Notes: generated by a model not told the origin, from the sequence alone. Positions 1-64,000 are shown, counted from the stretch's first letter. The stretch: 64,000 bases of DNA from Rhizocola hellebori (GCF_016862955.1 NZ_BONY01000008.1:144352-208351), one strand, 5' to 3'. Numbers and translations are program-made.

Positions 1-1248
1 TTTCAGTACAGCTCGTCGGCTGACCCCGCTCTGGCCGCTCGTCATTGGACAGTCCGGACCGGTGGGGGCGGGCCGGGGATACCCGGCGCCTCCTGGCTGG
101 CATCCAACGTCACGTTCCCCGTCGTGGATGGACAGAAGGTCCTTCAGCTGTCCTCCTACACCGACGGCACCGGCGCCGGGACTGCCCAAACCGAGGTCTA
201 CCACCAGCGGAAGTTCTTCGAAGGCACCTATGCCAGTCGCGTCCGCTTCGCGGATACACCGATAGCCGGAAACGACGGCGACCGTATCGTGGAGACCTTC
301 TTCACGATCACCCCGTTGGCCTACTCGATGGATCCGAGCTACGGAGAAATCGACTTCGAGTATCTGGCGAACGGAGGATGGGGCGAGACAGGCTCTGCCT
401 TCTTCGAAACCACTTGGGAGACCTATCAGCCGGACCCGTGGGTCGCCGACAACGTTCATGCCGTCCAGCGGCGCAGCTACAACGGCTGGCACGATCTGGT
501 CGCTCAGGTCAGTGGCGGCCGAGTCAAATACTTCATCGATGGCACCCTTGTCGCCGATCACGGTGACAAGTTCTATCCCGAGACACCAATGTCTATCAAC
601 TACAACCTCTGGTTCATTGACAGCTCCGGCCATTCAGGCGGCCGAAGCACCTATATCCAGCAGGTGGACTGGCTCTATTTCGCCGGCAATGAGGTGATCT
701 CGGGTGACGTGGCCCGCAATCGGGTCAACGCCTACCGGGGCATTGGAACGTCGCATGTGGACACTGTCGGAACGGCCGGCACCTGTCCCGATCCGGGAGG
801 CGGCGGGCCGATCTCGCCCAGCACCTGGTACAGCGTCGTCAACAAGACCAGCGGCAAATGCGTCGACGCCCGCGCCGCGGGAACAGCCAACGGCACGGCG
901 ATCCAGCAGTACACGTGCAACAACACCTATGCCCAGCAGTACCAGTTCCAGCCCACCGGTGGCAGCAATGTGCGCATCAACAGCCGCAACAACTCCGCGC
1001 AGGTCCTCGATGTAAGCGGAGTGTCCACTGCGGACAATGCGGTGGTGCACCTTTGGGCATACGTGGGAGGTGGCAATCAGCAGTGGACGCCGGTGTCGGA
1101 GGGTAACGGCTATTACCACTTCGTCGCCGTACACAGTGGAAAATGCCTTGATGTGCCGGCCTCCTCTACCGCCGACAGTGTGCAGCTCGTGCAATACACG
1201 TGCAATGGCACCGGGGCTCAGTCGTTCCGGCTTGTCGCCCAGCCGTAG
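1..1248 (+). CDS. Secreted glycoside hydrolase-like (GH16/concanavalin-like) protein with two C-terminal ricin-B lectin repeats. 5' partial: frame 1 is open from nt 1 with no stop, so the gene begins upstream of the window.
   Basis: ORF 124..1248 plus open frame back to nt 1. N-terminal part has the EIDFEY / GWGETG beta-sandwich hydrolase-like pattern. C-terminus has two ricin-B QxW repeats (AIQQYTCNNTYAQQYQF, QQWTP, VQLVQYTCNGTGAQSFRL). Confidence 0.7.
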   Translation, partial: FQYSSSADPALAARHWTVRTGGGGPGIPGASWLASNVTFPVVDGQKVLQLSSYTDGTGAGTAQTEVYHQRKFFEGTYASRVRFADTPIAGNDGDRIVETFFTITPLAYSMDPSYGEIDFEYLANGGWGETGSAFFETTWETYQPDPWVADNVHAVQRRSYNGWHDLVAQVSGGRVKYFIDGTLVADHGDKFYPETPMSINYNLWFIDSSGHSGGRSTYIQQVDWLYFAGNEVISGDVARNRVNAYRGIGTSHVDTVGTAGTCPDPGGGGPISPSTWYSVVNKTSGKCVDARAAGTANGTAIQQYTCNNTYAQQYQFQPTGGSNVRINSRNNSAQVLDVSGVSTADNAVVHLWAYVGGGNQQWTPVSEGNGYYHFVAVHSGKCLDVPASSTADSVQLVQYTCNGTGAQSFRLVAQP

Positions 1249-1261
1249 CAGACTTCGGCCG

Positions 1262-1299
1262 CCCGCAGTCACACCGGCCGCCGACGGCGTGACTGCGGC
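1262..1299. terminator. GC-rich hairpin (CCGCAGTCAC...GTGACTGCGG) between two convergent genes. A possible bidirectional terminator, but it lacks a U-tract.
   Basis: Inverted repeat read directly, lying between the 1248 stop (+) and the 1301 stop (-). Confidence 0.3.
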
Positions 1300-1300
1300 A

Positions 1301-2176
1301 CTACCGCAAAAAGGCTTGGGCGTTGCGCCGGGCGAACTCGAGGAAACTTGTGGGCTCCACGCCGAATGCCCGGTGGGTCTGTAGCCACACGTGGGACTCG
1401 GGGCGGCGGCTGCGCTCAGCGAATATCTCGTTCAGGGTCTGGATAGCGGGCTCTGGCATTCCCTTGGCCCGCAACTCCTGCAGCTTCTCCTCCAGAGATA
1501 TTTCTGTGTACCGGAACGCGATCCCGGTGGCTTCGGAGATCTGCTCGACAATCTCCTTCATCGACAACGCTTCTGGCCCGGTCATGTCGTAAGCCTTGCC
1601 CTCGTGGCCGTCGGAACGCATCAGCGCGACAGCGACCTTGGCGACGTCTTCGATGTCGACGGGCGACAGCCGGCTGTCGCCGATCGGCATGCGCAGCTCC
1701 CGCTGGCCCGCTTCCACGCCGGCGAGGGTGCCCGGCAGGTAGAACTGCATGAACTGGCTCGGGCGCAGGTGGGTCCAGGCCAGCCCGGATGTTTCGAGGT
1801 ATCGCTCGATCTCCAGGTGCTCGCGGGTCCCCCGGAACTTGTCGGGGTCGAAATCGACGCCGGACTCCTTGCCCGAGTACTTCACGATGTGTGGCACGCC
1901 CGCGGCCTTCGCGGCGTCGATGAACCCGCATTGTGTCTGCACCATCCGCTCCCGGGCGGACGAAATCATGAGCACCCGCTCCACATCGCGGAAAGCCGCC
2001 GTAAGCGATTCCGGCTGCAGCATGTCGCCCTGCACCAGCTCGACATCAGACAGCCCGTGGAACTGCTGGGCCTTGTCGGGGTTCCTGAACAACGCTCGGA
2101 CAGACATGTTCTGCTGGGCGAACTCGCGGATGATCATTGATCCGCTGAGGCCCGTTGCTCCGGTCACTAGAATCAT
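1301..2176 (-). CDS. NmrA-family NAD(P)H-binding protein (atypical SDR)
   Basis: N-terminal MILVTGATGLSGSMII Rossmann motif; 291 aa; divergent from an HxlR regulator, the classic HxlR-NmrA pairing. Confidence 0.85.
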   Translation of the reverse strand: MILVTGATGLSGSMIIREFAQQNMSVRALFRNPDKAQQFHGLSDVELVQGDMLQPESLTAAFRDVERVLMISSARERMVQTQCGFIDAAKAAGVPHIVKYSGKESGVDFDPDKFRGTREHLEIERYLETSGLAWTHLRPSQFMQFYLPGTLAGVEAGQRELRMPIGDSRLSPVDIEDVAKVAVALMRSDGHEGKAYDMTGPEALSMKEIVEQISEATGIAFRYTEISLEEKLQELRAKGMPEPAIQTLNEIFAERSRRPESHVWLQTHRAFGVEPTSFLEFARRNAQAFLR

Positions 2177-2243
2177 GACTGCAACCTTAGTAGCGTTTAC
2201 TACATAAAAACAAGTAACTCATCTGGACTATGTAGGATGAGGT
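2177..2243. promoter_or_regulatory. AT-rich divergent promoter region between NmrA and HxlR, with inverted repeat TAGTA-N5-TACTA (2188-2202). Likely the HxlR operator.
   Basis: A local AT-rich stretch in a 68 percent GC background; the IR was read directly. Confidence 0.3.
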
Positions 2244-2885
2244 ATGACCACCGTCCGTTCCTACGGCGACCCGTGCGCCGCCGCGCGTGCCCTCGACGTG
2301 ATCGGCGAACGCTGGGCGTTGATGATCGTCCGGGAGCTCCTCTTCGGCCCCAAGCGATACAGCGACCTGCAAGCCGGGCTGCCCAACGCCAGTCCCACCG
2401 TGCTGTCGCAACGACTGCGCGATCTGGAGGAAGGCGAGGTGATCCTGCGGCGCAAGCTGGGCCCGCCGACCCGGGCCTGGGTCTACGAACTCACCGAGTG
2501 GGGCCACCAGCTCGAGCCGATCCTCGTGCACCTTGGCCGCTGGGGCAGCCGCTCCCCCGCCAAGCCGGCCACGAAGACCCTGAGCACTGACTCCTTGATG
2601 CTCGCCATGAAGAGCCATCTCGAACCCGCTCGGATGGAAGGCCTCGATGCCACCTTCATGATCGACCTCGGTGAGGACCTCTTCACCGTCCGCGTCATGG
2701 ACGGCGAGCTCACCATCCAGCGGGGCGAACCGACGCGATGGGACGCGGCCATCCGGACCGATACCGCCACCTTCCAAGCCCTGGTGATCGGGGGACGCTC
2801 CACCAGCGAGCTCGGCGCTCGGCTGGAGACCACCGGCGATCGCAAAGCCCTCCGGCGGATGTTGGACGCCCTGGTCGCGTCGTAA
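2244..2885 (+). CDS. HxlR-family winged-helix transcriptional regulator with a C-terminal SCP2-like extension
   Basis: CAAARALDVIGERWALMIVRELLFGPKRYSDL is the HxlR signature; 213 aa, longer than the HxlR core. Confidence 0.85.
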   Translation: MTTVRSYGDPCAAARALDVIGERWALMIVRELLFGPKRYSDLQAGLPNASPTVLSQRLRDLEEGEVILRRKLGPPTRAWVYELTEWGHQLEPILVHLGRWGSRSPAKPATKTLSTDSLMLAMKSHLEPARMEGLDATFMIDLGEDLFTVRVMDGELTIQRGEPTRWDAAIRTDTATFQALVIGGRSTSELGARLETTGDRKALRRMLDALVAS

Positions 2886-2897
2886 CGATGGACTGTC

Positions 2898-3554
2898 CTA
2901 TGTGGCCGGTCGAACGAGTCCGTTCTCGTACCCGAAGATGACCGCTTGGATCCGGTCTCGTAAGCCGAGTTTCATAAGGATCCGCTTGACATGGGTTCTG
3001 GTTGTCGACTCTTCCACCACCAGCGCCGAGGCGATCTCGCGATTGGACAGTCCGCGGCAGATCAGCTCGAGGACCTGGCGTTCCCGTGCGGTCAGCTGCG
3101 CGAGCGTGGCGTTGGCGGTGTATTCGGGTGTCGGCTGCTGGGCCATCCGGGCGATGACCCGGCGCGTGACCGAGGGTGAAAGCAGGCAGTCGCCGGTGGC
3201 GATGGTGTGCACGGCGGCGATGAGTTCTTCCGGGCGTGTGCGCTTGAGCAGGAACCCCGAGGCGCCGGCGCGCAGCGCGCCGAAGATGTAGTCGTCTTGC
3301 TCAAACGTCGTCAGCACAAGGACTTTGACCTCGGGCAGGGTCTGCGCCAGCAGCCGTGTGGCGCTTATACCGTCCAGGTCCGGCATCCGCACATCCATGA
3401 GGATCACTTCAGGGTTCAGGGCGCGCGCCAGCTCGACAGCTTCGCGCCCGGTCCCGGCCTGGCCGAGGATCTCGATACCGCGGTCGTAGGAGAGCAGCTC
3501 GGCCAGACCGGCCCGCATCAGGTGGTCGTCGTCCGCGATCAGCACCCGGGTCAT
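2898..3554 (-). CDS. NarL/LuxR-family response regulator (REC receiver + C-terminal LuxR HTH)
   Basis: MTRVLIADDDHLMRAGL...ILMDVRMPDLDG is the receiver domain; ARERQVLELICRGLSNREIA is the LuxR HTH. It is the 218-aa C-terminal part of the 629-aa track ORF; the rest of that ORF is out-of-frame read-through of the kinase gene. ATGA overlap with the upstream kinase. Confidence 0.9.
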   Translation of the reverse strand: MTRVLIADDDHLMRAGLAELLSYDRGIEILGQAGTGREAVELARALNPEVILMDVRMPDLDGISATRLLAQTLPEVKVLVLTTFEQDDYIFGALRAGASGFLLKRTRPEELIAAVHTIATGDCLLSPSVTRRVIARMAQQPTPEYTANATLAQLTARERQVLELICRGLSNREIASALVVEESTTRTHVKRILMKLGLRDRIQAVIFGYENGLVRPAT

Positions 3555-4750
3555 GAGCGTTGCCCGCCGATCGGGATGCGCGCGTGGACGCGAAACGTCC
3601 CATGCTCTGTGCCCGTGTGCAGGGTGCCCCCGAGCAGGGTGACGCGTTCTCGCATCCCCACCAGGCCATGACCACCGCCGGAGCGCGGCTCCTGCTGAGC
3701 CGGCACGGGATTGGTGATCGTCAGATCGGCCGAGCGGTCGTCGAAGCTGAGCGCTATTGCGGCGCTGCCTTGACCGTGGCGGGCCGCATTGGTGAGCGCT
3801 TCCTGCAGGATGCGGTACACCGTCTGATCTGCCGGGCTTCCATAATCGGGCGGCCGGCCGGAGACATCGAGGGTGACCACCAGACCGGCTGCGGAGTGCT
3901 GGCCAATCAAGGTGGGCAGGAAGGCCAGCCCGGCCGGAATCTCGACACTGCCGGTGGCGGGTGTTTCCCGCAGACCGCCGACAATGTGGTCGATCTGCTC
4001 GGCGGTCTGCCGGGCAAGCTGTTCGATGGCCTCGATCGCCGCCAGCGAACGCTGGGGGCTGTGCTGATGGTGCAGCCGGGCCGCTCCGGCCCGCACGGCG
4101 ATGACATTGATGGCGTGGCCCGCCGAGTCGTGCAGATCGCGCGCGATGCGGGCGCGCTCCTGGGCGACGGCGAGCTGGCGTTCCCGTTCGGAGTCCCGCT
4201 CGGCGCGCAGCGCGCGGGCCTGAAGCTCGGCGATCTGCTCGCGGCGCAGGCGGGTGCGTTCCCCCGCGAACCAGGCACCCGACCAGGCCAACCCGGTGTG
4301 CAACAGCTCCACGCCCGGAAAGCCTTGCCGCCCAAGCCCAGCCGCGCCCAGATAGGCGACGAACAACACGGCGACGATGACCGTGGTGCGGCCGGTCCAC
4401 GGCGCCGGTCGCTCCCGGGAGGCCGCCAACAGGTAGAGCGCGATCGTGGGACCGAGGATCACATCGGCCGGATAACCCAAACCGGCCAGCAGGATGCCCG
4501 CTGCCGTGGTGGCGGCCATCACGCTCAAAGCGTGCCGCCGCCAGGCAATCAGCGGCAGCGTGGAGCAGGCGGCCAGCGTCACCGCCGAGAGGTCGAGCTG
4601 GCCCGACCACGCGTCGGCGGCGACGATGCCCCCGTGGCGCAGCAGGGCGAGGGTCACCGCCAGCGCTACCGCGGCGACCACGGCGTCCACGAACAGCCTG
4701 AGCCGCAGCGGCACGGACGCAGGCCGCTGGACAGTGGCGAAAACAGACAT
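3551..4750 (-). CDS. Membrane sensor histidine kinase (HisKA_3 / NarL-partner type, 4-5 TM N-terminus, no large extracytoplasmic domain)
   Basis: ARDLHDSAGHAINVIAVRAGAARL is the H-box; the C-terminal HATPase_c pattern is present. Start taken at MSVFATVQRP; the ORF continues upstream to 5020, so the start is uncertain. Confidence 0.85.
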   Translation of the reverse strand: MSVFATVQRPASVPLRLRLFVDAVVAAVALAVTLALLRHGGIVAADAWSGQLDLSAVTLAACSTLPLIAWRRHALSVMAATTAAGILLAGLGYPADVILGPTIALYLLAASRERPAPWTGRTTVIVAVLFVAYLGAAGLGRQGFPGVELLHTGLAWSGAWFAGERTRLRREQIAELQARALRAERDSERERQLAVAQERARIARDLHDSAGHAINVIAVRAGAARLHHQHSPQRSLAAIEAIEQLARQTAEQIDHIVGGLRETPATGSVEIPAGLAFLPTLIGQHSAAGLVVTLDVSGRPPDYGSPADQTVYRILQEALTNAARHGQGSAAIALSFDDRSADLTITNPVPAQQEPRSGGGHGLVGMRERVTLLGGTLHTGTEHGTFRVHARIPIGGQRS

Positions 4751-4876
4751 GACCCCGTTGAGGGTACCGGCCGATGACCTGCGCCAAGTCGCCCCGTCGG
4801 ATGACCCGCGTGGACTAAATGGGGACGGCGAAGTTCCCCTCGCGGCGCGATTCGCCACCCGCCATCCCTTCATAGG

Positions 4877-5065
4877 TTGGCGGACATGGACACGGAACAA
4901 GAATCGGCCGGCGGAATTCGGCGCTGGATCAAGATTGCGGTGATCGTGGTGGCCGTGGCCGTCCTGATCACCTTCGTCGTGATGATCGTCCTCGGTGATG
5001 ACCACGGCCCGGCCCGCCACTTCTCCGCCGGACCGGCCAACATTGCCGCGGAGAGCGAACTCTGA
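4877..5065 (+). CDS. Small single-pass membrane protein (62 aa), first gene of the ABC operon
   Basis: RRWIKIAVIVVAVAVLITFVVMIVLG is a TM helix; the stop overlaps the ATPase start as TGATG (translational coupling). Confidence 0.5.
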   Translation: MADMDTEQESAGGIRRWIKIAVIVVAVAVLITFVVMIVLGDDHGPARHFSAGPANIAAESEL

Positions 5066-5781
5066 TGCGGTACACGATAGAAATCGACGATGTTGTCAAG
5101 GCATATCCGTTGGGACAAGGCCGATTCATCGCTGTCGACCACCTCAGCTTGACGGTGGGCGCTGGTGATTTCGTGGCGGTGGTGGGGCGTTCGGGCAGCG
5201 GCAAGACGACGCTGCTCAATCTGCTGGCCGGTATAGACCGGCCCACCTCAGGAACAGTCCGGGTAGCGGACGCCGATCTCGGCGCGCTGTCCGAGTCGGG
5301 CCTGGCCGGCTGGCGGGGCCGCAACATCGGGCTGGTGTTCCAGTTCTTCCAGCTGCTGCCGACGCTGACGGTGGCCGAAAATGTGATGCTGCCCATGGAC
5401 TTCGCCAAGACCATCCCGGCCGGGCGGCGTCGTGAGCGGGCACTCCAGCTGCTGGACCGCGTCGGCGTGGCCGATCAGGCCGACAAGCTTCCCGCCACCC
5501 TGTCCGGTGGTCAGCAGCAACGCGCCGCAATCGCTCGCGCATTGGCCAACGACCCGCCGGTGCTGCTTGCCGATGAACCGACCGGAAACCTCGACTCCGC
5601 AACCGCCGCCGCGGTGCTCGAGCTGTTCGCCAGCCTCAACAAGGAGGGCAGAACCATCGTCGTGGTCACCCACGAGCGCGAAGTCAGAGCCGTCGCGGGC
5701 CGTGAAGTGATGCTGCAAGACGGCCGAATTGTCACCAGCGACACGGCAGGCGAATCCCCACGGCAGGGGACCAAAGCATGA
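5065..5781 (+). CDS. ABC transporter ATP-binding protein (MacB/LolD/FtsE-like)
   Basis: Walker A GRSGSGKTT, signature LSGGQQQR, Walker B VLLADEPTGNLD. Confidence 0.9.
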   Translation: MRYTIEIDDVVKAYPLGQGRFIAVDHLSLTVGAGDFVAVVGRSGSGKTTLLNLLAGIDRPTSGTVRVADADLGALSESGLAGWRGRNIGLVFQFFQLLPTLTVAENVMLPMDFAKTIPAGRRRERALQLLDRVGVADQADKLPATLSGGQQQRAAIARALANDPPVLLADEPTGNLDSATAAAVLELFASLNKEGRTIVVVTHEREVRAVAGREVMLQDGRIVTSDTAGESPRQGTKA

Positions 5782-8234
5782 CTGCGCTGATGAGAATCAA
5801 GCTGCGCCGTGACATCCGGGCGGTGTGGCCACGGCTGGCGCTGATGGCGGCGGCCATCGCGGTGAGCCTGACCACTTTCGCGGCGGTGCTTTTCGCTTGG
5901 GCGGCCAGCGGCCGGGAGACCGGCGCCGCTTACGCGAGCACCGAGCCCGCGTCGGCGACCATCCTGCTGGACAAGCCCATTGCCGCCGGGCAGATGGCCC
6001 AGATCGCCCGCTCGGCGCTGACCAGACCGGGCGTGATACAGGCGGCCGGACGTACCCAGCTGCACAGCGCGCTGGAGGTCAACGGTCAGCCACGCGACCT
6101 GCCCATCCAGGTCTTCGTCGCTCCGGCGGACGACCCGATGCTGATGGCCAAGATGTTCCCGGCCCGACGCAGCTGGCCGCCGGCGCCGGGCGAGCTCTTC
6201 CTGGGCCGAGATTCGCTTGCGCTGCTTGACATCACGTTGGGCGATACGGTGACCATCACCGTGCCCGGTGGCGCAAAGGTGAGCCTGCGGGTCGCCGACA
6301 CCGTCTATGACCCAAGCCTGTCCCCCTCCCCCCAGGAACAGACCGCCCGCGCCTATATGTCCGCCGCGTCGCTGACCCCTGCGGGCGAAGAGCCCCAGCT
6401 GGACCAGCTCAAGATCCAGCTGGCTGAGCCAGGGCAGATAACGCCCAGCCGCGACCGCGACTATCTGGTGGCCGCCGCTGGTGAGGTCGGCCGGTGGCTG
6501 CAGAGCGACTACGGTTTGGCTGTTCGTGAGGTGCAGGTTCCTCGCCCGTACACCCATCCACATCAATGGCAGGCCGATGCGCTGCTCGCTTCGCTGCTGG
6601 CCGGGGCTGCGGCATCCTTGCTGCTGTCGGCGATCCTGGTCGCGAACATGCTCAACAACCTGTTCACCCAGCAGATCCCGCAGATCGGCATCATGAAAGC
6701 CGTCGGCGCCCGCCCCCGCCACATCGGCGGTCTCTACCTGACGATGACGCTGCTGGTTGCCGCTACGGCCACTCTGCTCGCTTTCGGTCCGGCGATCCTG
6801 CTCGGCCGGCTCGCCGTCGACACCTTCCTCGGCTTCCTGGGCATCACCCCGGCGAGCCTCGCACCTCCAAGCTGGACGGTTCTTGTCGTGCTGGCCGCAG
6901 GTTTGCTTCTGCCACCGCATTTGGCTCTGGTCCCGTTGTTCAAGGTGAGCCGGATCACCGTGCGTGCCGCGATCGACCACCACGGCGGCGGCTCCAGGCC
7001 AAGCAGGGCAACGGCTTTGCTGGCCCGGCTCAGCCGCTTTGGCGCTGTCGACCGGGGCCTGCTGATGGCGCTGCGCAACACGATCCGCCGTCCAGCCCGG
7101 TTCTGGCTGTCGGCAGGTCTGCTCGCCACCGCCGGAATGGTGTTCGTCGCCGGAATGTCGCTGAGTACCAGTACCCAAGCCATCTCTGAGGAACAGGAGC
7201 GGCAGCGCACCTGGGATCTCGACGTTCAATTGTCCGGCCAGTTCTCGATGCGGCAGATCGAAACCGCCGCGCAGCAGGTGTCCGGAGTGAACACCGTCGA
7301 GGGCTATCAGGTGGTACCGGCCGGGCTCGCCGGTCCGGGAAAGATCCCGATCACCCGCACCTACCCCGACCAGGGGCACGGCCGGATCGCTGTCACCGCC
7401 ATACCGGCCGATGCCATCACCTTCCCGCGGCCCAGGATGCTCGAAGGCCGCTGGCTCAACCCCGGCGAGACCGGCGCGCTGGTGCTCAACCAGATCACCC
7501 GCGCCAGCACCGCACCCGGCGTACAAGCAGGCGACACCGTGCAGCTCATCATCGGCGGTCAAGCCACGACCTGGCGCGTGGTCGGCATCGCGGAGGAACG
7601 TATGGGCGGAGCCGGTGGCGTCTATGCCACCGCCGAAGGGCTGGCTGTCGCCACCGGACAGCCGACGCAGGTCAATCAGCTCCGCATCGTCACCACGAAC
7701 CACGATGAGACGGCGCGCCGCACCGCCGCCGACGCGGTCGGCACCGCGCTCACCGCGGCAGGGGTCGGCGTCGCCTCCTCCAAGTCGGTCAGCCGCCGCC
7801 AGGACATCTCCGAAGGCCACCTCGGCCCGGTCATCCTCATCCTGCTCGGCATCGCTCTGCCCCTCGGCGTGGTCGGCGTCATCGGTCTGGCCTCCACCAT
7901 GAGCGCCAACGTTCTCGACCGCATCCGCGAGTTCGGAGTGATGCACGCCATCGGCGCCCGCCCGAAAGCGGTGCGCCGCATCGTCGTGGCCGAAGGTGTT
8001 TTCCTTGCCATAATCAGCTGTCTGCTCGCCATCGGCCCGGCCCTCGCGCTTACCTCAATCCTCGGCGCCGGCCTGGGCAACCTGTTCTTCGCCGCGCCAC
8101 TGCCCTACCGGGTGTCCCTACCGGCCGCGGCCATCTGGCTGGGCCTGGCGGTGCTCGGCACCATGCTGGCCACCGAGGCCGCCGCGGCACGCGCCGCGCG
8201 CCTGACCGTCCGCGAAGCCCTCACCTATCTCTAG
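5778..8234 (+). CDS. Fused double-FtsX ABC transporter permease (MacB-type, 818 aa, two large extracytoplasmic domains)
   Basis: Two repeats of N-terminal TM + about 240-aa loop + 3 TM (FtsX-like); overlaps the ATPase by 4 nt. Confidence 0.9.
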   Translation: MTALMRIKLRRDIRAVWPRLALMAAAIAVSLTTFAAVLFAWAASGRETGAAYASTEPASATILLDKPIAAGQMAQIARSALTRPGVIQAAGRTQLHSALEVNGQPRDLPIQVFVAPADDPMLMAKMFPARRSWPPAPGELFLGRDSLALLDITLGDTVTITVPGGAKVSLRVADTVYDPSLSPSPQEQTARAYMSAASLTPAGEEPQLDQLKIQLAEPGQITPSRDRDYLVAAAGEVGRWLQSDYGLAVREVQVPRPYTHPHQWQADALLASLLAGAAASLLLSAILVANMLNNLFTQQIPQIGIMKAVGARPRHIGGLYLTMTLLVAATATLLAFGPAILLGRLAVDTFLGFLGITPASLAPPSWTVLVVLAAGLLLPPHLALVPLFKVSRITVRAAIDHHGGGSRPSRATALLARLSRFGAVDRGLLMALRNTIRRPARFWLSAGLLATAGMVFVAGMSLSTSTQAISEEQERQRTWDLDVQLSGQFSMRQIETAAQQVSGVNTVEGYQVVPAGLAGPGKIPITRTYPDQGHGRIAVTAIPADAITFPRPRMLEGRWLNPGETGALVLNQITRASTAPGVQAGDTVQLIIGGQATTWRVVGIAEERMGGAGGVYATAEGLAVATGQPTQVNQLRIVTTNHDETARRTAADAVGTALTAAGVGVASSKSVSRRQDISEGHLGPVILILLGIALPLGVVGVIGLASTMSANVLDRIREFGVMHAIGARPKAVRRIVVAEGVFLAIISCLLAIGPALALTSILGAGLGNLFFAAPLPYRVSLPAAAIWLGLAVLGTMLATEAAAARAARLTVREALTYL

Positions 8235-8271
8235 CCGCAAAACCTTTATGGATCTGCGGATGTTCGACCGA

Positions 8272-8298
8272 CCAACGCCGGGCCGGGCCCGGCGTTGG
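8272..8298 (+). terminator. Perfect 13-bp stem hairpin (CCAACGCCGGGCC g GGCCCGGCGTTGG) 38 nt after the permease stop. An I-shaped terminator without a U-tract.
   Basis: Palindrome read directly. Confidence 0.45.
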
Positions 8299-8359
8299 TC
8301 CGCGGAATCTGACCGGCTCGGATGCCTGGTGGCCGTGGATAAACCGCTACTATTCGGCC

Positions 8360-8812
8360 ATGCCGACCGAGTGGGTGCTTTTGTCGTACCGGCTGCCGCG
8401 CGAGCCGTCCACGCCGCGGATCGCGACCTGGCGAAAGCTCAAGCGGCTCGGTGTGGCGCAAATCAACGACGGCCTGGTCGCCTTGCCCGACGACGCACGC
8501 ACCCGGGAACAGCTGGAGTGGCTGGCGGGCGAGATCGCAGAGGCGGGCGGGGTCGCCGCCACCTGGCTGGCCCGGCCCAGCGTGATCCAGGTAGGACGGG
8601 ATCTGGTCGCCGAGCTGACCCAGGCGCGCATCGACGAATACGCGGAGGTCATCGAGGAGGCTCGATCAGCTGGTGACCTGGACGACTCGGCCCGCCGGGC
8701 GGTCAAGCGGCGGCTGCTCGACAGGCTGCATCGCATCGGAAGGCGCGACTATTTCCCGACACCTGAGCGGAAGGAAGCACACGAGTTGGTTGCTGCCATA
8801 GTAAGCACATGA
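8360..8812 (+). CDS. chrB: ChrB N-terminal-domain protein (chromate-resistance regulator family)
   Basis: WVLLSYRLPREPSTPRIATWRKLKRLGVAQINDGLVALP matches my recollection of the ChrB N-domain pattern (LP.EPS..R...WR.LK..GA...DG...LP). Confidence 0.55.
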   Translation: MPTEWVLLSYRLPREPSTPRIATWRKLKRLGVAQINDGLVALPDDARTREQLEWLAGEIAEAGGVAATWLARPSVIQVGRDLVAELTQARIDEYAEVIEEARSAGDLDDSARRAVKRRLLDRLHRIGRRDYFPTPERKEAHELVAAIVST

Positions 8813-8990
8813 AGTGGGCGACCCGTGAACATATTCACATTGATCGCTGCGCCTGTGCCTGGCTGATCCGCGCGCCCATGAGCTGGGGCACGAGCCCGCC
8901 TAGTGGCCTGCGGGGCCGGGCAGCCATCCCGATGTCGCGCAGATCCAAACTATGCTTGAAGACCTCGTCCGCCGGCGGTCGGAAGAATAG
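8809..8990 (+). pseudogene. Decayed remnant of the ChrB C-terminal domain. The conserved start KWATREHIHIDRCACAWLI is followed by out-of-family sequence, and it is truncated by the downstream convergent gene.
   Basis: KW(V/A)TRE-x-HIDR-x-AC-x-WLI matches the ChrB C-domain N-terminus; the expected RFIDP continuation is absent in all frames; ATGA overlap with the N-domain ORF. Confidence 0.4.
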
Positions 8991-8993
8991 ATG

Positions 8994-9902
8994 TCACAGG
9001 TCTTCCAGGCGCAGTGCCAGATCCGCTGTGGCAGCTTCGGTGTGCGACGCGCCGCGAGCGATAACCGCAAGATCGGTGCAGATCATCGCCACGGTCCAGA
9101 TCTGATGGAACTCACGCGCAGGGACGGCCCCATCGAGGTACGCATGACGTAGCAGGATCCGATCGGCGGGGTCGGGCCAGCGGTGCAGGTCGAGCGCGGG
9201 ATGGCCGGCATAGGAGTCACCGAAGTCGATCAGGCCGGTGAGTTGGCCTGTGCCCGGGTCGACGAACGCGTGGGTAGGGCCGGGATTGGAGTGCAACAGT
9301 GCGGGGGCCTGAATCAGGGTTTCGGGCAGCGCGGCAAGCGATCGACTGATCACCATGTTTAGTGGCAGCGGTAGCGGTACCAAGGAAAAACCATCGGCAA
9401 TATCGGCGAATCCGTGTTCAAATCGGTTGCGCAGCGCGGCAGCGTCGTTGTCGGTGGGAAGCCGGCTGATGTCGACTGATGTGGCGTGCAGCCGGCGCAG
9501 TAGCGCGCCGAGCTCGGCGAGGAGATCCGGCTGTGCCGCAGCATCAAGGGAGGCGTTGCCCGGGATTCGGGTCATACACAGGTACTCCACCGGACCCTGG
9601 TCGGTGTCGGTGCGGTCGTAGCCCAGCAGCCGGGGAATCCAGCCGCTCAACGGCTCAGCGAGCGCGTCAAGCAAATACGCCTCCTTGGCGAGGCTGGTGC
9701 GTGGGCGCAATCGGTGCGGGCGCTGGGTTTTGACCACGATCGTGTCATCGACCAGATACGCACGCGCCTCCCCTCCCGACTCGTCCACACCGGTGACATG
9801 GTCCACATTGGACACATGGCGCCGAGTCAGGCGCACGATGAGTTCGTCGGACAGCACCGGATCGGGAGCATGCGGTTGCAGATAGACGTCGGCGCGGCCC
9901 AC
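8994..9902 (-). CDS. Phosphotransferase-family protein (APH/ChoK-like kinase fold)
   Basis: HSNPGPTHAFVDP (catalytic loop) and LIDFGDSYAGHPALDL (DFG-type) motifs; start placed at GTG with an AGAAGGGAG SD 6 nt upstream, 23 nt after the chrA stop. Confidence 0.75.
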   Translation of the reverse strand: MGRADVYLQPHAPDPVLSDELIVRLTRRHVSNVDHVTGVDESGGEARAYLVDDTIVVKTQRPHRLRPRTSLAKEAYLLDALAEPLSGWIPRLLGYDRTDTDQGPVEYLCMTRIPGNASLDAAAQPDLLAELGALLRRLHATSVDISRLPTDNDAAALRNRFEHGFADIADGFSLVPLPLPLNMVISRSLAALPETLIQAPALLHSNPGPTHAFVDPGTGQLTGLIDFGDSYAGHPALDLHRWPDPADRILLRHAYLDGAVPAREFHQIWTVAMICTDLAVIARGASHTEAATADLALRLEDL

Positions 9903-9924
9903 GATCGACTCCCTTCTCGGCGGG

Positions 9925-11142
9925 TTACCAAGGCCAGTGCAGGATGATCCCGGCGATGGCGCCCGCGGCCACCACATACGGTTCCTTAATCTTCCAGCGC
10001 AGCAGGACAGCCAGTGTCGCTACGGCGATTCCGGCGGTGGCCCAGTCTGTGACGATCTGCTGAGACAACACGACGACGACGCCGGCGATCGCGCCCGCCG
10101 CAGCCGCTGTGGCGCCCTTGACGAACGCTTGGATCTGAGCGTTGTCGCGGTGGCGCAGGAACCACGGCCCGGGCAGGACTACGCCGAGAAAGATCGGGGT
10201 GAAGATGGCGACGGTGGCCACGATTGCGCCCTGCCATCCGGCGGCCAGGTAGCCGACAAAGGTGGCGGTGATGACCACCGGCCCCGGGGTGATCAGGCCC
10301 ATCGCGACCGCGTCCAGAAACTGCGCATCGGTCAGCCAATGGTATTGGTGTACAGCCCCGTCGCGCAGAAATGGCACAATCGCCAGCCCCGATCCGAAGG
10401 TCAGCGCTCCGGCCTTGGCGAAAAACCAAGCCAGGGTAAGCAATGTGCCGGCTCCGGTGGCGGCGGCGAGTGCTTTGACCGGCCAGGCGATCGCGGCCAC
10501 GGGGGCGATTGTCAACGCCGGTCGGTCGCGGCGGCGAAACCAGCGCGGGGGCGCGTCTACGAGAATCATCACGAAGCCGGAGCCGAGGAAGAGCAGGGCG
10601 ATCTCCGTTCCGGTCCACGCGGTCGCCACCGCCAGCACGACGCTGATCGTCCACAATCGCCAGTCACGCCGGTTGGTCATCCGGGCCAGTTTGTAAGCGG
10701 CGATGGCGATAATGGCCATCACCGCCGGAGCGATGCCGTAAAACAGCGCCTGCACCAGGCTCGACCCCTGATAGCGGCCATAGGCGACCGCCACAGCGAG
10801 CACCACGACGAACGACGGGGCGATGAACGCGATGGCCGCGGCCAGCGCGCCCCAGGATCGGGCGCGAAGGAATCCGAGCCACATTACTACCTGCGCGGCA
10901 AGGGGTCCTGGCATCGCCTGCCCCAGCGCCACCCCATCCAGAAAGTCCTGCGGTGACAGCCATTTGCGCCGTTCGACCAGGTCGCGTTGCATGTAGCCGA
11001 CAGTGGCGATCGGACCGCCGAAGCCCCAGGCGCCCAGGCCGAGGAAGTAGCCCAGGAACACCTTCATCGGCACGGCGCGGATATCAGGCGCAGAGTCATC
11101 GGCATCCGATGTGCTCATGCCGGCGTCAGTAGAGGTAGACAT
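9925..11142 (-). CDS. chrA: Chromate ion transporter ChrA (CHR family, full-length two-domain type)
   Basis: 405 aa; duplicated CHR halves with GGP/TPGP motifs (GFGGPIATVGYM..., GLITPGPVVITATFVGY). Confidence 0.9.
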   Translation of the reverse strand: MSTSTDAGMSTSDADDSAPDIRAVPMKVFLGYFLGLGAWGFGGPIATVGYMQRDLVERRKWLSPQDFLDGVALGQAMPGPLAAQVVMWLGFLRARSWGALAAAIAFIAPSFVVVLAVAVAYGRYQGSSLVQALFYGIAPAVMAIIAIAAYKLARMTNRRDWRLWTISVVLAVATAWTGTEIALLFLGSGFVMILVDAPPRWFRRRDRPALTIAPVAAIAWPVKALAAATGAGTLLTLAWFFAKAGALTFGSGLAIVPFLRDGAVHQYHWLTDAQFLDAVAMGLITPGPVVITATFVGYLAAGWQGAIVATVAIFTPIFLGVVLPGPWFLRHRDNAQIQAFVKGATAAAAGAIAGVVVVLSQQIVTDWATAGIAVATLAVLLRWKIKEPYVVAAGAIAGIILHWPW

Positions 11143-11494
11143 CGACGAGAAACGCCGCTAGACCTGCCAGCAGCGAAAGGCTGACCGCGCGGCGGGCGGG
11201 CTCGCCGCTCAACGGGCCCAGGCCGAGCACAAGCGCTGTGGCGGCGATCGCAAACACCCCGGAGCCGGTGTCCTGCCAGCTGGCTGGCATTACCGCGATC
11301 GGCGCGTCAGTGAAGAAGCTGTCGGCGTGTGTCGCCCGCAGAATCGCGTTCCAGGCGATCGGCCCCACTGCGGCGCCCAGGGCAGCTCCCACTCCAGCGG
11401 CGACCCGGTGACCGCGCGCAGCGAGCGCAACCAGGGCTGCGGCCAGCAGCGCCGACAGCGCCGCGCCATAACCGATGACCATCCAGCTGATCAT
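11126..11494 (-). CDS. Hypothetical small membrane protein (about 120 aa, 3-4 TM)
   Basis: Hydrophobic ORF upstream of chrA; start taken at MISWMVIGYG. Confidence 0.45.
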   Translation of the reverse strand: MISWMVIGYGAALSALLAAALVALAARGHRVAAGVGAALGAAVGPIAWNAILRATHADSFFTDAPIAVMPASWQDTGSGVFAIAATALVLGLGPLSGEPARRAVSLSLLAGLAAFLVDVYLY

Positions 11495-11530
11495 GTCGCA
11501 GCCTCCCCTGGGCTTGGTGGGCGATGTCCT

Positions 11531-11609
11531 ATCTAGACGGTCGACGACCGCCGGCTCGGAGTTCACCATCGCACCTTTTCAATTCTGATGCAACCGTGGT
11601 TACATCTAG
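11531..11609. promoter_or_regulatory. Putative operator copies ATCTAGACGG (11531-11540) and ATCTAG (11604-11609) immediately upstream of the 11613 gene. The same 8-mer occurs in the ars-island promoters.
   Basis: TCTAGA-containing motifs are rare in this GC-rich DNA, yet appear three times at promoter positions. Confidence 0.35.
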
Positions 11610-11612
11610 CGC

Positions 11613-12002
11613 ATGGAAAGTCTGGTCACCTTTGTCTGCCAACACGGCGCCGGCAAAAGCCGCATCGCCGCGGCCCTGTTCAATGCGGCCGCGCCACCCG
11701 GCTGGCGGGCAACCTCCGCCGGTATCGAGCCTCAAGAGCAACCGAGTGCGGCCGCCGCATCAATGTTGGTTGCCGACCCCGCGGCAGCGGAGCTCGACAC
11801 CACCGCCCCTCGCCCATTGGGCGACACCCACAACGGCATGGTCGTAGCCATCGACTGCGATATCCCCGAGGCCCGGCAGTGGATGCTCACCCACGAATGG
11901 CCCGACCCGCAAGTCCTCGCGGAGCTCCGTGCCCTGACCGCCGAACTTATCGCGGGTCTGAACCTGCGGCTATCGAGCGACCAGCATGGGCAGCTGGCGT
12001 AA
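11613..12002 (+). CDS. Low-molecular-weight phosphotyrosine-phosphatase / ArsC-like family protein (P-loop variant)
   Basis: N-terminal VTFVCQHGAGKSRIAAALF resembles the LMW-PTP/ArsC CX5R P-loop but with altered spacing; 129 aa. Confidence 0.5.
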   Translation: MESLVTFVCQHGAGKSRIAAALFNAAAPPGWRATSAGIEPQEQPSAAAASMLVADPAAAELDTTAPRPLGDTHNGMVVAIDCDIPEARQWMLTHEWPDPQVLAELRALTAELIAGLNLRLSSDQHGQLA

Positions 12003-12545
12003 CGTCAGGCCGACGCGGGCGATGCTGGCTGGGACGGCCAGCGCCATGGGCCAGACGAAGCCTGGCGCCGCGTACCCGATGGAAAAGAGCATGATCAGGT
12101 CGAGCAGGCTCATGGCGCAGGCGCCCATCACGGCGATACGCGTGCGGGAGTAGGTGTTGCTGGTTGCCGCGGCGGCCAGCACCGCGATAGTGGCCAAAAG
12201 GCTTGCCACGAAGGCGATGACGGCGGGCCTGGGAATGGGCCAGGTCCAAAAGCGAGCAGCCACAAGACTGGCGCCCCAGCACATCCCTACGGCAGGCCCG
12301 GTGACAAGCATCAGGCGCGCAGCCCGCCGTGCCGGTGAGTGCCGGGCAAATGCGGCATTGATTTCTTTTGTGGTACCGAATTCGGCTAACGCCCTTGCGG
12401 CAGCGTCCTGCGGCGACAGGCCCGTGCCGAGGTGATGGTGGTAAGTCTCGGCCAGCCCGTCGGCGAGCTCGTCAAGGGCGTCGGCGGGCAGACGGCAGCG
12501 GGCGAGGCCGGCCAGAAAAGTCTCGATCAGGTGGTGGCTGGCCAC
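11970..12545 (-). CDS. PadR-associated HAAS-domain membrane protein (N-terminal cytoplasmic helical domain + 3-4 TM)
   Basis: ETFLAGLARCRLPADALDELADGLAETYHHHLG...ALAEFGTTKEI follows the DUF1700/HAAS pattern; hydrophobic C-terminal half; overlaps the PadR stop. Confidence 0.65.
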   Translation of the reverse strand: MASHHLIETFLAGLARCRLPADALDELADGLAETYHHHLGTGLSPQDAAARALAEFGTTKEINAAFARHSPARRAARLMLVTGPAVGMCWGASLVAARFWTWPIPRPAVIAFVASLLATIAVLAAAATSNTYSRTRIAVMGACAMSLLDLIMLFSIGYAAPGFVWPMALAVPASIARVGLTLRQLPMLVAR

Positions 12546-12871
12546 GGTTTGGCCTCCAGCATCGCGGTGACAGCGGCGGCGAACTCACGCCAGTTGGTGC
12601 GCTCGCCGGCCAGCTTGGTTTCACCGGCGGCGGTGAGCTGGTAGCTGCGGCGGCGTCGTCCGTCCACCACCGACCAGCTTCCGGCGATGAGGCCGGCGGC
12701 TTCGAGGCGGTGCAGCGCAGGGTAAACGGTGCCGGTGGGCAGATCGAAACGGCCGTTGCTGCCGTCGCGCAGCGCCTCTTTGACGGCGTAACCGTGCTGC
12801 GGCCCGTCGGCGAGGGTGGCCAGCAGCAGCACATCAAGGTGGCCTTTGAGGGCTTGCGAATCCGCCTTCAT
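12527..12871 (-). CDS. PadR-family transcriptional regulator
   Basis: LKGHLDVLLLATLADGPQHGYAV...TVYPALHRLEAAGLI is the PadR wHTH. Confidence 0.9.
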   Translation of the reverse strand: MKADSQALKGHLDVLLLATLADGPQHGYAVKEALRDGSNGRFDLPTGTVYPALHRLEAAGLIAGSWSVVDGRRRRSYQLTAAGETKLAGERTNWREFAAAVTAMLEAKPWPATT

Positions 12872-12888
12872 AGGTAGCTATCCTACAC
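12872..12888. promoter_or_regulatory. Motif TAGGTAgctaTCCTACACT directly upstream of the PadR start. The same motif (without gcta) recurs at 15808-15830 upstream of the monooxygenase.
   Basis: Shared 6+10-mer read directly at both sites. Confidence 0.35.
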
Positions 12889-12909
12889 TCATGACGGTGG
12901 GCAGCAAAC

Positions 12910-14154
12910 CTAGCGGCGGGTGAACGCCAGGCCGGCCAAGGCAAGCAGCATCCATCCGACCAGATACCAGAAGGCGACAGCGGGCGAGAGGACCGTCCAC
13001 AACAGACCCGCGATCGCCGAGGCGGCAAGGTTGCCCAGCGACTGGACGGCGGCGAGCATGCCGAAGGCAGACCCGCGAATGTCGCCCGGCGCCATCGCGG
13101 CGACTGCGGCGTGTTCGGCTGTCTCCACCGCGCCGATGCCGATCCCGGCAAGCACAAACGGTAAAGCCAGCACAGCGACCGAGGCCGGAGCGAGGGCGAA
13201 ACCGGTGTAGGCAAAGGTGAAACAGGCCACCCCGCCGGTCAGCACGACGACCGGGCCGGTCGCGCCGAGACGGTCGGCCAGCCTTCCGGCGGGGATGCTG
13301 GCCAGCGTGGCGGCCACGTTGTAGCCGATGTAGAGCGCGATCGCATAGGTGGTCGCGGTGGCGCTGCCGTGCTGAGGGGTGAGCAGCTCGGTGGCGCGCA
13401 GGATGAGCAATGTCGCTGCGATGTTGCCCACTTCGAACGCGGCCACCGCACCCAGCAGCCTGCCCAACCGCCCGCGTAGCACCGGACGGACGATGAACCG
13501 GATCGGGGTGCGTGGGCGGGCGGCGGCGCGGCGGGTATGCCGGATCGCGTAGACGATCGCTCCCGCCGCGAGCAGACCGGGAATCACCGATAGCGCGATC
13601 GCCCACCGCACTCCCACCACGGCGACCAAACCCAAGGCCAGCAGCGGGCCGAGAATCGCGCCGAGGTTGTCCATGGCCCGTTCGAAACCGTAGGCGCGCC
13701 CGTAAGCGGAAGCGGGTACGACATCGGCGAGCAGAGCGTTGCGGGCCGGCACCCGCAGCCCACGGGCCAGCCACGCGCCGCTGCGCAGCAGCCCCACCTG
13801 CCACACGCTCTGCGCGGCGGCGATGCCCGCCGAAAGCACCGCGGTGGCCGTGTATCCGCCTACTGCCACCGCCCGGCGCCGTTGCGGATCGTCAGCCAGC
13901 GCGCCACCGGCAAAGCGGGCAACCCCCGCCAACCCGTCGGCCACACCTTCGATCACCCCGAGCGCGGCCGCGGGTGCTTGCAGGGTCGAGGTCAGCAGCG
14001 AGGGCAGCAACGCTGTGGGTATCTCATGACCGACATCAGCGAGCAAACTCGCGGTGCCGATTCCGGTCACACCGGCGGTGAGCCAGCGCTGCTCGTCGGA
14101 GTCGGCAGCGACCGGCTCGGGCTGACTGGAGGTCACGGCACGTGAGTCTGCCAT
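12910..14154 (-). CDS. MFS transporter (12 TM)
   Basis: 414 aa; hydrophobic; MFS-type loop motifs; 12 nt downstream of the monooxygenase gene. Confidence 0.85.
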   Translation of the reverse strand: MADSRAVTSSQPEPVAADSDEQRWLTAGVTGIGTASLLADVGHEIPTALLPSLLTSTLQAPAAALGVIEGVADGLAGVARFAGGALADDPQRRRAVAVGGYTATAVLSAGIAAAQSVWQVGLLRSGAWLARGLRVPARNALLADVVPASAYGRAYGFERAMDNLGAILGPLLALGLVAVVGVRWAIALSVIPGLLAAGAIVYAIRHTRRAAARPRTPIRFIVRPVLRGRLGRLLGAVAAFEVGNIAATLLILRATELLTPQHGSATATTYAIALYIGYNVAATLASIPAGRLADRLGATGPVVVLTGGVACFTFAYTGFALAPASVAVLALPFVLAGIGIGAVETAEHAAVAAMAPGDIRGSAFGMLAAVQSLGNLAASAIAGLLWTVLSPAVAFWYLVGWMLLALAGLAFTRR

Positions 14155-14166
14155 AGACCTCTCTTA

Positions 14167-15750
14167 CTATGGCTGCAGCCACCGGTTCAGGTAGCCGTGC
14201 AGTCTCGGCAGGCCGGTGACGCCAGCGCGCAAGCCGATGTATCCGTCCGGGCGGACCAGGATGAGGCCGGCGTCGCTGGGGCCGAAACCTAGACGTTGCA
14301 AGGCTTTTCCGGTCGCGTCGGTGCGGCCGGTCGCGGACAGGCGGTGGACCGCTACCGATCGGCTGTGCGGCGGGTGTAACAGTTCCCCGGCTGCGGGCCA
14401 GCCTGGCCCGCACAGCATCAAATGCCAGCCCGGCTGGCGCAACAACGTGTGCAGAGTCGTTGGCAGTCCTTCGTGGATGACTGGTGCGTCGGGCATCCGG
14501 TCGCCTGCCTTCGGCCCGCGGCGAGGAGCATGCGGTTCGTCGATCGACAGCGGGCTGCGCCGGTAGCTGATGGCCAGCTGCGAAATGGTGCGAAACCCGT
14601 ACCGGCGGCTCAGTTTGGAGCAGACCACCAAGGGGATGAGGCGGGGCGCTACCTGCGTGCGGGCGAAGCTCACCAGCGGGTTGGTAGAGGTGGCGATGGT
14701 GAAGGCCCGGTCGGTGAACCGCAGCACCTCAGCACCGATCGGCACACGTTCCGGCTGGTAGGTGTCCAGCAATCGCAACGGGGCAAGGCCGGCCGTGACC
14801 TGGGCGAGTTTCCAGCCCAAATTGACCGCGTCCTGGATGCCGGTGTTCATTCCCTGCGCTCCGGCGGGGCTGTGGATGTGCGCGGCATCCCCGGCCAGAA
14901 ACACCCGCCCGGCCCTATATTGCACCGCTCCCCTGTTGTGCAGCCGAAAATTCGTCATCCACACCGGATCGCGCAACCGCACCCCACCTTCCCCGGTGTA
15001 GGCGTCGGCCAACGCCTGAACCTCGGCCAGAAAGACGGGCTGCGCAACGGGTGTGTCATCAGAGCGCGGTCGCATGGCGAGCATTCGCCAGGTGGCTGGT
15101 TTGCCCAGCGGGAAGAAGAACAGCATTCCGTGCCGGGAAAGGAAGACGTGGGCCGCACCGGTTTCGATCCCGTCAGCCTCCAGATCCGCCAGCACAAAGG
15201 TTTGCGGGTACGCGGCGCCCTCGAAAGCTATCCCGGCCTGCTGCCGCACCGTGGAATGCGCGCCATCACAGCCGACGACGTATCCCACGTCGACCTGTTC
15301 CTGCCTACCGTCGCCGTGGCGAAGCACGCACTTAACCGCATCAGCAGTTTGTCGCATGTGGACAAGCTGGGTACCGCGTTCCACCACCACATCGCGAGAA
15401 GCAAGATGCTCACCCAGGATGCGTTCCGTTTCCGCTTGCGACAGGAACAGCAGGAACGGGTAGGCAGTATCCTCCACTCCGATATCGAACAACTCGACCG
15501 GCACCACGCGCCGCCCCGCGTGCATCCTCAGCTGGACAGCGCGATTGCCCAGGGCGACCAGCTCCTCGGTGACGCCGAGCCCGGCAAGCACCTCCAGCGT
15601 TCGCGGCTGGATCGCCAGCGCCCGCGATTCGCTTGCCCGGTCAAGGTTGCGGTCGACGATCCGCATATTGGTGCCGTAGGCCGCCAGCTGTGCGGCCAGG
15701 CTCAGCCCGGTCGGACCGGCGCCCACGACCAGCACATCCACATCGCTCAT
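14167..15750 (-). CDS. FAD-dependent aromatic-ring monooxygenase (PheA/TfdB / PHBH-fold, with C-terminal thioredoxin-like domain)
   Basis: MSDVDVLVVGAGPTGLSLAAQLAAYG is the FAD GxGxxG; DG and GD motifs (FLAGDAAHIHSPAGAQGMNTGIQDA); 527 aa. Confidence 0.85.
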   Translation of the reverse strand: MSDVDVLVVGAGPTGLSLAAQLAAYGTNMRIVDRNLDRASESRALAIQPRTLEVLAGLGVTEELVALGNRAVQLRMHAGRRVVPVELFDIGVEDTAYPFLLFLSQAETERILGEHLASRDVVVERGTQLVHMRQTADAVKCVLRHGDGRQEQVDVGYVVGCDGAHSTVRQQAGIAFEGAAYPQTFVLADLEADGIETGAAHVFLSRHGMLFFFPLGKPATWRMLAMRPRSDDTPVAQPVFLAEVQALADAYTGEGGVRLRDPVWMTNFRLHNRGAVQYRAGRVFLAGDAAHIHSPAGAQGMNTGIQDAVNLGWKLAQVTAGLAPLRLLDTYQPERVPIGAEVLRFTDRAFTIATSTNPLVSFARTQVAPRLIPLVVCSKLSRRYGFRTISQLAISYRRSPLSIDEPHAPRRGPKAGDRMPDAPVIHEGLPTTLHTLLRQPGWHLMLCGPGWPAAGELLHPPHSRSVAVHRLSATGRTDATGKALQRLGFGPSDAGLILVRPDGYIGLRAGVTGLPRLHGYLNRWLQP

Positions 15751-15807
15751 GGCGGCGACCCACGCCCGGTAGCTGCATCCATGTGGGCACTCCCGTCCAG
15801 CGGCACC

Positions 15808-15830
15808 TATACGTAGGTATCCTACACTAG
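15808..15830. promoter_or_regulatory. GTAGG-TAT-CCTAC palindrome / TAGGTATCCTACACT motif upstream of the monooxygenase. Shared with the PadR promoter at 12872.
   Basis: Read directly. Confidence 0.35.
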
Positions 15831-15831
15831 C

Positions 15832-16218
15832 CTACGGCGCCTGGCAGTGTCCGGACGGCGCGAAGCGGCAGCGCCCATCGCGGCACTCGGCGATGGTGTT
15901 GGTGATGTTCAGGCGGGTCCGCTGCAGCTCGGCGATTTTGGCATCGATGCGGTCCACAACGGCTTCCATGCGCCACAGCTGGCTGGTTTGACTTGCCTCG
16001 CCGGAGTCGTGGGCGCGCAAGGCGTCGATGACCTCGTCGAGGGTGAAGCCGAGCTGTTGAAGCATGCGGGCCATGCGGATGCGCTCGACCGCGTCCGGCG
16101 TGTAGTCGCGATATCCCGAGGGCCGCCGTTGCGCCGGCGGCAGGACTCCGCGGCGCTCATAGAAGCGCACCGTGTCGATGGTGACCCCAGCGTCTGCGGC
16201 GAGCTGACCGATCTTCAC
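15832..16218 (-). CDS. MerR-family transcriptional regulator with C-terminal Cys cluster (C112/C117/C125)
   Basis: MKIGQLAADAGVTIDTVRFYERRGVL is the HTH; the C-terminus is AECRDGRCRFAPSGHC. Confidence 0.9.
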   Translation of the reverse strand: MKIGQLAADAGVTIDTVRFYERRGVLPPAQRRPSGYRDYTPDAVERIRMARMLQQLGFTLDEVIDALRAHDSGEASQTSQLWRMEAVVDRIDAKIAELQRTRLNITNTIAECRDGRCRFAPSGHCQAP

Positions 16219-16242
16219 ATGGGACCTGATTTCTTCGACGTC

Positions 16243-16274
16243 TTGACTCTGGACCTAAGTCCAGAGTTTACGTT
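16243..16274 (+). promoter_or_regulatory. Textbook MerR-type promoter/operator: -35 TTGACT (16243-16248), 20-bp spacer containing the perfect dyad CTCTGGAC-ctaa-GTCCAGAG (16247-16266), -10 TACGTT (16269-16274). It drives the + strand operon, and MerR1 is transcribed divergently.
   Basis: Hexamers, dyad and the overlong 20-bp spacer were read directly; the architecture follows established MerR/ZntR/CueR promoters. Confidence 0.55.
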
Positions 16275-16347
16275 TGGAGGGCAACCGGGGCAACACCCCC
16301 GGTCAGATCCCGAAGGGTGGCAACAGGTGGAGGACAACATCATTTCG

Positions 16348-16743
16348 ATGCCGGACAGGCCGGTCATCGCGTGTGACATGAGCACGGCTCCAGACACGCC
16401 GGACGAGCGGACCGCCGAATACGGCCGGCTGTTCGGGCAGCACCTGCTGGGCAAAGAGCGCACGGCCGAAGGGATCCGCTTCCGGCTGCGTGCCGCCGAA
16501 GGTGTGGAGGCGTGGGTGAGGGACCTTTCCGCGCGGGAGAAGGCGTGCTGCCCGTTCGCCGACTTCGAAATCGCCACCGCCGACGAAGAGGTGCGCTGGG
16601 ACATCACCGTCGTCGACGACGATTTGGCCAGGGCGGCGCTGGACGAGTTCTACCAGGTGCCCGAGATGACAAGCGCCGGTGAAGACTGGCGGGTCATGGG
16701 ACAACGGCTGGCCGATCGCGGCTTCAGCATCACCACCCGCTGA
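16348..16743 (+). CDS. Small cytoplasmic protein with conserved E-x-x-C-C-x-F vicinal-cysteine motif (131 aa). Paralog of the next gene; unknown family.
   Basis: SAREKACCPFADFEI; RBS GGTGGAGGA; it is the C-terminal part of the 298-aa track ORF, which otherwise overlaps MerR1. Confidence 0.55.
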   Translation: MPDRPVIACDMSTAPDTPDERTAEYGRLFGQHLLGKERTAEGIRFRLRAAEGVEAWVRDLSAREKACCPFADFEIATADEEVRWDITVVDDDLARAALDEFYQVPEMTSAGEDWRVMGQRLADRGFSITTR

Positions 16744-16790
16744 CGTCCGGGGTTGCATCCTGTACCTAGGTACAGGTTTACCGTGGGGTC

Positions 16791-17156
16791 ATGACCACAC
16801 CGAACCTGCCGCCGGCCTGGGCGCCCGACGCGTGCACCCTGCCGACCGCAGACCGGCCGCTGCGGCTCTCCGAGTTCGATGACCTATTCACCGGCCTGAC
16901 GTCGCTAGACCGGATCAGCCCCGTCCAGATTCGCCTGCACCTGGCCGGGGCCGCCGGGCTGGAGGCCACGGTGCGCAATCTCACCGCCCGGGAGACCGAG
17001 TGCTGCTCGTTCTTCACCTTCACCACCACACCGGTTCCGGGCACAGCCGACGGCCGGCTGACCCTGGACGTGGAGGTACCCGCAGCGCACATCGCGGTGC
17101 TGGCGGCCCTGGCCGAGCGGGCGGAAACCCTTGCCGCATCAGGAAAGGCGAGCTGA
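16791..17156 (+). CDS. Paralogous small protein with the same vicinal-cysteine motif (121 aa)
   Basis: TARETECCSFFTFT aligns with REKACCPFADFEI in the previous gene; similar length and layout. Confidence 0.55.
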   Translation: MTTPNLPPAWAPDACTLPTADRPLRLSEFDDLFTGLTSLDRISPVQIRLHLAGAAGLEATVRNLTARETECCSFFTFTTTPVPGTADGRLTLDVEVPAAHIAVLAALAERAETLAASGKAS

Positions 17157-17181
17157 TGCAAGCCAGCGCCGGAGGCCGGCC

Positions 17182-17619
17182 GTGAACAATGAGGGCGGGC
17201 TGCGTACCGGTGAGGTCGCCGAACAGGCCGGGGTCAACATCCAAACCTTGCGCTACTACGAACGCCGGGGCCTGATCGCCGAACCCGCCCGCAGCCCCGG
17301 CGGACACCGCACCTACCCGGCCGACACGGTCACCCTGCTCGCCGTCATCAAAGCCGCCCAGAAACTCGGGTTCACCCTCGACGAGGTCGCCGAGCTGCTC
17401 GCCACCGGCCGCCGCCGTCACCCCACCCGCGACCTTCAACACCGGGCCGCCGCCAAACTCACCGAAGTGGACCAAAAGATCGCCCACCTGCACACCATCC
17501 GCCAAGCCCTCACCCAGCTGATCGCCGCCCGCTGCGACAGCCTCACCAACTGCACCTGCGCCGATTGCCCGATGCCGTTTGCCGGACTGGCCCAACCCGA
17601 AGGACCCACACCACAATGA
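17182..17619 (+). CDS. MerR-family regulator with C-terminal Cys-rich tail (CDSLTNCTCADCP)
   Basis: GTG start with a GGAGG SD; HTH GLRTGEVAEQAGVNIQTLRYYERRGL; four Cys in the last 30 aa. Confidence 0.85.
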   Translation: MNNEGGLRTGEVAEQAGVNIQTLRYYERRGLIAEPARSPGGHRTYPADTVTLLAVIKAAQKLGFTLDEVAELLATGRRRHPTRDLQHRAAAKLTEVDQKIAHLHTIRQALTQLIAARCDSLTNCTCADCPMPFAGLAQPEGPTPQ

Positions 17620-17918
17620 CCACACCTGCCACGCAGCAGACGGCACACGGACAAGACAACAGCCCACCCAAACGCAGCAAGATAACCGGCGGGCTCGCCG
17701 CGCTCGCATGCGCGGCCTGCTGCGCCATCCCACTACTGATCGCCGCCGGACTGGTGACCGGCGCAGGAGCCGCGATCCTGGAGAAGACCCTGCTCGCCGT
17801 CGCCGCGCTGCTGGCGGCTGCCGCCCTGGGCATGTGGTGGTGGCACCGCCGCCGCCAAGCCGCAAAAGCCGTCGCCGCGGGCGCATCCGGCTGCGGCAGC
17901 GGCAACTGCTCCTGCTAA
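17616..17918 (+). CDS. MerF/MerT-like small membrane protein (2 TM, CC pair in TM1, C-terminal CGSGNCSC). A putative thiophilic-metal transporter.
   Basis: GGLAALACAACCAIPLLIAAGLV resembles the MerT/MerF TM1 vicinal-Cys motif; ATGA overlap with MerR2. Confidence 0.5.
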   Translation: MTTPATQQTAHGQDNSPPKRSKITGGLAALACAACCAIPLLIAAGLVTGAGAAILEKTLLAVAALLAAAALGMWWWHRRRQAAKAVAAGASGCGSGNCSC

Positions 17919-18128
17919 CCCGACCTCCCGACGGTGGTCGCCGAGACCGAAACGCAGCTCCGAGCCGCGTTTGCTTGCACACGAACGCCACTGCCGTTTC
18001 CAACCAGACTGTCCCCGCGGGCCGCGACGGCTCACGGGTCACCGATGTCGACTGTCCGTTTCGGACACTCTCGTCACTGTCACGGCCGGCCGCCCGAGTG
18101 CTCTCGGGCGGCCCGCTTCCCTTGTGGC

Positions 18129-18890
18129 TCAGGCGACTTTGCGGTGGTACACCCTCATGGCGAACGCGTAGGCGACGATGAGGATGCCGGCGCACCAGCC
18201 CAGGGCGATCCAGATGTCATTGCCGACGGGCTGCTGCTCGAACAAGGCTCGCAGGGCGTTGACGATGGAGGTGACCGGCTGGTTCTCGGCGAAGGCTTTC
18301 ACCGGTCCGGGCATGGTTTCGGTGGGGACGAAGGCCGAGCTGATGAAGGGCAGGAAGATGAGCGGGTAGGAGAAGGCGGTCGCACCGTCGGTGGAGGAGG
18401 CCGCCAGCCCCGCGATCATCGCAACCCAGGTCAGGGAGAGGGTGAACATCGCCAGGATCGCGGCGACGGCGAGCCAGTCGAGGATTCCCGCCGAGGTACG
18501 GAATCCCATCACCAGCCCGACGGCGATGATGACGACCACCGAGATGGCGTTGGACACCACCGAGGTCAGCACGTGTCCCCATAGGACAGACGATCGTGCG
18601 ATCGGCATGGAGTGGAACCGTTCGAAGATGCCGCTTTGCATGTCGTTGAACAACCGGAAGCCCGTGTAGGAGATGCCACTGGCGATGGCGATGAGCAAAA
18701 TCCCGGGCATCAGATAGTTGGTGTAGTTGTCGGTGCCGGTCTGGATGGCACCGCCGAACACGTAGCGGAACAACAGCATGAACGCGATCGGCATGATGGT
18801 GACGGTGATGATGGTGTCCATGCTGCGGGTGACGTGCCGGATGGACCGGCCGAGCATTACCCCTGTGTTGCTGATGACATGTGCGCTCAT
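18129..18890 (-). CDS. ABC-2 type exporter permease (6 TM)
   Basis: 253 aa, ABC-2 hydrophobic pattern; ATGA overlap with the ATPase. Confidence 0.85.
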   Translation of the reverse strand: MSAHVISNTGVMLGRSIRHVTRSMDTIITVTIMPIAFMLLFRYVFGGAIQTGTDNYTNYLMPGILLIAIASGISYTGFRLFNDMQSGIFERFHSMPIARSSVLWGHVLTSVVSNAISVVVIIAVGLVMGFRTSAGILDWLAVAAILAMFTLSLTWVAMIAGLAASSTDGATAFSYPLIFLPFISSAFVPTETMPGPVKAFAENQPVTSIVNALRALFEQQPVGNDIWIALGWCAGILIVAYAFAMRVYHRKVA

Positions 18891-19660
18891 CGCCGCGCTC
18901 CTTCCTTGTTTCCGACGATCGCCAGGAAGATCTCTTCCAGGGTGGGCTGACGTTCGACCAGTTCGGCCTTTGCGGGCGGCAGGAGCTGACGTAGCTCTGC
19001 CAGAGTGCCGGAGACGATGATGATGCCCTGGTGCAGGATGGCTATGCGGTCGGCCAGTTTTTCGGCCTCTTCCAGGTATTGGGTGGTGAGAAGGATCGTC
19101 GTTCCTTTGCCGGCCAGGCTTTGGATCTCGTGCCACACTTCGAGGCGGGCTTCCGGGTCAAGCCCGGTGGTCGGCTCGTCCAGGAAGATGACCGGCGGGT
19201 CGCCGATGAGGCTCATGGCGATGTCGAGGCGGCGGCGCATGCCACCGGAATAGGTCGCTACTCGGCGTCCTCCCGCATCGGACAGGCCGAACCGTGCCAG
19301 CAGGTCGTCGGCGACGGTGCCAGGATTGGGTACCAGCCGCAGCTTGGCGACCATGATGAGGTTCTCCCGGCCGGTGAGGATCTCGTCGACCGCGGCGAAC
19401 TGCCCGGTCAGGCTGATCGACTCCCGAACCCGCTCCGGCTTGGCCACCGCGTCGAATCCGTTGACTGTTGCCGTTCCGCCATCTGGTTTGAGCAAAGTGG
19501 ACAGGATGCGGACAACGGTGGTCTTGCCGGCTCCGTTGGAGCCGAGCAGCGCGAAGATGCTCCCGCTGGCCACCGAGAAGTCCACGCCTTTGAGGACTTC
19601 GAGTTTGCCGTAAGACTTTTGCAATCCGCTGACTTGGATGGCGAGGGGTGGGGTTTTCAT
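18887..19660 (-). CDS. ABC transporter ATP-binding protein (DrrA-like)
   Basis: GSNGAGKTT (Walker A), YSGGMRRRLDIAMSL (signature), VIFLDEPTTGLD (Walker B). Confidence 0.9.
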   Translation of the reverse strand: MKTPPLAIQVSGLQKSYGKLEVLKGVDFSVASGSIFALLGSNGAGKTTVVRILSTLLKPDGGTATVNGFDAVAKPERVRESISLTGQFAAVDEILTGRENLIMVAKLRLVPNPGTVADDLLARFGLSDAGGRRVATYSGGMRRRLDIAMSLIGDPPVIFLDEPTTGLDPEARLEVWHEIQSLAGKGTTILLTTQYLEEAEKLADRIAILHQGIIIVSGTLAELRQLLPPAKAELVERQPTLEEIFLAIVGNKEGARR

Positions 19661-19674
19661 GTGTCGCTCTCTCC

Positions 19675-20532
19675 TTATTCGACAGTCACGTTGGCGGGGG
19701 CAACGCCGAAGCCTTTGAGCGCGGCGTAGGTCAGCTTGTCCATGCGCGCCCCTTCGAAGTTCACAGTGGCCAAGGCCCGGTAGTACTTCTTGCTCCAGCC
19801 ACGGAAGGAGCAGTCGCGCAGGATCGCCCCTCGCATCGACACGCCCTCAAGCCCTGCCCGGTCGAACTTCACCCCGGTGAAGGACGCCCCGTCGAAGTTG
19901 AGGCCGCTCAGATCGGAGATGGAGAAGTCCACGCCGGTGAAGGTGCAGCGCTCGAAGATGGTGTGGCGAAGGTCGGTCTTGCGGAACGCGACATCGATCA
20001 ACACCGCGTCGGCGAAGCGGACTCCTTCGAGACCGGAGATGCTGAAGTCGGTGCGCACCAACCGGGTTCGGTGGAAGCTGGAACCCTTCAGCTCGGAGGT
20101 GGTCATGACCGCGTCGGTCAGGTTGGCGCCGTCGAAGTTCGCCTCGGCCAGGTCGCTGCTCTTGAACTTGCCACCGGTCAGATCCGCGTTGGCGAAATTG
20201 GAGCCACGCAGCGCGCTGGTGCTGAACTTTCCGTCCCGCGCCACCACACCGGCGAAGTCGCTTCCCCGCAGGTCGGTCGAATCGAATCGGGTCACGACCT
20301 TTCGCTCCAGCACCCGAGACAGTTGCGACACCTCCTGCACCGTCTCCTCGATGTCGCCGATGCTGTCGACGGTCATCTCGAAAGCGGTCTCCTCGTCCTT
20401 GCCTTCGGCCAGCAGCTCGCGATATCGCTCCTGCAGGTCGGCGAGCAGATCAGCTTTGAGCTCACCGACGCTCTTGGTGCCCTCGTAGGTGGCGAAGATG
20501 CCGTCGATGTATTCGTTCAGCCTGTTGTTCAT
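19675..20532 (-). CDS. Pentapeptide-repeat protein with N-terminal PadR-associated (HAAS/DUF1700-like) helical domain. No TM segment.
   Basis: N-terminus MNNRLNEYIDGIFATYEGTKSVGELKADLLADLQERYRELLAEGKDEETAFEMTVDSIGDIEET; residues 80-285 are continuous A(D/N)LxG pentapeptide repeats. Confidence 0.8.
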   Translation of the reverse strand: MNNRLNEYIDGIFATYEGTKSVGELKADLLADLQERYRELLAEGKDEETAFEMTVDSIGDIEETVQEVSQLSRVLERKVVTRFDSTDLRGSDFAGVVARDGKFSTSALRGSNFANADLTGGKFKSSDLAEANFDGANLTDAVMTTSELKGSSFHRTRLVRTDFSISGLEGVRFADAVLIDVAFRKTDLRHTIFERCTFTGVDFSISDLSGLNFDGASFTGVKFDRAGLEGVSMRGAILRDCSFRGWSKKYYRALATVNFEGARMDKLTYAALKGFGVAPANVTVE

Positions 20533-20544
20533 CGTGGTTTCCCC

Positions 20545-20874
20545 TTACAGCAGCGTGTCCAGTACGCGTTTGGCGTACGCCCAGGTGGTTTTGTTGTGCG
20601 CGTAAGTCGCGTGGCCTTTTTCGGTTACCCGGAAGTACTTGCGTCTTCCGCCCTGGGATTCGTCGCCCCAGTACCACGTGATGTCGCCATCGGCTTCCAG
20701 ACGCCGGACGCTGGAGTACATCGTGGCTTCCTTGAGCTCGTACTCGCCCTTTGATCGTTCGCCGATCAGCTTGACGATCTCGTAGCCGTAACGGTCTGCC
20801 TCCGTCAGCAACCGCAAGATCATCGTGTCGGTGTTCCCCCGTAGCAGGTCAGATGTGACCTTGTTCGTGCTCAT
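20545..20874 (-). CDS. PadR-family transcriptional regulator (lower GC than its neighbours)
   Basis: LRGNTDTMILRLLTEADRYGYEIVKLI...TMYSSVRRLEADGDI. Confidence 0.9.
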   Translation of the reverse strand: MSTNKVTSDLLRGNTDTMILRLLTEADRYGYEIVKLIGERSKGEYELKEATMYSSVRRLEADGDITWYWGDESQGGRRKYFRVTEKGHATYAHNKTTWAYAKRVLDTLL

Positions 20875-20986
20875 ACCTCACCTCCTGAGCTACACCGTAG
20901 CTCGCACTACTGTGACTGTCAAGGTACTAGGGTATTCGAGGTAGGCCGATGGGTATGGTGGGTCCAGCGTGCGACTGGTTTAATTT

Positions 20987-21040
20987 CTACCTTGAATTTT
21001 TTAACATCTCAACTAGATGATCTTAATTTATTCAAGGTAG
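20987..21040. promoter_or_regulatory. AT-rich island with 10-bp perfect inverted repeat CTACCTTGAA ... TTCAAGGTAG (34-nt spacer) upstream of the PadR gene. A candidate PadR operator.
   Basis: Region 20881-21053 is markedly AT-rich; the IR was read directly. Confidence 0.4.
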
Positions 21041-21053
21041 TTAGCTGAAGTCG

Positions 21054-23000
21054 TTAAACCTCGATGTGAGAGCCCATGATGATGGTGCGGTCGCGCGGCA
21101 GGGCGAAGTGTTCGGCGGCGTCGGCGGTGATGTGTGAGGTGGCCACGAACAGCCGCTTGCGCCACGGCACCATCGAGGCGTCGGGGCCGCTGCGCAATTC
21201 AATGGTGGAAAGGAAATAGGAGGCGTCGTCGAGGTCGAGGCGCCCCTCGGTCTGGGCTGGGTCCAGCATCCGCAGCGCGGCCGGCACGTCAGGGTTTTCC
21301 ATGTAGCCGAAGCGCGCCGTCACATGGATGATGCCGTCATCGGCGTGGCCGAGGTCGTCGACGATAAGCCTTTCCTCGGCCGGCACTCGCGGCATCGGTT
21401 CGGTTTGCACCGACAGGATCACGACGTGCTGGTGGCGGACCCGGTTGTGTTCCACGTTGGCCCGCAACGCCAGTGGCGCGGTTGCCTTGCCCCGGTTGAG
21501 AAACACGGCGGTGCCCGGCGTGCGGCGGATCAGGGCTTTGCCGTCACGCAGTTTGGCGACGAACTCGCTCAGTGAGCCTTCGCGCTGCTGACGGCGAGCG
21601 GTGACCAGCTCACGCCCACGCTGCCATGTGATCATGATGGTGAAGGCGACAATGGCGATCAACAGCGGCAGCCAGGCGCCGTGCAGGATCTTGGTCAGGT
21701 TGGCGGCCAGGAAGAGCAGATCGACGCCGAGCAGGATGACCGCGCCAATAGCCAGCAGCCACACCGGTGTCTTCCACTTCAGGTGGGCGACATAGAGGAA
21801 CAGTGTCGTGGTGATGGTGATAGTTCCGGTGACCGCCATGCCGAACGCGAAGGCGAGCGCCGCCGAGCTGCGGAAGGCGAACACCAGGATCAGCACGGAG
21901 GTCATCAGCAGCCAGTTGATCCACGGTACGTAGATCTGGCCAATCGTCGACTCGGAGGTGTGCGCGATCCGCAGTCTGGGCAGATAACCCAATCGTGCGG
22001 CCTGCGCCGCGACCGAGAACGCGCCGGTGATCACCGCTTGCGAGGCGATCACCGTGGCGGCGGTGGCCAGCAGTACCAGCGGCAGCCGCGCCCAGCCCGG
22101 GGCGAGCAGGAAGAAGGGGCTGCTGATGTTGGCCGGGTCTTCGAGGATCAGCGCGCCCTGGCCCATGTAGCTCAATGCGCAGGCGGGCAGCACGAGGAAC
22201 AGCCATCCTCGTGCGATGGCCTTGCGGCCGAAGTGACCCATGTCGGCGTACAGCGCCTCGGCGCCGGTGATGGCCAGCACGATCGCGGCCAGCGCGAAAA
22301 ACGCGACCCCGAAGTTGCCGGCCAGGAACTTCAGCGCGTAAAGCGGTGACAGGGCTTTGAGGATGTCCGGATGGGTGGCGATGCCCACGACACCCAGGAC
22401 GCCGATGGTGGTGAACCAGACGATCATCACCGGCCCGAAGACCTTGCCCACGGCCGCAGTTCCGCGCCGCTGCACCAGAAACAGGGCCACGATGATCACC
22501 GCTGTGATGGGGATGATCGCGTCTGCGAAGGCCGGGTTGACGACCTTGATGCCCTCCACTGCGGACAGTACCGAGATCGCCGGGGTGATCATGCTGTCGC
22601 CGAAGAACAGCGCGGCGCCGAAGATGCCCAGTCCGGCCAGGGTCACGGCCGCCCGCTTGCCGGTGCCCGAAGCCCACTGCCGCAGCAGGGTGATCAGCGC
22701 CATGATGCCGCCTTCACCCTGGTTGTCTATCCGCATGGCCAGAAGTACGTAGGTCACCGTCACGATGATCATCACGGACCAGAAGATGGTGGAGACCACA
22801 CCGAAGACATTGTCGACCGATACCGGCACCGGATGGGGATCGGCCGGGTTGAACACCGTCTGAATGGTGTAGATCGGGCTGGTGCCGATGTCGCCGAACA
22901 CCACGCCCAGGGCGGCGACGATCACTGCCAGCCGCACGACATCGCTTACCCCGCGGTCGTGATTCGTCTCGGCCTGTGGGTGATTGCCGGCCATTACCAT
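21054..23000 (-). CDS. kup: KUP/HAK/KT-family potassium uptake protein
   Basis: GVVFGDIGTSPIY near the N-terminus; about 650 aa, 12 TM + C-terminal cytoplasmic domain; the exact start is uncertain (the ORF extends to 23051). Confidence 0.9.
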   Translation of the reverse strand: MVMAGNHPQAETNHDRGVSDVVRLAVIVAALGVVFGDIGTSPIYTIQTVFNPADPHPVPVSVDNVFGVVSTIFWSVMIIVTVTYVLLAMRIDNQGEGGIMALITLLRQWASGTGKRAAVTLAGLGIFGAALFFGDSMITPAISVLSAVEGIKVVNPAFADAIIPITAVIIVALFLVQRRGTAAVGKVFGPVMIVWFTTIGVLGVVGIATHPDILKALSPLYALKFLAGNFGVAFFALAAIVLAITGAEALYADMGHFGRKAIARGWLFLVLPACALSYMGQGALILEDPANISSPFFLLAPGWARLPLVLLATAATVIASQAVITGAFSVAAQAARLGYLPRLRIAHTSESTIGQIYVPWINWLLMTSVLILVFAFRSSAALAFAFGMAVTGTITITTTLFLYVAHLKWKTPVWLLAIGAVILLGVDLLFLAANLTKILHGAWLPLLIAIVAFTIMITWQRGRELVTARRQQREGSLSEFVAKLRDGKALIRRTPGTAVFLNRGKATAPLALRANVEHNRVRHQHVVILSVQTEPMPRVPAEERLIVDDLGHADDGIIHVTARFGYMENPDVPAALRMLDPAQTEGRLDLDDASYFLSTIELRSGPDASMVPWRKRLFVATSHITADAAEHFALPRDRTIIMGSHIEV

Positions 23001-23105
23001 TCCTCCGCCCGAGCGGTGGGCCACCGCATGATCGGTGTCCTCCAGCGGCACATTATCCGGCCCGCCGCCGGTGGCATCGGGCTGGGCGCGCCTCGCGCGA
23101 GACGC

Positions 23106-24299
23106 TCAAGGCTGGCTGGCAACGATTTGTGACTGCAGCGCACGGCTGCCCGTGCTCGCGGCATACGCGCACACCGCCATCCACGCGCCCATCAGCCAGA
23201 TGAACACGTGGACATTAACCACGTTGCCGAGCAGCCCAAGCGGGAAACTGAGCATGAAAAGCGCCAGCCTCGCCCAGGTCGCTTTGTCGAAGTCGATCCG
23301 CATCCCCAGCAGATAGGTACCGATGCCGCAGCTGACCAACCAGTATCCGGCCACCGCGGGGTTGGGCAGCAGCAGCACCCGCAACCCTGCGGCGATCATG
23401 ACGATGGCGAACGCGGGAATTATTCGCCCGGCGCCAAAGACCGATCGCGCAATTTCCGGTGCCCCGCCTGACATTTCCAGCAGTCGCTCGTAGGTGCGCG
23501 CCACGGCGTCGAAATAGGTCCACCACAAAGCGCCGGCCAGAACGAGCACACCGGCGGCATCCGGCCACGACAGGTCGCCGTGCGCCACTGCCGCCTGCCC
23601 GGCCGTCACCACGACCTCACCGAGCAGGATGATGATGAACAGGCCGAGCCGTTCGGCTAGATGCGGCACGTTGAGCGCGTACTCCGGATCGGTCGGCTTG
23701 AGCAGCCGCAGGCTTTTGCGCCAGTCTTTGCCCGTGTCCGCCTGCTCTTCGGCGGAGAGGCGGCGGGGTTTGCCCGCGGCGAACGCCGCGAGGGACTCGC
23801 TGACGATCACGGCCGCCCACAGCAGCCACCACAACGGGCTGGGCAGCAGCAGCGACACCACCAACGCGATGGCCGACGCCCCGTAAGCGGACGCGATGCG
23901 TCTGGACAGGTCGCGCCCCTGCACCGCGTTCATGACCGCAAGCAGTGCCCGGGCGGCGGCAAGGCTCAGGGTGAACGCCACCCGGTGACCATCCATGAGG
24001 GCGGGCAATGCCACCGCCGCCAGCCCGCACGGGACGGTCGCCGCGATCAGCGCAAGGCGTTGCCATGCCGAACGGTCGTCGCCGTAACGGTTGTAGAAGA
24101 CGACGAACCCGATCCAGGTCCACCACAACACCGCGAACAGGCCCAGACCCTGCGCCAGCCCGGCCCATCCCGGATGGTCGGCCACCACATGGGACACCTG
24201 CGCGATCGCCAGGACGAAGACCAGGTCGAAGTAGACCTCGATCCACGCTGCTTTCTTCACTGCCGGGATGGGGGTGATCATGCCGCCCATTATGATCAA
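23106..24299 (-). CDS. Low-temperature-requirement A (LtrA)-family membrane protein
   Basis: EVYFDLVFVLAIAQVSH N-terminal signature; 397 aa polytopic. Confidence 0.75.
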   Translation of the reverse strand: MIIMGGMITPIPAVKKAAWIEVYFDLVFVLAIAQVSHVVADHPGWAGLAQGLGLFAVLWWTWIGFVVFYNRYGDDRSAWQRLALIAATVPCGLAAVALPALMDGHRVAFTLSLAAARALLAVMNAVQGRDLSRRIASAYGASAIALVVSLLLPSPLWWLLWAAVIVSESLAAFAAGKPRRLSAEEQADTGKDWRKSLRLLKPTDPEYALNVPHLAERLGLFIIILLGEVVVTAGQAAVAHGDLSWPDAAGVLVLAGALWWTYFDAVARTYERLLEMSGGAPEIARSVFGAGRIIPAFAIVMIAAGLRVLLLPNPAVAGYWLVSCGIGTYLLGMRIDFDKATWARLALFMLSFPLGLLGNVVNVHVFIWLMGAWMAVCAYAASTGSRALQSQIVASQP

Positions 24300-24330
24300 C
24301 CGCCGGTCGCTCGCAAAACCGATAGCCGAT

Positions 24331-25014
24331 TCAGGGGTTGGCCAGGAAGCGGTAGCCCATGCCCGGCTCGGTCAGCAACTGGCGGGGGTGGGCCGGGTCG
24401 GGCTCGAGTTTCCGGCGCAGTTGCGCCATGTACTGGCGCAGGTAATTGGTTTCCGATGCGTACTGCGGGCCCCACACATCGTGCAGGAGTTGCTTTTGGC
24501 TGATGAGCTTGCCGGGGCTGCGCACCAGAAGACTCAGCAGGTGCCACTCGGTGGGGGTCAGGCGCGTCCCTTCACCACCCTCGGTGCTGGTGATGAGATG
24601 GTTGGCGACGTCGACCGAGTGCCGGCCGATGAGCACAGTCGTGGCGGCCTGGCCGGCATGGCGGCGGGTGACGGCCCGCATCCGGGCAAGCAGTTCGTCG
24701 ACGCCGAATGGTTTGGTGACGTAGTCGTCAGCACCCGCGTCGAGGGCCTTGACTTTGTCTTCGCTTCCGGCCCGCCCGGAGAGCACGATGATGGGCGCGT
24801 CGGTCCAGCCGCGTACCCGCCGGATGACCTCGACGCCGTCCATGTCGGGCAGGCCGAGGTCGAGGACGATGAGGTCGGGTAGGTAGGCGGCCGCGCTTTC
24901 CAGCGCCGAGCCACCATCGGCGGCCGTCTGCACGTCGTAGTCGCGGGCGCGCAGGTTGATGCGAAGCGCGCGCAGGATTTGCGGCTCGTCGTCGACGATC
25001 AGCACCTTCGTCAT
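24331..25014 (-). CDS. kdpE: KdpE response regulator (OmpR family)
   Basis: MTKVLIVDDEPQILRALRINL...; winged-helix C-terminus; ATGA overlap with kdpD. Confidence 0.9.
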   Translation of the reverse strand: MTKVLIVDDEPQILRALRINLRARDYDVQTAADGGSALESAAAYLPDLIVLDLGLPDMDGVEVIRRVRGWTDAPIIVLSGRAGSEDKVKALDAGADDYVTKPFGVDELLARMRAVTRRHAGQAATTVLIGRHSVDVANHLITSTEGGEGTRLTPTEWHLLSLLVRSPGKLISQKQLLHDVWGPQYASETNYLRQYMAQLRRKLEPDPAHPRQLLTEPGMGYRFLANP

Positions 25015-27551
25015 GTACCGGTTCCTTCCGCCTGTTCCAAGGACAGCACCATGGTCAGTCCGCCGCCCGGGGTGGTCTCCGGGGTCAGGGTGCCGCCCAT
25101 CGCCTCGGCCAGGCCCCGGGCCAACGCCAGACCCAGGCCCACGCCGGTGGTGTTGTCGCGATCTCCTAGCCGTTGGAATGGCAGGAAAACCTTGTCCCAA
25201 TCGGCCTCGGGGATTCCTGGCCCGTGGTCGCTGACACGTAGCTCGACACGTCCACCATGTTCGCTCGCCGACAGCAGCGGCGGCTGTCCGGGCGGACTGA
25301 ACCGCAGCGCATTGGTGATCAGGTTGACCAGAACCCGTTCCAGCAAGCCGGGATCGGCGCGCACCGCCGACAGGTCCGCCGCGATCTGCATGCGTACAGC
25401 GCGGGCGTCCTCGCCGATTTCGTCAAGCGCGTGGGGGACGGCTTCCTCCAAGCCGATCGGCCGCAGTGACACCCCGAGGACACCGGCTTGCAGCCGGCTC
25501 ATGTCCAGCAGGTTGGCCACCAGCCCGGAAAGCCGGTCCAGCGATTCGTCTGCGGTGGCGAGCAGTTCGGCCCGGTCGTGCTCGTCGAAGTCCACTTCGG
25601 TGCTGCGCATGCTGGTGATGGCGGCCTTCGCTGACGACAGTGGCGTTCGCAGATCGTGGCTGACTGCGGCGAGCAGCGCGGTGCGCATCTTGTCCGCGGC
25701 GGCGAGCGGCTTGGCCGCGGCCGCTTCCCGGGCCAGGCGCTGCTGACGCAAGGCCGTGGCCGCTTGAGCGGCAAAGGCTTCCAGGATGCGCCGGTCCGAT
25801 GCGGCCAGCGGTGGCCCGTTCAGGACGAGCGACAGGTCCTCACCGATGGGCACGTCGGCGTCACCGGCCCCGGGCGCTTCGGCGGTGGGCTGGCCCACCG
25901 ACTCGGCGATGTACCAGCAACCGGGATCGTGGCGCATCTCCACGGTCTTGGCTGCGTCTGGTACCCGCTGAAGAAGAGTGACCGAGGTGAGCTGAAAGGT
26001 TTCCCGCAGCTGCTGCAGCAACGCCAGCAAAGGCCTTTCCCCGCGCAACACTCCTCCGGCGATGGTGGCCAGGATTTGCGCCTCCGCCCGGGCCGCGGCG
26101 GCGTCGCGGGTGCGCCGCGCGGCGAGGTCCACCACCGCTGCCACCGAGATGCCGACACCCGCGAACACCACCAGCGCCAGCAGGTTCTCCTGTTCGCTGA
26201 TGGTCCATTGTTTGATCGGTGGGGTGAAGAAATAGTTCAGCAACAGAAATCCGCCGACCGCGGCCACGACCGCCGGCCAGAGCCCGCCGACCAGAGCGAC
26301 GATGACCACGGCCAGCAGGAACAGCAGCACATCGCTGGTCAGGTTGAGTTCCCCGACGGTGGCCAGAAACAGCGTCAGCAGCGGCAGACCGAGCAGGGCC
26401 AAGGCGAAGCCGGCCAGCCGCCGATGAGGCGACAGGGCGCTGGCGGTGCCGGCCGGAAGGCGCCGGCCCCGATTGACCTCGGCGTGCGTGACCAGGTGAA
26501 CGTCGATCGACCCCGACTCCGCGGTGGTGGTGACACCCACGCCCCGGGAGAAGATCTGCGCGAACCTGCCCCGCCTGCTCGCGCCGAGCACAAGCTGGGT
26601 GGCGTTGACGCTGCGGGCGAAATCCAGCAGCGCCTTGGGAACGTCCGATCCCACCACCTCGTGGTAGGTGCCGCCCATGCTCTCCAGCAACACCCGATGC
26701 TGCGCCAGCAGCGCCGGGTCGGCCCCGGCCAGACCGTCGTTTCGGGTGACGTGCACGGCCATCAGATCGGCACCGCGCGCCCTGTCCGCGATGCGCGCCG
26801 CCCGGCGCACCAGGGTCTCGCCCTCCGGACCGCCGGTCACCGCGACGACGACACGTTCCCGCGCTTCCCAGGTCTTGTCTATATGATGCTCGGCGCGGTA
26901 CCGGTCAAGCTGATCGTCCACCTTGTCCGCCAGCCACAACAGCGCCAGCTCGCGCAGGGCGGTGAGATTGCCGATCCGGAAGTAATTGCCCAGCGCCGCA
27001 TTAACCTTCTCCGGGCGGTAGACGTTGCCGTGCACCATCCGTCGCCGCAACGCTTCCGGCGTCATGTCGACCAGCTCGACCTGCTCGGCCTGGCGCACGA
27101 TCGCGTCTGGAACGGTTTCGCGTTGCGGGACGCCGGTGATGGTTTGCACGACGTCGTTCAGCGACTCCAAGTGTTGAATGTTCAATGTGGACAGAACGGT
27201 GATCCCCGCTGCGAGCAGCTCCTCGATGTCTTGCCACCGCTTGACATGCGGGGAACCTGGCACGTTGGTATGCGCGAGCTCGTCGACCAAAGCCACCTGG
27301 GGATGCCGGGCGATGATGGCGGCAGTGTCCATCTCGGTGAAAGCGGTCCCTCGATACTGCATTTCCTTTCTGGGTACCACTTCCAGGTCGCCGATCATCT
27401 CGGCGGTGTGCTCGCGTCCGTGTGTTTCGACGAAACCGACCACGACATCGGTGCCCCGGCCTTTGCGGCGGTGGGCTTCCTCGAGCATGGCGTAGGTCTT
27501 GCCGACCCCGGGGGCGGCCCCGAGATAGATTCGCAGTTCTCCGCGAGACAT
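25011..27551 (-). CDS. kdpD: KdpD sensor histidine kinase (KdpD N-terminal domain + Usp + 4 TM + GAF + HisKA/HATPase)
   Basis: LRIYLGAAPGVGKTYAML N-terminal P-loop, AVSHDLRTPL H-box, 846 aa. Confidence 0.95.
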   Translation of the reverse strand: MSRGELRIYLGAAPGVGKTYAMLEEAHRRKGRGTDVVVGFVETHGREHTAEMIGDLEVVPRKEMQYRGTAFTEMDTAAIIARHPQVALVDELAHTNVPGSPHVKRWQDIEELLAAGITVLSTLNIQHLESLNDVVQTITGVPQRETVPDAIVRQAEQVELVDMTPEALRRRMVHGNVYRPEKVNAALGNYFRIGNLTALRELALLWLADKVDDQLDRYRAEHHIDKTWEARERVVVAVTGGPEGETLVRRAARIADRARGADLMAVHVTRNDGLAGADPALLAQHRVLLESMGGTYHEVVGSDVPKALLDFARSVNATQLVLGASRRGRFAQIFSRGVGVTTTAESGSIDVHLVTHAEVNRGRRLPAGTASALSPHRRLAGFALALLGLPLLTLFLATVGELNLTSDVLLFLLAVVIVALVGGLWPAVVAAVGGFLLLNYFFTPPIKQWTISEQENLLALVVFAGVGISVAAVVDLAARRTRDAAAARAEAQILATIAGGVLRGERPLLALLQQLRETFQLTSVTLLQRVPDAAKTVEMRHDPGCWYIAESVGQPTAEAPGAGDADVPIGEDLSLVLNGPPLAASDRRILEAFAAQAATALRQQRLAREAAAAKPLAAADKMRTALLAAVSHDLRTPLSSAKAAITSMRSTEVDFDEHDRAELLATADESLDRLSGLVANLLDMSRLQAGVLGVSLRPIGLEEAVPHALDEIGEDARAVRMQIAADLSAVRADPGLLERVLVNLITNALRFSPPGQPPLLSASEHGGRVELRVSDHGPGIPEADWDKVFLPFQRLGDRDNTTGVGLGLALARGLAEAMGGTLTPETTPGGGLTMVLSLEQAEGTGT

Positions 27552-27586
27552 GGGTTAATCCTCTCAAGACCGCCCCTGGGCGCTGG

Positions 27587-28456
27587 CTACAGGTTGTCCA
27601 GTGCCAGGTTGAGCTGTAACACGTTGACTCCCGGCTCGCCCATGAACCCGAGCACCCGCCCGTTGGTGTGTTCGGCGATCAGCGAGTTGACCTGTTCGAG
27701 CGAGATGCCGCGCGCCTTGGCCACCCGTGGCGCCTGGAGCTTCGCGTAGGCCACGCTGATGTGCGGGTCAAGTCCGCTGGCGCTCGCCGCCACGGCATCG
27801 GCCGGCACCGGAGAGTCGGCTGGGGCGTTACCCCGGATAGGCGTGAGCACTCCGGCGGAGTAGTCCTCACCGAACTGGGCGCATTCCACCTTCACCCCCT
27901 CGTACTCGGCGAGGAACGGGGTCGCCGGGCAGCGCTCGTTGACGCTGACCGCCCGCGTCACCTTGCCGGTGAGGCCGTTCTCGCGGAACACCCGCAGCAC
28001 CGCCCCGACACCGTCTGCAGTGCAGAACGGCCGGCTGCCGTCCACACCCTCCAGCTCGCCGACAGCTTTGCTACGCGCGCACACTTGGCTCAGCAGCGCC
28101 TGCTTGCTGCCGTCGCCTTCCTCGGAGTCCGGGTCCAGCGCGGGATCCCCGAGCGTGTCCTCGATGGACTCCGGGCCGAGATTGCTGGCGGCGGTGGCGT
28201 CGAGGTCGTATCCATCACCGGCCGCGGACGGCCGGCTCTGGAAGTAACGCGGGTCGGCCATGCCGTCGGCGTCGGTGAACAGCTGGCCGATGAGCGTGCT
28301 GCCGACCGGTTTGCCGTTCACCTCGACGATGGAGCCGTTGGCATTGCCGCGCAGGCCTGGAATCTGGGCGATCGCCAGGATGGCAAAGGGATAGACCAAC
28401 CCGGTTATCACCGTGAGAACCAGGACCGCGCGCACCGCGGCCCAATGCTGTGTCAT
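27587..28456 (-). CDS. kdpC: KdpC, potassium-transporting ATPase subunit C. Atypically long (about 289 aa) with an inserted Cys-containing segment. An alternative start at 28489 is coupled to the kdpB stop as TGATG.
   Basis: N-terminus AVLVLTVITGLVYPFAILAIAQ and C-terminus ASGLDPHISVAYA...VLQLNLALD are KdpC signatures. Confidence 0.85.
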   Translation of the reverse strand: MTQHWAAVRAVLVLTVITGLVYPFAILAIAQIPGLRGNANGSIVEVNGKPVGSTLIGQLFTDADGMADPRYFQSRPSAAGDGYDLDATAASNLGPESIEDTLGDPALDPDSEEGDGSKQALLSQVCARSKAVGELEGVDGSRPFCTADGVGAVLRVFRENGLTGKVTRAVSVNERCPATPFLAEYEGVKVECAQFGEDYSAGVLTPIRGNAPADSPVPADAVAASASGLDPHISVAYAKLQAPRVAKARGISLEQVNSLIAEHTNGRVLGFMGEPGVNVLQLNLALDNL

Positions 28457-28488
28457 CCAACTTGACCGTAATTCTGAAAAGCGCAGCA

Positions 28489-30594
28489 TCACGATATCCC
28501 TGGTATGAGCGACACGATCATGTCGATGAGTTTGATGCCGATGAACGGTGCGATGATGCCGCCTAGACCGTAGATCCACAGGTTGCGGGTCAACAGCTTG
28601 CTGGCGCTGCTGGGGGTGTAGCGCACGCCGCGCAGAGCCAGCGGGATGAGCGCGATGATGACGAGCGCGTTGAAGATGATCGCGGAGATGATCGCCGTCG
28701 TCGGGGAGGTCAGGCGCATGATGTTCATGCCCTCCAGCGCCGGGTACACGCCCGCGAACATCGCCGGGATGATGGCGAAGTATTTCGCGATGTCGTTGGC
28801 GATGGAGAACGTCGTCAACGCTCCGCGCGTGATGAGCAGCTGCTTGCCGATCTCCACGATCTCGATGAGCTTGGTGGGATCCGAGTCGAGGTCCACCATG
28901 TTCCCGGCCTCTTTGGCCGCCGAGGTGCCGGTGTTCATCGCCACCCCGACGTCGGCCTGCGCCAGTGCGGGCGCATCGTTGGTGCCGTCGCCAGTCATGG
29001 CGACCAGCCGCCCGCCCTCCTGCTCCTTGCGGATCAGCGCCAGCTTGTCCTCCGGCGTCGCCTCGGCGAGGAAGTCGTCCACGCCCGCTTCATCGGCGAT
29101 CGCTTTAGCTGTCAACGGGTTGTCGCCGGTGATCATCACGGTGCGGATGCCCATGCGGCGCATCTCGTCGAACCGTTCCCGCATGCCCTGCTTGACGACG
29201 TCCTTGAGGTGGATGACACCCAGCGCGCGAGCCTGCTGCCCTGACACGACCTCTGCCACCACCAGCGGCGTGCCGCCCGAGGACGAGATGGCGTCGACAA
29301 CGTGACCGACCTCGTCGGTGGGGTGACCGCCGTTGTCACGCACCCACTTCATGACCGCGGTCGCCGCCCCCTTGCGTACCTGCCGTCCGGGCAGGTCCAC
29401 TCCGGACATTCGGGTCTGTGCGGTGAACGGCACGAAAAGAAGGCCTGCCGTCTCCCGTTCGCGCAGGTTGTATTGCTGCTTGGCCAGCACCACAATCGAG
29501 CGGCCCTCCGGCGTTTCGTCGGCCAGGCTGGACAGCTGTGCGGCGTTGGCCAGCTCCTGCGCGTCGGTCCCGGCGACCGGCAGGAATTCGGCTGCCTGCC
29601 GGTTGCCCAGGGTGATGGTGCCGGTCTTGTCCAGCAGCAACGTGTTCACATCACCGGCAGCCTCGACAGCACGCCCGGACATGGCCAGCACGTTGCGTTG
29701 CACGAGCCGGTCCATGCCCGCGATGCCGATGGCCGACAGCAACGCGCCGATGGTGGTCGGAATCAACGCCACCAACAACGACACCAGCACGATGCCGGAC
29801 AGACCGTCTTGGCCCAGCGCGATGGTGTCCGGTGCCGCGCCCTGCCATGCCTTGGCGTAGATGGCCATCGGCTGCAGTGTCACGACGGTCAGCAGGAAAA
29901 TGATGGTCAAGCTCGCCAGCAGAATGTTGAGGGCGATCTCGTTGGGGGTCTTCTGCCGGTTGGCCCCCTCCACAAGCGCGATCATCCTGTCGATGAACGA
30001 CTCCCCCGGCCGCTGCGTGATCTTGATGACGATCCTGTCCGAGAGCACCTTGGTGCCGCCGGTGACCGCGCTGCGGTCTCCGCCGGACTCGCGGATCACC
30101 GGGGCCGACTCGCCGGTGATGGCCGATTCGTCAACGCTGGCAATGCCTTCGATGACATCGCCGTCACCGGGGATGGTGTCGCCTGCCTCGCAGACCACCA
30201 CATCGCCCTGCTTGAGCGCCACAGCCTCGATGGCCACCTCGTCGGTGGCCGGCCACCTTGGCAGCTTGCGCGCGATGGTGTCCTTCTTGGCCTGGCGCAA
30301 GGTGGCGGCCTGCGCCTTGCCCCGGCCCTCGGCTACCGCCTCGGCCAGGTTGGCGAACACGACGGTCAGCCACAGCCACACCACGATGATCCAGGCGAAA
30401 GCCGACGGGTCGGTGATCGCCAGGACCGTGCTGAACACCGCCCCCACCCAGACGATGAACATGACCGGGTTGCGCCACAGGCTGGCCGGGTTGAGTTTGC
30501 GCAAAGCATCGGGAAGGGACTTCCAGAGCATCCTCGGGTCCAGCAGGCCGGCCCCGATCTTCTTGGGGGATGTTGTTGCCAGTGTTGTCATCAC
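28489..30594 (-). CDS. kdpB: KdpB, P-type ATPase catalytic subunit
   Basis: [13 protein letters not shown] phosphorylation motif, [24 protein letters not shown]; 701 aa. Confidence 0.95.
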
Positions 30595-32261
30595 AGACCT
30601 TCAGCCAGGGGGCCCAGCGCCAGCGCGGGCAGGAATGTCAACGCCACGAGGATCACGACGACACCGGCCACCATGGCGACGAAAAGCGGCTGGTGCGTCG
30701 GCAAGGTCCCCGCCGAGGCCGGAGTCGGCTTCTGTGCCGCAAGGGATCCGGCCAGACCGAGCACCATGATGATGGGAAGGAACCGTCCCAAAAGCATGCA
30801 CAGTCCAAGTGCGGTGTCCCACCACGGCGTGTTGACAGTGATACCGCCAAACGCCGAGCCGTTGTTGTTCGACGCGGACGTGAACGCGTAGAGCACTTCC
30901 GAGAACCCATGCGGGCCTACGTTGGCCTGCGTCCGCCAGTTCCCGGAGGCCAGCGCCGCGGCCGTGCCGATCAGCACCAGCGCCGGGGTGATCAGGAAGT
31001 AGAGCGACGCGAATTTGATTTCCCGGGCGCCGATCTTCTTACCCAGGTACTCCGGAGTGCGCCCGACCATCAGCCCGGCCACGAACACCGTGATGACAGC
31101 GATGACGAGCATGCCGTAGAGCCCCGCGCCCACACCACCGGGAGCCACCTCACCAAGCATCATGTTGAACATCGGCATCATCCCGCCCAGCGCCGTGTAC
31201 GAGTCGTGAAACGAGTTCACCGCGCCCGTGGACGTCAATGTCGTGGCCGCCGCGAAGGTCGCCGAGTCGGACACACCGAAGCGGATGTCCTTGCCCTCCA
31301 TGGCCGCACCGATGGCCATCGGCACCGTGCCCGCGCCATGAAGCTCGAACACGTTGGTCAGCGCGATGCTGGCGATGGCCAGAATGCCCATCACGGCGAT
31401 GATGGCGTAGCCCTGCCGGTTGTCCTTGACCATCCGGCCGAACACCCGCGGCAACGCCACCGGGATACAGAAGATGAGGAAGATCTGCAGCCAGTTCGTC
31501 CACGCGCTGGGGTTCTCGAACGGATGCGCGGAGTTGACGTTGTAGAAGCCGCCTCCGTTGGTGCCCAGCTCTTTGATGGCCTCCTGCGACGCGACCAGCC
31601 CGCCGGTGAGGTGCTGCTCGCCGCCGGTCAGCGTCGACACCACCGTGCCGTCGGTGAAGTTCTGCACCGCGCCGCCCGCAATGAGCAGGATCGCCGCCAC
31701 CGCACTGATCGGCAGAAGGACTCGCAACGTGATCCGGGTCAGGTCGACCCAGAAGTTGCCCAGCTGCCCGTTGCGCGAACGGGCGAAGCCGCGCACCAGC
31801 GCCACTGCCACCGCTATACCCACCGCCGCAGAGACGAAGTTCTGCACGCTTAGCCCGGCCGCCTGCACCAGATGGGTCATCGTCGACTCACCCGAGTAGG
31901 CCTGCCAGTTGGTGTTCGTCACGAAACTGACCGCGGTGTTCCACGCCAGGTGGTCGAAAACCCTTTCGTTGATGCCGGTTTCGAAGTTGGGGTTGGCGAA
32001 CAAGAAATCCTGCAGGCGCAGGAATGCATACAGGAACAGCAGCGAGACGGCCGAGAACGCCAGCACGCTGCGCGCGTAGGTGCCCCAGGTCTGCTCTGCG
32101 GCCGGGTTCACCCCGATGGCTCGGTACAGGCCGCGCTCAACAGCGCTGTGCTTGCTGCCGGAGACGACCCGGTACAGGTAGTCGCCGAGATAGCGGTACG
32201 CGACCGCCAGCGCGACGATGAGCGAGAGCACGAAAATCACTCCCGCGGATGTCGTGTTCAT
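30591..32261 (-). CDS. kdpA: KdpA, potassium-binding channel-like subunit
   Basis: [29 protein letters not shown] and NNGSAF selectivity-filter-like motifs; 556 aa. Confidence 0.95.
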
Positions 32262-32350
32262 CAGAACCTCTCCGGGAAGAGCAGCGCCACCACCAGGAAG
32301 ACCGCCAGCCCCGCCGCGATCACCAGGCCGATCACATTCGTTGCGGTCAC
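32261..32350 (-). CDS. kdpF: KdpF small hydrophobic subunit (29 aa, below the ORF-track cutoff)
   Basis: Hand translation [29 protein letters not shown] resembles mycobacterial KdpF; the stop overlaps the kdpA ATG (TGATG). Confidence 0.7.
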
Positions 32351-32430
32351 AGTCGCTCGGCTCCCCTGATCGCCAGGGCGAGCACGGCGAACAGGCCGAT
32401 AGTGAGCAGCACGTAGACGAGATCGCCCAC
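32347..32430 (-). CDS. Second KdpF-like hydrophobic micro-ORF (27 aa) with a strong SD, translationally coupled to kdpF
   Basis: AGGAGG-6nt-GTG GGC GAT CTC GTC TAC GTG CTG CTC ACT ATC GGC CTG TTC GCC GTG CTC GCC CTG GCG ATC AGG GGA GCC GAG CGA CTG TGA; the stop overlaps the kdpF GTG. Confidence 0.45.
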
Positions 32431-32575
32431 CGCGTGCCTCCTTAGCTGGTTATCGTCCGTTTTGCGTGTTCTACGAGCTTCATTCAAACAGTTCGTTGAC
32501 ACGCATCAGAGGAAACCCGAAGTGGCACGCGGATGGGAGAGCTCTTGACGGCATCCATACGTGCGGCCGCCGAAT

Positions 32576-32592
32576 TTTGACGCTGCCTTGAC
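32576..32592. promoter_or_regulatory. 6-N5-6 direct repeat (GTCAAG-gcagc-GTCAAA on the coding strand) about 150 nt upstream of the kdp operon. A candidate KdpE binding site.
   Basis: The direct repeat has 11-bp centre-to-centre spacing, typical of OmpR/KdpE-type sites; a third GTCAAG copy lies 30 nt closer to the operon. Confidence 0.3.
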
Positions 32593-32620
32593 GGAGCAGT
32601 GATTTCCCGCTCATCCGGCC

Positions 32621-34582
32621 TTAGCCCGGCTGACCATCCTGGGCAGGCGACAGCTTTCGCATGAGGGTGGCGGCCAGGCCGTCCAGGCTGGATCCGTTGC
32701 CGGTGACCAGGATGTCGGGGACCACGTTGATTTTGCCTTCGGCTACAGCGCCTGCTACCGCCACCAACGCGGTGGGCATCTCGCCGATGGCTTCCCGCTG
32801 CGCGGCGAATCCGGCCGCGCGGGCGACGCCGAGGGCCTCGGTTGCCTTGGCCTCGGCCAGTCCGATGGCCTGCACCCGGTCGGCCTCGGCCTGCCCGGTG
32901 ATCCGCGTGTACGCGGCATCCCCGCCGGCCTGCGCTTCGCGGGCTTGTGCCCGGTTGCCGTTGATGTCTACGGAGACCTGCGCGGCGGCCAGTTCCGCTT
33001 GCATGTCGGCCGTGCCGCGTGCTTTCTCCATCTCGATTCGCGCGGTCTGGGCGGCCTGCTGTTCCTTGTATGTGGCGCGTTCCTGGTTGGCTATTTCGCG
33101 GCGGGTCAGCACGGCGACCAGCTCGTCGGGAAAGACGACATCCTGGATGTAGACGCCTTTCGTTTCGATCTCGTAGCCGGCCAGGTAGCGGGTGACCGCG
33201 GTGTGCGCGCTTTGCTGCACCTGCTCGCGGGTCTCGATGAACTTGACCGCCTCCAGCGCCTGCAGCGTATTGCGGAAATGGTTGCCCACGGCCGACTGAA
33301 GAACCTCGTTGACGAGATTCTTCATCGTGCCCACCATCGAAATCACCTTGGGCGCGCGGGCATCCGGCACGTGGATCTGCACCTGCAGATCGATGGTGAA
33401 GATGAAACCCTCCCGGCTCTTACCCACAATCGGCTCCAGGCGGGCGTCCAGATCATGGGCCTGCGAGGCGGCATTGGCCCAGTTGAGCGTCAATATGAAG
33501 GTGGGTACGAGCTCGGCGGCGTAGATGCGGGGATTGATGGCGTATTTGCCTGTCCGCAACGGCTCCTGCCAGATGCCGCGGTGCCCCGGCGCCACAATGC
33601 TGCCGAACTTGAACTCCTCGCCCGAAGTGTCCAATGTGGGCAGCCCCACGAAGGACTTGATGACGGCGACCTGCCCTTGATTGACCACCAGCATCGGCAC
33701 CAATTCCACCCGCACCAGGAACGGATTGAGCAGGTATGCGCCGTACAGCAGCGGATCGTGTTGCAACCCGATCCGGCCGCCGGCATCCAGGAACGCTTGG
33801 AAGTCCTGGTAATTGTTGTGCAGGCCGTTCTTGGTACCCATCAAAATGTCAATGACCTGAGCATCGGTGACCGCCCGATCGGTTTCCAGCGCGACAATGT
33901 CGTCGAAGGCGCCGATCCGGCTGGCTAGATCACCAGAAGGCAACGGCTCACCCTCCAAAGTGGTCACCAACCCGATGACGTCGGTCGTGCCATGGGGTGC
34001 GATCACCGCCACCTCAAGCTGTTTGGGGTCAAGCTTGAAAGACTGGGCGACAAGTTTGCCTCCCCGAGCCAGCGCCGCGAACTCCGGCGCGACCGGCAGC
34101 CCATGCACGTGCCGGGCGGTGATGACCAGGAATCCCACGGGATGGATCGGCACCAGCGATCCCGGTGGAAGCACCGGCCGCTGCACACCCTTCTCCCCAC
34201 CGCCGGAGATGAAGCCGCGCAGATCGGTGAAGGTGCCAAACTCGGTGCGGTACCGCGCACTTTTCGCACCGATCGGCAACGACCGCCCGACCTGGGAGAT
34301 CACCACACCGATCTCGCCGGCCTGGATCTGTACCCAAGGAAACTTGGTGACAGTGAAGATTGGCCACCATTTCATCCGCATCCCCGGCATCAGCAGGTCG
34401 GCCTGATGTCCGGCCTCCCGATTGAAGGCGATTGGATTGTCATCGGGCAGCTTGCGGCCAAAACGCTTGGTGACCAGGCCGACCTCGGTCGGACCTATCC
34501 GGTGCACCGACTTGGCCACCATAAGAAAGAACACGAGGAGCACACCGATGGCTGCTCCTACCGCGAGGGCAATAAGCTCCAC
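32621..34582 (-). CDS. Flotillin-family (SPFH/band-7) membrane protein, 653 aa
   Basis: N-terminal TM, SPFH region, C-terminal Ala/Glu-rich coiled coil (AQTARIEMEKARGTADMQAELAAAQ...AEADRVQAIGLAEAKATEALGVA). Confidence 0.8.
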   Translation of the reverse strand: MELIALAVGAAIGVLLVFFLMVAKSVHRIGPTEVGLVTKRFGRKLPDDNPIAFNREAGHQADLLMPGMRMKWWPIFTVTKFPWVQIQAGEIGVVISQVGRSLPIGAKSARYRTEFGTFTDLRGFISGGGEKGVQRPVLPPGSLVPIHPVGFLVITARHVHGLPVAPEFAALARGGKLVAQSFKLDPKQLEVAVIAPHGTTDVIGLVTTLEGEPLPSGDLASRIGAFDDIVALETDRAVTDAQVIDILMGTKNGLHNNYQDFQAFLDAGGRIGLQHDPLLYGAYLLNPFLVRVELVPMLVVNQGQVAVIKSFVGLPTLDTSGEEFKFGSIVAPGHRGIWQEPLRTGKYAINPRIYAAELVPTFILTLNWANAASQAHDLDARLEPIVGKSREGFIFTIDLQVQIHVPDARAPKVISMVGTMKNLVNEVLQSAVGNHFRNTLQALEAVKFIETREQVQQSAHTAVTRYLAGYEIETKGVYIQDVVFPDELVAVLTRREIANQERATYKEQQAAQTARIEMEKARGTADMQAELAAAQVSVDINGNRAQAREAQAGGDAAYTRITGQAEADRVQAIGLAEAKATEALGVARAAGFAAQREAIGEMPTALVAVAGAVAEGKINVVPDILVTGNGSSLDGLAATLMRKLSPAQDGQPG

Positions 34583-34640
34583 GCCGCAAACAGTACGCCC
34601 GTCCGGCTAACTGGTCGCGTATGGATTTCGTCAAGACCTT

Positions 34641-35114
34641 TCAGGATGCCCCGCGTTCCTTTTGCCCATTTTCCAAGAGCGTGACCATTTCGGCGATCCG
34701 GCGCGCTCGCTCGTCTGGGCGGCGTTTGGTGCCGTCGATCCAGCGCAGGTAAGCCTTGCGGTAAAACTGGGCCAGCCCGTCGAAGAAGGCACCGGCCCGC
34801 GGGCTAGCCTCCAGCGCCGCGGCGACATCCGCTCCGAGGTCACCGCGTTGCGGCCCTTCGGGAATCAGTTCGACCTCGACGTGCCCGCCGATGGTCGCCC
34901 GGCTGTCACGCAGCCATGCCGCTCCTACGGCAAACCCGTGAACACCATCAGCGCCGGTTTCGATCACACCACGAAATCCGCAGCCGTTGAGCGTGCCCGT
35001 GACGGGATGACGAGGTTTGACTCCCCACGCTGCATCAGGGTCAAACGGGACGGCGATGAAACCTCCATTGCGTCCACGACCCGACATGATCGCAGAAAAC
35101 CGTTGCGGCATCAC
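34641..35114 (-). CDS. DUF1905 / YdeI-OmpD-associated family protein
   Basis: RFSAIMSGRGRNGGFIAVPFD start and C-terminal FYRKAYLRWIDGTKRRPDERARRIAEMV pattern. Confidence 0.65.
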   Translation of the reverse strand: MMPQRFSAIMSGRGRNGGFIAVPFDPDAAWGVKPRHPVTGTLNGCGFRGVIETGADGVHGFAVGAAWLRDSRATIGGHVEVELIPEGPQRGDLGADVAAALEASPRAGAFFDGLAQFYRKAYLRWIDGTKRRPDERARRIAEMVTLLENGQKERGAS

Positions 35115-35150
35115 CGGCCCATCTTCGCACCAGCGACGGCTCGCCGCGCG

Positions 35151-35564
35151 CTATGCCGGCGCGATCTCCTGGATCAACGTCTTGACCCGTTCGCGAATCT
35201 CATCACGGACCTCGCGCACCACCTCGATCGACTGGCCCGCCGGATCGGTCAGCACCCAGTCCTCGTAACGCTTTCCGGGGAAGTATGGGCAGGCGTCGCC
35301 ACAGCCCATGGTGACGATGACGTCGGATTCACGCGCGGTCTCGTATTCGAGTTTCTGCGGGATGTTGCCGGTGATGTCGATTCCCACCTCGGCCATCGCC
35401 GCCACCGCCACCGGGTTGATGGACTCCTTGGGCGCGGACCCGGCTGAGAGCACCCGGACCTTGTTGCCTGCCAGGTGTTTGAGCCATCCGGCGGCCATCT
35501 GCGACCGGCCGGCGTTGTGCACGCACACGAACAGGACCGTGGGTTGTTCGCTCGGGTCAGGCAT
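35151..35564 (-). CDS. arsC: Arsenate reductase ArsC (LMW-PTP family, thioredoxin-coupled type)
   Basis: VLFVCVHNAGRSQMAAGW is the CX5R P-loop; 137 aa. Confidence 0.9.
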   Translation of the reverse strand: MPDPSEQPTVLFVCVHNAGRSQMAAGWLKHLAGNKVRVLSAGSAPKESINPVAVAAMAEVGIDITGNIPQKLEYETARESDVIVTMGCGDACPYFPGKRYEDWVLTDPAGQSIEVVREVRDEIRERVKTLIQEIAPA

Positions 35565-36297
35565 GCTGGGCCTGCCTCTCCTCGGGTGCGGCGTTGGTCA
35601 TGACTGCGGTTTCGGCGGGGCCGACCGGATAGCACACGGCGATCAAACCTAGCGCTGCCACCATGCCAATTGCTTGGGCGGCAACGAAACCGGCTACGCT
35701 GCCGGGGGCGATCCCGGCGTAGGTGTCGGTGAAGGCACGGCCAATGGTCACCGCCGGATTGGCGAACGACGTGCTGGAGGTGAACCAGTAGGCCGCCCCG
35801 ATGTAGGCGCCCACCGCCGCGGGGATGATTGCCGCCTTGCCGGTGCGGACCAGGCCGACGATGACCACGACAAGCCCTGTGGTGGCAACGATTTCGGCGA
35901 ACCACAGGTGGGCGCCGCTGCGGATGGTCTGTGACCAGGCGATCGCGGGCAGGTCGAACATCAGGTTGGCGATGATCGCCCCGGCGATCGCCCCGCCGGT
36001 CTGCGCCGCGACGTAGCCGCCCACGTCGGGGATGGCCAGTCCGGTGCGGGTGCGCCGGCCGAGCCACCAGTCGGCAAGGGAGACGACCGGGTTGAAGTGG
36101 GCGCCCGAGATCGGGCCGAACACGGCGATCAATACGGCCAGCCCGAAGACGGTCGCCGTGGAGTTGGCCAGCAACCGCACCGCGCCGTCGGTGGACAACG
36201 TCTGAGCCATGATGCCGGAGCCGACAACGGTGGTGACCAGCGCGGCAGTGCCGACGAACTCGGCGGCGGCGCGACGCCACAGGGCTGTCATGCGCAA
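35557..36297 (-). CDS. MIP-family aquaglyceroporin (arsenite channel, AqpS-like)
   Basis: Two NPA boxes (SGAHFNPVVSL, FANPAVTIGRAF), 6 TM. Confidence 0.9.
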   Translation of the reverse strand: MRMTALWRRAAAEFVGTAALVTTVVGSGIMAQTLSTDGAVRLLANSTATVFGLAVLIAVFGPISGAHFNPVVSLADWWLGRRTRTGLAIPDVGGYVAAQTGGAIAGAIIANLMFDLPAIAWSQTIRSGAHLWFAEIVATTGLVVVIVGLVRTGKAAIIPAAVGAYIGAAYWFTSSTSFANPAVTIGRAFTDTYAGIAPGSVAGFVAAQAIGMVAALGLIAVCYPVGPAETAVMTNAAPEERQAQHA

Positions 36298-36605
36298 TCC
36301 CGGCGCGCTTCGGCATGCTCACGCGCGGTGGCGGCCAACTCGCTCAACTGCGCGGCGGCGGTGTCGAGCATGACGTGGTTGAGGTGGTAGAAGGTGAACT
36401 TGCCCCGGTTCTCGCCGGTGATCAGCCCGGCGTGGCGCAGCACCCGCACATGGTTGGATACGTTGGGCTGCTTCAGATCCAGGTCCTCCACCAGATGACA
36501 GACACATGCCGGGCCCCGCGCGAGAACCCGGACGATCCGCGCCCGGACAGGATCGGCCAGCAGGCCGGCCACCACTGTCACATCATCTTCAGCTGATATC
36601 AGCAC
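36288..36605 (-). CDS. arsR: ArsR/SmtB-family metalloregulator
   Basis: PACVCHLVEDLDLKQPNVSNHVRVLRHAGLI is the CVC metal site + HTH. Confidence 0.9.
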   Translation of the reverse strand: MLISAEDDVTVVAGLLADPVRARIVRVLARGPACVCHLVEDLDLKQPNVSNHVRVLRHAGLITGENRGKFTFYHLNHVMLDTAAAQLSELAATAREHAEARRDCA

Positions 36606-36691
36606 GCTGTGATTTTATGGGCGGCGTTCACCCGGTTGGCAAGAGCGGCACTGCTCTGTTCACGCAACGTTCGCTTTCCCGGCGCCGCAGC

Positions 36692-37057
36692 TCACGTGCC
36701 GGCGGCGGCCGGGACAGCCAGCACCGCAGCCAGCGCTTGCATCGCTGCGGGCATCGGCCGGTACCAGACCCACGTGCCACGGCGGTCACCCTCGATCAGC
36801 CCGGCTTCCCGCAGCACCCGCAGGTGATGCGAGATGGTCGGGCCGGACACGTCGAACTGCGGGGTCAGATCGCACACGCAGGCCTCCCCACCCTGAGCGG
36901 AGGTGATCATCGACAGCAGGCGCAGCCGGATCGGGTCACCGAGCGCTTTGAACATCGGCGCGAGCGTTTCGGCCTGCCCGGCATCAAGCGCGGCCTCGGC
37001 GAGTGGTTCGCAGCAGGCGCCGGTGGAGGTGTCCAGCACCACAAGCTGTTTCGACAT
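36692..37057 (-). CDS. Second ArsR/SmtB-family regulator (N-terminal CC pair + CVCDL)
   Basis: TGACCEPLAE...GEACVCDLTPQFDVSGPTISHHLRVLREAGLI. Confidence 0.9.
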   Translation of the reverse strand: MSKQLVVLDTSTGACCEPLAEAALDAGQAETLAPMFKALGDPIRLRLLSMITSAQGGEACVCDLTPQFDVSGPTISHHLRVLREAGLIEGDRRGTWVWYRPMPAAMQALAAVLAVPAAAGT

Positions 37058-37140
37058 GCCTCTAGGTTGACAGATTTCTAAACAGGGTGCAAGCTGGCCC
37101 CGTACCGCTGATTAGATATTCATCTAGACAGGAGTGGATC
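37058..37140. promoter_or_regulatory. Divergent promoter region carrying TTGACA (37067-72), TTCTAAACAG (37076-85), TAGATATT (37113-20) and ATCTAGAC (37122-29)
   Basis: The same k-mers recur in the 39593-39650 promoter and partly at 11531; read directly. Confidence 0.4.
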
Positions 37141-37293
37141 GTGTTCACCAAACTGCTGCGCAGGCTCACCGCTACCGGGCCGACCGAGTTCTGCGACGAG
37201 TGCGCCCAGGTGTGCACCAGCGCCTGCCGCGCCGAAGCGCACTACAGCCGGATCCGCGAGCAGGCCGCCGCAAACGTTCCGTTCATCCGTTAA
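37141..37293 (+). CDS. Small 4-Cys protein (50 aa; C-x2-C-x3-C-x3-C). Putative metal-binding micro-protein.
   Basis: AGGAG-7nt-GTG; MFTKLLRRLTATGPTEFCDECAQVCTSACRAEAHYSR; it is the C-terminal part of track ORF 37087..37293. Confidence 0.45.
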   Translation: MFTKLLRRLTATGPTEFCDECAQVCTSACRAEAHYSRIREQAAANVPFIR

Positions 37294-37306
37294 CCGAGGA
37301 GAATGC

Positions 37307-37538
37307 CATGACCACTACACCAACAACGGGTGGGTTCACCGGAGACCTTGCCGACGCGTTCACCCCGCCGTCCGGCGGCGGCTGTTGCGGCAGCGCTCCC
37401 TCGACCGCCGCCCCCGCCGACGCTAGCGCCGCCAGCCCGTGCTGCGGCACGGCCGCCGACGCGCAGGCGGCGGGAAGCTGTTGCGGCGCCGCTGCCAAGG
37501 CCGAAGCGGTCGCGACCGGTCAGGGCTGCTGCGGATGA
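37307..37538 (+). CDS. Low-complexity Ala/Gly/Thr-rich protein with four evenly spaced CCG vicinal-cysteine repeats (76 aa). Metallothionein-like candidate.
   Basis: GAGGAG-6nt-ATG; GGGCCGS, SPCCGT, GSCCGA, GQGCCG; the stop overlaps the next ATG (ATGA). Confidence 0.5.
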
Positions 37539-38740
37539 GCTTGCCCATCGCGGGGCCGGAAACCACCGGCCCCGCGCATCGGATGCGCGAGATGGTCGTG
37601 CGCCTTGCGGCGGACGAGTTCGCCGGACGCCGGGTAGGCAGCGCAGGTGGGCGGGCAGCGGCCCGATGGCTGGCTGAGCAGCTCAGGAGCGTCGGCGCAC
37701 AGGTGCGCCTGGACGAGTTCACCGTCACGGGCGCGGTCAAGGAGCTCTCCGCGCCGCCGGTGCTCATCTGGCACCAGGAATTCGGTGACACCGACCTTGT
37801 CCATCGGCGCGACTTCGCCGAACACCTTGCCTCAGCACACCTGCCTACTGTCCGGAAAGGACAGCTGACTCTGGCCGGGTCTGGGAAAGAGCGGGGTGCC
37901 TGGGTAGTGGCGGAAACACTTGGCACCGCGTCACTCCCCCACCTTTTCGCCGCCGGCGCAGCTGGGCTGCTGGTGCCCAGGGGCGCCGACGACGCGGGCT
38001 GGATGCCGAAAATGATCGCCGGGCCGGCCGCTGGACCGCTACCCGTCCTGTCGGTGCGCACCGACCTGCACACGCAGCTGGCCGCGTCTGCCGAAGGCAG
38101 CGGGTCATGGGTGTCGGCGTCCGTACCCGTGAAAAGTGTTGAAGTAAATGGGATCAATGTTCATGGCGTCTTTCGCGAGCCTGAGCCTGGCGCGCTGTCA
38201 GTGTTGCTCGCCGCCCATTTCGATGGGGTGGGCGATGATGCCGGGCTGCGCCATCCGGCCGCGGCCGACAACGCCTCCGGGGTGGCCGTGATTGTTGAAG
38301 CGGCGCAACAGCTTCACCACACGCTGCCACCCGGGATGGGTCTGGCGGTGGCCTTGCTGGATGCCGAGGAGGCGGGAGCGCACGGCTCGGCTCACCATGC
38401 CCCGCAGGTGCCCGCAGGCACATTGGTGATCAACATGGATGGGGCGGCGCAATTGCACCAGGCCGCAGCAGTGGAAGCGGGCGGCCCCGCCCACGCGCTG
38501 CTGGCCGCGCTCGACCAGGCGGGCCGGCTCGCCGGTGTGCCGCTGCGAGCCCAGGCCATGCCGTCGGACAACCGGCGCTACGCGGCGGCAGGGCTGGCGG
38601 CCGTGGGGATCGGGATGGGCATGCCCGGCTACCAGACACCCGCCGAAACCGCCGACCGCGTCGAGGATTCAACCTTGCTGGCCGCCGCCGCCCTGATTAC
38701 CACCACGGTCACGATCCTGCGTGAGCATGTTAAAGTCTAA
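37535..38740 (+). CDS. M28-family zinc aminopeptidase
   Basis: AAHFDGVGDDAGLRHPAAADNASGVAV and LLDAEEAGAHGSAHH metal-ligand motifs. Confidence 0.8.
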   Translation: MSLPIAGPETTGPAHRMREMVVRLAADEFAGRRVGSAGGRAAARWLAEQLRSVGAQVRLDEFTVTGAVKELSAPPVLIWHQEFGDTDLVHRRDFAEHLASAHLPTVRKGQLTLAGSGKERGAWVVAETLGTASLPHLFAAGAAGLLVPRGADDAGWMPKMIAGPAAGPLPVLSVRTDLHTQLAASAEGSGSWVSASVPVKSVEVNGINVHGVFREPEPGALSVLLAAHFDGVGDDAGLRHPAAADNASGVAVIVEAAQQLHHTLPPGMGLAVALLDAEEAGAHGSAHHAPQVPAGTLVINMDGAAQLHQAAAVEAGGPAHALLAALDQAGRLAGVPLRAQAMPSDNRRYAAAGLAAVGIGMGMPGYQTPAETADRVEDSTLLAAAALITTTVTILREHVKV

Positions 38741-38778
38741 TCGTCTATCGCCGATTGACGATGATATTGGGGTACCGG

Positions 38779-39105
38779 ATGGAGCTACTGGATCGGGCCG
38801 CGGCGGCCGAATACGCCTCATGGTTCAAAGCCTTGGCCGACCCGTCGCGGGTGCAGCTGGTCGAGCTGCTCGCGCGCACGGGTGAGCCGATGAGCGTCGG
38901 CGAGATCGTCGGGGTCATGGGATTGGCCCAGTCGACGGTGTCGCAGCACTTGAAGATCCTGGCGGAGGTGCGGTTCGTGCTCGCCGAGCCCGACGGCAAC
39001 GCCCGCCGCTATCGCATCAACACCAACTGCATCAGCTGTTTCCCCAGTGCCGCCGACCTCGTCATGGGCAAACCAGCACCAGCCAAACCGGGGGAATCAT
39101 GCTGA
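38779..39105 (+). CDS. Third ArsR/SmtB-family regulator (C-terminal Cys residues)
   Basis: FKALADPSRVQLVELLARTGEPMSVGEIVGVMGLAQSTVSQHLKIL; C-terminal NTNCISC...ESC. Confidence 0.8.
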   Translation: MELLDRAAAAEYASWFKALADPSRVQLVELLARTGEPMSVGEIVGVMGLAQSTVSQHLKILAEVRFVLAEPDGNARRYRINTNCISCFPSAADLVMGKPAPAKPGESC

Positions 39106-39596
39106 CGATCCGCCCTATGACCGACGCCGACGGCGACGCTGTGCTCGCCATCTACCAGGCCGGAATCGACACCGGCAACGCGACCTTCGAGACGGCGGCT
39201 CCGCCGTGGCAGGAGTTCGACACCCGCCGCATGCGCGAGCACCGCTTCGTCGCCGAAGGCGGCACCGGGCAAGTTCTGGGCTGGGTCGCCTGCATCCCGT
39301 TCTCCTGGCGGCACGCCTACCGGGGTGTGGTGGAGCACGCCGTCTACATCCACCCGGAGGCCCGCGGTCAGGGCGTGGGGATTGCCTTGATGCGTCAGCT
39401 CATCGCCTCCACCGAGGCGGGTGGGATCTGGACCCTGCAGTCTGGCGTCTTCCCGGAGAACACCGCCTCCCTTGCGCTGCACCGGGCGGCCGGATTCCGG
39501 CAGATCGGCGTCCGGGAACGGGTCGGCTGCCTCGACGGCGTGTGGCGCGACGTCGTGCTCGTCGAGCGCCGCAGCACGATCGCGGGCTTGTCTTGA
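39099..39596 (+). CDS. GNAT acetyltransferase of the phosphinothricin-acetyltransferase (PAT) family. ArsN-like (arsinothricin N-acetyltransferase candidate).
   Basis: IRPMTDADGDAVLAIYQAGIDTGNATFET...VYIHPEARGQGVGIALM matches the PAT/Bar pattern; it overlaps the ArsR gene by 7 nt. Confidence 0.75.
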   Translation: MLTIRPMTDADGDAVLAIYQAGIDTGNATFETAAPPWQEFDTRRMREHRFVAEGGTGQVLGWVACIPFSWRHAYRGVVEHAVYIHPEARGQGVGIALMRQLIASTEAGGIWTLQSGVFPENTASLALHRAAGFRQIGVRERVGCLDGVWRDVVLVERRSTIAGLS

Positions 39597-39650
39597 CAAT
39601 TGTCTAACTAGACGGCAGTCTAGATATTGGTTAGAGGAACTTCTAAACAG
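39593..39650. promoter_or_regulatory. Promoter region with TTGACA, palindrome GACAATTGTC, inverted repeat CTAGAC-ggca-GTCTAG, GTCTAGAT (39618-25) and TTCTAAACAG (39641-50)
   Basis: Read directly; the motifs are shared with 37058-37140. Confidence 0.4.
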
Positions 39651-39665
39651 ACTTTAAGGGGTGCC

Positions 39666-41030
39666 ATGAGCACTAATGCCAGCACGTTGCCGGTCGCGGT
39701 CATCGGCGCGGGCCCGGTCGGCATGGCCGCCGCCGCCCAGCTCGCCACCCGCAACATGCCCTTCGTGGTTCTGGAAGCCGGCGACACCGTCGCCGCGTCT
39801 GTGGCGCAATGGGCGCACGTGCGCCTGTTCTCCCCGTGGCGGTACAACACCGACCCCGCCGCCCGCGCCCTGCTGGAAACCACCGGCTGGACAGCGCCCG
39901 ACCCGCAGCAGCTGCCCACCGGCGGCGACCTGGTCAGCCAATACCTGGCCCCGCTGGCCGCGCACCCGGCGATCGCCCCGCACATCCGTTACGGCGCAAC
40001 CGTTTCCGCGATCGCCCGGCAGGGCTTCGACAAGGTCCGCACCACCGGCCGTGAACACGCCCCGTTCCTGATCCGCCTGGCCGACGACACCGAGCTGCTG
40101 GCCCGCGCCGTCATCGACGCCTCGGGAACCTGGCGTCACCCGAATCCAGTCGGCGGCAACGGCCTTGCCGCCCACGGTGAGGCCGAAGCCCGCGCCAACG
40201 GCCGTGTCTTCGACGGCATGCCCGATGTATTGGGCGTCTTACGTCCCCACTTCGTCGGTAAGAACGTTGCCGTCATCGGCGCGGGCCACTCGGCTACGGG
40301 GACCGTGCTGGCCCTGGCCGAGCTCGCCGCGGACACGACCGTGCATTGGGTCGTGCGTGCCCCGGACCCGTCCCGGGCCTACGGCGGCGGCGCAGCCGAT
40401 GCCCTGCCCGCCCGCGGATCGATCGGAAGCGCGGTCAAAGCCCTTGTCGAGCAAGGAAAAGTGACCGTCCACACCGGATTCTTCGCGCACGAGATCACCG
40501 GCGATGCTGTCGTGTCCACCGACGGGGAGAAGGTGGCGGCGGACGTCATCGTCAATGCCACCGGCGCGCGCCCGGACCACACCGCGGCCACCGAGCTACG
40601 CCTGGACCTGGACCCGATTCTCGGCTCCACTCGCGCTCTCGCCCCGCTGATCGACCCGAACCAGCACTCCTGCGGCACCGTCCCACCCCACGGCGCCGAC
40701 GAACTCGCCCACCCCGAAGCCGGGTTCTTCATCGTCGGCGCGAAGTCCTACGGCCGCGCCCCCACCTTCCTTCTCGCCACCGGCTACGAGCAGACCCGCT
40801 CGGTCGTGGCCGCCATCGACGGTGACTGGGAAGCCGCCCGCAACGTCCAGCTGGAACTACCCGAAACCGGCGTCTGCTCCACCAACGCCGACACCGCCGA
40901 GTCCTCCTGCTGCGGCCCCACACCGGACGTCAAGCGCGGCCTGGCCACCGGTGTTCAGGGCGGCCTGATTTCCCTGCCGCTGGTCACCATTGGTGGACCG
41001 GCCAGCAGCGGCGACGGCTGCTGCAGCTGA
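39666..41030 (+). CDS. FAD/NAD(P)-binding flavin-monooxygenase-like oxidoreductase (ArsO-like) with C-terminal Cys-rich tail (CSTNADTAESSCCGPT...GDGCCS)
   Basis: Two Rossmann motifs, VAVIGAGPVGMAAA and VAVIGAGHSATG; 454 aa from MSTNAS. Confidence 0.75.
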   Translation: MSTNASTLPVAVIGAGPVGMAAAAQLATRNMPFVVLEAGDTVAASVAQWAHVRLFSPWRYNTDPAARALLETTGWTAPDPQQLPTGGDLVSQYLAPLAAHPAIAPHIRYGATVSAIARQGFDKVRTTGREHAPFLIRLADDTELLARAVIDASGTWRHPNPVGGNGLAAHGEAEARANGRVFDGMPDVLGVLRPHFVGKNVAVIGAGHSATGTVLALAELAADTTVHWVVRAPDPSRAYGGGAADALPARGSIGSAVKALVEQGKVTVHTGFFAHEITGDAVVSTDGEKVAADVIVNATGARPDHTAATELRLDLDPILGSTRALAPLIDPNQHSCGTVPPHGADELAHPEAGFFIVGAKSYGRAPTFLLATGYEQTRSVVAAIDGDWEAARNVQLELPETGVCSTNADTAESSCCGPTPDVKRGLATGVQGGLISLPLVTIGGPASSGDGCCS

Positions 41031-41031
41031 C

Positions 41032-42225
41032 GTGACAGCGATCCTCACCCCGGCCGCCACCACACCCGGTGGCGGCCCGGCCGCGCATTCACGCCGTCTC
41101 ATCGCCGTCCTTTCGGTCACCCAGACTGTCGGCTACGGCGTGCTCTCCTATGCCTTCCCCGTCCTGCTCACGCCCATCGCACATGAGCTGGGCGCCAGCA
41201 CCGCCACTGTCACCGGCGCATTCACCGCGGCGATTGTCGCCGCCGCAGCCGCCTCCATCCCGGTCGGGCGGTGGCTCGACAAGCAGGGCGGCCGCGCCCT
41301 GCTCACCTTCGGCTCAGCCACCGCGGCCGCTCTGGTCCTCGCCTGGTCGCAGGTCACCACCATCTGGCAGCTCTACGCCGTCTTCGTCCTCATCGGGCTC
41401 GCCTCGGCCACCATGCTCTACGAAGCAGCCTTCCCTGTCATCGTCGCCGCCACCCGACCGGAACGCCGCGACAACGCGCTCCTCGCGGTCACCATCGTCG
41501 CCGGATTCGCCTCCAGCATCTTCTTCCCGCTGACCGGGCTGCTGCTTGAGCGCCACGGCTGGCGTACCACCCTGGTCATCCTCGCCGTCTTGCTCGCGGC
41601 GATCACCATTCCCGCCCATCTGCTGGCCGTTCCGGGCCGCCGGCAACACCAGACCCGCACGGCGGGCGCTGGCTCAGGTGTTCGCGAAGCGTTACGAGAC
41701 AAGGCATTCTGGCTCCTGGCCGCCGCCTTCGTCGTCCACGGCGCGGCCATCTCCGCCGTCGGCGTCCTTCTGGTCACTTACCTCCTGCGCGCCGGGCACA
41801 CCGCGACCGCCGCCGCCACACTTTCCGGCCTGCTCGGCATCCTGTCCGTCACCGGCCGGCTCACCACCACCGGTCTGTCCAAACGATTCGGCATGACCGC
41901 CGTCACCGCCGCCGTCTTCGCCGCTCAAGCTTTCGGCGCGGCAGCGCTGCCATTTCTTGGCGGCACCATCGCCGGCGCCGGCGCCTGCATCGTCGCTTTC
42001 GGACTCGGCTTCGGCGTCGCCACCATCGCCAGACCCGCCATCCTCGCCGCCCGCTACGGCACGAGCCGGTACGCCACCATCGCCGGCATCATGACAATGC
42101 CCATCACTCTCGCCAAAGCCGGCGCGCCCCTCGCCGCCGCAGCCGTCGCCCCCAACACCTTCATGGCCGCCGCCGCAATCGCTTGCGGCACCAGCGCCCT
42201 ACTCCTCCTGCGCATCTCGCGATAG
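41032..42225 (+). CDS. MFS transporter (possible organoarsenical / metalloid efflux, ArsK-like by context). The start could be 40990 (TTG) or 41032 (GTG).
   Basis: 12 TM hydrophobic profile; immediately follows the FMO-like gene. Confidence 0.75.
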   Translation: MTAILTPAATTPGGGPAAHSRRLIAVLSVTQTVGYGVLSYAFPVLLTPIAHELGASTATVTGAFTAAIVAAAAASIPVGRWLDKQGGRALLTFGSATAAALVLAWSQVTTIWQLYAVFVLIGLASATMLYEAAFPVIVAATRPERRDNALLAVTIVAGFASSIFFPLTGLLLERHGWRTTLVILAVLLAAITIPAHLLAVPGRRQHQTRTAGAGSGVREALRDKAFWLLAAAFVVHGAAISAVGVLLVTYLLRAGHTATAAATLSGLLGILSVTGRLTTTGLSKRFGMTAVTAAVFAAQAFGAAALPFLGGTIAGAGACIVAFGLGFGVATIARPAILAARYGTSRYATIAGIMTMPITLAKAGAPLAAAAVAPNTFMAAAAIACGTSALLLLRISR

Positions 42226-42269
42226 GCGGCAAGACACCTCAATGCTGCATTTCTGGCCAGAGGTGGCTT

Positions 42270-43859
42270 TCAGGCTCCGGCTCTGGTCAGGGTGATGACG
42301 TTGGTGGTCGTGCTGCAACCGCCCATGGTGACGCAGCCGTTGCCGGTCTGCGTCAGAGTCAGCACCGGGTCGCTGCCCGCGATCTGGTAGGTGCCAGATC
42401 CCTGCATCGACACGCCGCTACCCGAGCCGGTGTAGGTGTAGGTGCCACCGGTGCCGCTGGCCGGGGTGTAGGAGTAGACGACATCGAAGCCGGTTCCCTT
42501 GCCTTGCAAGGTGAATGGGGCGGTGAGGTCGTTGACGGTGCCGGAGACCTTCACCTGGGTGCCCCCACTGGCGACGTACCCGCCGCGTTTGGTGTCGAAA
42601 TCGATGCTCGCCTTGGCGACACCTCTGCGCGATCTGGCCTCAAGGGCCACCGTCCCGGTCTTGTCGGGGGCGTCCGGCGCGGTGTAGGTGAAGGTCGCGT
42701 CGGCGTTCACCTTGCTGCCGTCCGGCTTGACCGAGGCGCCACCTCCGGCGAGGGTCGCCTTGACCGACCCGCCGACAGGCCCGCCGTCGATCCGGCTGCG
42801 GGGCGCCGCGTTGATCGTTGAGGTTGCGCCGGGTTTCATGCCTTTCGGCCCCGGCGAGACGGTCGGCTTGAGGCTCACGCAATTGCCTGACTGCCAGCCC
42901 TTCTCGGCCGCCAAGGCGACCGAGCTCGCCACGATCATGCTGAACAGCGAGCCGAAGCCGACAGCCGATTCCTGCATCGAGCTGTTCGCCTTGCCGCCGC
43001 TGCGGGTGAGCGTCGCGGAGCGCACCTTCGTATCGCCCATCGCACCTGAGACCTCCACGAAACCACCCTTGCTGTTCGCGAAGTCGGCAAACTGCATGCG
43101 GTATTCGGTATCGGTCGACGCCAGCTTGGCGTCATCGTCGGCCTGGCCGGTGATCGCGAGGTCCAGGGTGCCCTTCTGGCCGGTGCTGCCACCGGACTTC
43201 GTCACCGAGACATCGACTTTGGCGCTCGCCTCGAAGCGGCCGTTCGCGTCGGGACATGGGCTGATCCCGATTTTCACGATCAGTCTGGTAGTCACGCCGT
43301 GCGATTCGTGAGTGGCGTCCAGCACCATGTCGACGTGTCCGCGGGAGCCCGAGATATTCATTTCCTTGCCCAGGTCCATAGAACCTTGGCCGTCCGTGAA
43401 CTCGTTGGAGGCGGACACCGCGCGGTCGGCCCCGAGGAAGGCCACGATCGCGCCGCCGAACATGCCTTCACCGATGGTGGGATCGGCCACGTACAGCACC
43501 GGCTTTATCACCATTGGCAGGTCACCGATCGCCCGTGCCTTGCTGGTGAGTGCCTTGCCGTGGGCGTCAAAGGCCGCGTCAGCGGCCGCGGCGCCGCCCA
43601 GCGCCGACTCCAGGCCCGACTCGGTCCACAGCCCTCGCTCCAGGACGTTGTCCAGCCTGGCGAGCTCGATCTCCTGCAGCTCCTTCGATCGCGCCCGCTG
43701 GGTGTCGACCATGCGCTGCAGCGCCGGCATGTCCACGGCACCGTCAACGACGACCGGGCCCTGCTTCACCGGGTCGTCGGACTTCGAGCCGCAAGCGCTA
43801 AGCACGAGTGCCGCCACCGCGACTAGCGAAAGCGAGCGGGCGAAACCGAGGTGCGACAA
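42270..43859 (-). CDS. Large secreted lipoprotein, function unknown
   Basis: Lipobox LVLSACGS after the signal peptide; AGGAG-7nt-TTG start; Gly/Ser/Thr-rich C-terminal half. Confidence 0.65.
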   Translation of the reverse strand: MSHLGFARSLSLVAVAALVLSACGSKSDDPVKQGPVVVDGAVDMPALQRMVDTQRARSKELQEIELARLDNVLERGLWTESGLESALGGAAAADAAFDAHGKALTSKARAIGDLPMVIKPVLYVADPTIGEGMFGGAIVAFLGADRAVSASNEFTDGQGSMDLGKEMNISGSRGHVDMVLDATHESHGVTTRLIVKIGISPCPDANGRFEASAKVDVSVTKSGGSTGQKGTLDLAITGQADDDAKLASTDTEYRMQFADFANSKGGFVEVSGAMGDTKVRSATLTRSGGKANSSMQESAVGFGSLFSMIVASSVALAAEKGWQSGNCVSLKPTVSPGPKGMKPGATSTINAAPRSRIDGGPVGGSVKATLAGGGASVKPDGSKVNADATFTYTAPDAPDKTGTVALEARSRRGVAKASIDFDTKRGGYVASGGTQVKVSGTVNDLTAPFTLQGKGTGFDVVYSYTPASGTGGTYTYTGSGSGVSMQGSGTYQIAGSDPVLTLTQTGNGCVTMGGCSTTTNVITLTRAGA

Positions 43860-44237
43860 GATAGGGCTCCTTCTCACAGGTGTCCGCCGGCGGTTGTGCG
43901 CCTGTCATTGGGAGGCAGGCCCGGAGTTCCACGAACACTAGCCCCTGGCCACAAGACCCGCGATGGGCCGCATGTCCATCCCCGGCGGCACCAGTGTCGC
44001 GTTCGGACAGACATCGACGCTTCGGCAAGTATCTGATCCATAGCCTTTGATCGATGCCACTAAGGGAATTCCGTCCCCGTAACATCTATTGACATGAATT
44101 TGGAATCAATCCATTCTTGACTGGAAAGTCATCCCCGATCCGCATTTGGCGCCCTGCGGAACGGATGGGACATGCAGTCAGATGGGCAGCGTCGCCCCTT
44201 ACCTCACGCGTGACTATCCACATGAGAGTTCAAGAGG

Positions 44238-47200
44238 ATGCCGATGTTCGGATCACCTAATGGCGATGTGCTGGGCATGGACGGCCCGATTGCCGAGGCG
44301 CTGCTACGCGCGGGGCGTTACCTGCGCCGCGTGGAGACGTCGGGCGATCTGCGGTCGGTATACAAGGTTGGTGGCCGCGGGTCAGATGCCTTTCAGCGCG
44401 CACAGTGGAGCCACGACGCCGTGGTGCGTTCCACGCACGGCGTGAACTGTACCGGGTCGTGCTCGTGGAAGGTGTATGTCAAGGACGGGATTATCACCTG
44501 GGAGGAGCAGCAGACCGATTATCCAAGCACCGGGCCTGACCGGCCGGAATACGAGCCGCGGGGTTGCCCACGCGGCGCGGCGTTCTCGTGGTACACCTAC
44601 TCGCCGACCCGTGTGCGCTATCCGTATGTGCGGGGTGTTCTGCTCGAGATGTATCGGGCGGCCAAGGCCGAGTTCGGTGATCCCGTGCTGGCTTGGGAGC
44701 ATTTGACCGACGACCCGATGAAGCGGCGTGCCTATCAGAAGGCCCGTGGCAGGGGCGGATTTGTGCGGGCCGGCTGGGACGAGGCCGTGGAAATGATCGC
44801 GGCCGCGCATGTTCACATCATCAAGCGCTACGGGCCGGACCGGATAGCGGGATTCTCGCCCATTCCCGCGATGTCGATGGCGTCGTACGCGGCCGGAAGC
44901 CGCTTCTTTTCGCTCATCGGTGGCGTGATGCTGTCATTTTATGACTGGTACGCCGACCTGCCGGTGGCGTCGCCGCAAGTGTTCGGCGACCAGACCGATG
45001 TGCCGGAGTCGGCGGACTGGTGGGACGCCTCGTATCTGCTGGTGTGGGGTTCGAATGTGCCGGTCACCCGTACTCCCGACGCACATTGGATGGTCGAGGC
45101 GCGTTACCGTGGCCAGAAGGTCGTCGTGGTGTCGCCCGACTTCTCCGACACCGTCAAGCTTGGTGACGAGTGGCTTCCCGCTCAGCCTGGTACCGATGGC
45201 GCGCTCGCGATGTCGATGGGTCATGTGATTCTTCGTGAGTTCTTCGTCGACCGGACAGTGCCCCGTTTCGTTGACTACGCCAAACGCTTTACCGACCTTC
45301 CGTTCCTGGTGACGCTGCGGCAAGAGGGTGAGGCGTATGTCGCGGACAAGTTCCTCACCGATGACGGATCCGACGGCGAGGCGAGCTTCAAGACGGTGAT
45401 GTACGACCGGAAAACGGGTCCAGTCGTGCCAAACGGCTCGTTGGGTTTCCGCTTCGCGAAGTCGGGCATCGGCAAGTGGAACCTCGATCTGGGCGACATC
45501 GATCCGCTGCTGACGCTGTACGACGACGCGACCGAAATGGTCGCTGTCACCATGCCGCGTTTTGACGTCACGGGTGTGCTGCCCCGAGGGGTGCCGGCGC
45601 GCCGGATTGGCGAGCACCTGGTGACGACCGTGTTCGACCTGCTGCTCGCGCAGTATGGGGTCGCGCGGCCCGGCCTGGCCGGGCAATGGCCACTGTCGTA
45701 TTCGGACACCGATCAGCCCTATACGCCCGGGTGGCAGGAGGCCATCACGTCTGTTCCGGCGGAGGCGGCGGCGCGGGTAGCCCGTGAGTTCGCGCGCAAT
45801 GCCGAAGAATCGGGCGGCCGATCGATGATAATCATGGGATCGGGTTGCAATCATTGGTTCCACTCCGACACGATTTACCGCTCGTTTCTGGCGCTGCTGA
45901 AGCTGACCGGGTGCCAGGGCATCAACGGTGGCGGCTGGGCGCACTATGTGGGGCAGGAGAAGGTGCGCCCGCTGACCGGCTGGTCTCAGCTCGCCTTCGG
46001 GCTGGACTGGGCTCGCCCCGCACGCCAGCAGGCCGCGACGCCGTACTGGTACATGCACACCAATCAGTGGCGCTATGACACGTTCACGGCCGACGCCTTC
46101 GCCTCACCCACTGGGCGGCAGCGGTTCGAGGGCCGGACGGTCGCCGATCTGATCGCACAGTCAGCCAGGCTGGGCTGGATGCCCTCTTACCCCACCTTCA
46201 ACCGCAATCCGCTAGACCTCGCCGATGAGGCCGACGATCCGGTGGCCCACGTGATCGCGCGGCTAAAGGACGGGACTCTGCGCTTTGCCGCCGACGATCC
46301 GGATGCGCCGGAGAATTGGCCGCGCGCGTTGACTGTGTGGCGGGCCAACCTGCTCGGATCGTCGGGCAAAGGACACGAATACTTCCTGCGCCACCTACTC
46401 GGCACCGACTCCGCGGTGCGGGGGGAGCCGGTGGGACAGGCTCCGGAAGGCAAGCTGGATCTGTTGCTGGCGTTGGATTTTCGCATGACGAGCACCACGA
46501 TGTTCGCCGATGTCGTCCTGCCCGCCGCGACGTGGTATGAGAAACACGACCTGTCGAGCACCGACTTGCACCCGTATGTGCACGCGTTCAACCCCGCGAT
46601 CGCGCCACCGTGGCAGACCCGCACAGACTTCGCCGCGTTCGCGGCCATCGCGAAGTCGTTCAGCGCCATGGCCAAAACACATCTCGGCGTGCGCCGGGAC
46701 ATCGTCGCCGCGCCGCTGATGCACGACACACCCGACGAGCTGGCCACCGTCCACGGGATCGTGAAGGATTGGCGCTCCGGCGAATGCGAACCGGTGCCTG
46801 GGCTCACCATGCCGCGGCTGATCGTGGTGCAACGCGACTACCCGGCCGTCGCCGACCGCATGGCGGCGCTCGGCCCACTGGTGGAAAGCCTCGGCGCGAC
46901 AACGAAGGGTGTTCGGTACGAGCTGTCCCGCGAGGTGGAGTATTTGGGAAGGCATAACGGTGTGGCCCGGGAGGGTGCCGCCGCAGGGCGGCCGTCGCTC
47001 GCGCGCGACACCGACCTGTGCGAGGCGATCCTTGCCCTGTCGGGTACCACGAATGGAGACGTTGCCGCTGCGGGCTTTGCGGAGTTGGAGCGCAGGACCG
47101 GTACCCCCTTAATGGACTTGAAAAGTCATGGGAGAGTGACCTTTGCCGACACGCAGCAAGGCCCGGTACCTGTCGGCACGTCGCCGGAATGGTCAGGAAT

Positions 47201-47858
47201 CGAGACGGGCGGACGCCGCTACAGCCCATTCACGATGAACGTCGAGCGGCTCAAGCCGTGGCACACCCTAACCGGGCGGCAGCACTTCTTCCTCGACCAC
47301 GACTGGATGACCGAGATGGGCGAGCAGCTGCCGATTTACCGGCCACCGCTGGACATGAACCAGCTTTTCAAAGAGCCGGTGATCGGCGAACAGGGCGAGC
47401 TCGGGCTGACCGTGCGCTATCTCACGCCGCACTCAAAATGGTCGATTCACTCCGAGTATCAGGACAACCTCGTCATGCTGACGCTGTCGCGTGGCGGGCC
47501 GACGATCTGGATAAGCCCGATCGACGCCGAACGAATCGGTGTGCGCGACAACGACTGGGTCGAAGCGGTCAACCGCAATGGTGTGCTTGTCGCCCGGGCG
47601 ACGGTCTCGCACCGCATGCCATCGGGCACCGTCTACCTCTATCACGCCCAGGATCGGCTGGTGGGCGTGCCCAAGAGTGAGACGACAGGCAAACGTGGCG
47701 GCGCGCACAACTCACTCACCCGGGTGCTCATCAAACCCAGTCACCTGGTCGGCGGCTATGCCCAGCTCTCCTTTGCCTTCAACTATCTCGGACCGACCGG
47801 AAACCAGCGTGACGAGGTCACTATGATCCGGCGGCGTAGTCAGGAGGTCGAGTACTGA
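44238..47858 (+). CDS. narG: Respiratory nitrate reductase alpha subunit NarG
   Basis: HGVNCTGSCSWKVYVKDGIITWEEQQTDYP FeS/Mo-bisMGD N-terminal motif; 1206 aa. Confidence 0.95.
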   Translation: MPMFGSPNGDVLGMDGPIAEALLRAGRYLRRVETSGDLRSVYKVGGRGSDAFQRAQWSHDAVVRSTHGVNCTGSCSWKVYVKDGIITWEEQQTDYPSTGPDRPEYEPRGCPRGAAFSWYTYSPTRVRYPYVRGVLLEMYRAAKAEFGDPVLAWEHLTDDPMKRRAYQKARGRGGFVRAGWDEAVEMIAAAHVHIIKRYGPDRIAGFSPIPAMSMASYAAGSRFFSLIGGVMLSFYDWYADLPVASPQVFGDQTDVPESADWWDASYLLVWGSNVPVTRTPDAHWMVEARYRGQKVVVVSPDFSDTVKLGDEWLPAQPGTDGALAMSMGHVILREFFVDRTVPRFVDYAKRFTDLPFLVTLRQEGEAYVADKFLTDDGSDGEASFKTVMYDRKTGPVVPNGSLGFRFAKSGIGKWNLDLGDIDPLLTLYDDATEMVAVTMPRFDVTGVLPRGVPARRIGEHLVTTVFDLLLAQYGVARPGLAGQWPLSYSDTDQPYTPGWQEAITSVPAEAAARVAREFARNAEESGGRSMIIMGSGCNHWFHSDTIYRSFLALLKLTGCQGINGGGWAHYVGQEKVRPLTGWSQLAFGLDWARPARQQAATPYWYMHTNQWRYDTFTADAFASPTGRQRFEGRTVADLIAQSARLGWMPSYPTFNRNPLDLADEADDPVAHVIARLKDGTLRFAADDPDAPENWPRALTVWRANLLGSSGKGHEYFLRHLLGTDSAVRGEPVGQAPEGKLDLLLALDFRMTSTTMFADVVLPAATWYEKHDLSSTDLHPYVHAFNPAIAPPWQTRTDFAAFAAIAKSFSAMAKTHLGVRRDIVAAPLMHDTPDELATVHGIVKDWRSGECEPVPGLTMPRLIVVQRDYPAVADRMAALGPLVESLGATTKGVRYELSREVEYLGRHNGVAREGAAAGRPSLARDTDLCEAILALSGTTNGDVAAAGFAELERRTGTPLMDLKSHGRVTFADTQQGPVPVGTSPEWSGIETGGRRYSPFTMNVERLKPWHTLTGRQHFFLDHDWMTEMGEQLPIYRPPLDMNQLFKEPVIGEQGELGLTVRYLTPHSKWSIHSEYQDNLVMLTLSRGGPTIWISPIDAERIGVRDNDWVEAVNRNGVLVARATVSHRMPSGTVYLYHAQDRLVGVPKSETTGKRGGAHNSLTRVLIKPSHLVGGYAQLSFAFNYLGPTGNQRDEVTMIRRRSQEVEY

Positions 47859-49309
47859 TGCGAGTGCTCGCGCAGATGGCCATGGTGATGAATCTCGACA
47901 AGTGCATCGGGTGCCATACCTGTTCGGTGACATGCAAACAGGCGTGGACGAACCGGGGCGGGGTGGAGTACGCCTGGTTCAACAATGTGGAAACCCGGCC
48001 GGGACAGGGATATCCGCGCACCTATGAGGATCAGGATCGGTGGCGCGGCGGCTGGACGCTGACCCGGCGTGGGCGGCTCAAGCTGCGTTCGGGCAGCCGG
48101 CTACGCAAGCTGGCGACCCTGTTCTTCAACCCGCACCTGCCCGCGCTGTCGGACTACTACGAGCCGTGGACCTACGACTACCAGAACCTCATCACGGCCC
48201 CGGCCGGAGACGACCTGCCGACCGCGAAACCGACCGCTCCGATCACCTGGAGCGCCAACTGGGACGACAGCCTCGCGGGTGGGCCTGAGCTGGCCCAGCA
48301 CGACCCGATCCTCAAGGCGATGTCGGAGCGGATCAGGCTGGAGTTCGAGCAGGCGTTCATGTTTTATCTGCCACGTATTTGTGAGCATTGCCTGAACCCG
48401 TCGTGCGTGGCGTCGTGCCCATCGGGCGCGATTTACAAACGGACCGAGGACGGCATTGTGCTTGTCGACTCCGACACGTGCCGTAGCTGGCGCAGTTGCG
48501 TGACCGGGTGCCCTTACAAGAAGGTGTTCCTCAATCACCAGACCGGCAAGGCGGAGAAATGCACCTTCTGTTTCCCGCGCATCGAGCTCGGGATGCCGAC
48601 GGTGTGCGCGCAGACGTGTGTGGGGAGGCTGCGTTACATCGGTGTCGTCTTGTATGACCCGGACAGGGTGCTGGAGGCGGCTTCGGTGCGCGATGAGCAT
48701 TCGCTCATTGACGCGCAGAAGCAAGTGCTGTTGGATCCGCACGATCCGTCGGTCATCGAAGCGGCACTCCGCAGTGGGATCCCGCAGGACTGGGTGGTGG
48801 CGGCGCAACGCTCGCCTGTCTACTCGCTCATTTTCGATTACCAGCTGGCGCTGCCCTTGCATCCTGAATACCGCACGCTGCCGATGGTCTGGTACATCCC
48901 GCCGCTTTCACCGGTGGTGGATGCGGTGCGGGACACCGGTTTCGACGGCGAGGACGCCGCCAACCTGTTCGCCGCCGTGGAGGCGCTGCGGATCCCGATC
49001 GGCTATCTGGCATCCCTTTTCACGGCCGGCGACCCGGCCCCTGTCCGCGAGGTGTTGCGGCGGCTGGTGGCGATGCGCGCGTTCATGCGTGACATCAACC
49101 TCGGCCGGGATCCCGATGAGTCGATCCCCGCGTCGGTCGGCATGACCGGCTCGCAGATGTATGACATGTATAGGCTTTTGGCCATCGCGAAGGCCGAGGA
49201 CCGCTACGTCATCCCGCATGCCCACCGCGAGGATGCCGGCGCGCCCAACGATGGCTGTTCTGTCCCCACTCCGGTGTCGCTGCCTTTCCCCAAGGTGAGA
49301 CAGTCGTGA
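47858..49309 (+). CDS. narH: Nitrate reductase beta subunit NarH
   Basis: MNLDKCIGCHTCSVTCK and further Cys clusters. Confidence 0.95.
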   Translation: MRVLAQMAMVMNLDKCIGCHTCSVTCKQAWTNRGGVEYAWFNNVETRPGQGYPRTYEDQDRWRGGWTLTRRGRLKLRSGSRLRKLATLFFNPHLPALSDYYEPWTYDYQNLITAPAGDDLPTAKPTAPITWSANWDDSLAGGPELAQHDPILKAMSERIRLEFEQAFMFYLPRICEHCLNPSCVASCPSGAIYKRTEDGIVLVDSDTCRSWRSCVTGCPYKKVFLNHQTGKAEKCTFCFPRIELGMPTVCAQTCVGRLRYIGVVLYDPDRVLEAASVRDEHSLIDAQKQVLLDPHDPSVIEAALRSGIPQDWVVAAQRSPVYSLIFDYQLALPLHPEYRTLPMVWYIPPLSPVVDAVRDTGFDGEDAANLFAAVEALRIPIGYLASLFTAGDPAPVREVLRRLVAMRAFMRDINLGRDPDESIPASVGMTGSQMYDMYRLLAIAKAEDRYVIPHAHREDAGAPNDGCSVPTPVSLPFPKVRQS

Positions 49310-49836
49310 GCCGGGCCGTGCACATGGCGGCGTCGATCGCCCTGAGCTATCCGACGGCCACGAGGCTGCAGCCGTTTCAGGGTTTGTTCCCCCGCCTTGA
49401 GACCTATTTGGAGGGTACTCCGCTGCCCGCCCTCGAGGCGCGCTATGTCGAAACGTTCGACCTGCGAAAGCGGTGCTGCCTCTACCTGACCTACTACACG
49501 CACGGCGACACCCGCCGGCGCGGGCTGGCGCTGCTGAAGTTCAGGCAGGCCTATCAACGGGCCGGGCTGGCGCTCACCGACGAGGAGCTGCCCGACCATC
49601 TCGCCGTTGTGCTCGAATTCTCGGCCGCTGGCCATTCCCGCGAGGCGACGGACCTGATGCTGGCCCACCGAGCCGGCCTCGACCTGCTCTGGCACGCGCT
49701 CGACGAGCTCGGCTCGCCGTATGCGGAGGCGGTCGCGGCGGTGCGGGCGACCCTGCCCCCGCCCGGCCCGGCCGACGCCGCGCTGGCCGTGACTCTGGCG
49801 CAGGACGGCCCGCCCACGGAGCTGGTGGGGATATGA
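49306..49836 (+). CDS. narJ: Nitrate reductase assembly chaperone NarJ
   Basis: RYVETFDLRKRCCLYLTYYTHGDTRRRG pattern; position between narH and narI. Confidence 0.9.
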   Translation: MSRAVHMAASIALSYPTATRLQPFQGLFPRLETYLEGTPLPALEARYVETFDLRKRCCLYLTYYTHGDTRRRGLALLKFRQAYQRAGLALTDEELPDHLAVVLEFSAAGHSREATDLMLAHRAGLDLLWHALDELGSPYAEAVAAVRATLPPPGPADAALAVTLAQDGPPTELVGI

Positions 49837-50516
49837 ACACCGCGCTGTGGGCCGTGCTGCCCTATCTGGCCCTGACCACCTTCGCTGGCGGGCTGGTGTG
49901 GCGCTACCGGTACGACAAGCTTGGCTGGACGGCCCGCTCGAGCCAGCTGCACGAGCGGCGGCTGCTCGGGCTCGGCAGCCCGCTGTTTCACGGTGGGATC
50001 CTCTTGACCGCCCTCGGCCACGCCACCGGGCTGCTCATCCCGGCCGGGGTGACCAGGGCGCTCGGGATGAGCGACGGCGTATACAAGGCGATGGCGGTGG
50101 GGGTGGGCGGGTTGGCGGGGCTGATGACGCTCGCCGGGCTCGCGATCCTGGTGTTTCGCCGGCTCACCGTTCGCGCAGTGCTGCGGGCAAGCCTCGCCAG
50201 TGACCTGGTCATGTACGTGCTGCTCGGCTCCACCATCCTGATTGGACTAGCTATCACCCTGTCCGGCAACGGACACGACTATCGCGCGAGCGTCGCGCCG
50301 TGGTTCAGGTCGGTCTTCGCGTTCCAGCCGGCGGTCGACGCCATCGCCAAGGCGCCGTGGGCTTTCCAGTTGCACGCGCTGATCGCCTGGACGCTGATCG
50401 CTGCTTGGCCGTTCACCCGGCTGGTGCACGCGTTCAGTCTGCCGCTCGGATACCTTGCCCGCCCATACATCGTGTACCGCAGCAGGGAGGCCAGCCGTGG
50501 CCAAGCATTGGATTGA
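49833..50516 (+). CDS. narI: Nitrate reductase gamma subunit NarI
   Basis: MNTALWAVLPYLALTTFAGGLVWRYRYDK; 5 TM with haem-ligand histidines. Confidence 0.9.
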   Translation: MNTALWAVLPYLALTTFAGGLVWRYRYDKLGWTARSSQLHERRLLGLGSPLFHGGILLTALGHATGLLIPAGVTRALGMSDGVYKAMAVGVGGLAGLMTLAGLAILVFRRLTVRAVLRASLASDLVMYVLLGSTILIGLAITLSGNGHDYRASVAPWFRSVFAFQPAVDAIAKAPWAFQLHALIAWTLIAAWPFTRLVHAFSLPLGYLARPYIVYRSREASRGQALD

Positions 50517-51816
50517 CGATTGGAACCCGGAGGACGAGGTCTTCTGGCGGCGTGCCGGGCGCGGGATCGCACGGCGCAACCTGGTGTTCTCCATCTTCTC
50601 CGAACACCTCGGCTTTTCGGTATGGCTCATGTGGAGCGCGGTCGTGGTGTTCCTGCCGCGCGCCGGGTATTCGTTCAGCGCGGATCAGCTTTTCTGGCTC
50701 GTCGCGTTACCCAACCTCGTGGGATCCACACTGCGTATCCCTTACACGGCGGCGGTGGCGCGCTTCGGCGGTCGCAATTGGACGATCGTGTCGACGGCGG
50801 CGTTGCTCGGACCGGTGGCGTTGCTGTATTACTGCCTGAGCTCGGCTGGTACCCCCTATTGGATATTTTTGGTGGCGGCAGCGGCGGCAGGTGTCGGCGG
50901 CGGCAATTTCGCCTCGAGCATGGCCAACATTTCCTACTTCTATCCCGACCGCGACAAGGGCTCCGCGTTGGGCATCAACGCGGCCGGCGGCAACATCGGG
51001 GTCGCGGTCGTGCAGATCGTGGTGCCACTGGTGATTGGCGCGGGCGCGATCCTTTACCACGTCGCGCTGGTCTACCTCGTCCCGATCGTCGCCGCGATCG
51101 CGTGCGCTTGGCTGTTCATGGACAACCTGACAGCCGCGCGGGCGAGCGTTCGCGAACAGCTGACCGTGCTGCGCGACAAACATGCCTGGGTCATGTCGGT
51201 CCTTTATATCGGCACCTTTGGCTCGTTTATCGGCTACTCGGCGGCTTTCCCGCTTCTGATAAAGTCCCAGTTCGCCGGTGCACAGGGCCAGTATGTGGCG
51301 TTCCTCGGGCCACTGGTGGGCTCGCTGTCACGCCCGATCGGCGGGTGGCTTTCCGATCGCGTCGGCGGGGCCAGGGTGACCGCGCTGACCTTCATGGTGA
51401 TGGCCGCAGGCACCGGCGGAGTCCTGCTGAGCCTCACGGTCGGGAACTTTGGCAGCTTCCTTGCCGCCTTCCTGGTGCTATTCATCGCAAGCGGAGTGGG
51501 CAATGGCTCGACCTACCGCATGATCCCGGCCATCTACCGTGCTCTCGCCTCCAATCAGGCCGGCTCTGGCCAAGCGGCGGTCCGAGCCCCCGTCCAGGCG
51601 GCCGCGGTCATCGGTCTGGCCTCGGCGATCGGCGCGTTCGGCGGCTTTCTCATTCCGCGCGGGTTCGGCATGTCCATTGCCTACACCGGATCCATCACGC
51701 CGGCGCTCTGGACATTCTTCGCCGCCTATGGCGTTTTCCTCGTCGTCACGTGGTGGTTCTATCTGCGCCGGGTGCTGATGGCATGGTCGCCGAGCCTCGC
51801 GGTCGCCCAGGTGTAG
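50497..51816 (+). CDS. narK: Nitrate/nitrite transporter NarK (MFS)
   Basis: GTG start after a GGGAGG SD; 440 aa MFS. Confidence 0.9.
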   Translation: MAKHWIDDWNPEDEVFWRRAGRGIARRNLVFSIFSEHLGFSVWLMWSAVVVFLPRAGYSFSADQLFWLVALPNLVGSTLRIPYTAAVARFGGRNWTIVSTAALLGPVALLYYCLSSAGTPYWIFLVAAAAAGVGGGNFASSMANISYFYPDRDKGSALGINAAGGNIGVAVVQIVVPLVIGAGAILYHVALVYLVPIVAAIACAWLFMDNLTAARASVREQLTVLRDKHAWVMSVLYIGTFGSFIGYSAAFPLLIKSQFAGAQGQYVAFLGPLVGSLSRPIGGWLSDRVGGARVTALTFMVMAAGTGGVLLSLTVGNFGSFLAAFLVLFIASGVGNGSTYRMIPAIYRALASNQAGSGQAAVRAPVQAAAVIGLASAIGAFGGFLIPRGFGMSIAYTGSITPALWTFFAAYGVFLVVTWWFYLRRVLMAWSPSLAVAQV

Positions 51817-51831
51817 CTGACTGAAGAACCT

Positions 51832-52125
51832 TCACCCGCCCGGTGTTTCATGGCGGGGCAGAGCGCGGATCAGCTCGGAGCGGGATCCGATCTCCAGCTT
51901 GGGGTAGATGCGGTAGAGGTGTGTGCTGACGGTACGGGGCGAGATGAACAGGCGCTCGGCGATGTGGCGGTTGGACAGGCCTTGGGCGGCGAGCTGGGCG
52001 ATCTGCAGCTCCTGCGGGGTGAGGCGGTCGCGGCCGTCATCGGGGCGGCGGATCGTCTCGCCGGTGGCGGCGAGCTCGGCGCGGGCGCGGTCGGCCCACG
52101 GGGTGACGCCAAGGGAGTCGAAGGT
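51832..52125 (-). pseudogene. C-terminal fragment of a large LuxR-family (LAL-type) regulator; the N-terminal domains are absent
   Basis: Only the last roughly 95 aa (GVTPWADRARAELAATGE...LTPQELQIAQLAAQGLSNRHIAERLFISPRTVSTHLYRIYPKLEIGSRSEL) look like the family; the upstream ORF sequence is low-complexity junk. Confidence 0.5.
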
Positions 52126-52251
52126 GACTGCGGCTGAGCGAAGGCGGTCGCGGGACTCGGCGGGGCGGCGGCGGCGCCTTAGCCCAATCGACAGCCATCT
52201 CAGCCTCAGGCCGATGTCACTGAGGTTCAGATATCCATATACTTCGCGATT

Positions 52252-52524
52252 ATGGATCTGCTGCTGCTCGTCGCCATTGCCGCTGCGGTCTGCGCCGGTG
52301 TCGCGGGGCTCGCGTTTGATTTCCGCCCCGGCATCTGGCGCAAGAACCCGCCGCGGATGTTCGCCGCAACCATGTTCTGCTTTACGGTGGCCCTGCTCGC
52401 CATGTACGGCCGTCGCCACGTCGAAGCCACCAGCTCCGTGGCGGGCCTGCTGTCTCTGGTGTCGGTCGCGGGTATGTTCGGCGCAACCATATTGATGCTG
52501 AGGGCTCGTAAGGCGAGTCGCTAG
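52252..52524 (+). CDS. Possible small membrane protein (90 aa, 3 TM); weak call
   Basis: Hydrophobic ORF in an otherwise empty gap; no clear SD. Confidence 0.25.
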   Translation: MDLLLLVAIAAAVCAGVAGLAFDFRPGIWRKNPPRMFAATMFCFTVALLAMYGRRHVEATSSVAGLLSLVSVAGMFGATILMLRARKASR

Positions 52525-52874
52525 CTTTCCACCAAATTTTCCAGGGTACCGGTCAGCAGCCGACGGGTTCGCTGTAGTTCAGCGATGGAATGGTCCACAT
52601 CGCGGATCTGGCCCCGAAGCCGTTCCAGGGCAGCCGGACAGGCCGTCAGAGCTCCTCCTGCGTCGAAGCATGCCAGCACCTGCGCAACGGCTTGCAGGCC
52701 GAGGCCGATGTCGAGCAGAAGCCGGATCCGGCGCACCTCCTCGACGGAGTGCTCCTCAAAGTCGCGGTACCCGTTGTGGAGACGCCGCGAGGACAACAGG
52801 CCCAGGCGGTCGTAGTGCCGCAGCGCCCGCGTGCTGACGCCGCTGCGCTGAGCCAACTGGTTGATCAGCATCAT
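52521..52874 (-). CDS. MerR-family transcriptional regulator
   Basis: MMLINQLAQRSGVSTRALRHYDRLGLL is the HTH. Confidence 0.85.
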   Translation of the reverse strand: MMLINQLAQRSGVSTRALRHYDRLGLLSSRRLHNGYRDFEEHSVEEVRRIRLLLDIGLGLQAVAQVLACFDAGGALTACPAALERLRGQIRDVDHSIAELQRTRRLLTGTLENLVES

Positions 52875-52878
52875 CCAC

Positions 52879-52910
52879 TCTTGACCTTGACACCCATGTC
52901 AAACCTTACC
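52879..52910 (+). promoter_or_regulatory. Second MerR-type promoter: -35 TTGACC, 20-bp spacer with dyad TTGACA-ccca-TGTCAA, -10 TACCGT. It drives the MFS/APH operon divergently from MerR3.
   Basis: Read directly; same architecture as 16243-16274. Confidence 0.5.
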
Positions 52911-52995
52911 GTTCAGCCATGCCGACCGACCTGCACGCTCCCGTCAGCGTAGCTGTACCCGATCAACCTACCGTCGCCTTGCTGGTGGTGCCCGC

Positions 52996-54276
52996 GTGAA
53001 CGTCGTGGTGACCCAGCTGACCAAACTGCGCGACGACCTGCGCGGTCCACAGGATCCGCGGCAGCGGTTGATGGCGCTGTCCACTCTGATCAACACCGTC
53101 GGCATGGGACTTTTCCTCTCCGCGGGCACCATCTTCCTCATCCGGTCGGCGGGGCTGAGCCCGGCCGCCGCGGGCGTCGGTCTCACCGTCGGCTCACTGA
53201 TCGGCTTCGGCGCAGGGGTGTTCGTCGGCGACCTGGCTGACCGGCGGGGCGCCCGCGAGGTGGTCATCGCCTCGATGCTGGTGGAGGCCGTGGCCAGCGT
53301 CGGGCTGCTGCTGGTACACGACATATGGATGTTGATTGTGGTGGCGACGGTCGCGGCGGTGGGCCGGGCAGGCTCGGGAAGTGCCCGCGGGGCGATGATT
53401 GGTGTGCTGGCCGAGCAGGGCAAGGGCGCCGCACTGCGTACTTACTTGCGTGCGGTCACCAACGTCGGTCTGGCGGTGGGCATGCTCGGTGCCGCAATCG
53501 TTTTAGCCGTCGACAGCCGCCCGGCCTACGTAACCATGGTGCTCACTGATGCGGCGACCTTCCTCGTCGCCGCTGCTGTGCTCGCGCGGCTGCGGCACCT
53601 CCCGCCGACCCGCAGCGCCAAGTCTGCCCCGGACGAGCGTCGCTGGCTGGCCCTTCGCGACCGGCACTACCTGGCGTTCACCGCCGCGTCGTCGGTGGCG
53701 AGCCTGCAGTACTGGGTACTTGTCCAGGCGCTACCGGTGTGGATCGTCCTGCGGACGGCGGCGCCGCGCCCCATGGCGGGGCTCGTCCTGTTCGTCGCCG
53801 CGGTGACCGTTGCCATCACCCAGATTCCGGCCACCCGGTCCATCGACGGCCCCCGGGCGGCGGCTCGGCTGCTGGCCCGTTCGGGCCCGCTCTTCCTGGT
53901 GGCCTGGATCCTGATGGCCATGGCGTCCGGCCCGTCGGTGTGGGCCGCGGTCGCCATTCTGCTGACCGCGGTGCTCATACACTCATTGGCCGAAGTCTGG
54001 CAGGCGGCAGGGACCTTCGAACTGTCCTTCGCGCTGGCCCGGCCCGAAGCGCAGGGCCAGTATCAGGGCGTGATCGGGCTCGGCCACGGCTTTGTGGAAG
54101 CGATGGCACCGGTCATCGTCATGACACTGTGCATCGGCGCGGGCAAGGTCGGCTGGGTCACCCTCGCGGTGATCGTCACGTTGGCGGGCTTCCTATGTGC
54201 ACGCATCGAGCGGCAACGGTCCAGCACCCACCTCGAGGCCGCTCACGGCACGGCCGCCTTGCCGTCAAACCCGTAA
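52996..54276 (+). CDS. MFS transporter
   Basis: 426 aa, 12 TM. Confidence 0.85.
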   Translation: MNVVVTQLTKLRDDLRGPQDPRQRLMALSTLINTVGMGLFLSAGTIFLIRSAGLSPAAAGVGLTVGSLIGFGAGVFVGDLADRRGAREVVIASMLVEAVASVGLLLVHDIWMLIVVATVAAVGRAGSGSARGAMIGVLAEQGKGAALRTYLRAVTNVGLAVGMLGAAIVLAVDSRPAYVTMVLTDAATFLVAAAVLARLRHLPPTRSAKSAPDERRWLALRDRHYLAFTAASSVASLQYWVLVQALPVWIVLRTAAPRPMAGLVLFVAAVTVAITQIPATRSIDGPRAAARLLARSGPLFLVAWILMAMASGPSVWAAVAILLTAVLIHSLAEVWQAAGTFELSFALARPEAQGQYQGVIGLGHGFVEAMAPVIVMTLCIGAGKVGWVTLAVIVTLAGFLCARIERQRSSTHLEAAHGTAALPSNP

Positions 54277-54277
54277 C

Positions 54278-55018
54278 ATGTGGCCGATGGGGTGGGAGGC
54301 GCTGGGGCACTGGGGTGAAGACGCCGCTCGTGTCGAACGGCTTGCGGGCGGAGTCGCCAACGACGTGTGGAGTGTGCGGGTCAACGGACGCCTTGCGGTA
54401 GGTCGTCTAGGTGCCAGGAGCGACGCCGACCTGGCGTGGGAGACCGAGCTGCTTCAGTACCTCGACCGCGAAGGCCTGACAGTGCCTGTGCCGATCCCGG
54501 CTAAGGATGGCCGATTGTTCGCCGATGGTCTGGTGGTGATGACCTATGTGGAGGGCGGACCGCCCGAGACACCGGCCGACTGGCGTCGCGTGGCCGGCAC
54601 GCTGCGCGAGGTGCATCGGTTGACGCAGGGCTGGCCGCAGCGCCCGGGTTGGCGGTCGTCGACCGATCTGCTGCACGCCGATTCCGGGACGAAGGTGGAC
54701 CTCGGCGCGATGCCTGCCGAGGGTGTTGCTCGATGCCGGGCGGCGTGGGCGCGGCTGACCGGACGTCAGACCTGTGTCGTGCACGGCGACCCTAACCCCA
54801 GAAACATCCGTGTGACCGCGAATCACGTCGGGTTGATTGACTGGGACGAGTCGCACGTCGACGTCCCCGACCTCGACCTCGTGCTTCCCGGCAACGCCGC
54901 CGGCCTCGACGACGGCGCGCACGACATCGCCGCGCAAGCATCGGCCGCGTGGGAAGCCGCCGTCTGCTGGGACGACGACTACTCAGTCAAGCGGCTGGCC
55001 GAAGTCCGCCCGGTCTGA
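54278..55018 (+). CDS. APH-family phosphotransferase (small-molecule kinase)
   Basis: VVHGDPNPRNI and LIDWDESHVD motifs; starts 2 nt after the MFS stop. Confidence 0.8.
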   Translation: MWPMGWEALGHWGEDAARVERLAGGVANDVWSVRVNGRLAVGRLGARSDADLAWETELLQYLDREGLTVPVPIPAKDGRLFADGLVVMTYVEGGPPETPADWRRVAGTLREVHRLTQGWPQRPGWRSSTDLLHADSGTKVDLGAMPAEGVARCRAAWARLTGRQTCVVHGDPNPRNIRVTANHVGLIDWDESHVDVPDLDLVLPGNAAGLDDGAHDIAAQASAAWEAAVCWDDDYSVKRLAEVRPV

Positions 55019-55029
55019 CGAGGTCGGTG

Positions 55030-55671
55030 TCAGCGCTCCTGATTGGAGCGTGCTCGGCGCGCGAGCCCGGGATAGGCGACGACAAGCCCGTCTGGGTCCA
55101 GCTGTAGGTCGGCGGTGAAGCCGCTATCGAGTGCGCTGAAACGGACGGTAGACCCACTGTCGTGCCTGCCCAGGTGCTCATAGCGCTGCGGCGCGGCATG
55201 AAGCGACAACTCCGGGACCGCCACCCACACCACCAGGATGTCGCAACTACCCGCATCGGTGTGAAGTTTCGCGCGACGAACCGGCATCAGATTCGTCAAC
55301 GGCGCCAAGCCCAGATCGCAGTCGAGAGCCCCCTCAAGTTCGGCCGCCAGCTCCTGCGGCGCGCCCGGCGCCGGCAGCTGGCATTCCCCAGTGCTGAGGG
55401 CCCGCCAAGTCCAGGCGCCGGATTCGTTGCGGCGCAGGAATAGTTCGCGGTGCCAGCCGTTGCCGGTGACTCGCGCGACGAGATGGCTGTGAACAAAGCC
55501 GCGCCGGACGTCGAGCTTGTAGGACAACTGGTATGGCTCAGGATCCATCCCGGCCTGAAACCCCGTTGCTAGAAAACCGATCTCCTTGCTGGGATCAAGG
55601 CGCGCCGTTTCCCATCGGTCAGCATCGACCCCACGCCATGAGATCAACTTGGTACGGTCCACGGCAGCCAT
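55030..55671 (-). CDS. Hypothetical protein (possibly glycolipid-binding-domain family)
   Basis: ORF with conserved-looking core; no diagnostic motif recognised. Confidence 0.4.
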   Translation of the reverse strand: MAAVDRTKLISWRGVDADRWETARLDPSKEIGFLATGFQAGMDPEPYQLSYKLDVRRGFVHSHLVARVTGNGWHRELFLRRNESGAWTWRALSTGECQLPAPGAPQELAAELEGALDCDLGLAPLTNLMPVRRAKLHTDAGSCDILVVWVAVPELSLHAAPQRYEHLGRHDSGSTVRFSALDSGFTADLQLDPDGLVVAYPGLARRARSNQER

Positions 55672-55697
55672 AATAGGAGAAGCCCGTGGCAGAAACG

Positions 55698-56384
55698 CTA
55701 GGCCCAATCCCCCGGAGCCTCGACTTGGTCGGACACCCGGAAGCTGGTGCTGCATTGCGTGCACGTGGCGCAGCCGAACACATACGTGAGCGCTTCGGCG
55801 ACACCGGCCTGTTGAGCTTGCAGGCTCAACGTGTGCAGCCGTTGACCGGCGCCCGTCAGCTCGTGGGGTAGGGCAGGCAGCAGTGGTGTGTGTTCGACAT
55901 CAGGCTTGATCGCGTAGTCCTCATGGGTGGCGAAATGGCCGTGCTCGCCGAACACCACGAACAGATACGTTCCGCAGGTCGGACACTCGACTTCGATCTC
56001 GTCGTGGATGACTCGGTCGAGTTCTTTGCCCCACACCTCATCGCCTTCCAGCGCCAGTACCGTCTTCAGGCGGTAGATGAAGTCCTGTGGATCGATAGGT
56101 GTGGGAAGCCAGGTTTCGGTCAGCTGATGCAGAGTTGCTAGCGCTTCGGCGTACCGGGCTCGCGAAGCTTGGTCGAGGTCCGCGGCGATGTTTCCAGCGA
56201 AGATCAACACCTGATCGCGGTCCGCGGGTGTGAATCCTGCGGCGATGACGGCAAGGTCGGGCAGGAGCGGGAAGCTGTCCGGGTAGCACTGGCCCTGATG
56301 GCAGACCTCGTGATAGAGGTCGCTCCAAGCTGGCGCATGTGGGTCGGCCGCCACGGTCTGCAGCAAGTTCTCGATCTTCGTCAC
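55698..56384 (-). CDS. Hypothetical protein with two CxxC pairs (CPTCGT, CATCTQC). Zinc-ribbon-like.
   Basis: 228-aa ORF, acidic, Cys pairs. Confidence 0.45.
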   Translation of the reverse strand: MTKIENLLQTVAADPHAPAWSDLYHEVCHQGQCYPDSFPLLPDLAVIAAGFTPADRDQVLIFAGNIAADLDQASRARYAEALATLHQLTETWLPTPIDPQDFIYRLKTVLALEGDEVWGKELDRVIHDEIEVECPTCGTYLFVVFGEHGHFATHEDYAIKPDVEHTPLLPALPHELTGAGQRLHTLSLQAQQAGVAEALTYVFGCATCTQCSTSFRVSDQVEAPGDWA

Positions 56385-56430
56385 GGTGCCGATCTAAACA
56401 CAGCGGGATTCCGGACGGTTATCGTCCGGG

Positions 56431-57678
56431 ATGGAATCTATGATCCGCACCGTGAACGAGACTCCCGTACGGGACTGGCGCGTCCTGGACGAAGGCATGA
56501 GCGCCTGGTTCGAGGCGCCGTCGATGGCCGCGGGTGCGGCACTTGTCCGCCGCATCGCCGAGCTGACGGAAGCCACCGGTCTGCCTGACGTAGACCTGCG
56601 CCCCGGCGGGGTGCGGGTGCGGATCGGCCCGGCGGGAGACCTCAGCCGCAACGACGTGGAGGTTGCGCGTTCGATCTCGGCGGCCGCCCAAGAGCTGGGC
56701 TTGGCCGCGGACCCGGCTGTGCTCCAAACCGTGCGGCTCGTGATCGATACCGCGGACCGGCCGTCGCTCATGTCGTTCTGGCAGACCGTGCTCGCCTACG
56801 AGCCCGTCGGTGCCGATGGGCTAAGGGATCCGTCGCGACGCGATCCCGTGCTGTCGTTCCACCAGAGCCAGCCCCGGCCGCTGCGCAATCGGATCCACAT
56901 CGATGTGGTTCGTGCGCCGGAAGCGGTGGAGGCGGTCAGGTCCGCAGTCGGACAAGAACCGTTCGGCGCGTACGGGGTCGCGCTCGCCGACGCCGACGGG
57001 AACGAGGTCGACCTGGTCCCCGGTGGCCAGCTCTCGAAGGGCCCGGAGACCGCGGACTGGCAAGTGCTGTTCGCCGCGATGGCCTACTACCCTGTCGATT
57101 CGCCGCTGCTGGCGTGTGCGCTTGTGTCGGCTGTTGCCGGTCTGGCAGACGACGCGGGGCTGCCGTTGCTGGTGGACCTGCGGCCCGATGGCGTCACGAT
57201 CGACGGCGGGAAGGACCAGTGGGACGACGGGGAAGGCTCCGCTACGAGCCAGTTCGAGGACCTGGCGGGTCGAATCCAGACCGCAGCCCGCGATCTGGGG
57301 CTTTCAGCCGACCTGACGCGCCCCCGTTTCGTCCAGCTCGGCATTGACGCCGTCGACGTTCCTGCGGTGCGAGCCTTCTGGGTGTCGGTGCTCGGATACG
57401 AGCGAGACCCGCGGACGTTCGTGACCGACATCTACGATCCGCGCCGCCTCAATCCGGTCCTGTTCTTCCAGCAGATGGACGCATCGGACCCGGAGCGGCG
57501 GCGCCAACGCAACCGCATCCACTTCGACCTCTTCGTCCCGCACGATCATGCCCAAGCCCGCATCGACGCGGCGTTGGCTTCCGGAGGACGGATCGTCGCC
57601 GACATCACTCCGAATCGCCGAACCCTCGTCGACCCGGAAGGCAACGAAGTGGACATCATTACCGTGCGCCAGACGTAG
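56431..57678 (+). CDS. Internally duplicated protein: two copies of a (PCD-like alpha/beta module + VOC/glyoxalase-like module)
   Basis: Halves 1-205 and 206-415 align (FWQTVLAYEP/FWVSVLGYER, NRIHIDVV/NRIHFDLF, DADGNEVDLV/DPEGNEVDII). Confidence 0.5.
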   Translation: MESMIRTVNETPVRDWRVLDEGMSAWFEAPSMAAGAALVRRIAELTEATGLPDVDLRPGGVRVRIGPAGDLSRNDVEVARSISAAAQELGLAADPAVLQTVRLVIDTADRPSLMSFWQTVLAYEPVGADGLRDPSRRDPVLSFHQSQPRPLRNRIHIDVVRAPEAVEAVRSAVGQEPFGAYGVALADADGNEVDLVPGGQLSKGPETADWQVLFAAMAYYPVDSPLLACALVSAVAGLADDAGLPLLVDLRPDGVTIDGGKDQWDDGEGSATSQFEDLAGRIQTAARDLGLSADLTRPRFVQLGIDAVDVPAVRAFWVSVLGYERDPRTFVTDIYDPRRLNPVLFFQQMDASDPERRRQRNRIHFDLFVPHDHAQARIDAALASGGRIVADITPNRRTLVDPEGNEVDIITVRQT

Positions 57679-57705
57679 TTGCCCTGGTTGCCCTAGCGTT
57701 AGGGA

Positions 57706-59277
57706 ATGACGGCCACTCCCGCTGCGTCCGGAACCGCCCCGGCGCGGTCGGCTCTGGTGCTGGGCACGCTGATTCTGGTCGCCGCGGTGGCCAACCTCAA
57801 CCTGTCGGTCGCCAACGTGGCGCTGCCTTCGATCGGGCGCGCTTTCGACTCCTCGCAAACCATGCTCAACCTGATCGCGGTCGGCTACTCGCTGGGCCTG
57901 GCCGCCTCGGTGCTCTACCTCGGTGCGGTCGGCGACCGATACGGCCGCAAGCTGTTGCTGGTACTCGGGATCGGCCTTTCGGTCCCGGCCTGTCTGCTGG
58001 CCGCCAATGCCGCCTCCGACGTCATGCTGGTTCTCGCCCGGGTGCTGGGCGGGGTCGCCGCGGGCATGGCATACCCCACGACGCTCGCCCTGATCGCCGC
58101 GCTGTGGTCGGGCAAGCGCCGTACCAAGGCGATTGCCATGTGGTCGGGCATAGGCGGTGCGGTCTCGGCGCTCGGGCCGCTGCTGGCAGGCGCTGCGCTG
58201 CAACGGTTCTGGTGGGGTTCGGTCTTCCTGCTCACCCTTCCGCTGGCACTGGTGGCGCTTATCCTCGCGTGGCGCAACGTGCCCGCGCACGTCAACGAGA
58301 CCACTGAGCCGGTCGACAACCTGGGCGGCGTGCTCTCTGTGCTGCTCGTCGCGGCATTGGTCTTGGGTGTCAACTTTGCGCCCAGCCCGGGGGCCGGCGC
58401 GGCAGTCGCCGGGCTGTTCCTGGTCGCGCTGGCCGCCGCGGTCGCGTTCGTGCTGCGCCAGCGGCGCGCGCCAAATCCGCTCTACGACCTGAAGGTGGCC
58501 TCGCGGCGCACGTTCTGGGTGGCGGCGCTGGCCGGGATCATCGTCTTCGGCTCGCTGATGGGTTCGCTTTTCATCGGGCAGCAGTTCATGCAGAACGTGC
58601 TTGGCTACACGACTTTGCAAAGCGGCGCCGCGATTCTGCCCTCGCCGCTGCTGATGACTCTGGTCGCCGCGCGTTCTGCGAAACTGGTTGACCGCTACGG
58701 TTCCCGCTTCACCCCTTTATGTGGGTACGGGTTCCTGCTGCTGGGTTTCCTCACCATGTTATTGCTGTGGCACGAAGGCATCCCATACTGGCGGGTCGGT
58801 CTGGCCTACGCCCTTGTCGGCGCCGGCATCGGCTTCGCCGGCACCCCCGCCTCGCGGGCGCTGACCAACTCGGTCCCGGTACGCCGCGCCGGCATGGCCT
58901 CCGGCACCGCCGACCTGCAACGCGATCTGGGCGGCGCCGTCATCCAGTCCATGCTCGGCGCCCTGCTCACGGCCGGCTACGCCGCCTCCTTCGCCCGGCA
59001 GATCCACCAGTCGCCGGACGCCGCCCGGGTCAGCCAGGCCACCGAATCCGAGCTGCAGAAGTCTTTCGCCGGCGCCGAGCAGACCGGCCATCGCTATCCC
59101 GACTACGCCACCCAGATCACCCACGCGGCACGGGAGGCGTTCCTGCAAGGCGACCGCTGGGCGTATGCGGCCGCCGTGGCGGCGAACCTGATCGGCATCG
59201 CCCTGGTCTACTTCGCCTACCCCACGCACGCCGAAGAGACCCGCCTGCTCGCCTCCTACCAGTCCAGCGACGCCTGA
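57706..59277 (+). CDS. MFS drug:H+ antiporter, DHA2 (EmrB/QacA) family, 14 TM
   Basis: 523 aa; LNLSVANVALPSIGRAFDSSQ and GRKLLLVLGIGLS motifs. Confidence 0.85.
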   Translation: MTATPAASGTAPARSALVLGTLILVAAVANLNLSVANVALPSIGRAFDSSQTMLNLIAVGYSLGLAASVLYLGAVGDRYGRKLLLVLGIGLSVPACLLAANAASDVMLVLARVLGGVAAGMAYPTTLALIAALWSGKRRTKAIAMWSGIGGAVSALGPLLAGAALQRFWWGSVFLLTLPLALVALILAWRNVPAHVNETTEPVDNLGGVLSVLLVAALVLGVNFAPSPGAGAAVAGLFLVALAAAVAFVLRQRRAPNPLYDLKVASRRTFWVAALAGIIVFGSLMGSLFIGQQFMQNVLGYTTLQSGAAILPSPLLMTLVAARSAKLVDRYGSRFTPLCGYGFLLLGFLTMLLLWHEGIPYWRVGLAYALVGAGIGFAGTPASRALTNSVPVRRAGMASGTADLQRDLGGAVIQSMLGALLTAGYAASFARQIHQSPDAARVSQATESELQKSFAGAEQTGHRYPDYATQITHAAREAFLQGDRWAYAAAVAANLIGIALVYFAYPTHAEETRLLASYQSSDA

Positions 59278-59323
59278 GTCGCCGGGGCGACGAGGCAACG
59301 CCAGACCTGGAAGGCTGCTCGGT

Positions 59324-59899
59324 ATGCGAGCGATGGACGGCGACGATGTCGAGCAAGCGGTAGCCGAGATGATGCGGATCCTCACCCCGCACGAGTCCGC
59401 GGACTGGGGACGCCGGGCCGGCACCCTCGAGTGGAGCTGCTGGACGACGGCGGCCCATGTCGCCCATGACCTTCTCGCCTACGCTGGGCAGCTCGCTGCC
59501 CGACCCGACCACGCCTACCTACCGTGCGACCTCGTTGCCCGGGAAAGTGCCTCACCCCGCGATGTCCTGCGCACGGTCGCAGGCTGCGGCCGCCTGCTCA
59601 GCACCATGCTGGCCGCTTCGGCTCCCACGACACGCGCCTGGCACTGGGGACCGACCGACCCGAGCGGCTTCGCCGCCCTCGGCGTGAACGAAACGCTGAT
59701 GCACACCCACGACATCACCCAAGGGCTCGGGATCGGCTGGAGCCCACCGGATTGGCTATGCCGGGCCGTGCTCGCCCGGCTCTTCCCCGGCGCTCCAGCC
59801 GGTGATCCCGTCGAGGTGCTGCTCTGGTCCACCGGGCGTGGCGACCTCCCCGGCCACCCACGCGTCACGTCCTGGGTACTAAAGGCAGCAATTGATTAG
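59324..59899 (+). CDS. DinB_2 / MDMPI-N-terminal-like family protein
   Basis: WSCWTTAAHVAHDL...NETLMHTHDITQGLG spacing typical of the family. Confidence 0.5.
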   Translation: MRAMDGDDVEQAVAEMMRILTPHESADWGRRAGTLEWSCWTTAAHVAHDLLAYAGQLAARPDHAYLPCDLVARESASPRDVLRTVAGCGRLLSTMLAASAPTTRAWHWGPTDPSGFAALGVNETLMHTHDITQGLGIGWSPPDWLCRAVLARLFPGAPAGDPVEVLLWSTGRGDLPGHPRVTSWVLKAAID

Positions 59900-59971
59900 A
59901 CACCGCCATGCACGCTGAGGCAGGGATAATTGGCTTGCGCAGGCGCCGAGCCGAGGGTTTGACTGCTCGCC

Positions 59972-60928
59972 ATGCTCTCCCCCTCACCGATCTTCGTTGC
60001 CGGCACGGGCCGTTCGGGAACTTCACGGATCGCCAACATCATCGGTGAACATCCGCTGATCCATCGGATTCCAATGGAGACCAAGTTTCTCATCGACCCG
60101 GGTGGCCTGCGGGACCTGGCCGACGCGCTCACCTATCGGTACGACCCCGACGTTGGTGAGGACGCCTTGCGCCGGTTGAGCGACTTCCTCACCGTAAGAG
60201 TGCCCGGCCGGCGCGACGATCGCGGCAAAACCGTTCCCGAGCTGGTCGGCGAGCAGCGCTACCGGGACGCGGTGCAACAGCTGTGGCCGCACTTGATCGC
60301 GTGCACATACGACGAACCAGCGCCCGCGGAAGGCTTCGGGAACGCCGACCGGCCCGCCGGGCCATTCGAGCCGCCCAGCCGAAGGCGGGTACTTCCCAGG
60401 TATTTCAGCGACCGGCAGGAACTGCTCGCGATTTTGCGGGGCCTGGTCGACACGATGTTCGGCGGAGCAGCCGCCGACGCGGGCAAACCGACCTGGTGCG
60501 AGAAGACACCTTTCAACCTGCTGTCCATGGAGTTCCTCTGGGAACTTGTCCCCGAAGCGACCATCGTGCACATCAAACGTCACCCGGTCTCAGTGCTTGC
60601 TTCCTATCTGGCCCAGCCATGGGCACCACCCACCGTCGACGGGGCGCTCGCCTACCTCAAACCGGTCTACCACCGATGGCTCACTTGGAAGAACACAGTC
60701 GACCTGACGGGCAGGCGATATATCGAGGTTAAGGCAGAAGATCTCGCAGCCGACTGGCCCGGACAGCGCCGCGCCCTATTCGAAAGGCTAGACGTCAACG
60801 ACTTCGCCACCCCTTCAACGTTTCAGTCGCACAAGCTGACGAACCGCGACGACCAATTCGACAGCGAAACCCGTGAACACATCGAAAAGGCACTTGGCAA
60901 AGTCATCCCGGCCATGGGATATCAATGA
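59972..60928 (+). CDS. Sulfotransferase-family protein
   Basis: FVAGTGRSGTS (5'-PSB loop), WCEKTPFN, IVHIKRHP (3'-PB). Confidence 0.75.
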   Translation: MLSPSPIFVAGTGRSGTSRIANIIGEHPLIHRIPMETKFLIDPGGLRDLADALTYRYDPDVGEDALRRLSDFLTVRVPGRRDDRGKTVPELVGEQRYRDAVQQLWPHLIACTYDEPAPAEGFGNADRPAGPFEPPSRRRVLPRYFSDRQELLAILRGLVDTMFGGAAADAGKPTWCEKTPFNLLSMEFLWELVPEATIVHIKRHPVSVLASYLAQPWAPPTVDGALAYLKPVYHRWLTWKNTVDLTGRRYIEVKAEDLAADWPGQRRALFERLDVNDFATPSTFQSHKLTNRDDQFDSETREHIEKALGKVIPAMGYQ

Positions 60929-60937
60929 CGGGTGGCG

Positions 60938-62746
60938 CTAAGGCGGTGGAGCGCTTGGCCAGACGGTGGCGGCCGAGCCGCCGCCGCGGCGGGTCGGTTC
61001 GGCCGCGGCGAGCAGCTGTCCGGAGGCTAGGAACTCGATGGCTGTCGCTGCCCCGATTTCTGGGGTGGACGCGAATTCGTGACCTAGCGCCTCAAGCCCG
61101 GGGCGCTGCGGGTCGAAGCCGGGCTCGGCCAACACGTCCGGGGTGTTGCGCTGTGCCGCCCGAGCGGCGGCAAGCGCCTCGGGCAGTGTCATTCCGAAGT
61201 CGATGCGGTTGACCAGCATCTGCAGCACAGTGGTGATGATCGTCGATCCGCCTGGCGTGCCAAGGGCCAGGAACGGGCGACCGTCGTGGAGCACGACCGT
61301 CGGTGCTATCGAGCTGCGCGGCCGTTTGAACGGTGCCGGCAGGTTGGGATCGGGCGCGGAGCCCTGGGTGGGGACGAAGCTGAAGTCGGTCAGCTCGTTG
61401 TTGAGCAGGAAGCCCCGGCCGGGCACGACCATCGCGTTGCCGCCGGACTGCTCGATCGTGAGCGTGTACTCCACGACGTTGCCCCAGCGGTCGGCCACGG
61501 CCAGGTTCGTGGTGGACTGGCCCGCCGTAGACGGCGCTCCGGCAGCGGCGGTCGGGCAGGCACCCTGCGATCCGTGCGGCACGCCCGGTGGGACGGGTTT
61601 GGTCAGCGCGGCCGCCGGGTTGATCTGGCAGGCGCGCTGCGCGGCGAAGCCATCGCTGAGCAGCTCGCGCAGCAGGGCCCGCGGAGTGTCGTCGCCGACG
61701 TAGCGGTTGCGGTCGGCGAACGTGAGCGCACTGGCCTCGAGATAGTGGTGCAGCGCTTGGGTTCGCGAGAGGCCCGACAGGTCGAAGCGCTCCAGGATGT
61801 TCAGGGCTTCGCCGACCGACTGGCCGCCGCTAGACGGCGTCGCCATGCCGTACACGTCCAGGCCGCGGTAGCGCGAGTGGGTCGGCTCAGGGAACCTCAC
61901 GTCGTAGCGCGCGAGGTCCTGCCGCGTCATCTCCCCCGGCCGGATGGGCCACGGCCAGGTCCCGACCGGGTTGGCTGCGATTGGCGGCTTCTGCACGGTC
62001 TCGACGATGTCGCTGGCGATGTCGCCACGGTAGAACACTTCTGGGCCTTGCCTGCCGATGAGACGGTACGTGGCCGCGAGGTCACGGTTACGCAACCGGC
62101 TCCCGACGGCGGGTGGCTGCCCGCCGGGCAGGTAGAGCGCGCTGGTGGAGTCGAACTGCCCGAACGCGGCGGCGTTGTCGGCGACCTGCTGCTGAAACGT
62201 CGCGTCGACGGTGAAACCCGTCTCGGCGAGCTGGGCCGCCGGGCGCAGCGCCTGCCCCAGCGACAGACTGCCCCAGCGGTTCAGCGCAGCCCGCCAGGTC
62301 GCCAAGGTGCCGGGCACACCGACCGAGAGGCCGGACACGCGCGCCTCCTGGAACGCGTAAGGCAGCCCGGTCGCCGGGTCGACGAACACGTCGACGCTCG
62401 TCGCGGCCGGAGCCGCCTCCCGACCGTCGATTGTGGACACTCGTCCGCGACGGGCGTCATAGAAGACGAAGAAACCGCCACCGCCGATGCCGGCGGAGAA
62501 CGGCTCGGTGACGCCCAACGCAGCGGCCGCGGCGACCGCGGCGTCGACGGCGTTCCCGCCCCGCCGCAGCACCTCCAACCCGATCCGCGTGGCGTCGGCG
62601 TCAACCGTGGCGACGGCTCCGCCAAAGCCGACCGCGGTCGGCTCCTTGACGAACAGATGGTCAGCCTGCGCGGGCACAGGCGGCAGCACGCCCACCGCCA
62701 GCACCGTCGCACCGGCCCATACCGCTCGCCATCCTCGGACCTTCAT
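60938..62746 (-). CDS. ggt: Gamma-glutamyltransferase (secreted)
   Basis: Signal peptide; TTNLAVADRWGNVV autocatalytic Thr region; GGGGFF; 602 aa. Confidence 0.9.
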   Translation of the reverse strand: MKVRGWRAVWAGATVLAVGVLPPVPAQADHLFVKEPTAVGFGGAVATVDADATRIGLEVLRRGGNAVDAAVAAAAALGVTEPFSAGIGGGGFFVFYDARRGRVSTIDGREAAPAATSVDVFVDPATGLPYAFQEARVSGLSVGVPGTLATWRAALNRWGSLSLGQALRPAAQLAETGFTVDATFQQQVADNAAAFGQFDSTSALYLPGGQPPAVGSRLRNRDLAATYRLIGRQGPEVFYRGDIASDIVETVQKPPIAANPVGTWPWPIRPGEMTRQDLARYDVRFPEPTHSRYRGLDVYGMATPSSGGQSVGEALNILERFDLSGLSRTQALHHYLEASALTFADRNRYVGDDTPRALLRELLSDGFAAQRACQINPAAALTKPVPPGVPHGSQGACPTAAAGAPSTAGQSTTNLAVADRWGNVVEYTLTIEQSGGNAMVVPGRGFLLNNELTDFSFVPTQGSAPDPNLPAPFKRPRSSIAPTVVLHDGRPFLALGTPGGSTIITTVLQMLVNRIDFGMTLPEALAAARAAQRNTPDVLAEPGFDPQRPGLEALGHEFASTPEIGAATAIEFLASGQLLAAAEPTRRGGGSAATVWPSAPPP

Positions 62747-62908
62747 ACCCGCGCCCCCGCATCTTGACCGGCATGTGGCGTGGTTGCCAGACCCGCGGGC
62801 GCCTCTTGTGCCGTCGGCCGGTTGCCGCCAATTCTATGAGCAATGCGGCGGGCTGCTCCTCTTTGAACCTGCCCCATTCCCCTGGCGTGTCAGCGGTCCA
62901 CGGCCCGA

Positions 62909-64000
62909 TCAGTCCATGACCGGCAGCGGCTCCCCGGTGCGGGCGTCCCAGCGCCAGACCGATGCAAGGTCACAGGTGAACAGCATCGGGCGGCCGGCCA
63001 CCTCGGCGTAGCCGGTGTCGGAAATCGGTTCCTGATGGCCCTGAATCAGGTCGCCGTGCCGTTGGCCGGTGACGGTGTCGAAACGCTGGATCTGGCAGAA
63101 GCCTCCGATGGCCAGGATGGTGCGATCCCCGTCGGGGAAGGAGCAGATCCCGCCGATCACATCCTTCATCACCCACCGATCACCAAGGGACGCACCGGTT
63201 TCGGCGTCCCAGCGGTAGGCGGCCTGATCTGTGGCGCCGGTGACGAGAATAGTGCGGTCGCCGTCGCGGTAGGCCGCGCCGTGCAGGACGTATTGGTGGT
63301 GCTTGCCGTGAACCTGTTGCGGCCGCGGGTCGGGGCCGGGCAGCCAGCGCCACACCTGGCCGAACTCGTCACCGGCGGCCAAGTGCGCCCGGCCGGCCAG
63401 CTGGTAGCTCCATAGCGCGGTCACCCGGCCGCTGAGCCGCGCGAGCCCGCCCACCGGCTCGCCGCTGGCGGAGTCGAAGCAGCGCACGGCACCCGATTCG
63501 TCACCGGCGGCCACGATCTCGTGTTCGCCATCGCGGTAGGACGTCATCGCCGTCACCTTCTCCATCACCCGCCGGCGCAAGGCGAAGGGCCGCCGTTGCG
63601 GGCGAAGCGGCGCCAGCTCCCTGCCAGACGGCACGGCCCACCGCCGCGCCCGGCCGCCCCAGCCGTCGATGCCGGCGATGACCACATCGGACCCGTCGCG
63701 ATAGGCGTGCCTGGCAACGCCGTCAAGCAATGGCCCGAGTTGTTCGCCGGTCTGCGCGTCCCAGCAGCCGATGCTGGAGTTCATGTTGAAGGTGGTGGCG
63801 ACAAGCACCACCCGCTCTCCCACCGGCACCAGGAGCAACCGGTCGGCTCGATGATGCACGAACGGCCGGGCCTGGGCCCGCCACCGCTGCGGCACCACCC
63901 CACCCGGCACGATCTCGTCTTCGATCAGCCCGGCCAGGTGCTTGGCAAACCGGCCCGCTACGGCCTGCAGCGCGGGCAGGCACGCGACGAGCTCCCGGCG
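62909..64000 (-). CDS. WD40/beta-propeller repeat protein, 5' partial (the reading frame stays open to the window edge)
   Basis: Repeated (A/G)-x-D-x-(T/S)-hydrophobic-R-x-W(D) units; no stop between 63910 and 64000 in frame. Confidence 0.7.
   Translation of the reverse strand, partial: RRELVACLPALQAVAGRFAKHLAGLIEDEIVPGGVVPQRWRAQARPFVHHRADRLLLVPVGERVVLVATTFNMNSSIGCWDAQTGEQLGPLLDGVARHAYRDGSDVVIAGIDGWGGRARRWAVPSGRELAPLRPQRRPFALRRRVMEKVTAMTSYRDGEHEIVAAGDESGAVRCFDSASGEPVGGLARLSGRVTALWSYQLAGRAHLAAGDEFGQVWRWLPGPDPRPQQVHGKHHQYVLHGAAYRDGDRTILVTGATDQAAYRWDAETGASLGDRWVMKDVIGGICSFPDGDRTILAIGGFCQIQRFDTVTGQRHGDLIQGHQEPISDTGYAEVAGRPMLFTCDLASVWRWDARTGEPLPVMD

Follow-up and report, generated by a model that had tools for sequence, protein, structure and literature searches.

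The arsenic island considered here forms part of a 64-kb stretch of DNA that was analysed as a whole (hereafter the window), and its gene content, as listed in the initial annotation, was confirmed by domain and family searches and by annotation. On the minus strand, arsR1 (36288..36605, HTH_5) is the first gene of the arsR1-MIP-arsC group, which includes a MIP channel (35557-36297, Pfam MIP) and an ArsC of the LMW-PTP type (35151-35564, Pfam LMWPc); the adjacency of MIP and ArsC to ArsR1 and ArsR2 genes is conserved in the related loci, a set of 80 from other genera. The second paralog, arsR2 (36692..37057, minus strand, HTH_5), codes for a protein of 121 aa containing Cys15-Cys16 and Cys60/Cys62, the proposed repressor of the six operator sites described below. 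The plus strand carries a gene for a basic 50-aa protein with CxxC and CxxxC motifs (37141..37293, hypothetical protein WP_203907556.1), which is the first gene after the operator and whose correct frame runs from 37141 and not from 37140. It is followed by a 76-aa protein with four CCG motifs and a C-terminal GCCG (37308..37538), and by an M28-family peptidase (37535..38740, Pfam Peptidase_M28, 77.6 bits), which synteny shows to be a conserved companion of the CCG protein. Downstream on the same strand lie arsR3 (38779..39105, HTH_5, 108 aa from the annotated start), a gene for an ArsN1-like GNAT acetyltransferase (39099..39596, NCBIfam ArsN1a), a gene for an FAD/NAD(P) flavoprotein of 454 aa with the low-Mr thioredoxin-reductase/YpdA fold (39666..41030, Pyr_redox_2/3), and a gene for a distantly ArsK-like MFS transporter whose start codon is uncertain (40990..42225, MFS_1 and NCBIfam ArsK).

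Two promoter regions of this island contain an operator that was identified as a 24-bp palindrome with the consensus CTRnTTnGA-N6-TCnAAnYAG, in which the core TnGA-N6-TCnA is invariant. The weight matrix was trained on the 80 related loci (L001-L080) only, with the window excluded, and found six sites in the 64 kb, three at 37046-37131 and three at 39588-39650, with scores of 20.8-30.8 bits; no other position of the window exceeded 10.7 bits. Flanking positions that were not used in picking the seed sites were still conserved (C 0.69, T 0.72, R 1.0).

At the divergent promoter, site O1 (CTGTTTCGA-CATGCC-TCTAGGTTG, 37046..37069, 22.4 bits) spans the start codon of arsR2 (37055-37057) and the probable -10 of the leftward promoter, and site O2 (CTAGGTTGA-CAGATT-TCTAAACAG, 37062..37085, 25.8 bits), whose architecture is conserved, holds in its left arm the -35 TTGACA (37067-37072) of the rightward promoter. 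The two sites are 16 bp apart, as in almost every cluster of three sites in the loci, and have their inner arms in common. On the rightward promoter the pair extends over the -35 and the spacer; in the other direction, these inverted repeats overlap arsR2's own promoter from the -35 to the start codon, including the spacer and the -10; arsR2 appears to be leaderless, so that the sites overlap its start. This leftward promoter (TTGCAy-17-CAAcnT-6/7-ATG) was conserved upstream of arsR2 in 37/37 orthologs. For the rightward promoter we only infer a -10 hexamer, CAAGCT (37090..37095, plus strand, 17 nt past TTGACA), because the consensus promoter scan did not call it; a CAnnnT hexamer was seen 17-18 nt past TTGACA or TTGACT in the orthologous promoters inspected (by eye, uncounted). 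Site O3 (CTGATTAGA-TATTCA-TCTAGACAG, 37108..37131), with 30.8 bits the best of the window, begins 46 bp from O2, a distance that falls within the span observed in the loci, and runs up to the Shine-Dalgarno GGAG (37131-37134). Judging from the probable transcription starts, it would belong to the transcribed leader of the operon of the micro-protein, the CCG protein and the M28 peptidase.

The internal promoter, ahead of the flavoprotein and MFS genes, is built in a comparable manner. Its O2 (TTGTCTTGA-CAATTG-TCTAACTAG, 39588..39611, 28.0 bits) includes the -35 TTGACA (39593-39598), a layout repeated in L002, L004, L007, L011, L016 and L077; the stop codon of the acetyltransferase gene (39594-39596) is found within this -35. 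An extra site, O2' (CTAACTAGA-CGGCAG-TCTAGATAT, 39604..39627, 20.8 bits), stands 16 bp from O2, as it does in L007 and L011, and overlies the putative -10 CAGTCT (39616-39621). The third site, O3 (TTGGTTAGA-GGAACT-TCTAAACAG, 39627..39650, 26.4 bits), is placed 39 bp from O2, near the modal spacing of 40 bp, within the putative leader of the flavoprotein and MFS genes. The three sites thus cover the -35, the putative -10 and the leader. The consensus promoter scan called nothing, and both proposed -10 hexamers, CAAGCT and CAGTCT, are weak.

The initial annotation had described the likeness of the two promoters as a set of shared short words, all of which are present. TTGACA is found in both regions, TTCTAAACAG occurs twice in the window (37076, 39641), TAGATATT twice against a shuffle expectation of 0.08, and ATCTAGAC three times (11531+, 37122+, 39618-) against 0.33, the copy at 39618 being on the opposite strand. 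These words are different arms of the repeated 24-bp palindrome, without positional homology between the promoters: TTCTAAACAG is the right arm of O2 at the divergent promoter and is included in O3 at the flavoprotein promoter, TAGATATT and ATCTAGAC belong to O3 of the divergent promoter, and GTCTAGAT and TAGATATT to O2'. The common operator deduced from the words is well supported at both promoters, but its unit had been wrongly parsed, being a 24-bp palindrome repeated three times per promoter and not a series of 8- to 10-mers. Some accompanying statements did not hold: ATCTAGAC, taken for self-palindromic, is so only in its inner TCTAGA, the number of TCTAGA words, supposed to be rare, is ordinary (3 observed, 2.5 expected), and the G+C content of the window is 66.5% and not 70%.

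The likeness of the two promoters far exceeds chance. In the absence of functional constraint, it might be ascribed to chance, to AT-rich promoter composition or to a recent local duplication, and both regions are indeed AT-rich islands with about 50% G+C in 66% G+C DNA. However, none of nine other AT-rich stretches of the window scored above 10.7 bits with the matrix, composition-matched shuffles of both promoter regions reached 10.8-12.4 bits at their 99th percentile (rarely above 12), and the highest score across 50 whole-window shuffles was 13.9, compared with the 20.8-30.8 bits observed. Moreover, when Micromonosporaceae, Kribbella, Nonomuraea and plasmid-borne systems are compared, it is the arms that are conserved, in contrast to the spacers, and these comparative data rule out such an origin, the probability of which is negligible.

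In the related loci the operator was found at 386 sites grouped in 174 clusters, with all 80 loci covered, and nearly all sites adjoin ArsR2-type, flavoprotein, CCG or micro-protein genes; the architecture seen in the window is repeated there beside ArsR2-type genes. The distance between O2 and O3 varies between 33 and 47 bp (mode 40), while that between O1 and O2 is fixed at 16 bp. A reduced form of the operator was recognised on plasmids of Rhodococcus, Gordonia, Streptomyces and Corynebacterium; the plasmid-borne ArsR2 homologs of classical arsR-acr3-arsC operons show O2 and O1 as a pair at the start of arsR, and on a Corynebacterium plasmid coding for an ArsR 77% identical to C. glutamicum ArsR (CgArsR), sites with the TnGA-N6-TCnA core are located in the acr3/arsR spacer.

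The possibility that the palindromes act as RNA, in the form of a leader hairpin or terminator (a candidate being CTAGACGGCAGTCTAG, a hairpin located between arsN and the gene of the flavoprotein), was also considered, since the terminator scan reported a weak terminator-like stem at 39608-39623 and the O3 sites fall inside the probable transcribed leaders. Complementarity between mirror positions in 360 sites was nevertheless not above the prediction from independent columns, with T6, G8 and A9 invariant, and RNA folding energies were not better than those of shuffles (z -1.6 to +0.5). Sites O1 and O2 stand upstream of the probable transcription start and an Rfam search returned no match, so that an RNA function appears extremely improbable in comparison with a DNA operator.

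The assignment of this operator to a protein is based on comparison. ArsR2 scored 54.5 bits with Pfam HTH_5 and 88.5 bits with NCBIfam HTH_metalloreg (cutoff 55); among the named NCBIfam equivalogs none reached its cutoff, the best being the Rv2640c family NF041413 (115 bits, cutoff 155). The nearest solved structure is 6J0E, the ArsR of C. glutamicum (E 6e-17), with the CC pair aligned. Among 95 orthologs Cys15-Cys16 are conserved at 72-85% despite alignment noise, and Cys60/Cys62 at 88-89%. ArsR2-type genes were present in 76/80 loci and 56 of 125 multi-site clusters abut such a gene, while 7 abut an ArsR3 gene and none an ArsR1 gene.

A genuine operator could also be bound by ArsR1, by ArsR3 or by several paralogs interchangeably, as all three proteins of the island are ArsR/SmtB proteins of the HTH_5 type and the outer arms of the main operator, CTGAT...ATCAG, are similar to the ArsR1 palindrome CTGATATCAG. 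This is unlikely in view of the 41/80 loci in which the ArsR2 type is the sole ArsR type near the operator, and of the palindromes of the other two paralogs, which are almost confined to their own gene starts. The palindrome at the arsR1 start codon (36593-36602) represents a third kind; the loci, 1.57 Mb in all, contained 12 matches to TGATATCA, ten of them at gene starts of the ArsR1 type (10/10 of such starts). Directly 5' of arsR3 there is a palindrome, ATCGTCTATCG-C-CGATTGACGAT (38740..38762), which is a candidate ArsR3 operator outside the ArsR2 operator set, and 29 of the 30 matches to the pattern ATCGnnnATCGnCGATnnnCGAT in the same 1.57 Mb were at ArsR3-type gene starts. The matrix scan of the window found no ArsR2-type operator at the promoters of arsR1 and arsR3. 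ArsR1 and ArsR3 would drive separate circuits through palindromes of their own, arsR1-MIP-arsC and arsR3-arsN, respectively. In the latter, the acetyltransferase scored 145.1 bits over its full length with ArsN1 arsinothricin N-acetyltransferase family A (NF040503), near but below the cutoff of 170. An alternative upstream TTG start of arsR3 at 38755 is possible.

Since ArsR2 is nearest to CgArsR, with the CC pair kept, and ArsR1 and ArsR3 own different palindromes, the operator is attributed to ArsR2. The earlier proposal that one of the ArsR paralogs binds the common operator is well supported, and the paralog can be named. We consider it probable, at about 0.8, that a single 24-bp operator in three copies per promoter is repressed by ArsR2 and released by metalloid at both promoters, a system which would be of the ordinary ArsR repressor-operator type. 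ArsR2 is probably a homodimeric ArsR/SmtB protein of the C. glutamicum ArsR type, whose dimers, without metalloid, would sit on the operators and keep RNA polymerase from both promoters, that of arsR2 itself included. As(III), possibly Sb(III) or methylarsenite, may then be bound by Cys15-Cys16 together with one Cys of the CVC motif, upon which ArsR2 would leave the DNA and both operons would be expressed.

CgArsR (C. glutamicum ArsR1/ArsR2, PDB 6J0E) is a 'type 3' As(III)-responsive repressor, a site type that has been described (PMC11868830). Its N-terminal Cys-Cys is aligned with that of ArsR2, and both proteins begin their recognition helix with PTISHHL. Both are encoded by a divergently transcribed gene, autoregulated in CgArsR and probably so in ArsR2, and the CgArsR operator is located in the arsR/acr3 intergenic region. 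The third As(III) ligand of CgArsR is Cys55, contributed by the other subunit, whereas the CVC of ArsR2 (Cys60/62) comes a few residues later and not at that position, and the third ligand may therefore differ. Unlike in the CgArsR system, each promoter here carries three sites, an internal promoter is added to the divergent one, and in place of the acr3/arsC cargo a flavoprotein-MFS pair is found together with small Cys-rich proteins.

Operators of the SmtB/CzrA 12-2-12 type consist of imperfect palindromes to which winged-helix dimers bind, often in several copies and overlapping the promoter; the SmtB operator has the core TGAA-N6-TTCA and zinc as effector. The putative ArsR2 operator resembles them in being an imperfect, multi-copy, promoter-overlapping palindrome, but arm sequence and spacing differ, with TnGA-N6-TCnA and outer CTR/YAG, and the proposed effector is a metalloid.

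A dispersed regulon had been proposed as well, in which the ATCTAGACGG element at 11531 would bring in the LMW-PTP-like gene at 11613. The third copy of ATCTAGAC does exist at 11531, 75 bp upstream of the gene, and forms a good single arm (TCTAGACGG compared with TCTAAnCAG); the gene product matches LMWPc weakly (22 bits, cutoff 23.2). The copy is, however, a lone half-site at chance level: once the two real sites are removed, one occurrence is left where 0.33 are expected (P ~0.28 for one chance 8-mer). A partner arm was sought in either orientation and not found, and the matrix scored below 0 around 11505-11545, so that a complete 24-bp operator is absent upstream of the gene. The 80 ars loci yielded no homolog of the gene, and its 12 metagenomic relatives (distant, 33-67% identity) have neither the operator nor TCTAGA upstream. 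The extension of the ArsR2 regulon to this gene is thus very unlikely.

The cargo of the operator consists of conserved, largely uncharacterised genes. Orthologs of the 50-aa protein are the first ORF past the operator in many loci; their alignment shows conserved V24, R30 and R37 and no universal Cys, and the protein matched no Pfam family at threshold. The CCG-repeat protein matched no family in Pfam or NCBIfam. Some 30 loci contain orthologs with the same GGCCG...CCG...GCCG layout, and wherever a CCG homolog was detected the M28 peptidase gene came next, except in L007. The MFS gene follows the flavoprotein gene in most loci; the transporter scored 141.8 bits with ArsK arsenite efflux (NF033733), below the cutoff of 400, and the flavoprotein 53.7 bits with ArsO (NF040505) over its N-terminal half only, below the cutoff of 425.

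The organoarsenical oxidoreductases ArsO/ArsV/ArsH/ArsZ and the ArsK pump likewise form a flavoprotein-then-MFS arrangement in ars clusters under ArsR control, to which the present pair appears comparable. ArsV has been described as an NADPH-dependent flavin monooxygenase, with MAs(III) as the compound that it oxidises (bioRxiv 10.1101/2021.08.12.456183). In contrast to ArsO and ArsV, the flavoprotein of the island has a TrxR/YpdA-like fold with a C-terminal GCCG tail; the best fold matches of its AlphaFold model (pLDDT 71) were Bdr/YpdA, TrxR and FNR. To our knowledge, a GCCG tail has not been described on ArsO or ArsV. C-terminal vicinal Cys or Sec tails are known from MerA (CC) and the high-Mr thioredoxin reductases (GCUG/SCCS/GCCG), and the flexible Gly-Cys-Cys-Gly tail on a pyridine-nucleotide flavoprotein offers a lead in this direction. 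The core differs from theirs in being of the low-Mr TrxR/YpdA kind without the CxxC or CVNVGC disulfide, with only the single invariant residues Cys336 and Cys404 in the body. It may be speculated, quite tentatively, that the operator-tied genes for the flavoprotein, the MFS transporter, the ~50-aa Cys protein and the CCG/M28 pair constitute an undescribed actinomycete pathway for arsenic or organoarsenicals. If so, the vicinal Cys pairs would trap a trivalent arsenical, or carry electrons, to or from the flavin, like the MerA/TrxR tails, and the MFS protein would export the product. The flavoprotein matches a Rhizocola hellebori 'flavoprotein' at 100% identity. The Cys of its NxHSCG motif is invariant, and its disordered tail contains CC pairs and ends in CCS, or in GCCG in most homologs. 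The GCCG-type tail is conserved in 77/80 homologs, and the flavoprotein of Nonomuraea-type loci has an additional N-terminal MSDSCCG.

The initial annotation had proposed that two promoters of the ars cluster share short words and a common operator. The words were confirmed by counting in the window (G+C 66.5%): ATCTAGAC is present in three copies against 0.33 expected, TTCTAAACAG in two, and TAGATATT in two against 0.08 expected. TCTAGA, cited for its rarity, is not over-represented (3 observed against 2.5 expected), and ATCTAGAC is not the self-palindrome it had been called, the copy at 39618 sitting on the other strand. In 80 loci fetched from other genomes for their homologs of the cluster's flavoprotein (Micromonosporaceae, Kribbella, Nonomuraea, Streptosporangium and others; 57-77% identity) a recurrent pattern was seen upstream. 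The seed TTAGA-N6-TCTAA, with at most one mismatch, collected 149 sites, whose flanks, unused in the selection, proved conserved as well (C, T and R on the left, the complement on the right). The matrix was refined on the loci only, with the window left out, and gave the consensus CTRnTTnGA-N6-TCnAAnYAG, in which T6, G8, A9, T16, C17 and A19 are nearly invariant.

Applied to the window, this matrix found six sites of 24 bp and no others. At the first promoter, between the divergent arsR2 and micro-protein genes, these are O1 (37046-37069, 22.4 bits), O2 (37062-37085, 25.8 bits) and O3 (37108-37131, 30.8 bits); at the second, between arsN and the flavoprotein gene, they are O2 (39588-39611, 28.0 bits), an extra middle site (39604-39627, 20.8 bits) and O3 (39627-39650, 26.4 bits). 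The runner-up in the window scored 10.7 bits, a value exceeded by none of nine other AT-rich stretches, while shuffles of the whole window reached at most 13.9 bits and those of the two promoter regions had a 99th percentile of 10.8-12.4 bits. The shared words prove to be arms of the six sites. TTCTAAACAG serves as right arm twice, in O2 of the first promoter and in O3 of the second. ATCTAGAC does so in O3 of the first promoter and, read on the opposite strand, in the middle site of the second. TAGATATT spans a left arm and the spacer in one case and a right arm in the other, and TTGACA is a -35 hexamer embedded within the left arm of O2. The common operator stands, with three matrix sites at each promoter, and the words lose their status as separate motifs. 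The operator, predicted to be that of ArsR2, is real, well conserved and present in three copies at each of the two promoters.

Counted at 16 bits or more, the 80 loci contain 386 operator sites in 174 clusters, at least one cluster per locus, nearly all of them adjoining ArsR2-type, flavoprotein, CCG or micro-protein genes. Where a cluster has three sites, a distance of exactly 16 bp separates two of them almost without exception, and the third lies another 33-47 bp along (mode 40). In promoters read by eye and uncounted, TTGACA or TTGACT lies within the left arm of O2; 17-18 nt later comes a CAnnnT hexamer, taken as the putative -10 element. A sigma-70 consensus scan of 34500-42400 called no promoter, so the -10 elements are placed by comparative position only. 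On the opposite strand, each of 37 arsR2 orthologs has TTGCAy, a 17-nt spacer, CAAcnT and a start codon 6-7 nt on, a geometry which indicates that the arsR2 mRNA would be leaderless, its spacer, -10 element and first codons being covered by O2 and O1. The first promoter of the window matches this scheme, with 46 bp between O2 and O3. The second, which lacks a divergent arsR2, has O2, the extra site 16 bp on over the -10 element and O3 at 39 bp from O2, a layout that recurs in two of the loci (L007 and L011). L020, L030, L047 and L050 have a variant arrangement, with three operator-like sites spaced 16 + 16 bp (e.g. ...TATAGACAGCCATCGAAATCAATGTCTCTCTATATTGACA...), at a second place in these Nonomuraea and Streptosporangium loci.

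A structured RNA element is not suggested by the data. Over 360 distinct sites, mirror positions show no complementarity beyond that predicted from independent columns, and the core bases are invariant; the folds of operator leaders were no better than those of shuffles, and an Rfam scan of the whole window returned no match. These results point to an element read as sequence, as expected of a protein-binding site.

The initial annotation had also placed a third copy at 11531, about which a dispersed regulon was built. The element there is a good single arm, TCTAGACGG, with no partner arm in either orientation, and the matrix remains below 0 throughout 11505-11545; one stray 8-mer of this kind has a chance probability of about 0.28. 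The gene downstream, at 11613, is LMW-PTP-like with a sub-threshold LMWPc match, and none of the 80 ars loci holds a homolog. Twelve metagenomic relatives are operator-free, all of them so distant that they carry little weight. Its neighbours are a ChrA chromate transporter (9925-11142, minus strand) on one side and, on the other, a gene at 12527-12871 whose N-terminal sequence is PadR-like by eye, a setting that points away from arsenic. The distant site is a half-site arising by chance, and the dispersed regulon was rejected.

Which of the three ArsR paralogs binds the operator had been left unnamed. Of the 80 loci, 76 have ArsR2-type genes and 41 have these as their sole ArsR type, and among 125 multi-site clusters 56 adjoin an ArsR2-type gene, 7 an ArsR3-type and 0 an ArsR1-type. 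The other two paralogs have palindromes of their own. That of ArsR3-type genes, ATCGnnnATCGnCGATnnnCGAT, precedes them, with 29 of its 30 matches in 1.57 Mb at ArsR3-type starts; the window copy (38740-38762), an 11-1-11, perfect-looking palindrome, ATCGTCTATCG-C-CGATTGACGAT, lies immediately upstream of arsR3, its first base being the final one of the M28 stop codon, and is a candidate operator through which ArsR3 would control arsR3-arsN (arsinothricin-type resistance). ArsR1-type genes start inside CTGATATCAG, which in the window directly follows the GTG start codon of arsR1 (36605), as is conserved in 10/10 such genes; the core TGATATCA (window copy 36593-36602) has 12 matches in the loci, 10 of them at ArsR1-type starts. 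Together with TTGCCA at 36637-36642 and TAAAAT at 36612-36617 upstream of arsR1, this points to arsR1-MIP-arsC having a promoter and an operator of its own, the promoter possibly leaderless. Cluster adjacency and these distinct palindromes argue for one site per paralog, and the shared motif is proposed to be that of ArsR2. The closest solved relative of ArsR2 is the ArsR of Corynebacterium glutamicum (CgArsR, PDB 6J0E), with which its N-terminal Cys-Cys pair is aligned; a set of 95 orthologs conserves Cys15/16 and Cys60/62. In type 3 As(III) sites the ligands are Cys15, Cys16 and Cys55 (PMC11868830).

The operator extends to classical arsR-acr3-arsC operons led by plasmid-borne ArsR2 homologs (60-65% identical) in Gordonia, Streptomyces, Rhodococcus (pREL1) and Pseudonocardia, where an overlapping O2/O1 pair of 22-29 bits lies at the arsR start. 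A Corynebacterium maris plasmid encodes an ArsR 77% identical to CgArsR, and in its acr3/arsR spacer lie two sites, one of 23.3 bits and the other of 13.5 bits, that share the TnGA-N6-TCnA core. On these occurrences the operator characterises the CgArsR-type clade as a whole. A full-text literature search returned no account of the operator or of the flavoprotein family, the 2008 CgArsR footprint lying outside the comparison. The consensus and promoter architecture can be used for this actinomycete branch of ArsR and allow arsenic regulons in the phylum to be predicted from sequence. They show how three ArsR paralogs in one cluster would be kept apart, each by a palindrome of its own; existing knowledge of ArsR regulation is left standing.

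The window is from Rhizocola hellebori (Micromonosporaceae), with whose proteins the flavoprotein, ArsR2 and six others encoded in the island agree at full identity. Every gene named in the initial annotation was found. On the minus strand lie arsR2 (36692-37057; protein WP_203907555.1), arsR1 (36288-36605), a MIP channel (35557-36297) and an LMW-PTP-type ArsC (35151-35564); on the plus strand, a 50-aa Cys micro-protein (37141-37293), a 76-aa CCG-repeat protein (37308-37538), an M28 peptidase (37535-38740), arsR3 (38779-39105), an ArsN1-like GNAT (39099-39596), the 454-aa flavoprotein (39666-41030) and an MFS transporter ending at 42225. Every accessory protein scored below the curated cutoffs set for named arsenic families (MFS transporter against ArsK, 141.8 bits, cutoff 400; GNAT against ArsN1a, 145.1, cutoff 170), and ArsR2 scored 115 bits against the Rv2640c family model (cutoff 155). 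A YdeI/OmdA-DUF1905 gene downstream of arsC (34641-35114) has a counterpart in 0/80 loci and so is probably outside the conserved cluster. The location is chromosomal. Of the flanks (21054-32261 and 44238-49309), one side has a kdpD sensor kinase, kdpABC and an SPFH/Band-7 protein, the other a 535-aa protein that matched nothing in Pfam, together with a nitrate-reductase-like molybdopterin oxidoreductase. No mobile-element genes were seen among the scanned flanking ORFs, so that "island" is a loose term.

The ArsR2 system is ordinary in kind, with an uncharacterised cargo of interest. The flavoprotein, with more than 8000 relatives in the database, is modelled (pLDDT 71) as a low-Mr thioredoxin-reductase/YpdA/FNR-type two-Rossmann fold, best matched by bacillithiol disulfide reductase (E 1e-16, 20% identity). 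The label ArsO was dropped because of its score (53.7 bits, cutoff 425), and the JGI label thioredoxin reductase because the CxxC redox motif is missing. NxHSCG is kept in 80/80 homologs and CC in the disordered tail (40875-41030 in the window) in 77/80; the tail usually ends in GCCG, and in Gly-Cys-Cys-Gly/Ser in nearly all homologs of the window and loci, while 32 Nonomuraea-type proteins have an additional N-terminal MSDSCCG. High-Mr thioredoxin reductases end in GCUG, SCCS or GCCG tails and MerA in a CC tail; the flavoprotein tail recalls these, whereas its core is of the low-Mr type.

In many loci the first ORF past the operator encodes the micro-protein, which conserves V24, R30 and R37 and varies in Cys content (both motifs, CxxC only or CxxxC only). 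Against Pfam and NCBIfam it gave a single match, to SCIFF, which was sub-threshold (16 bits against 27) and was treated as chance. In the CCG protein the CCG motif occurs four times and GCCG forms the end; an M28 peptidase gene comes after its homolog in all but one of the loci where one was detected. The vicinal Cys pairs suggest that the cargo may bind trivalent arsenicals or relay electrons. These widespread genes under arsenic-type control (flavoprotein, MFS transporter, micro-protein, and CCG protein with M28 peptidase) are clear candidates for functional study and arsenic biosensor design. In L068 and L073, other small CC-rich peptides, e.g. MTTQCCTPAAQETCCALEAKVECCGT..., were observed beside the operator clusters.
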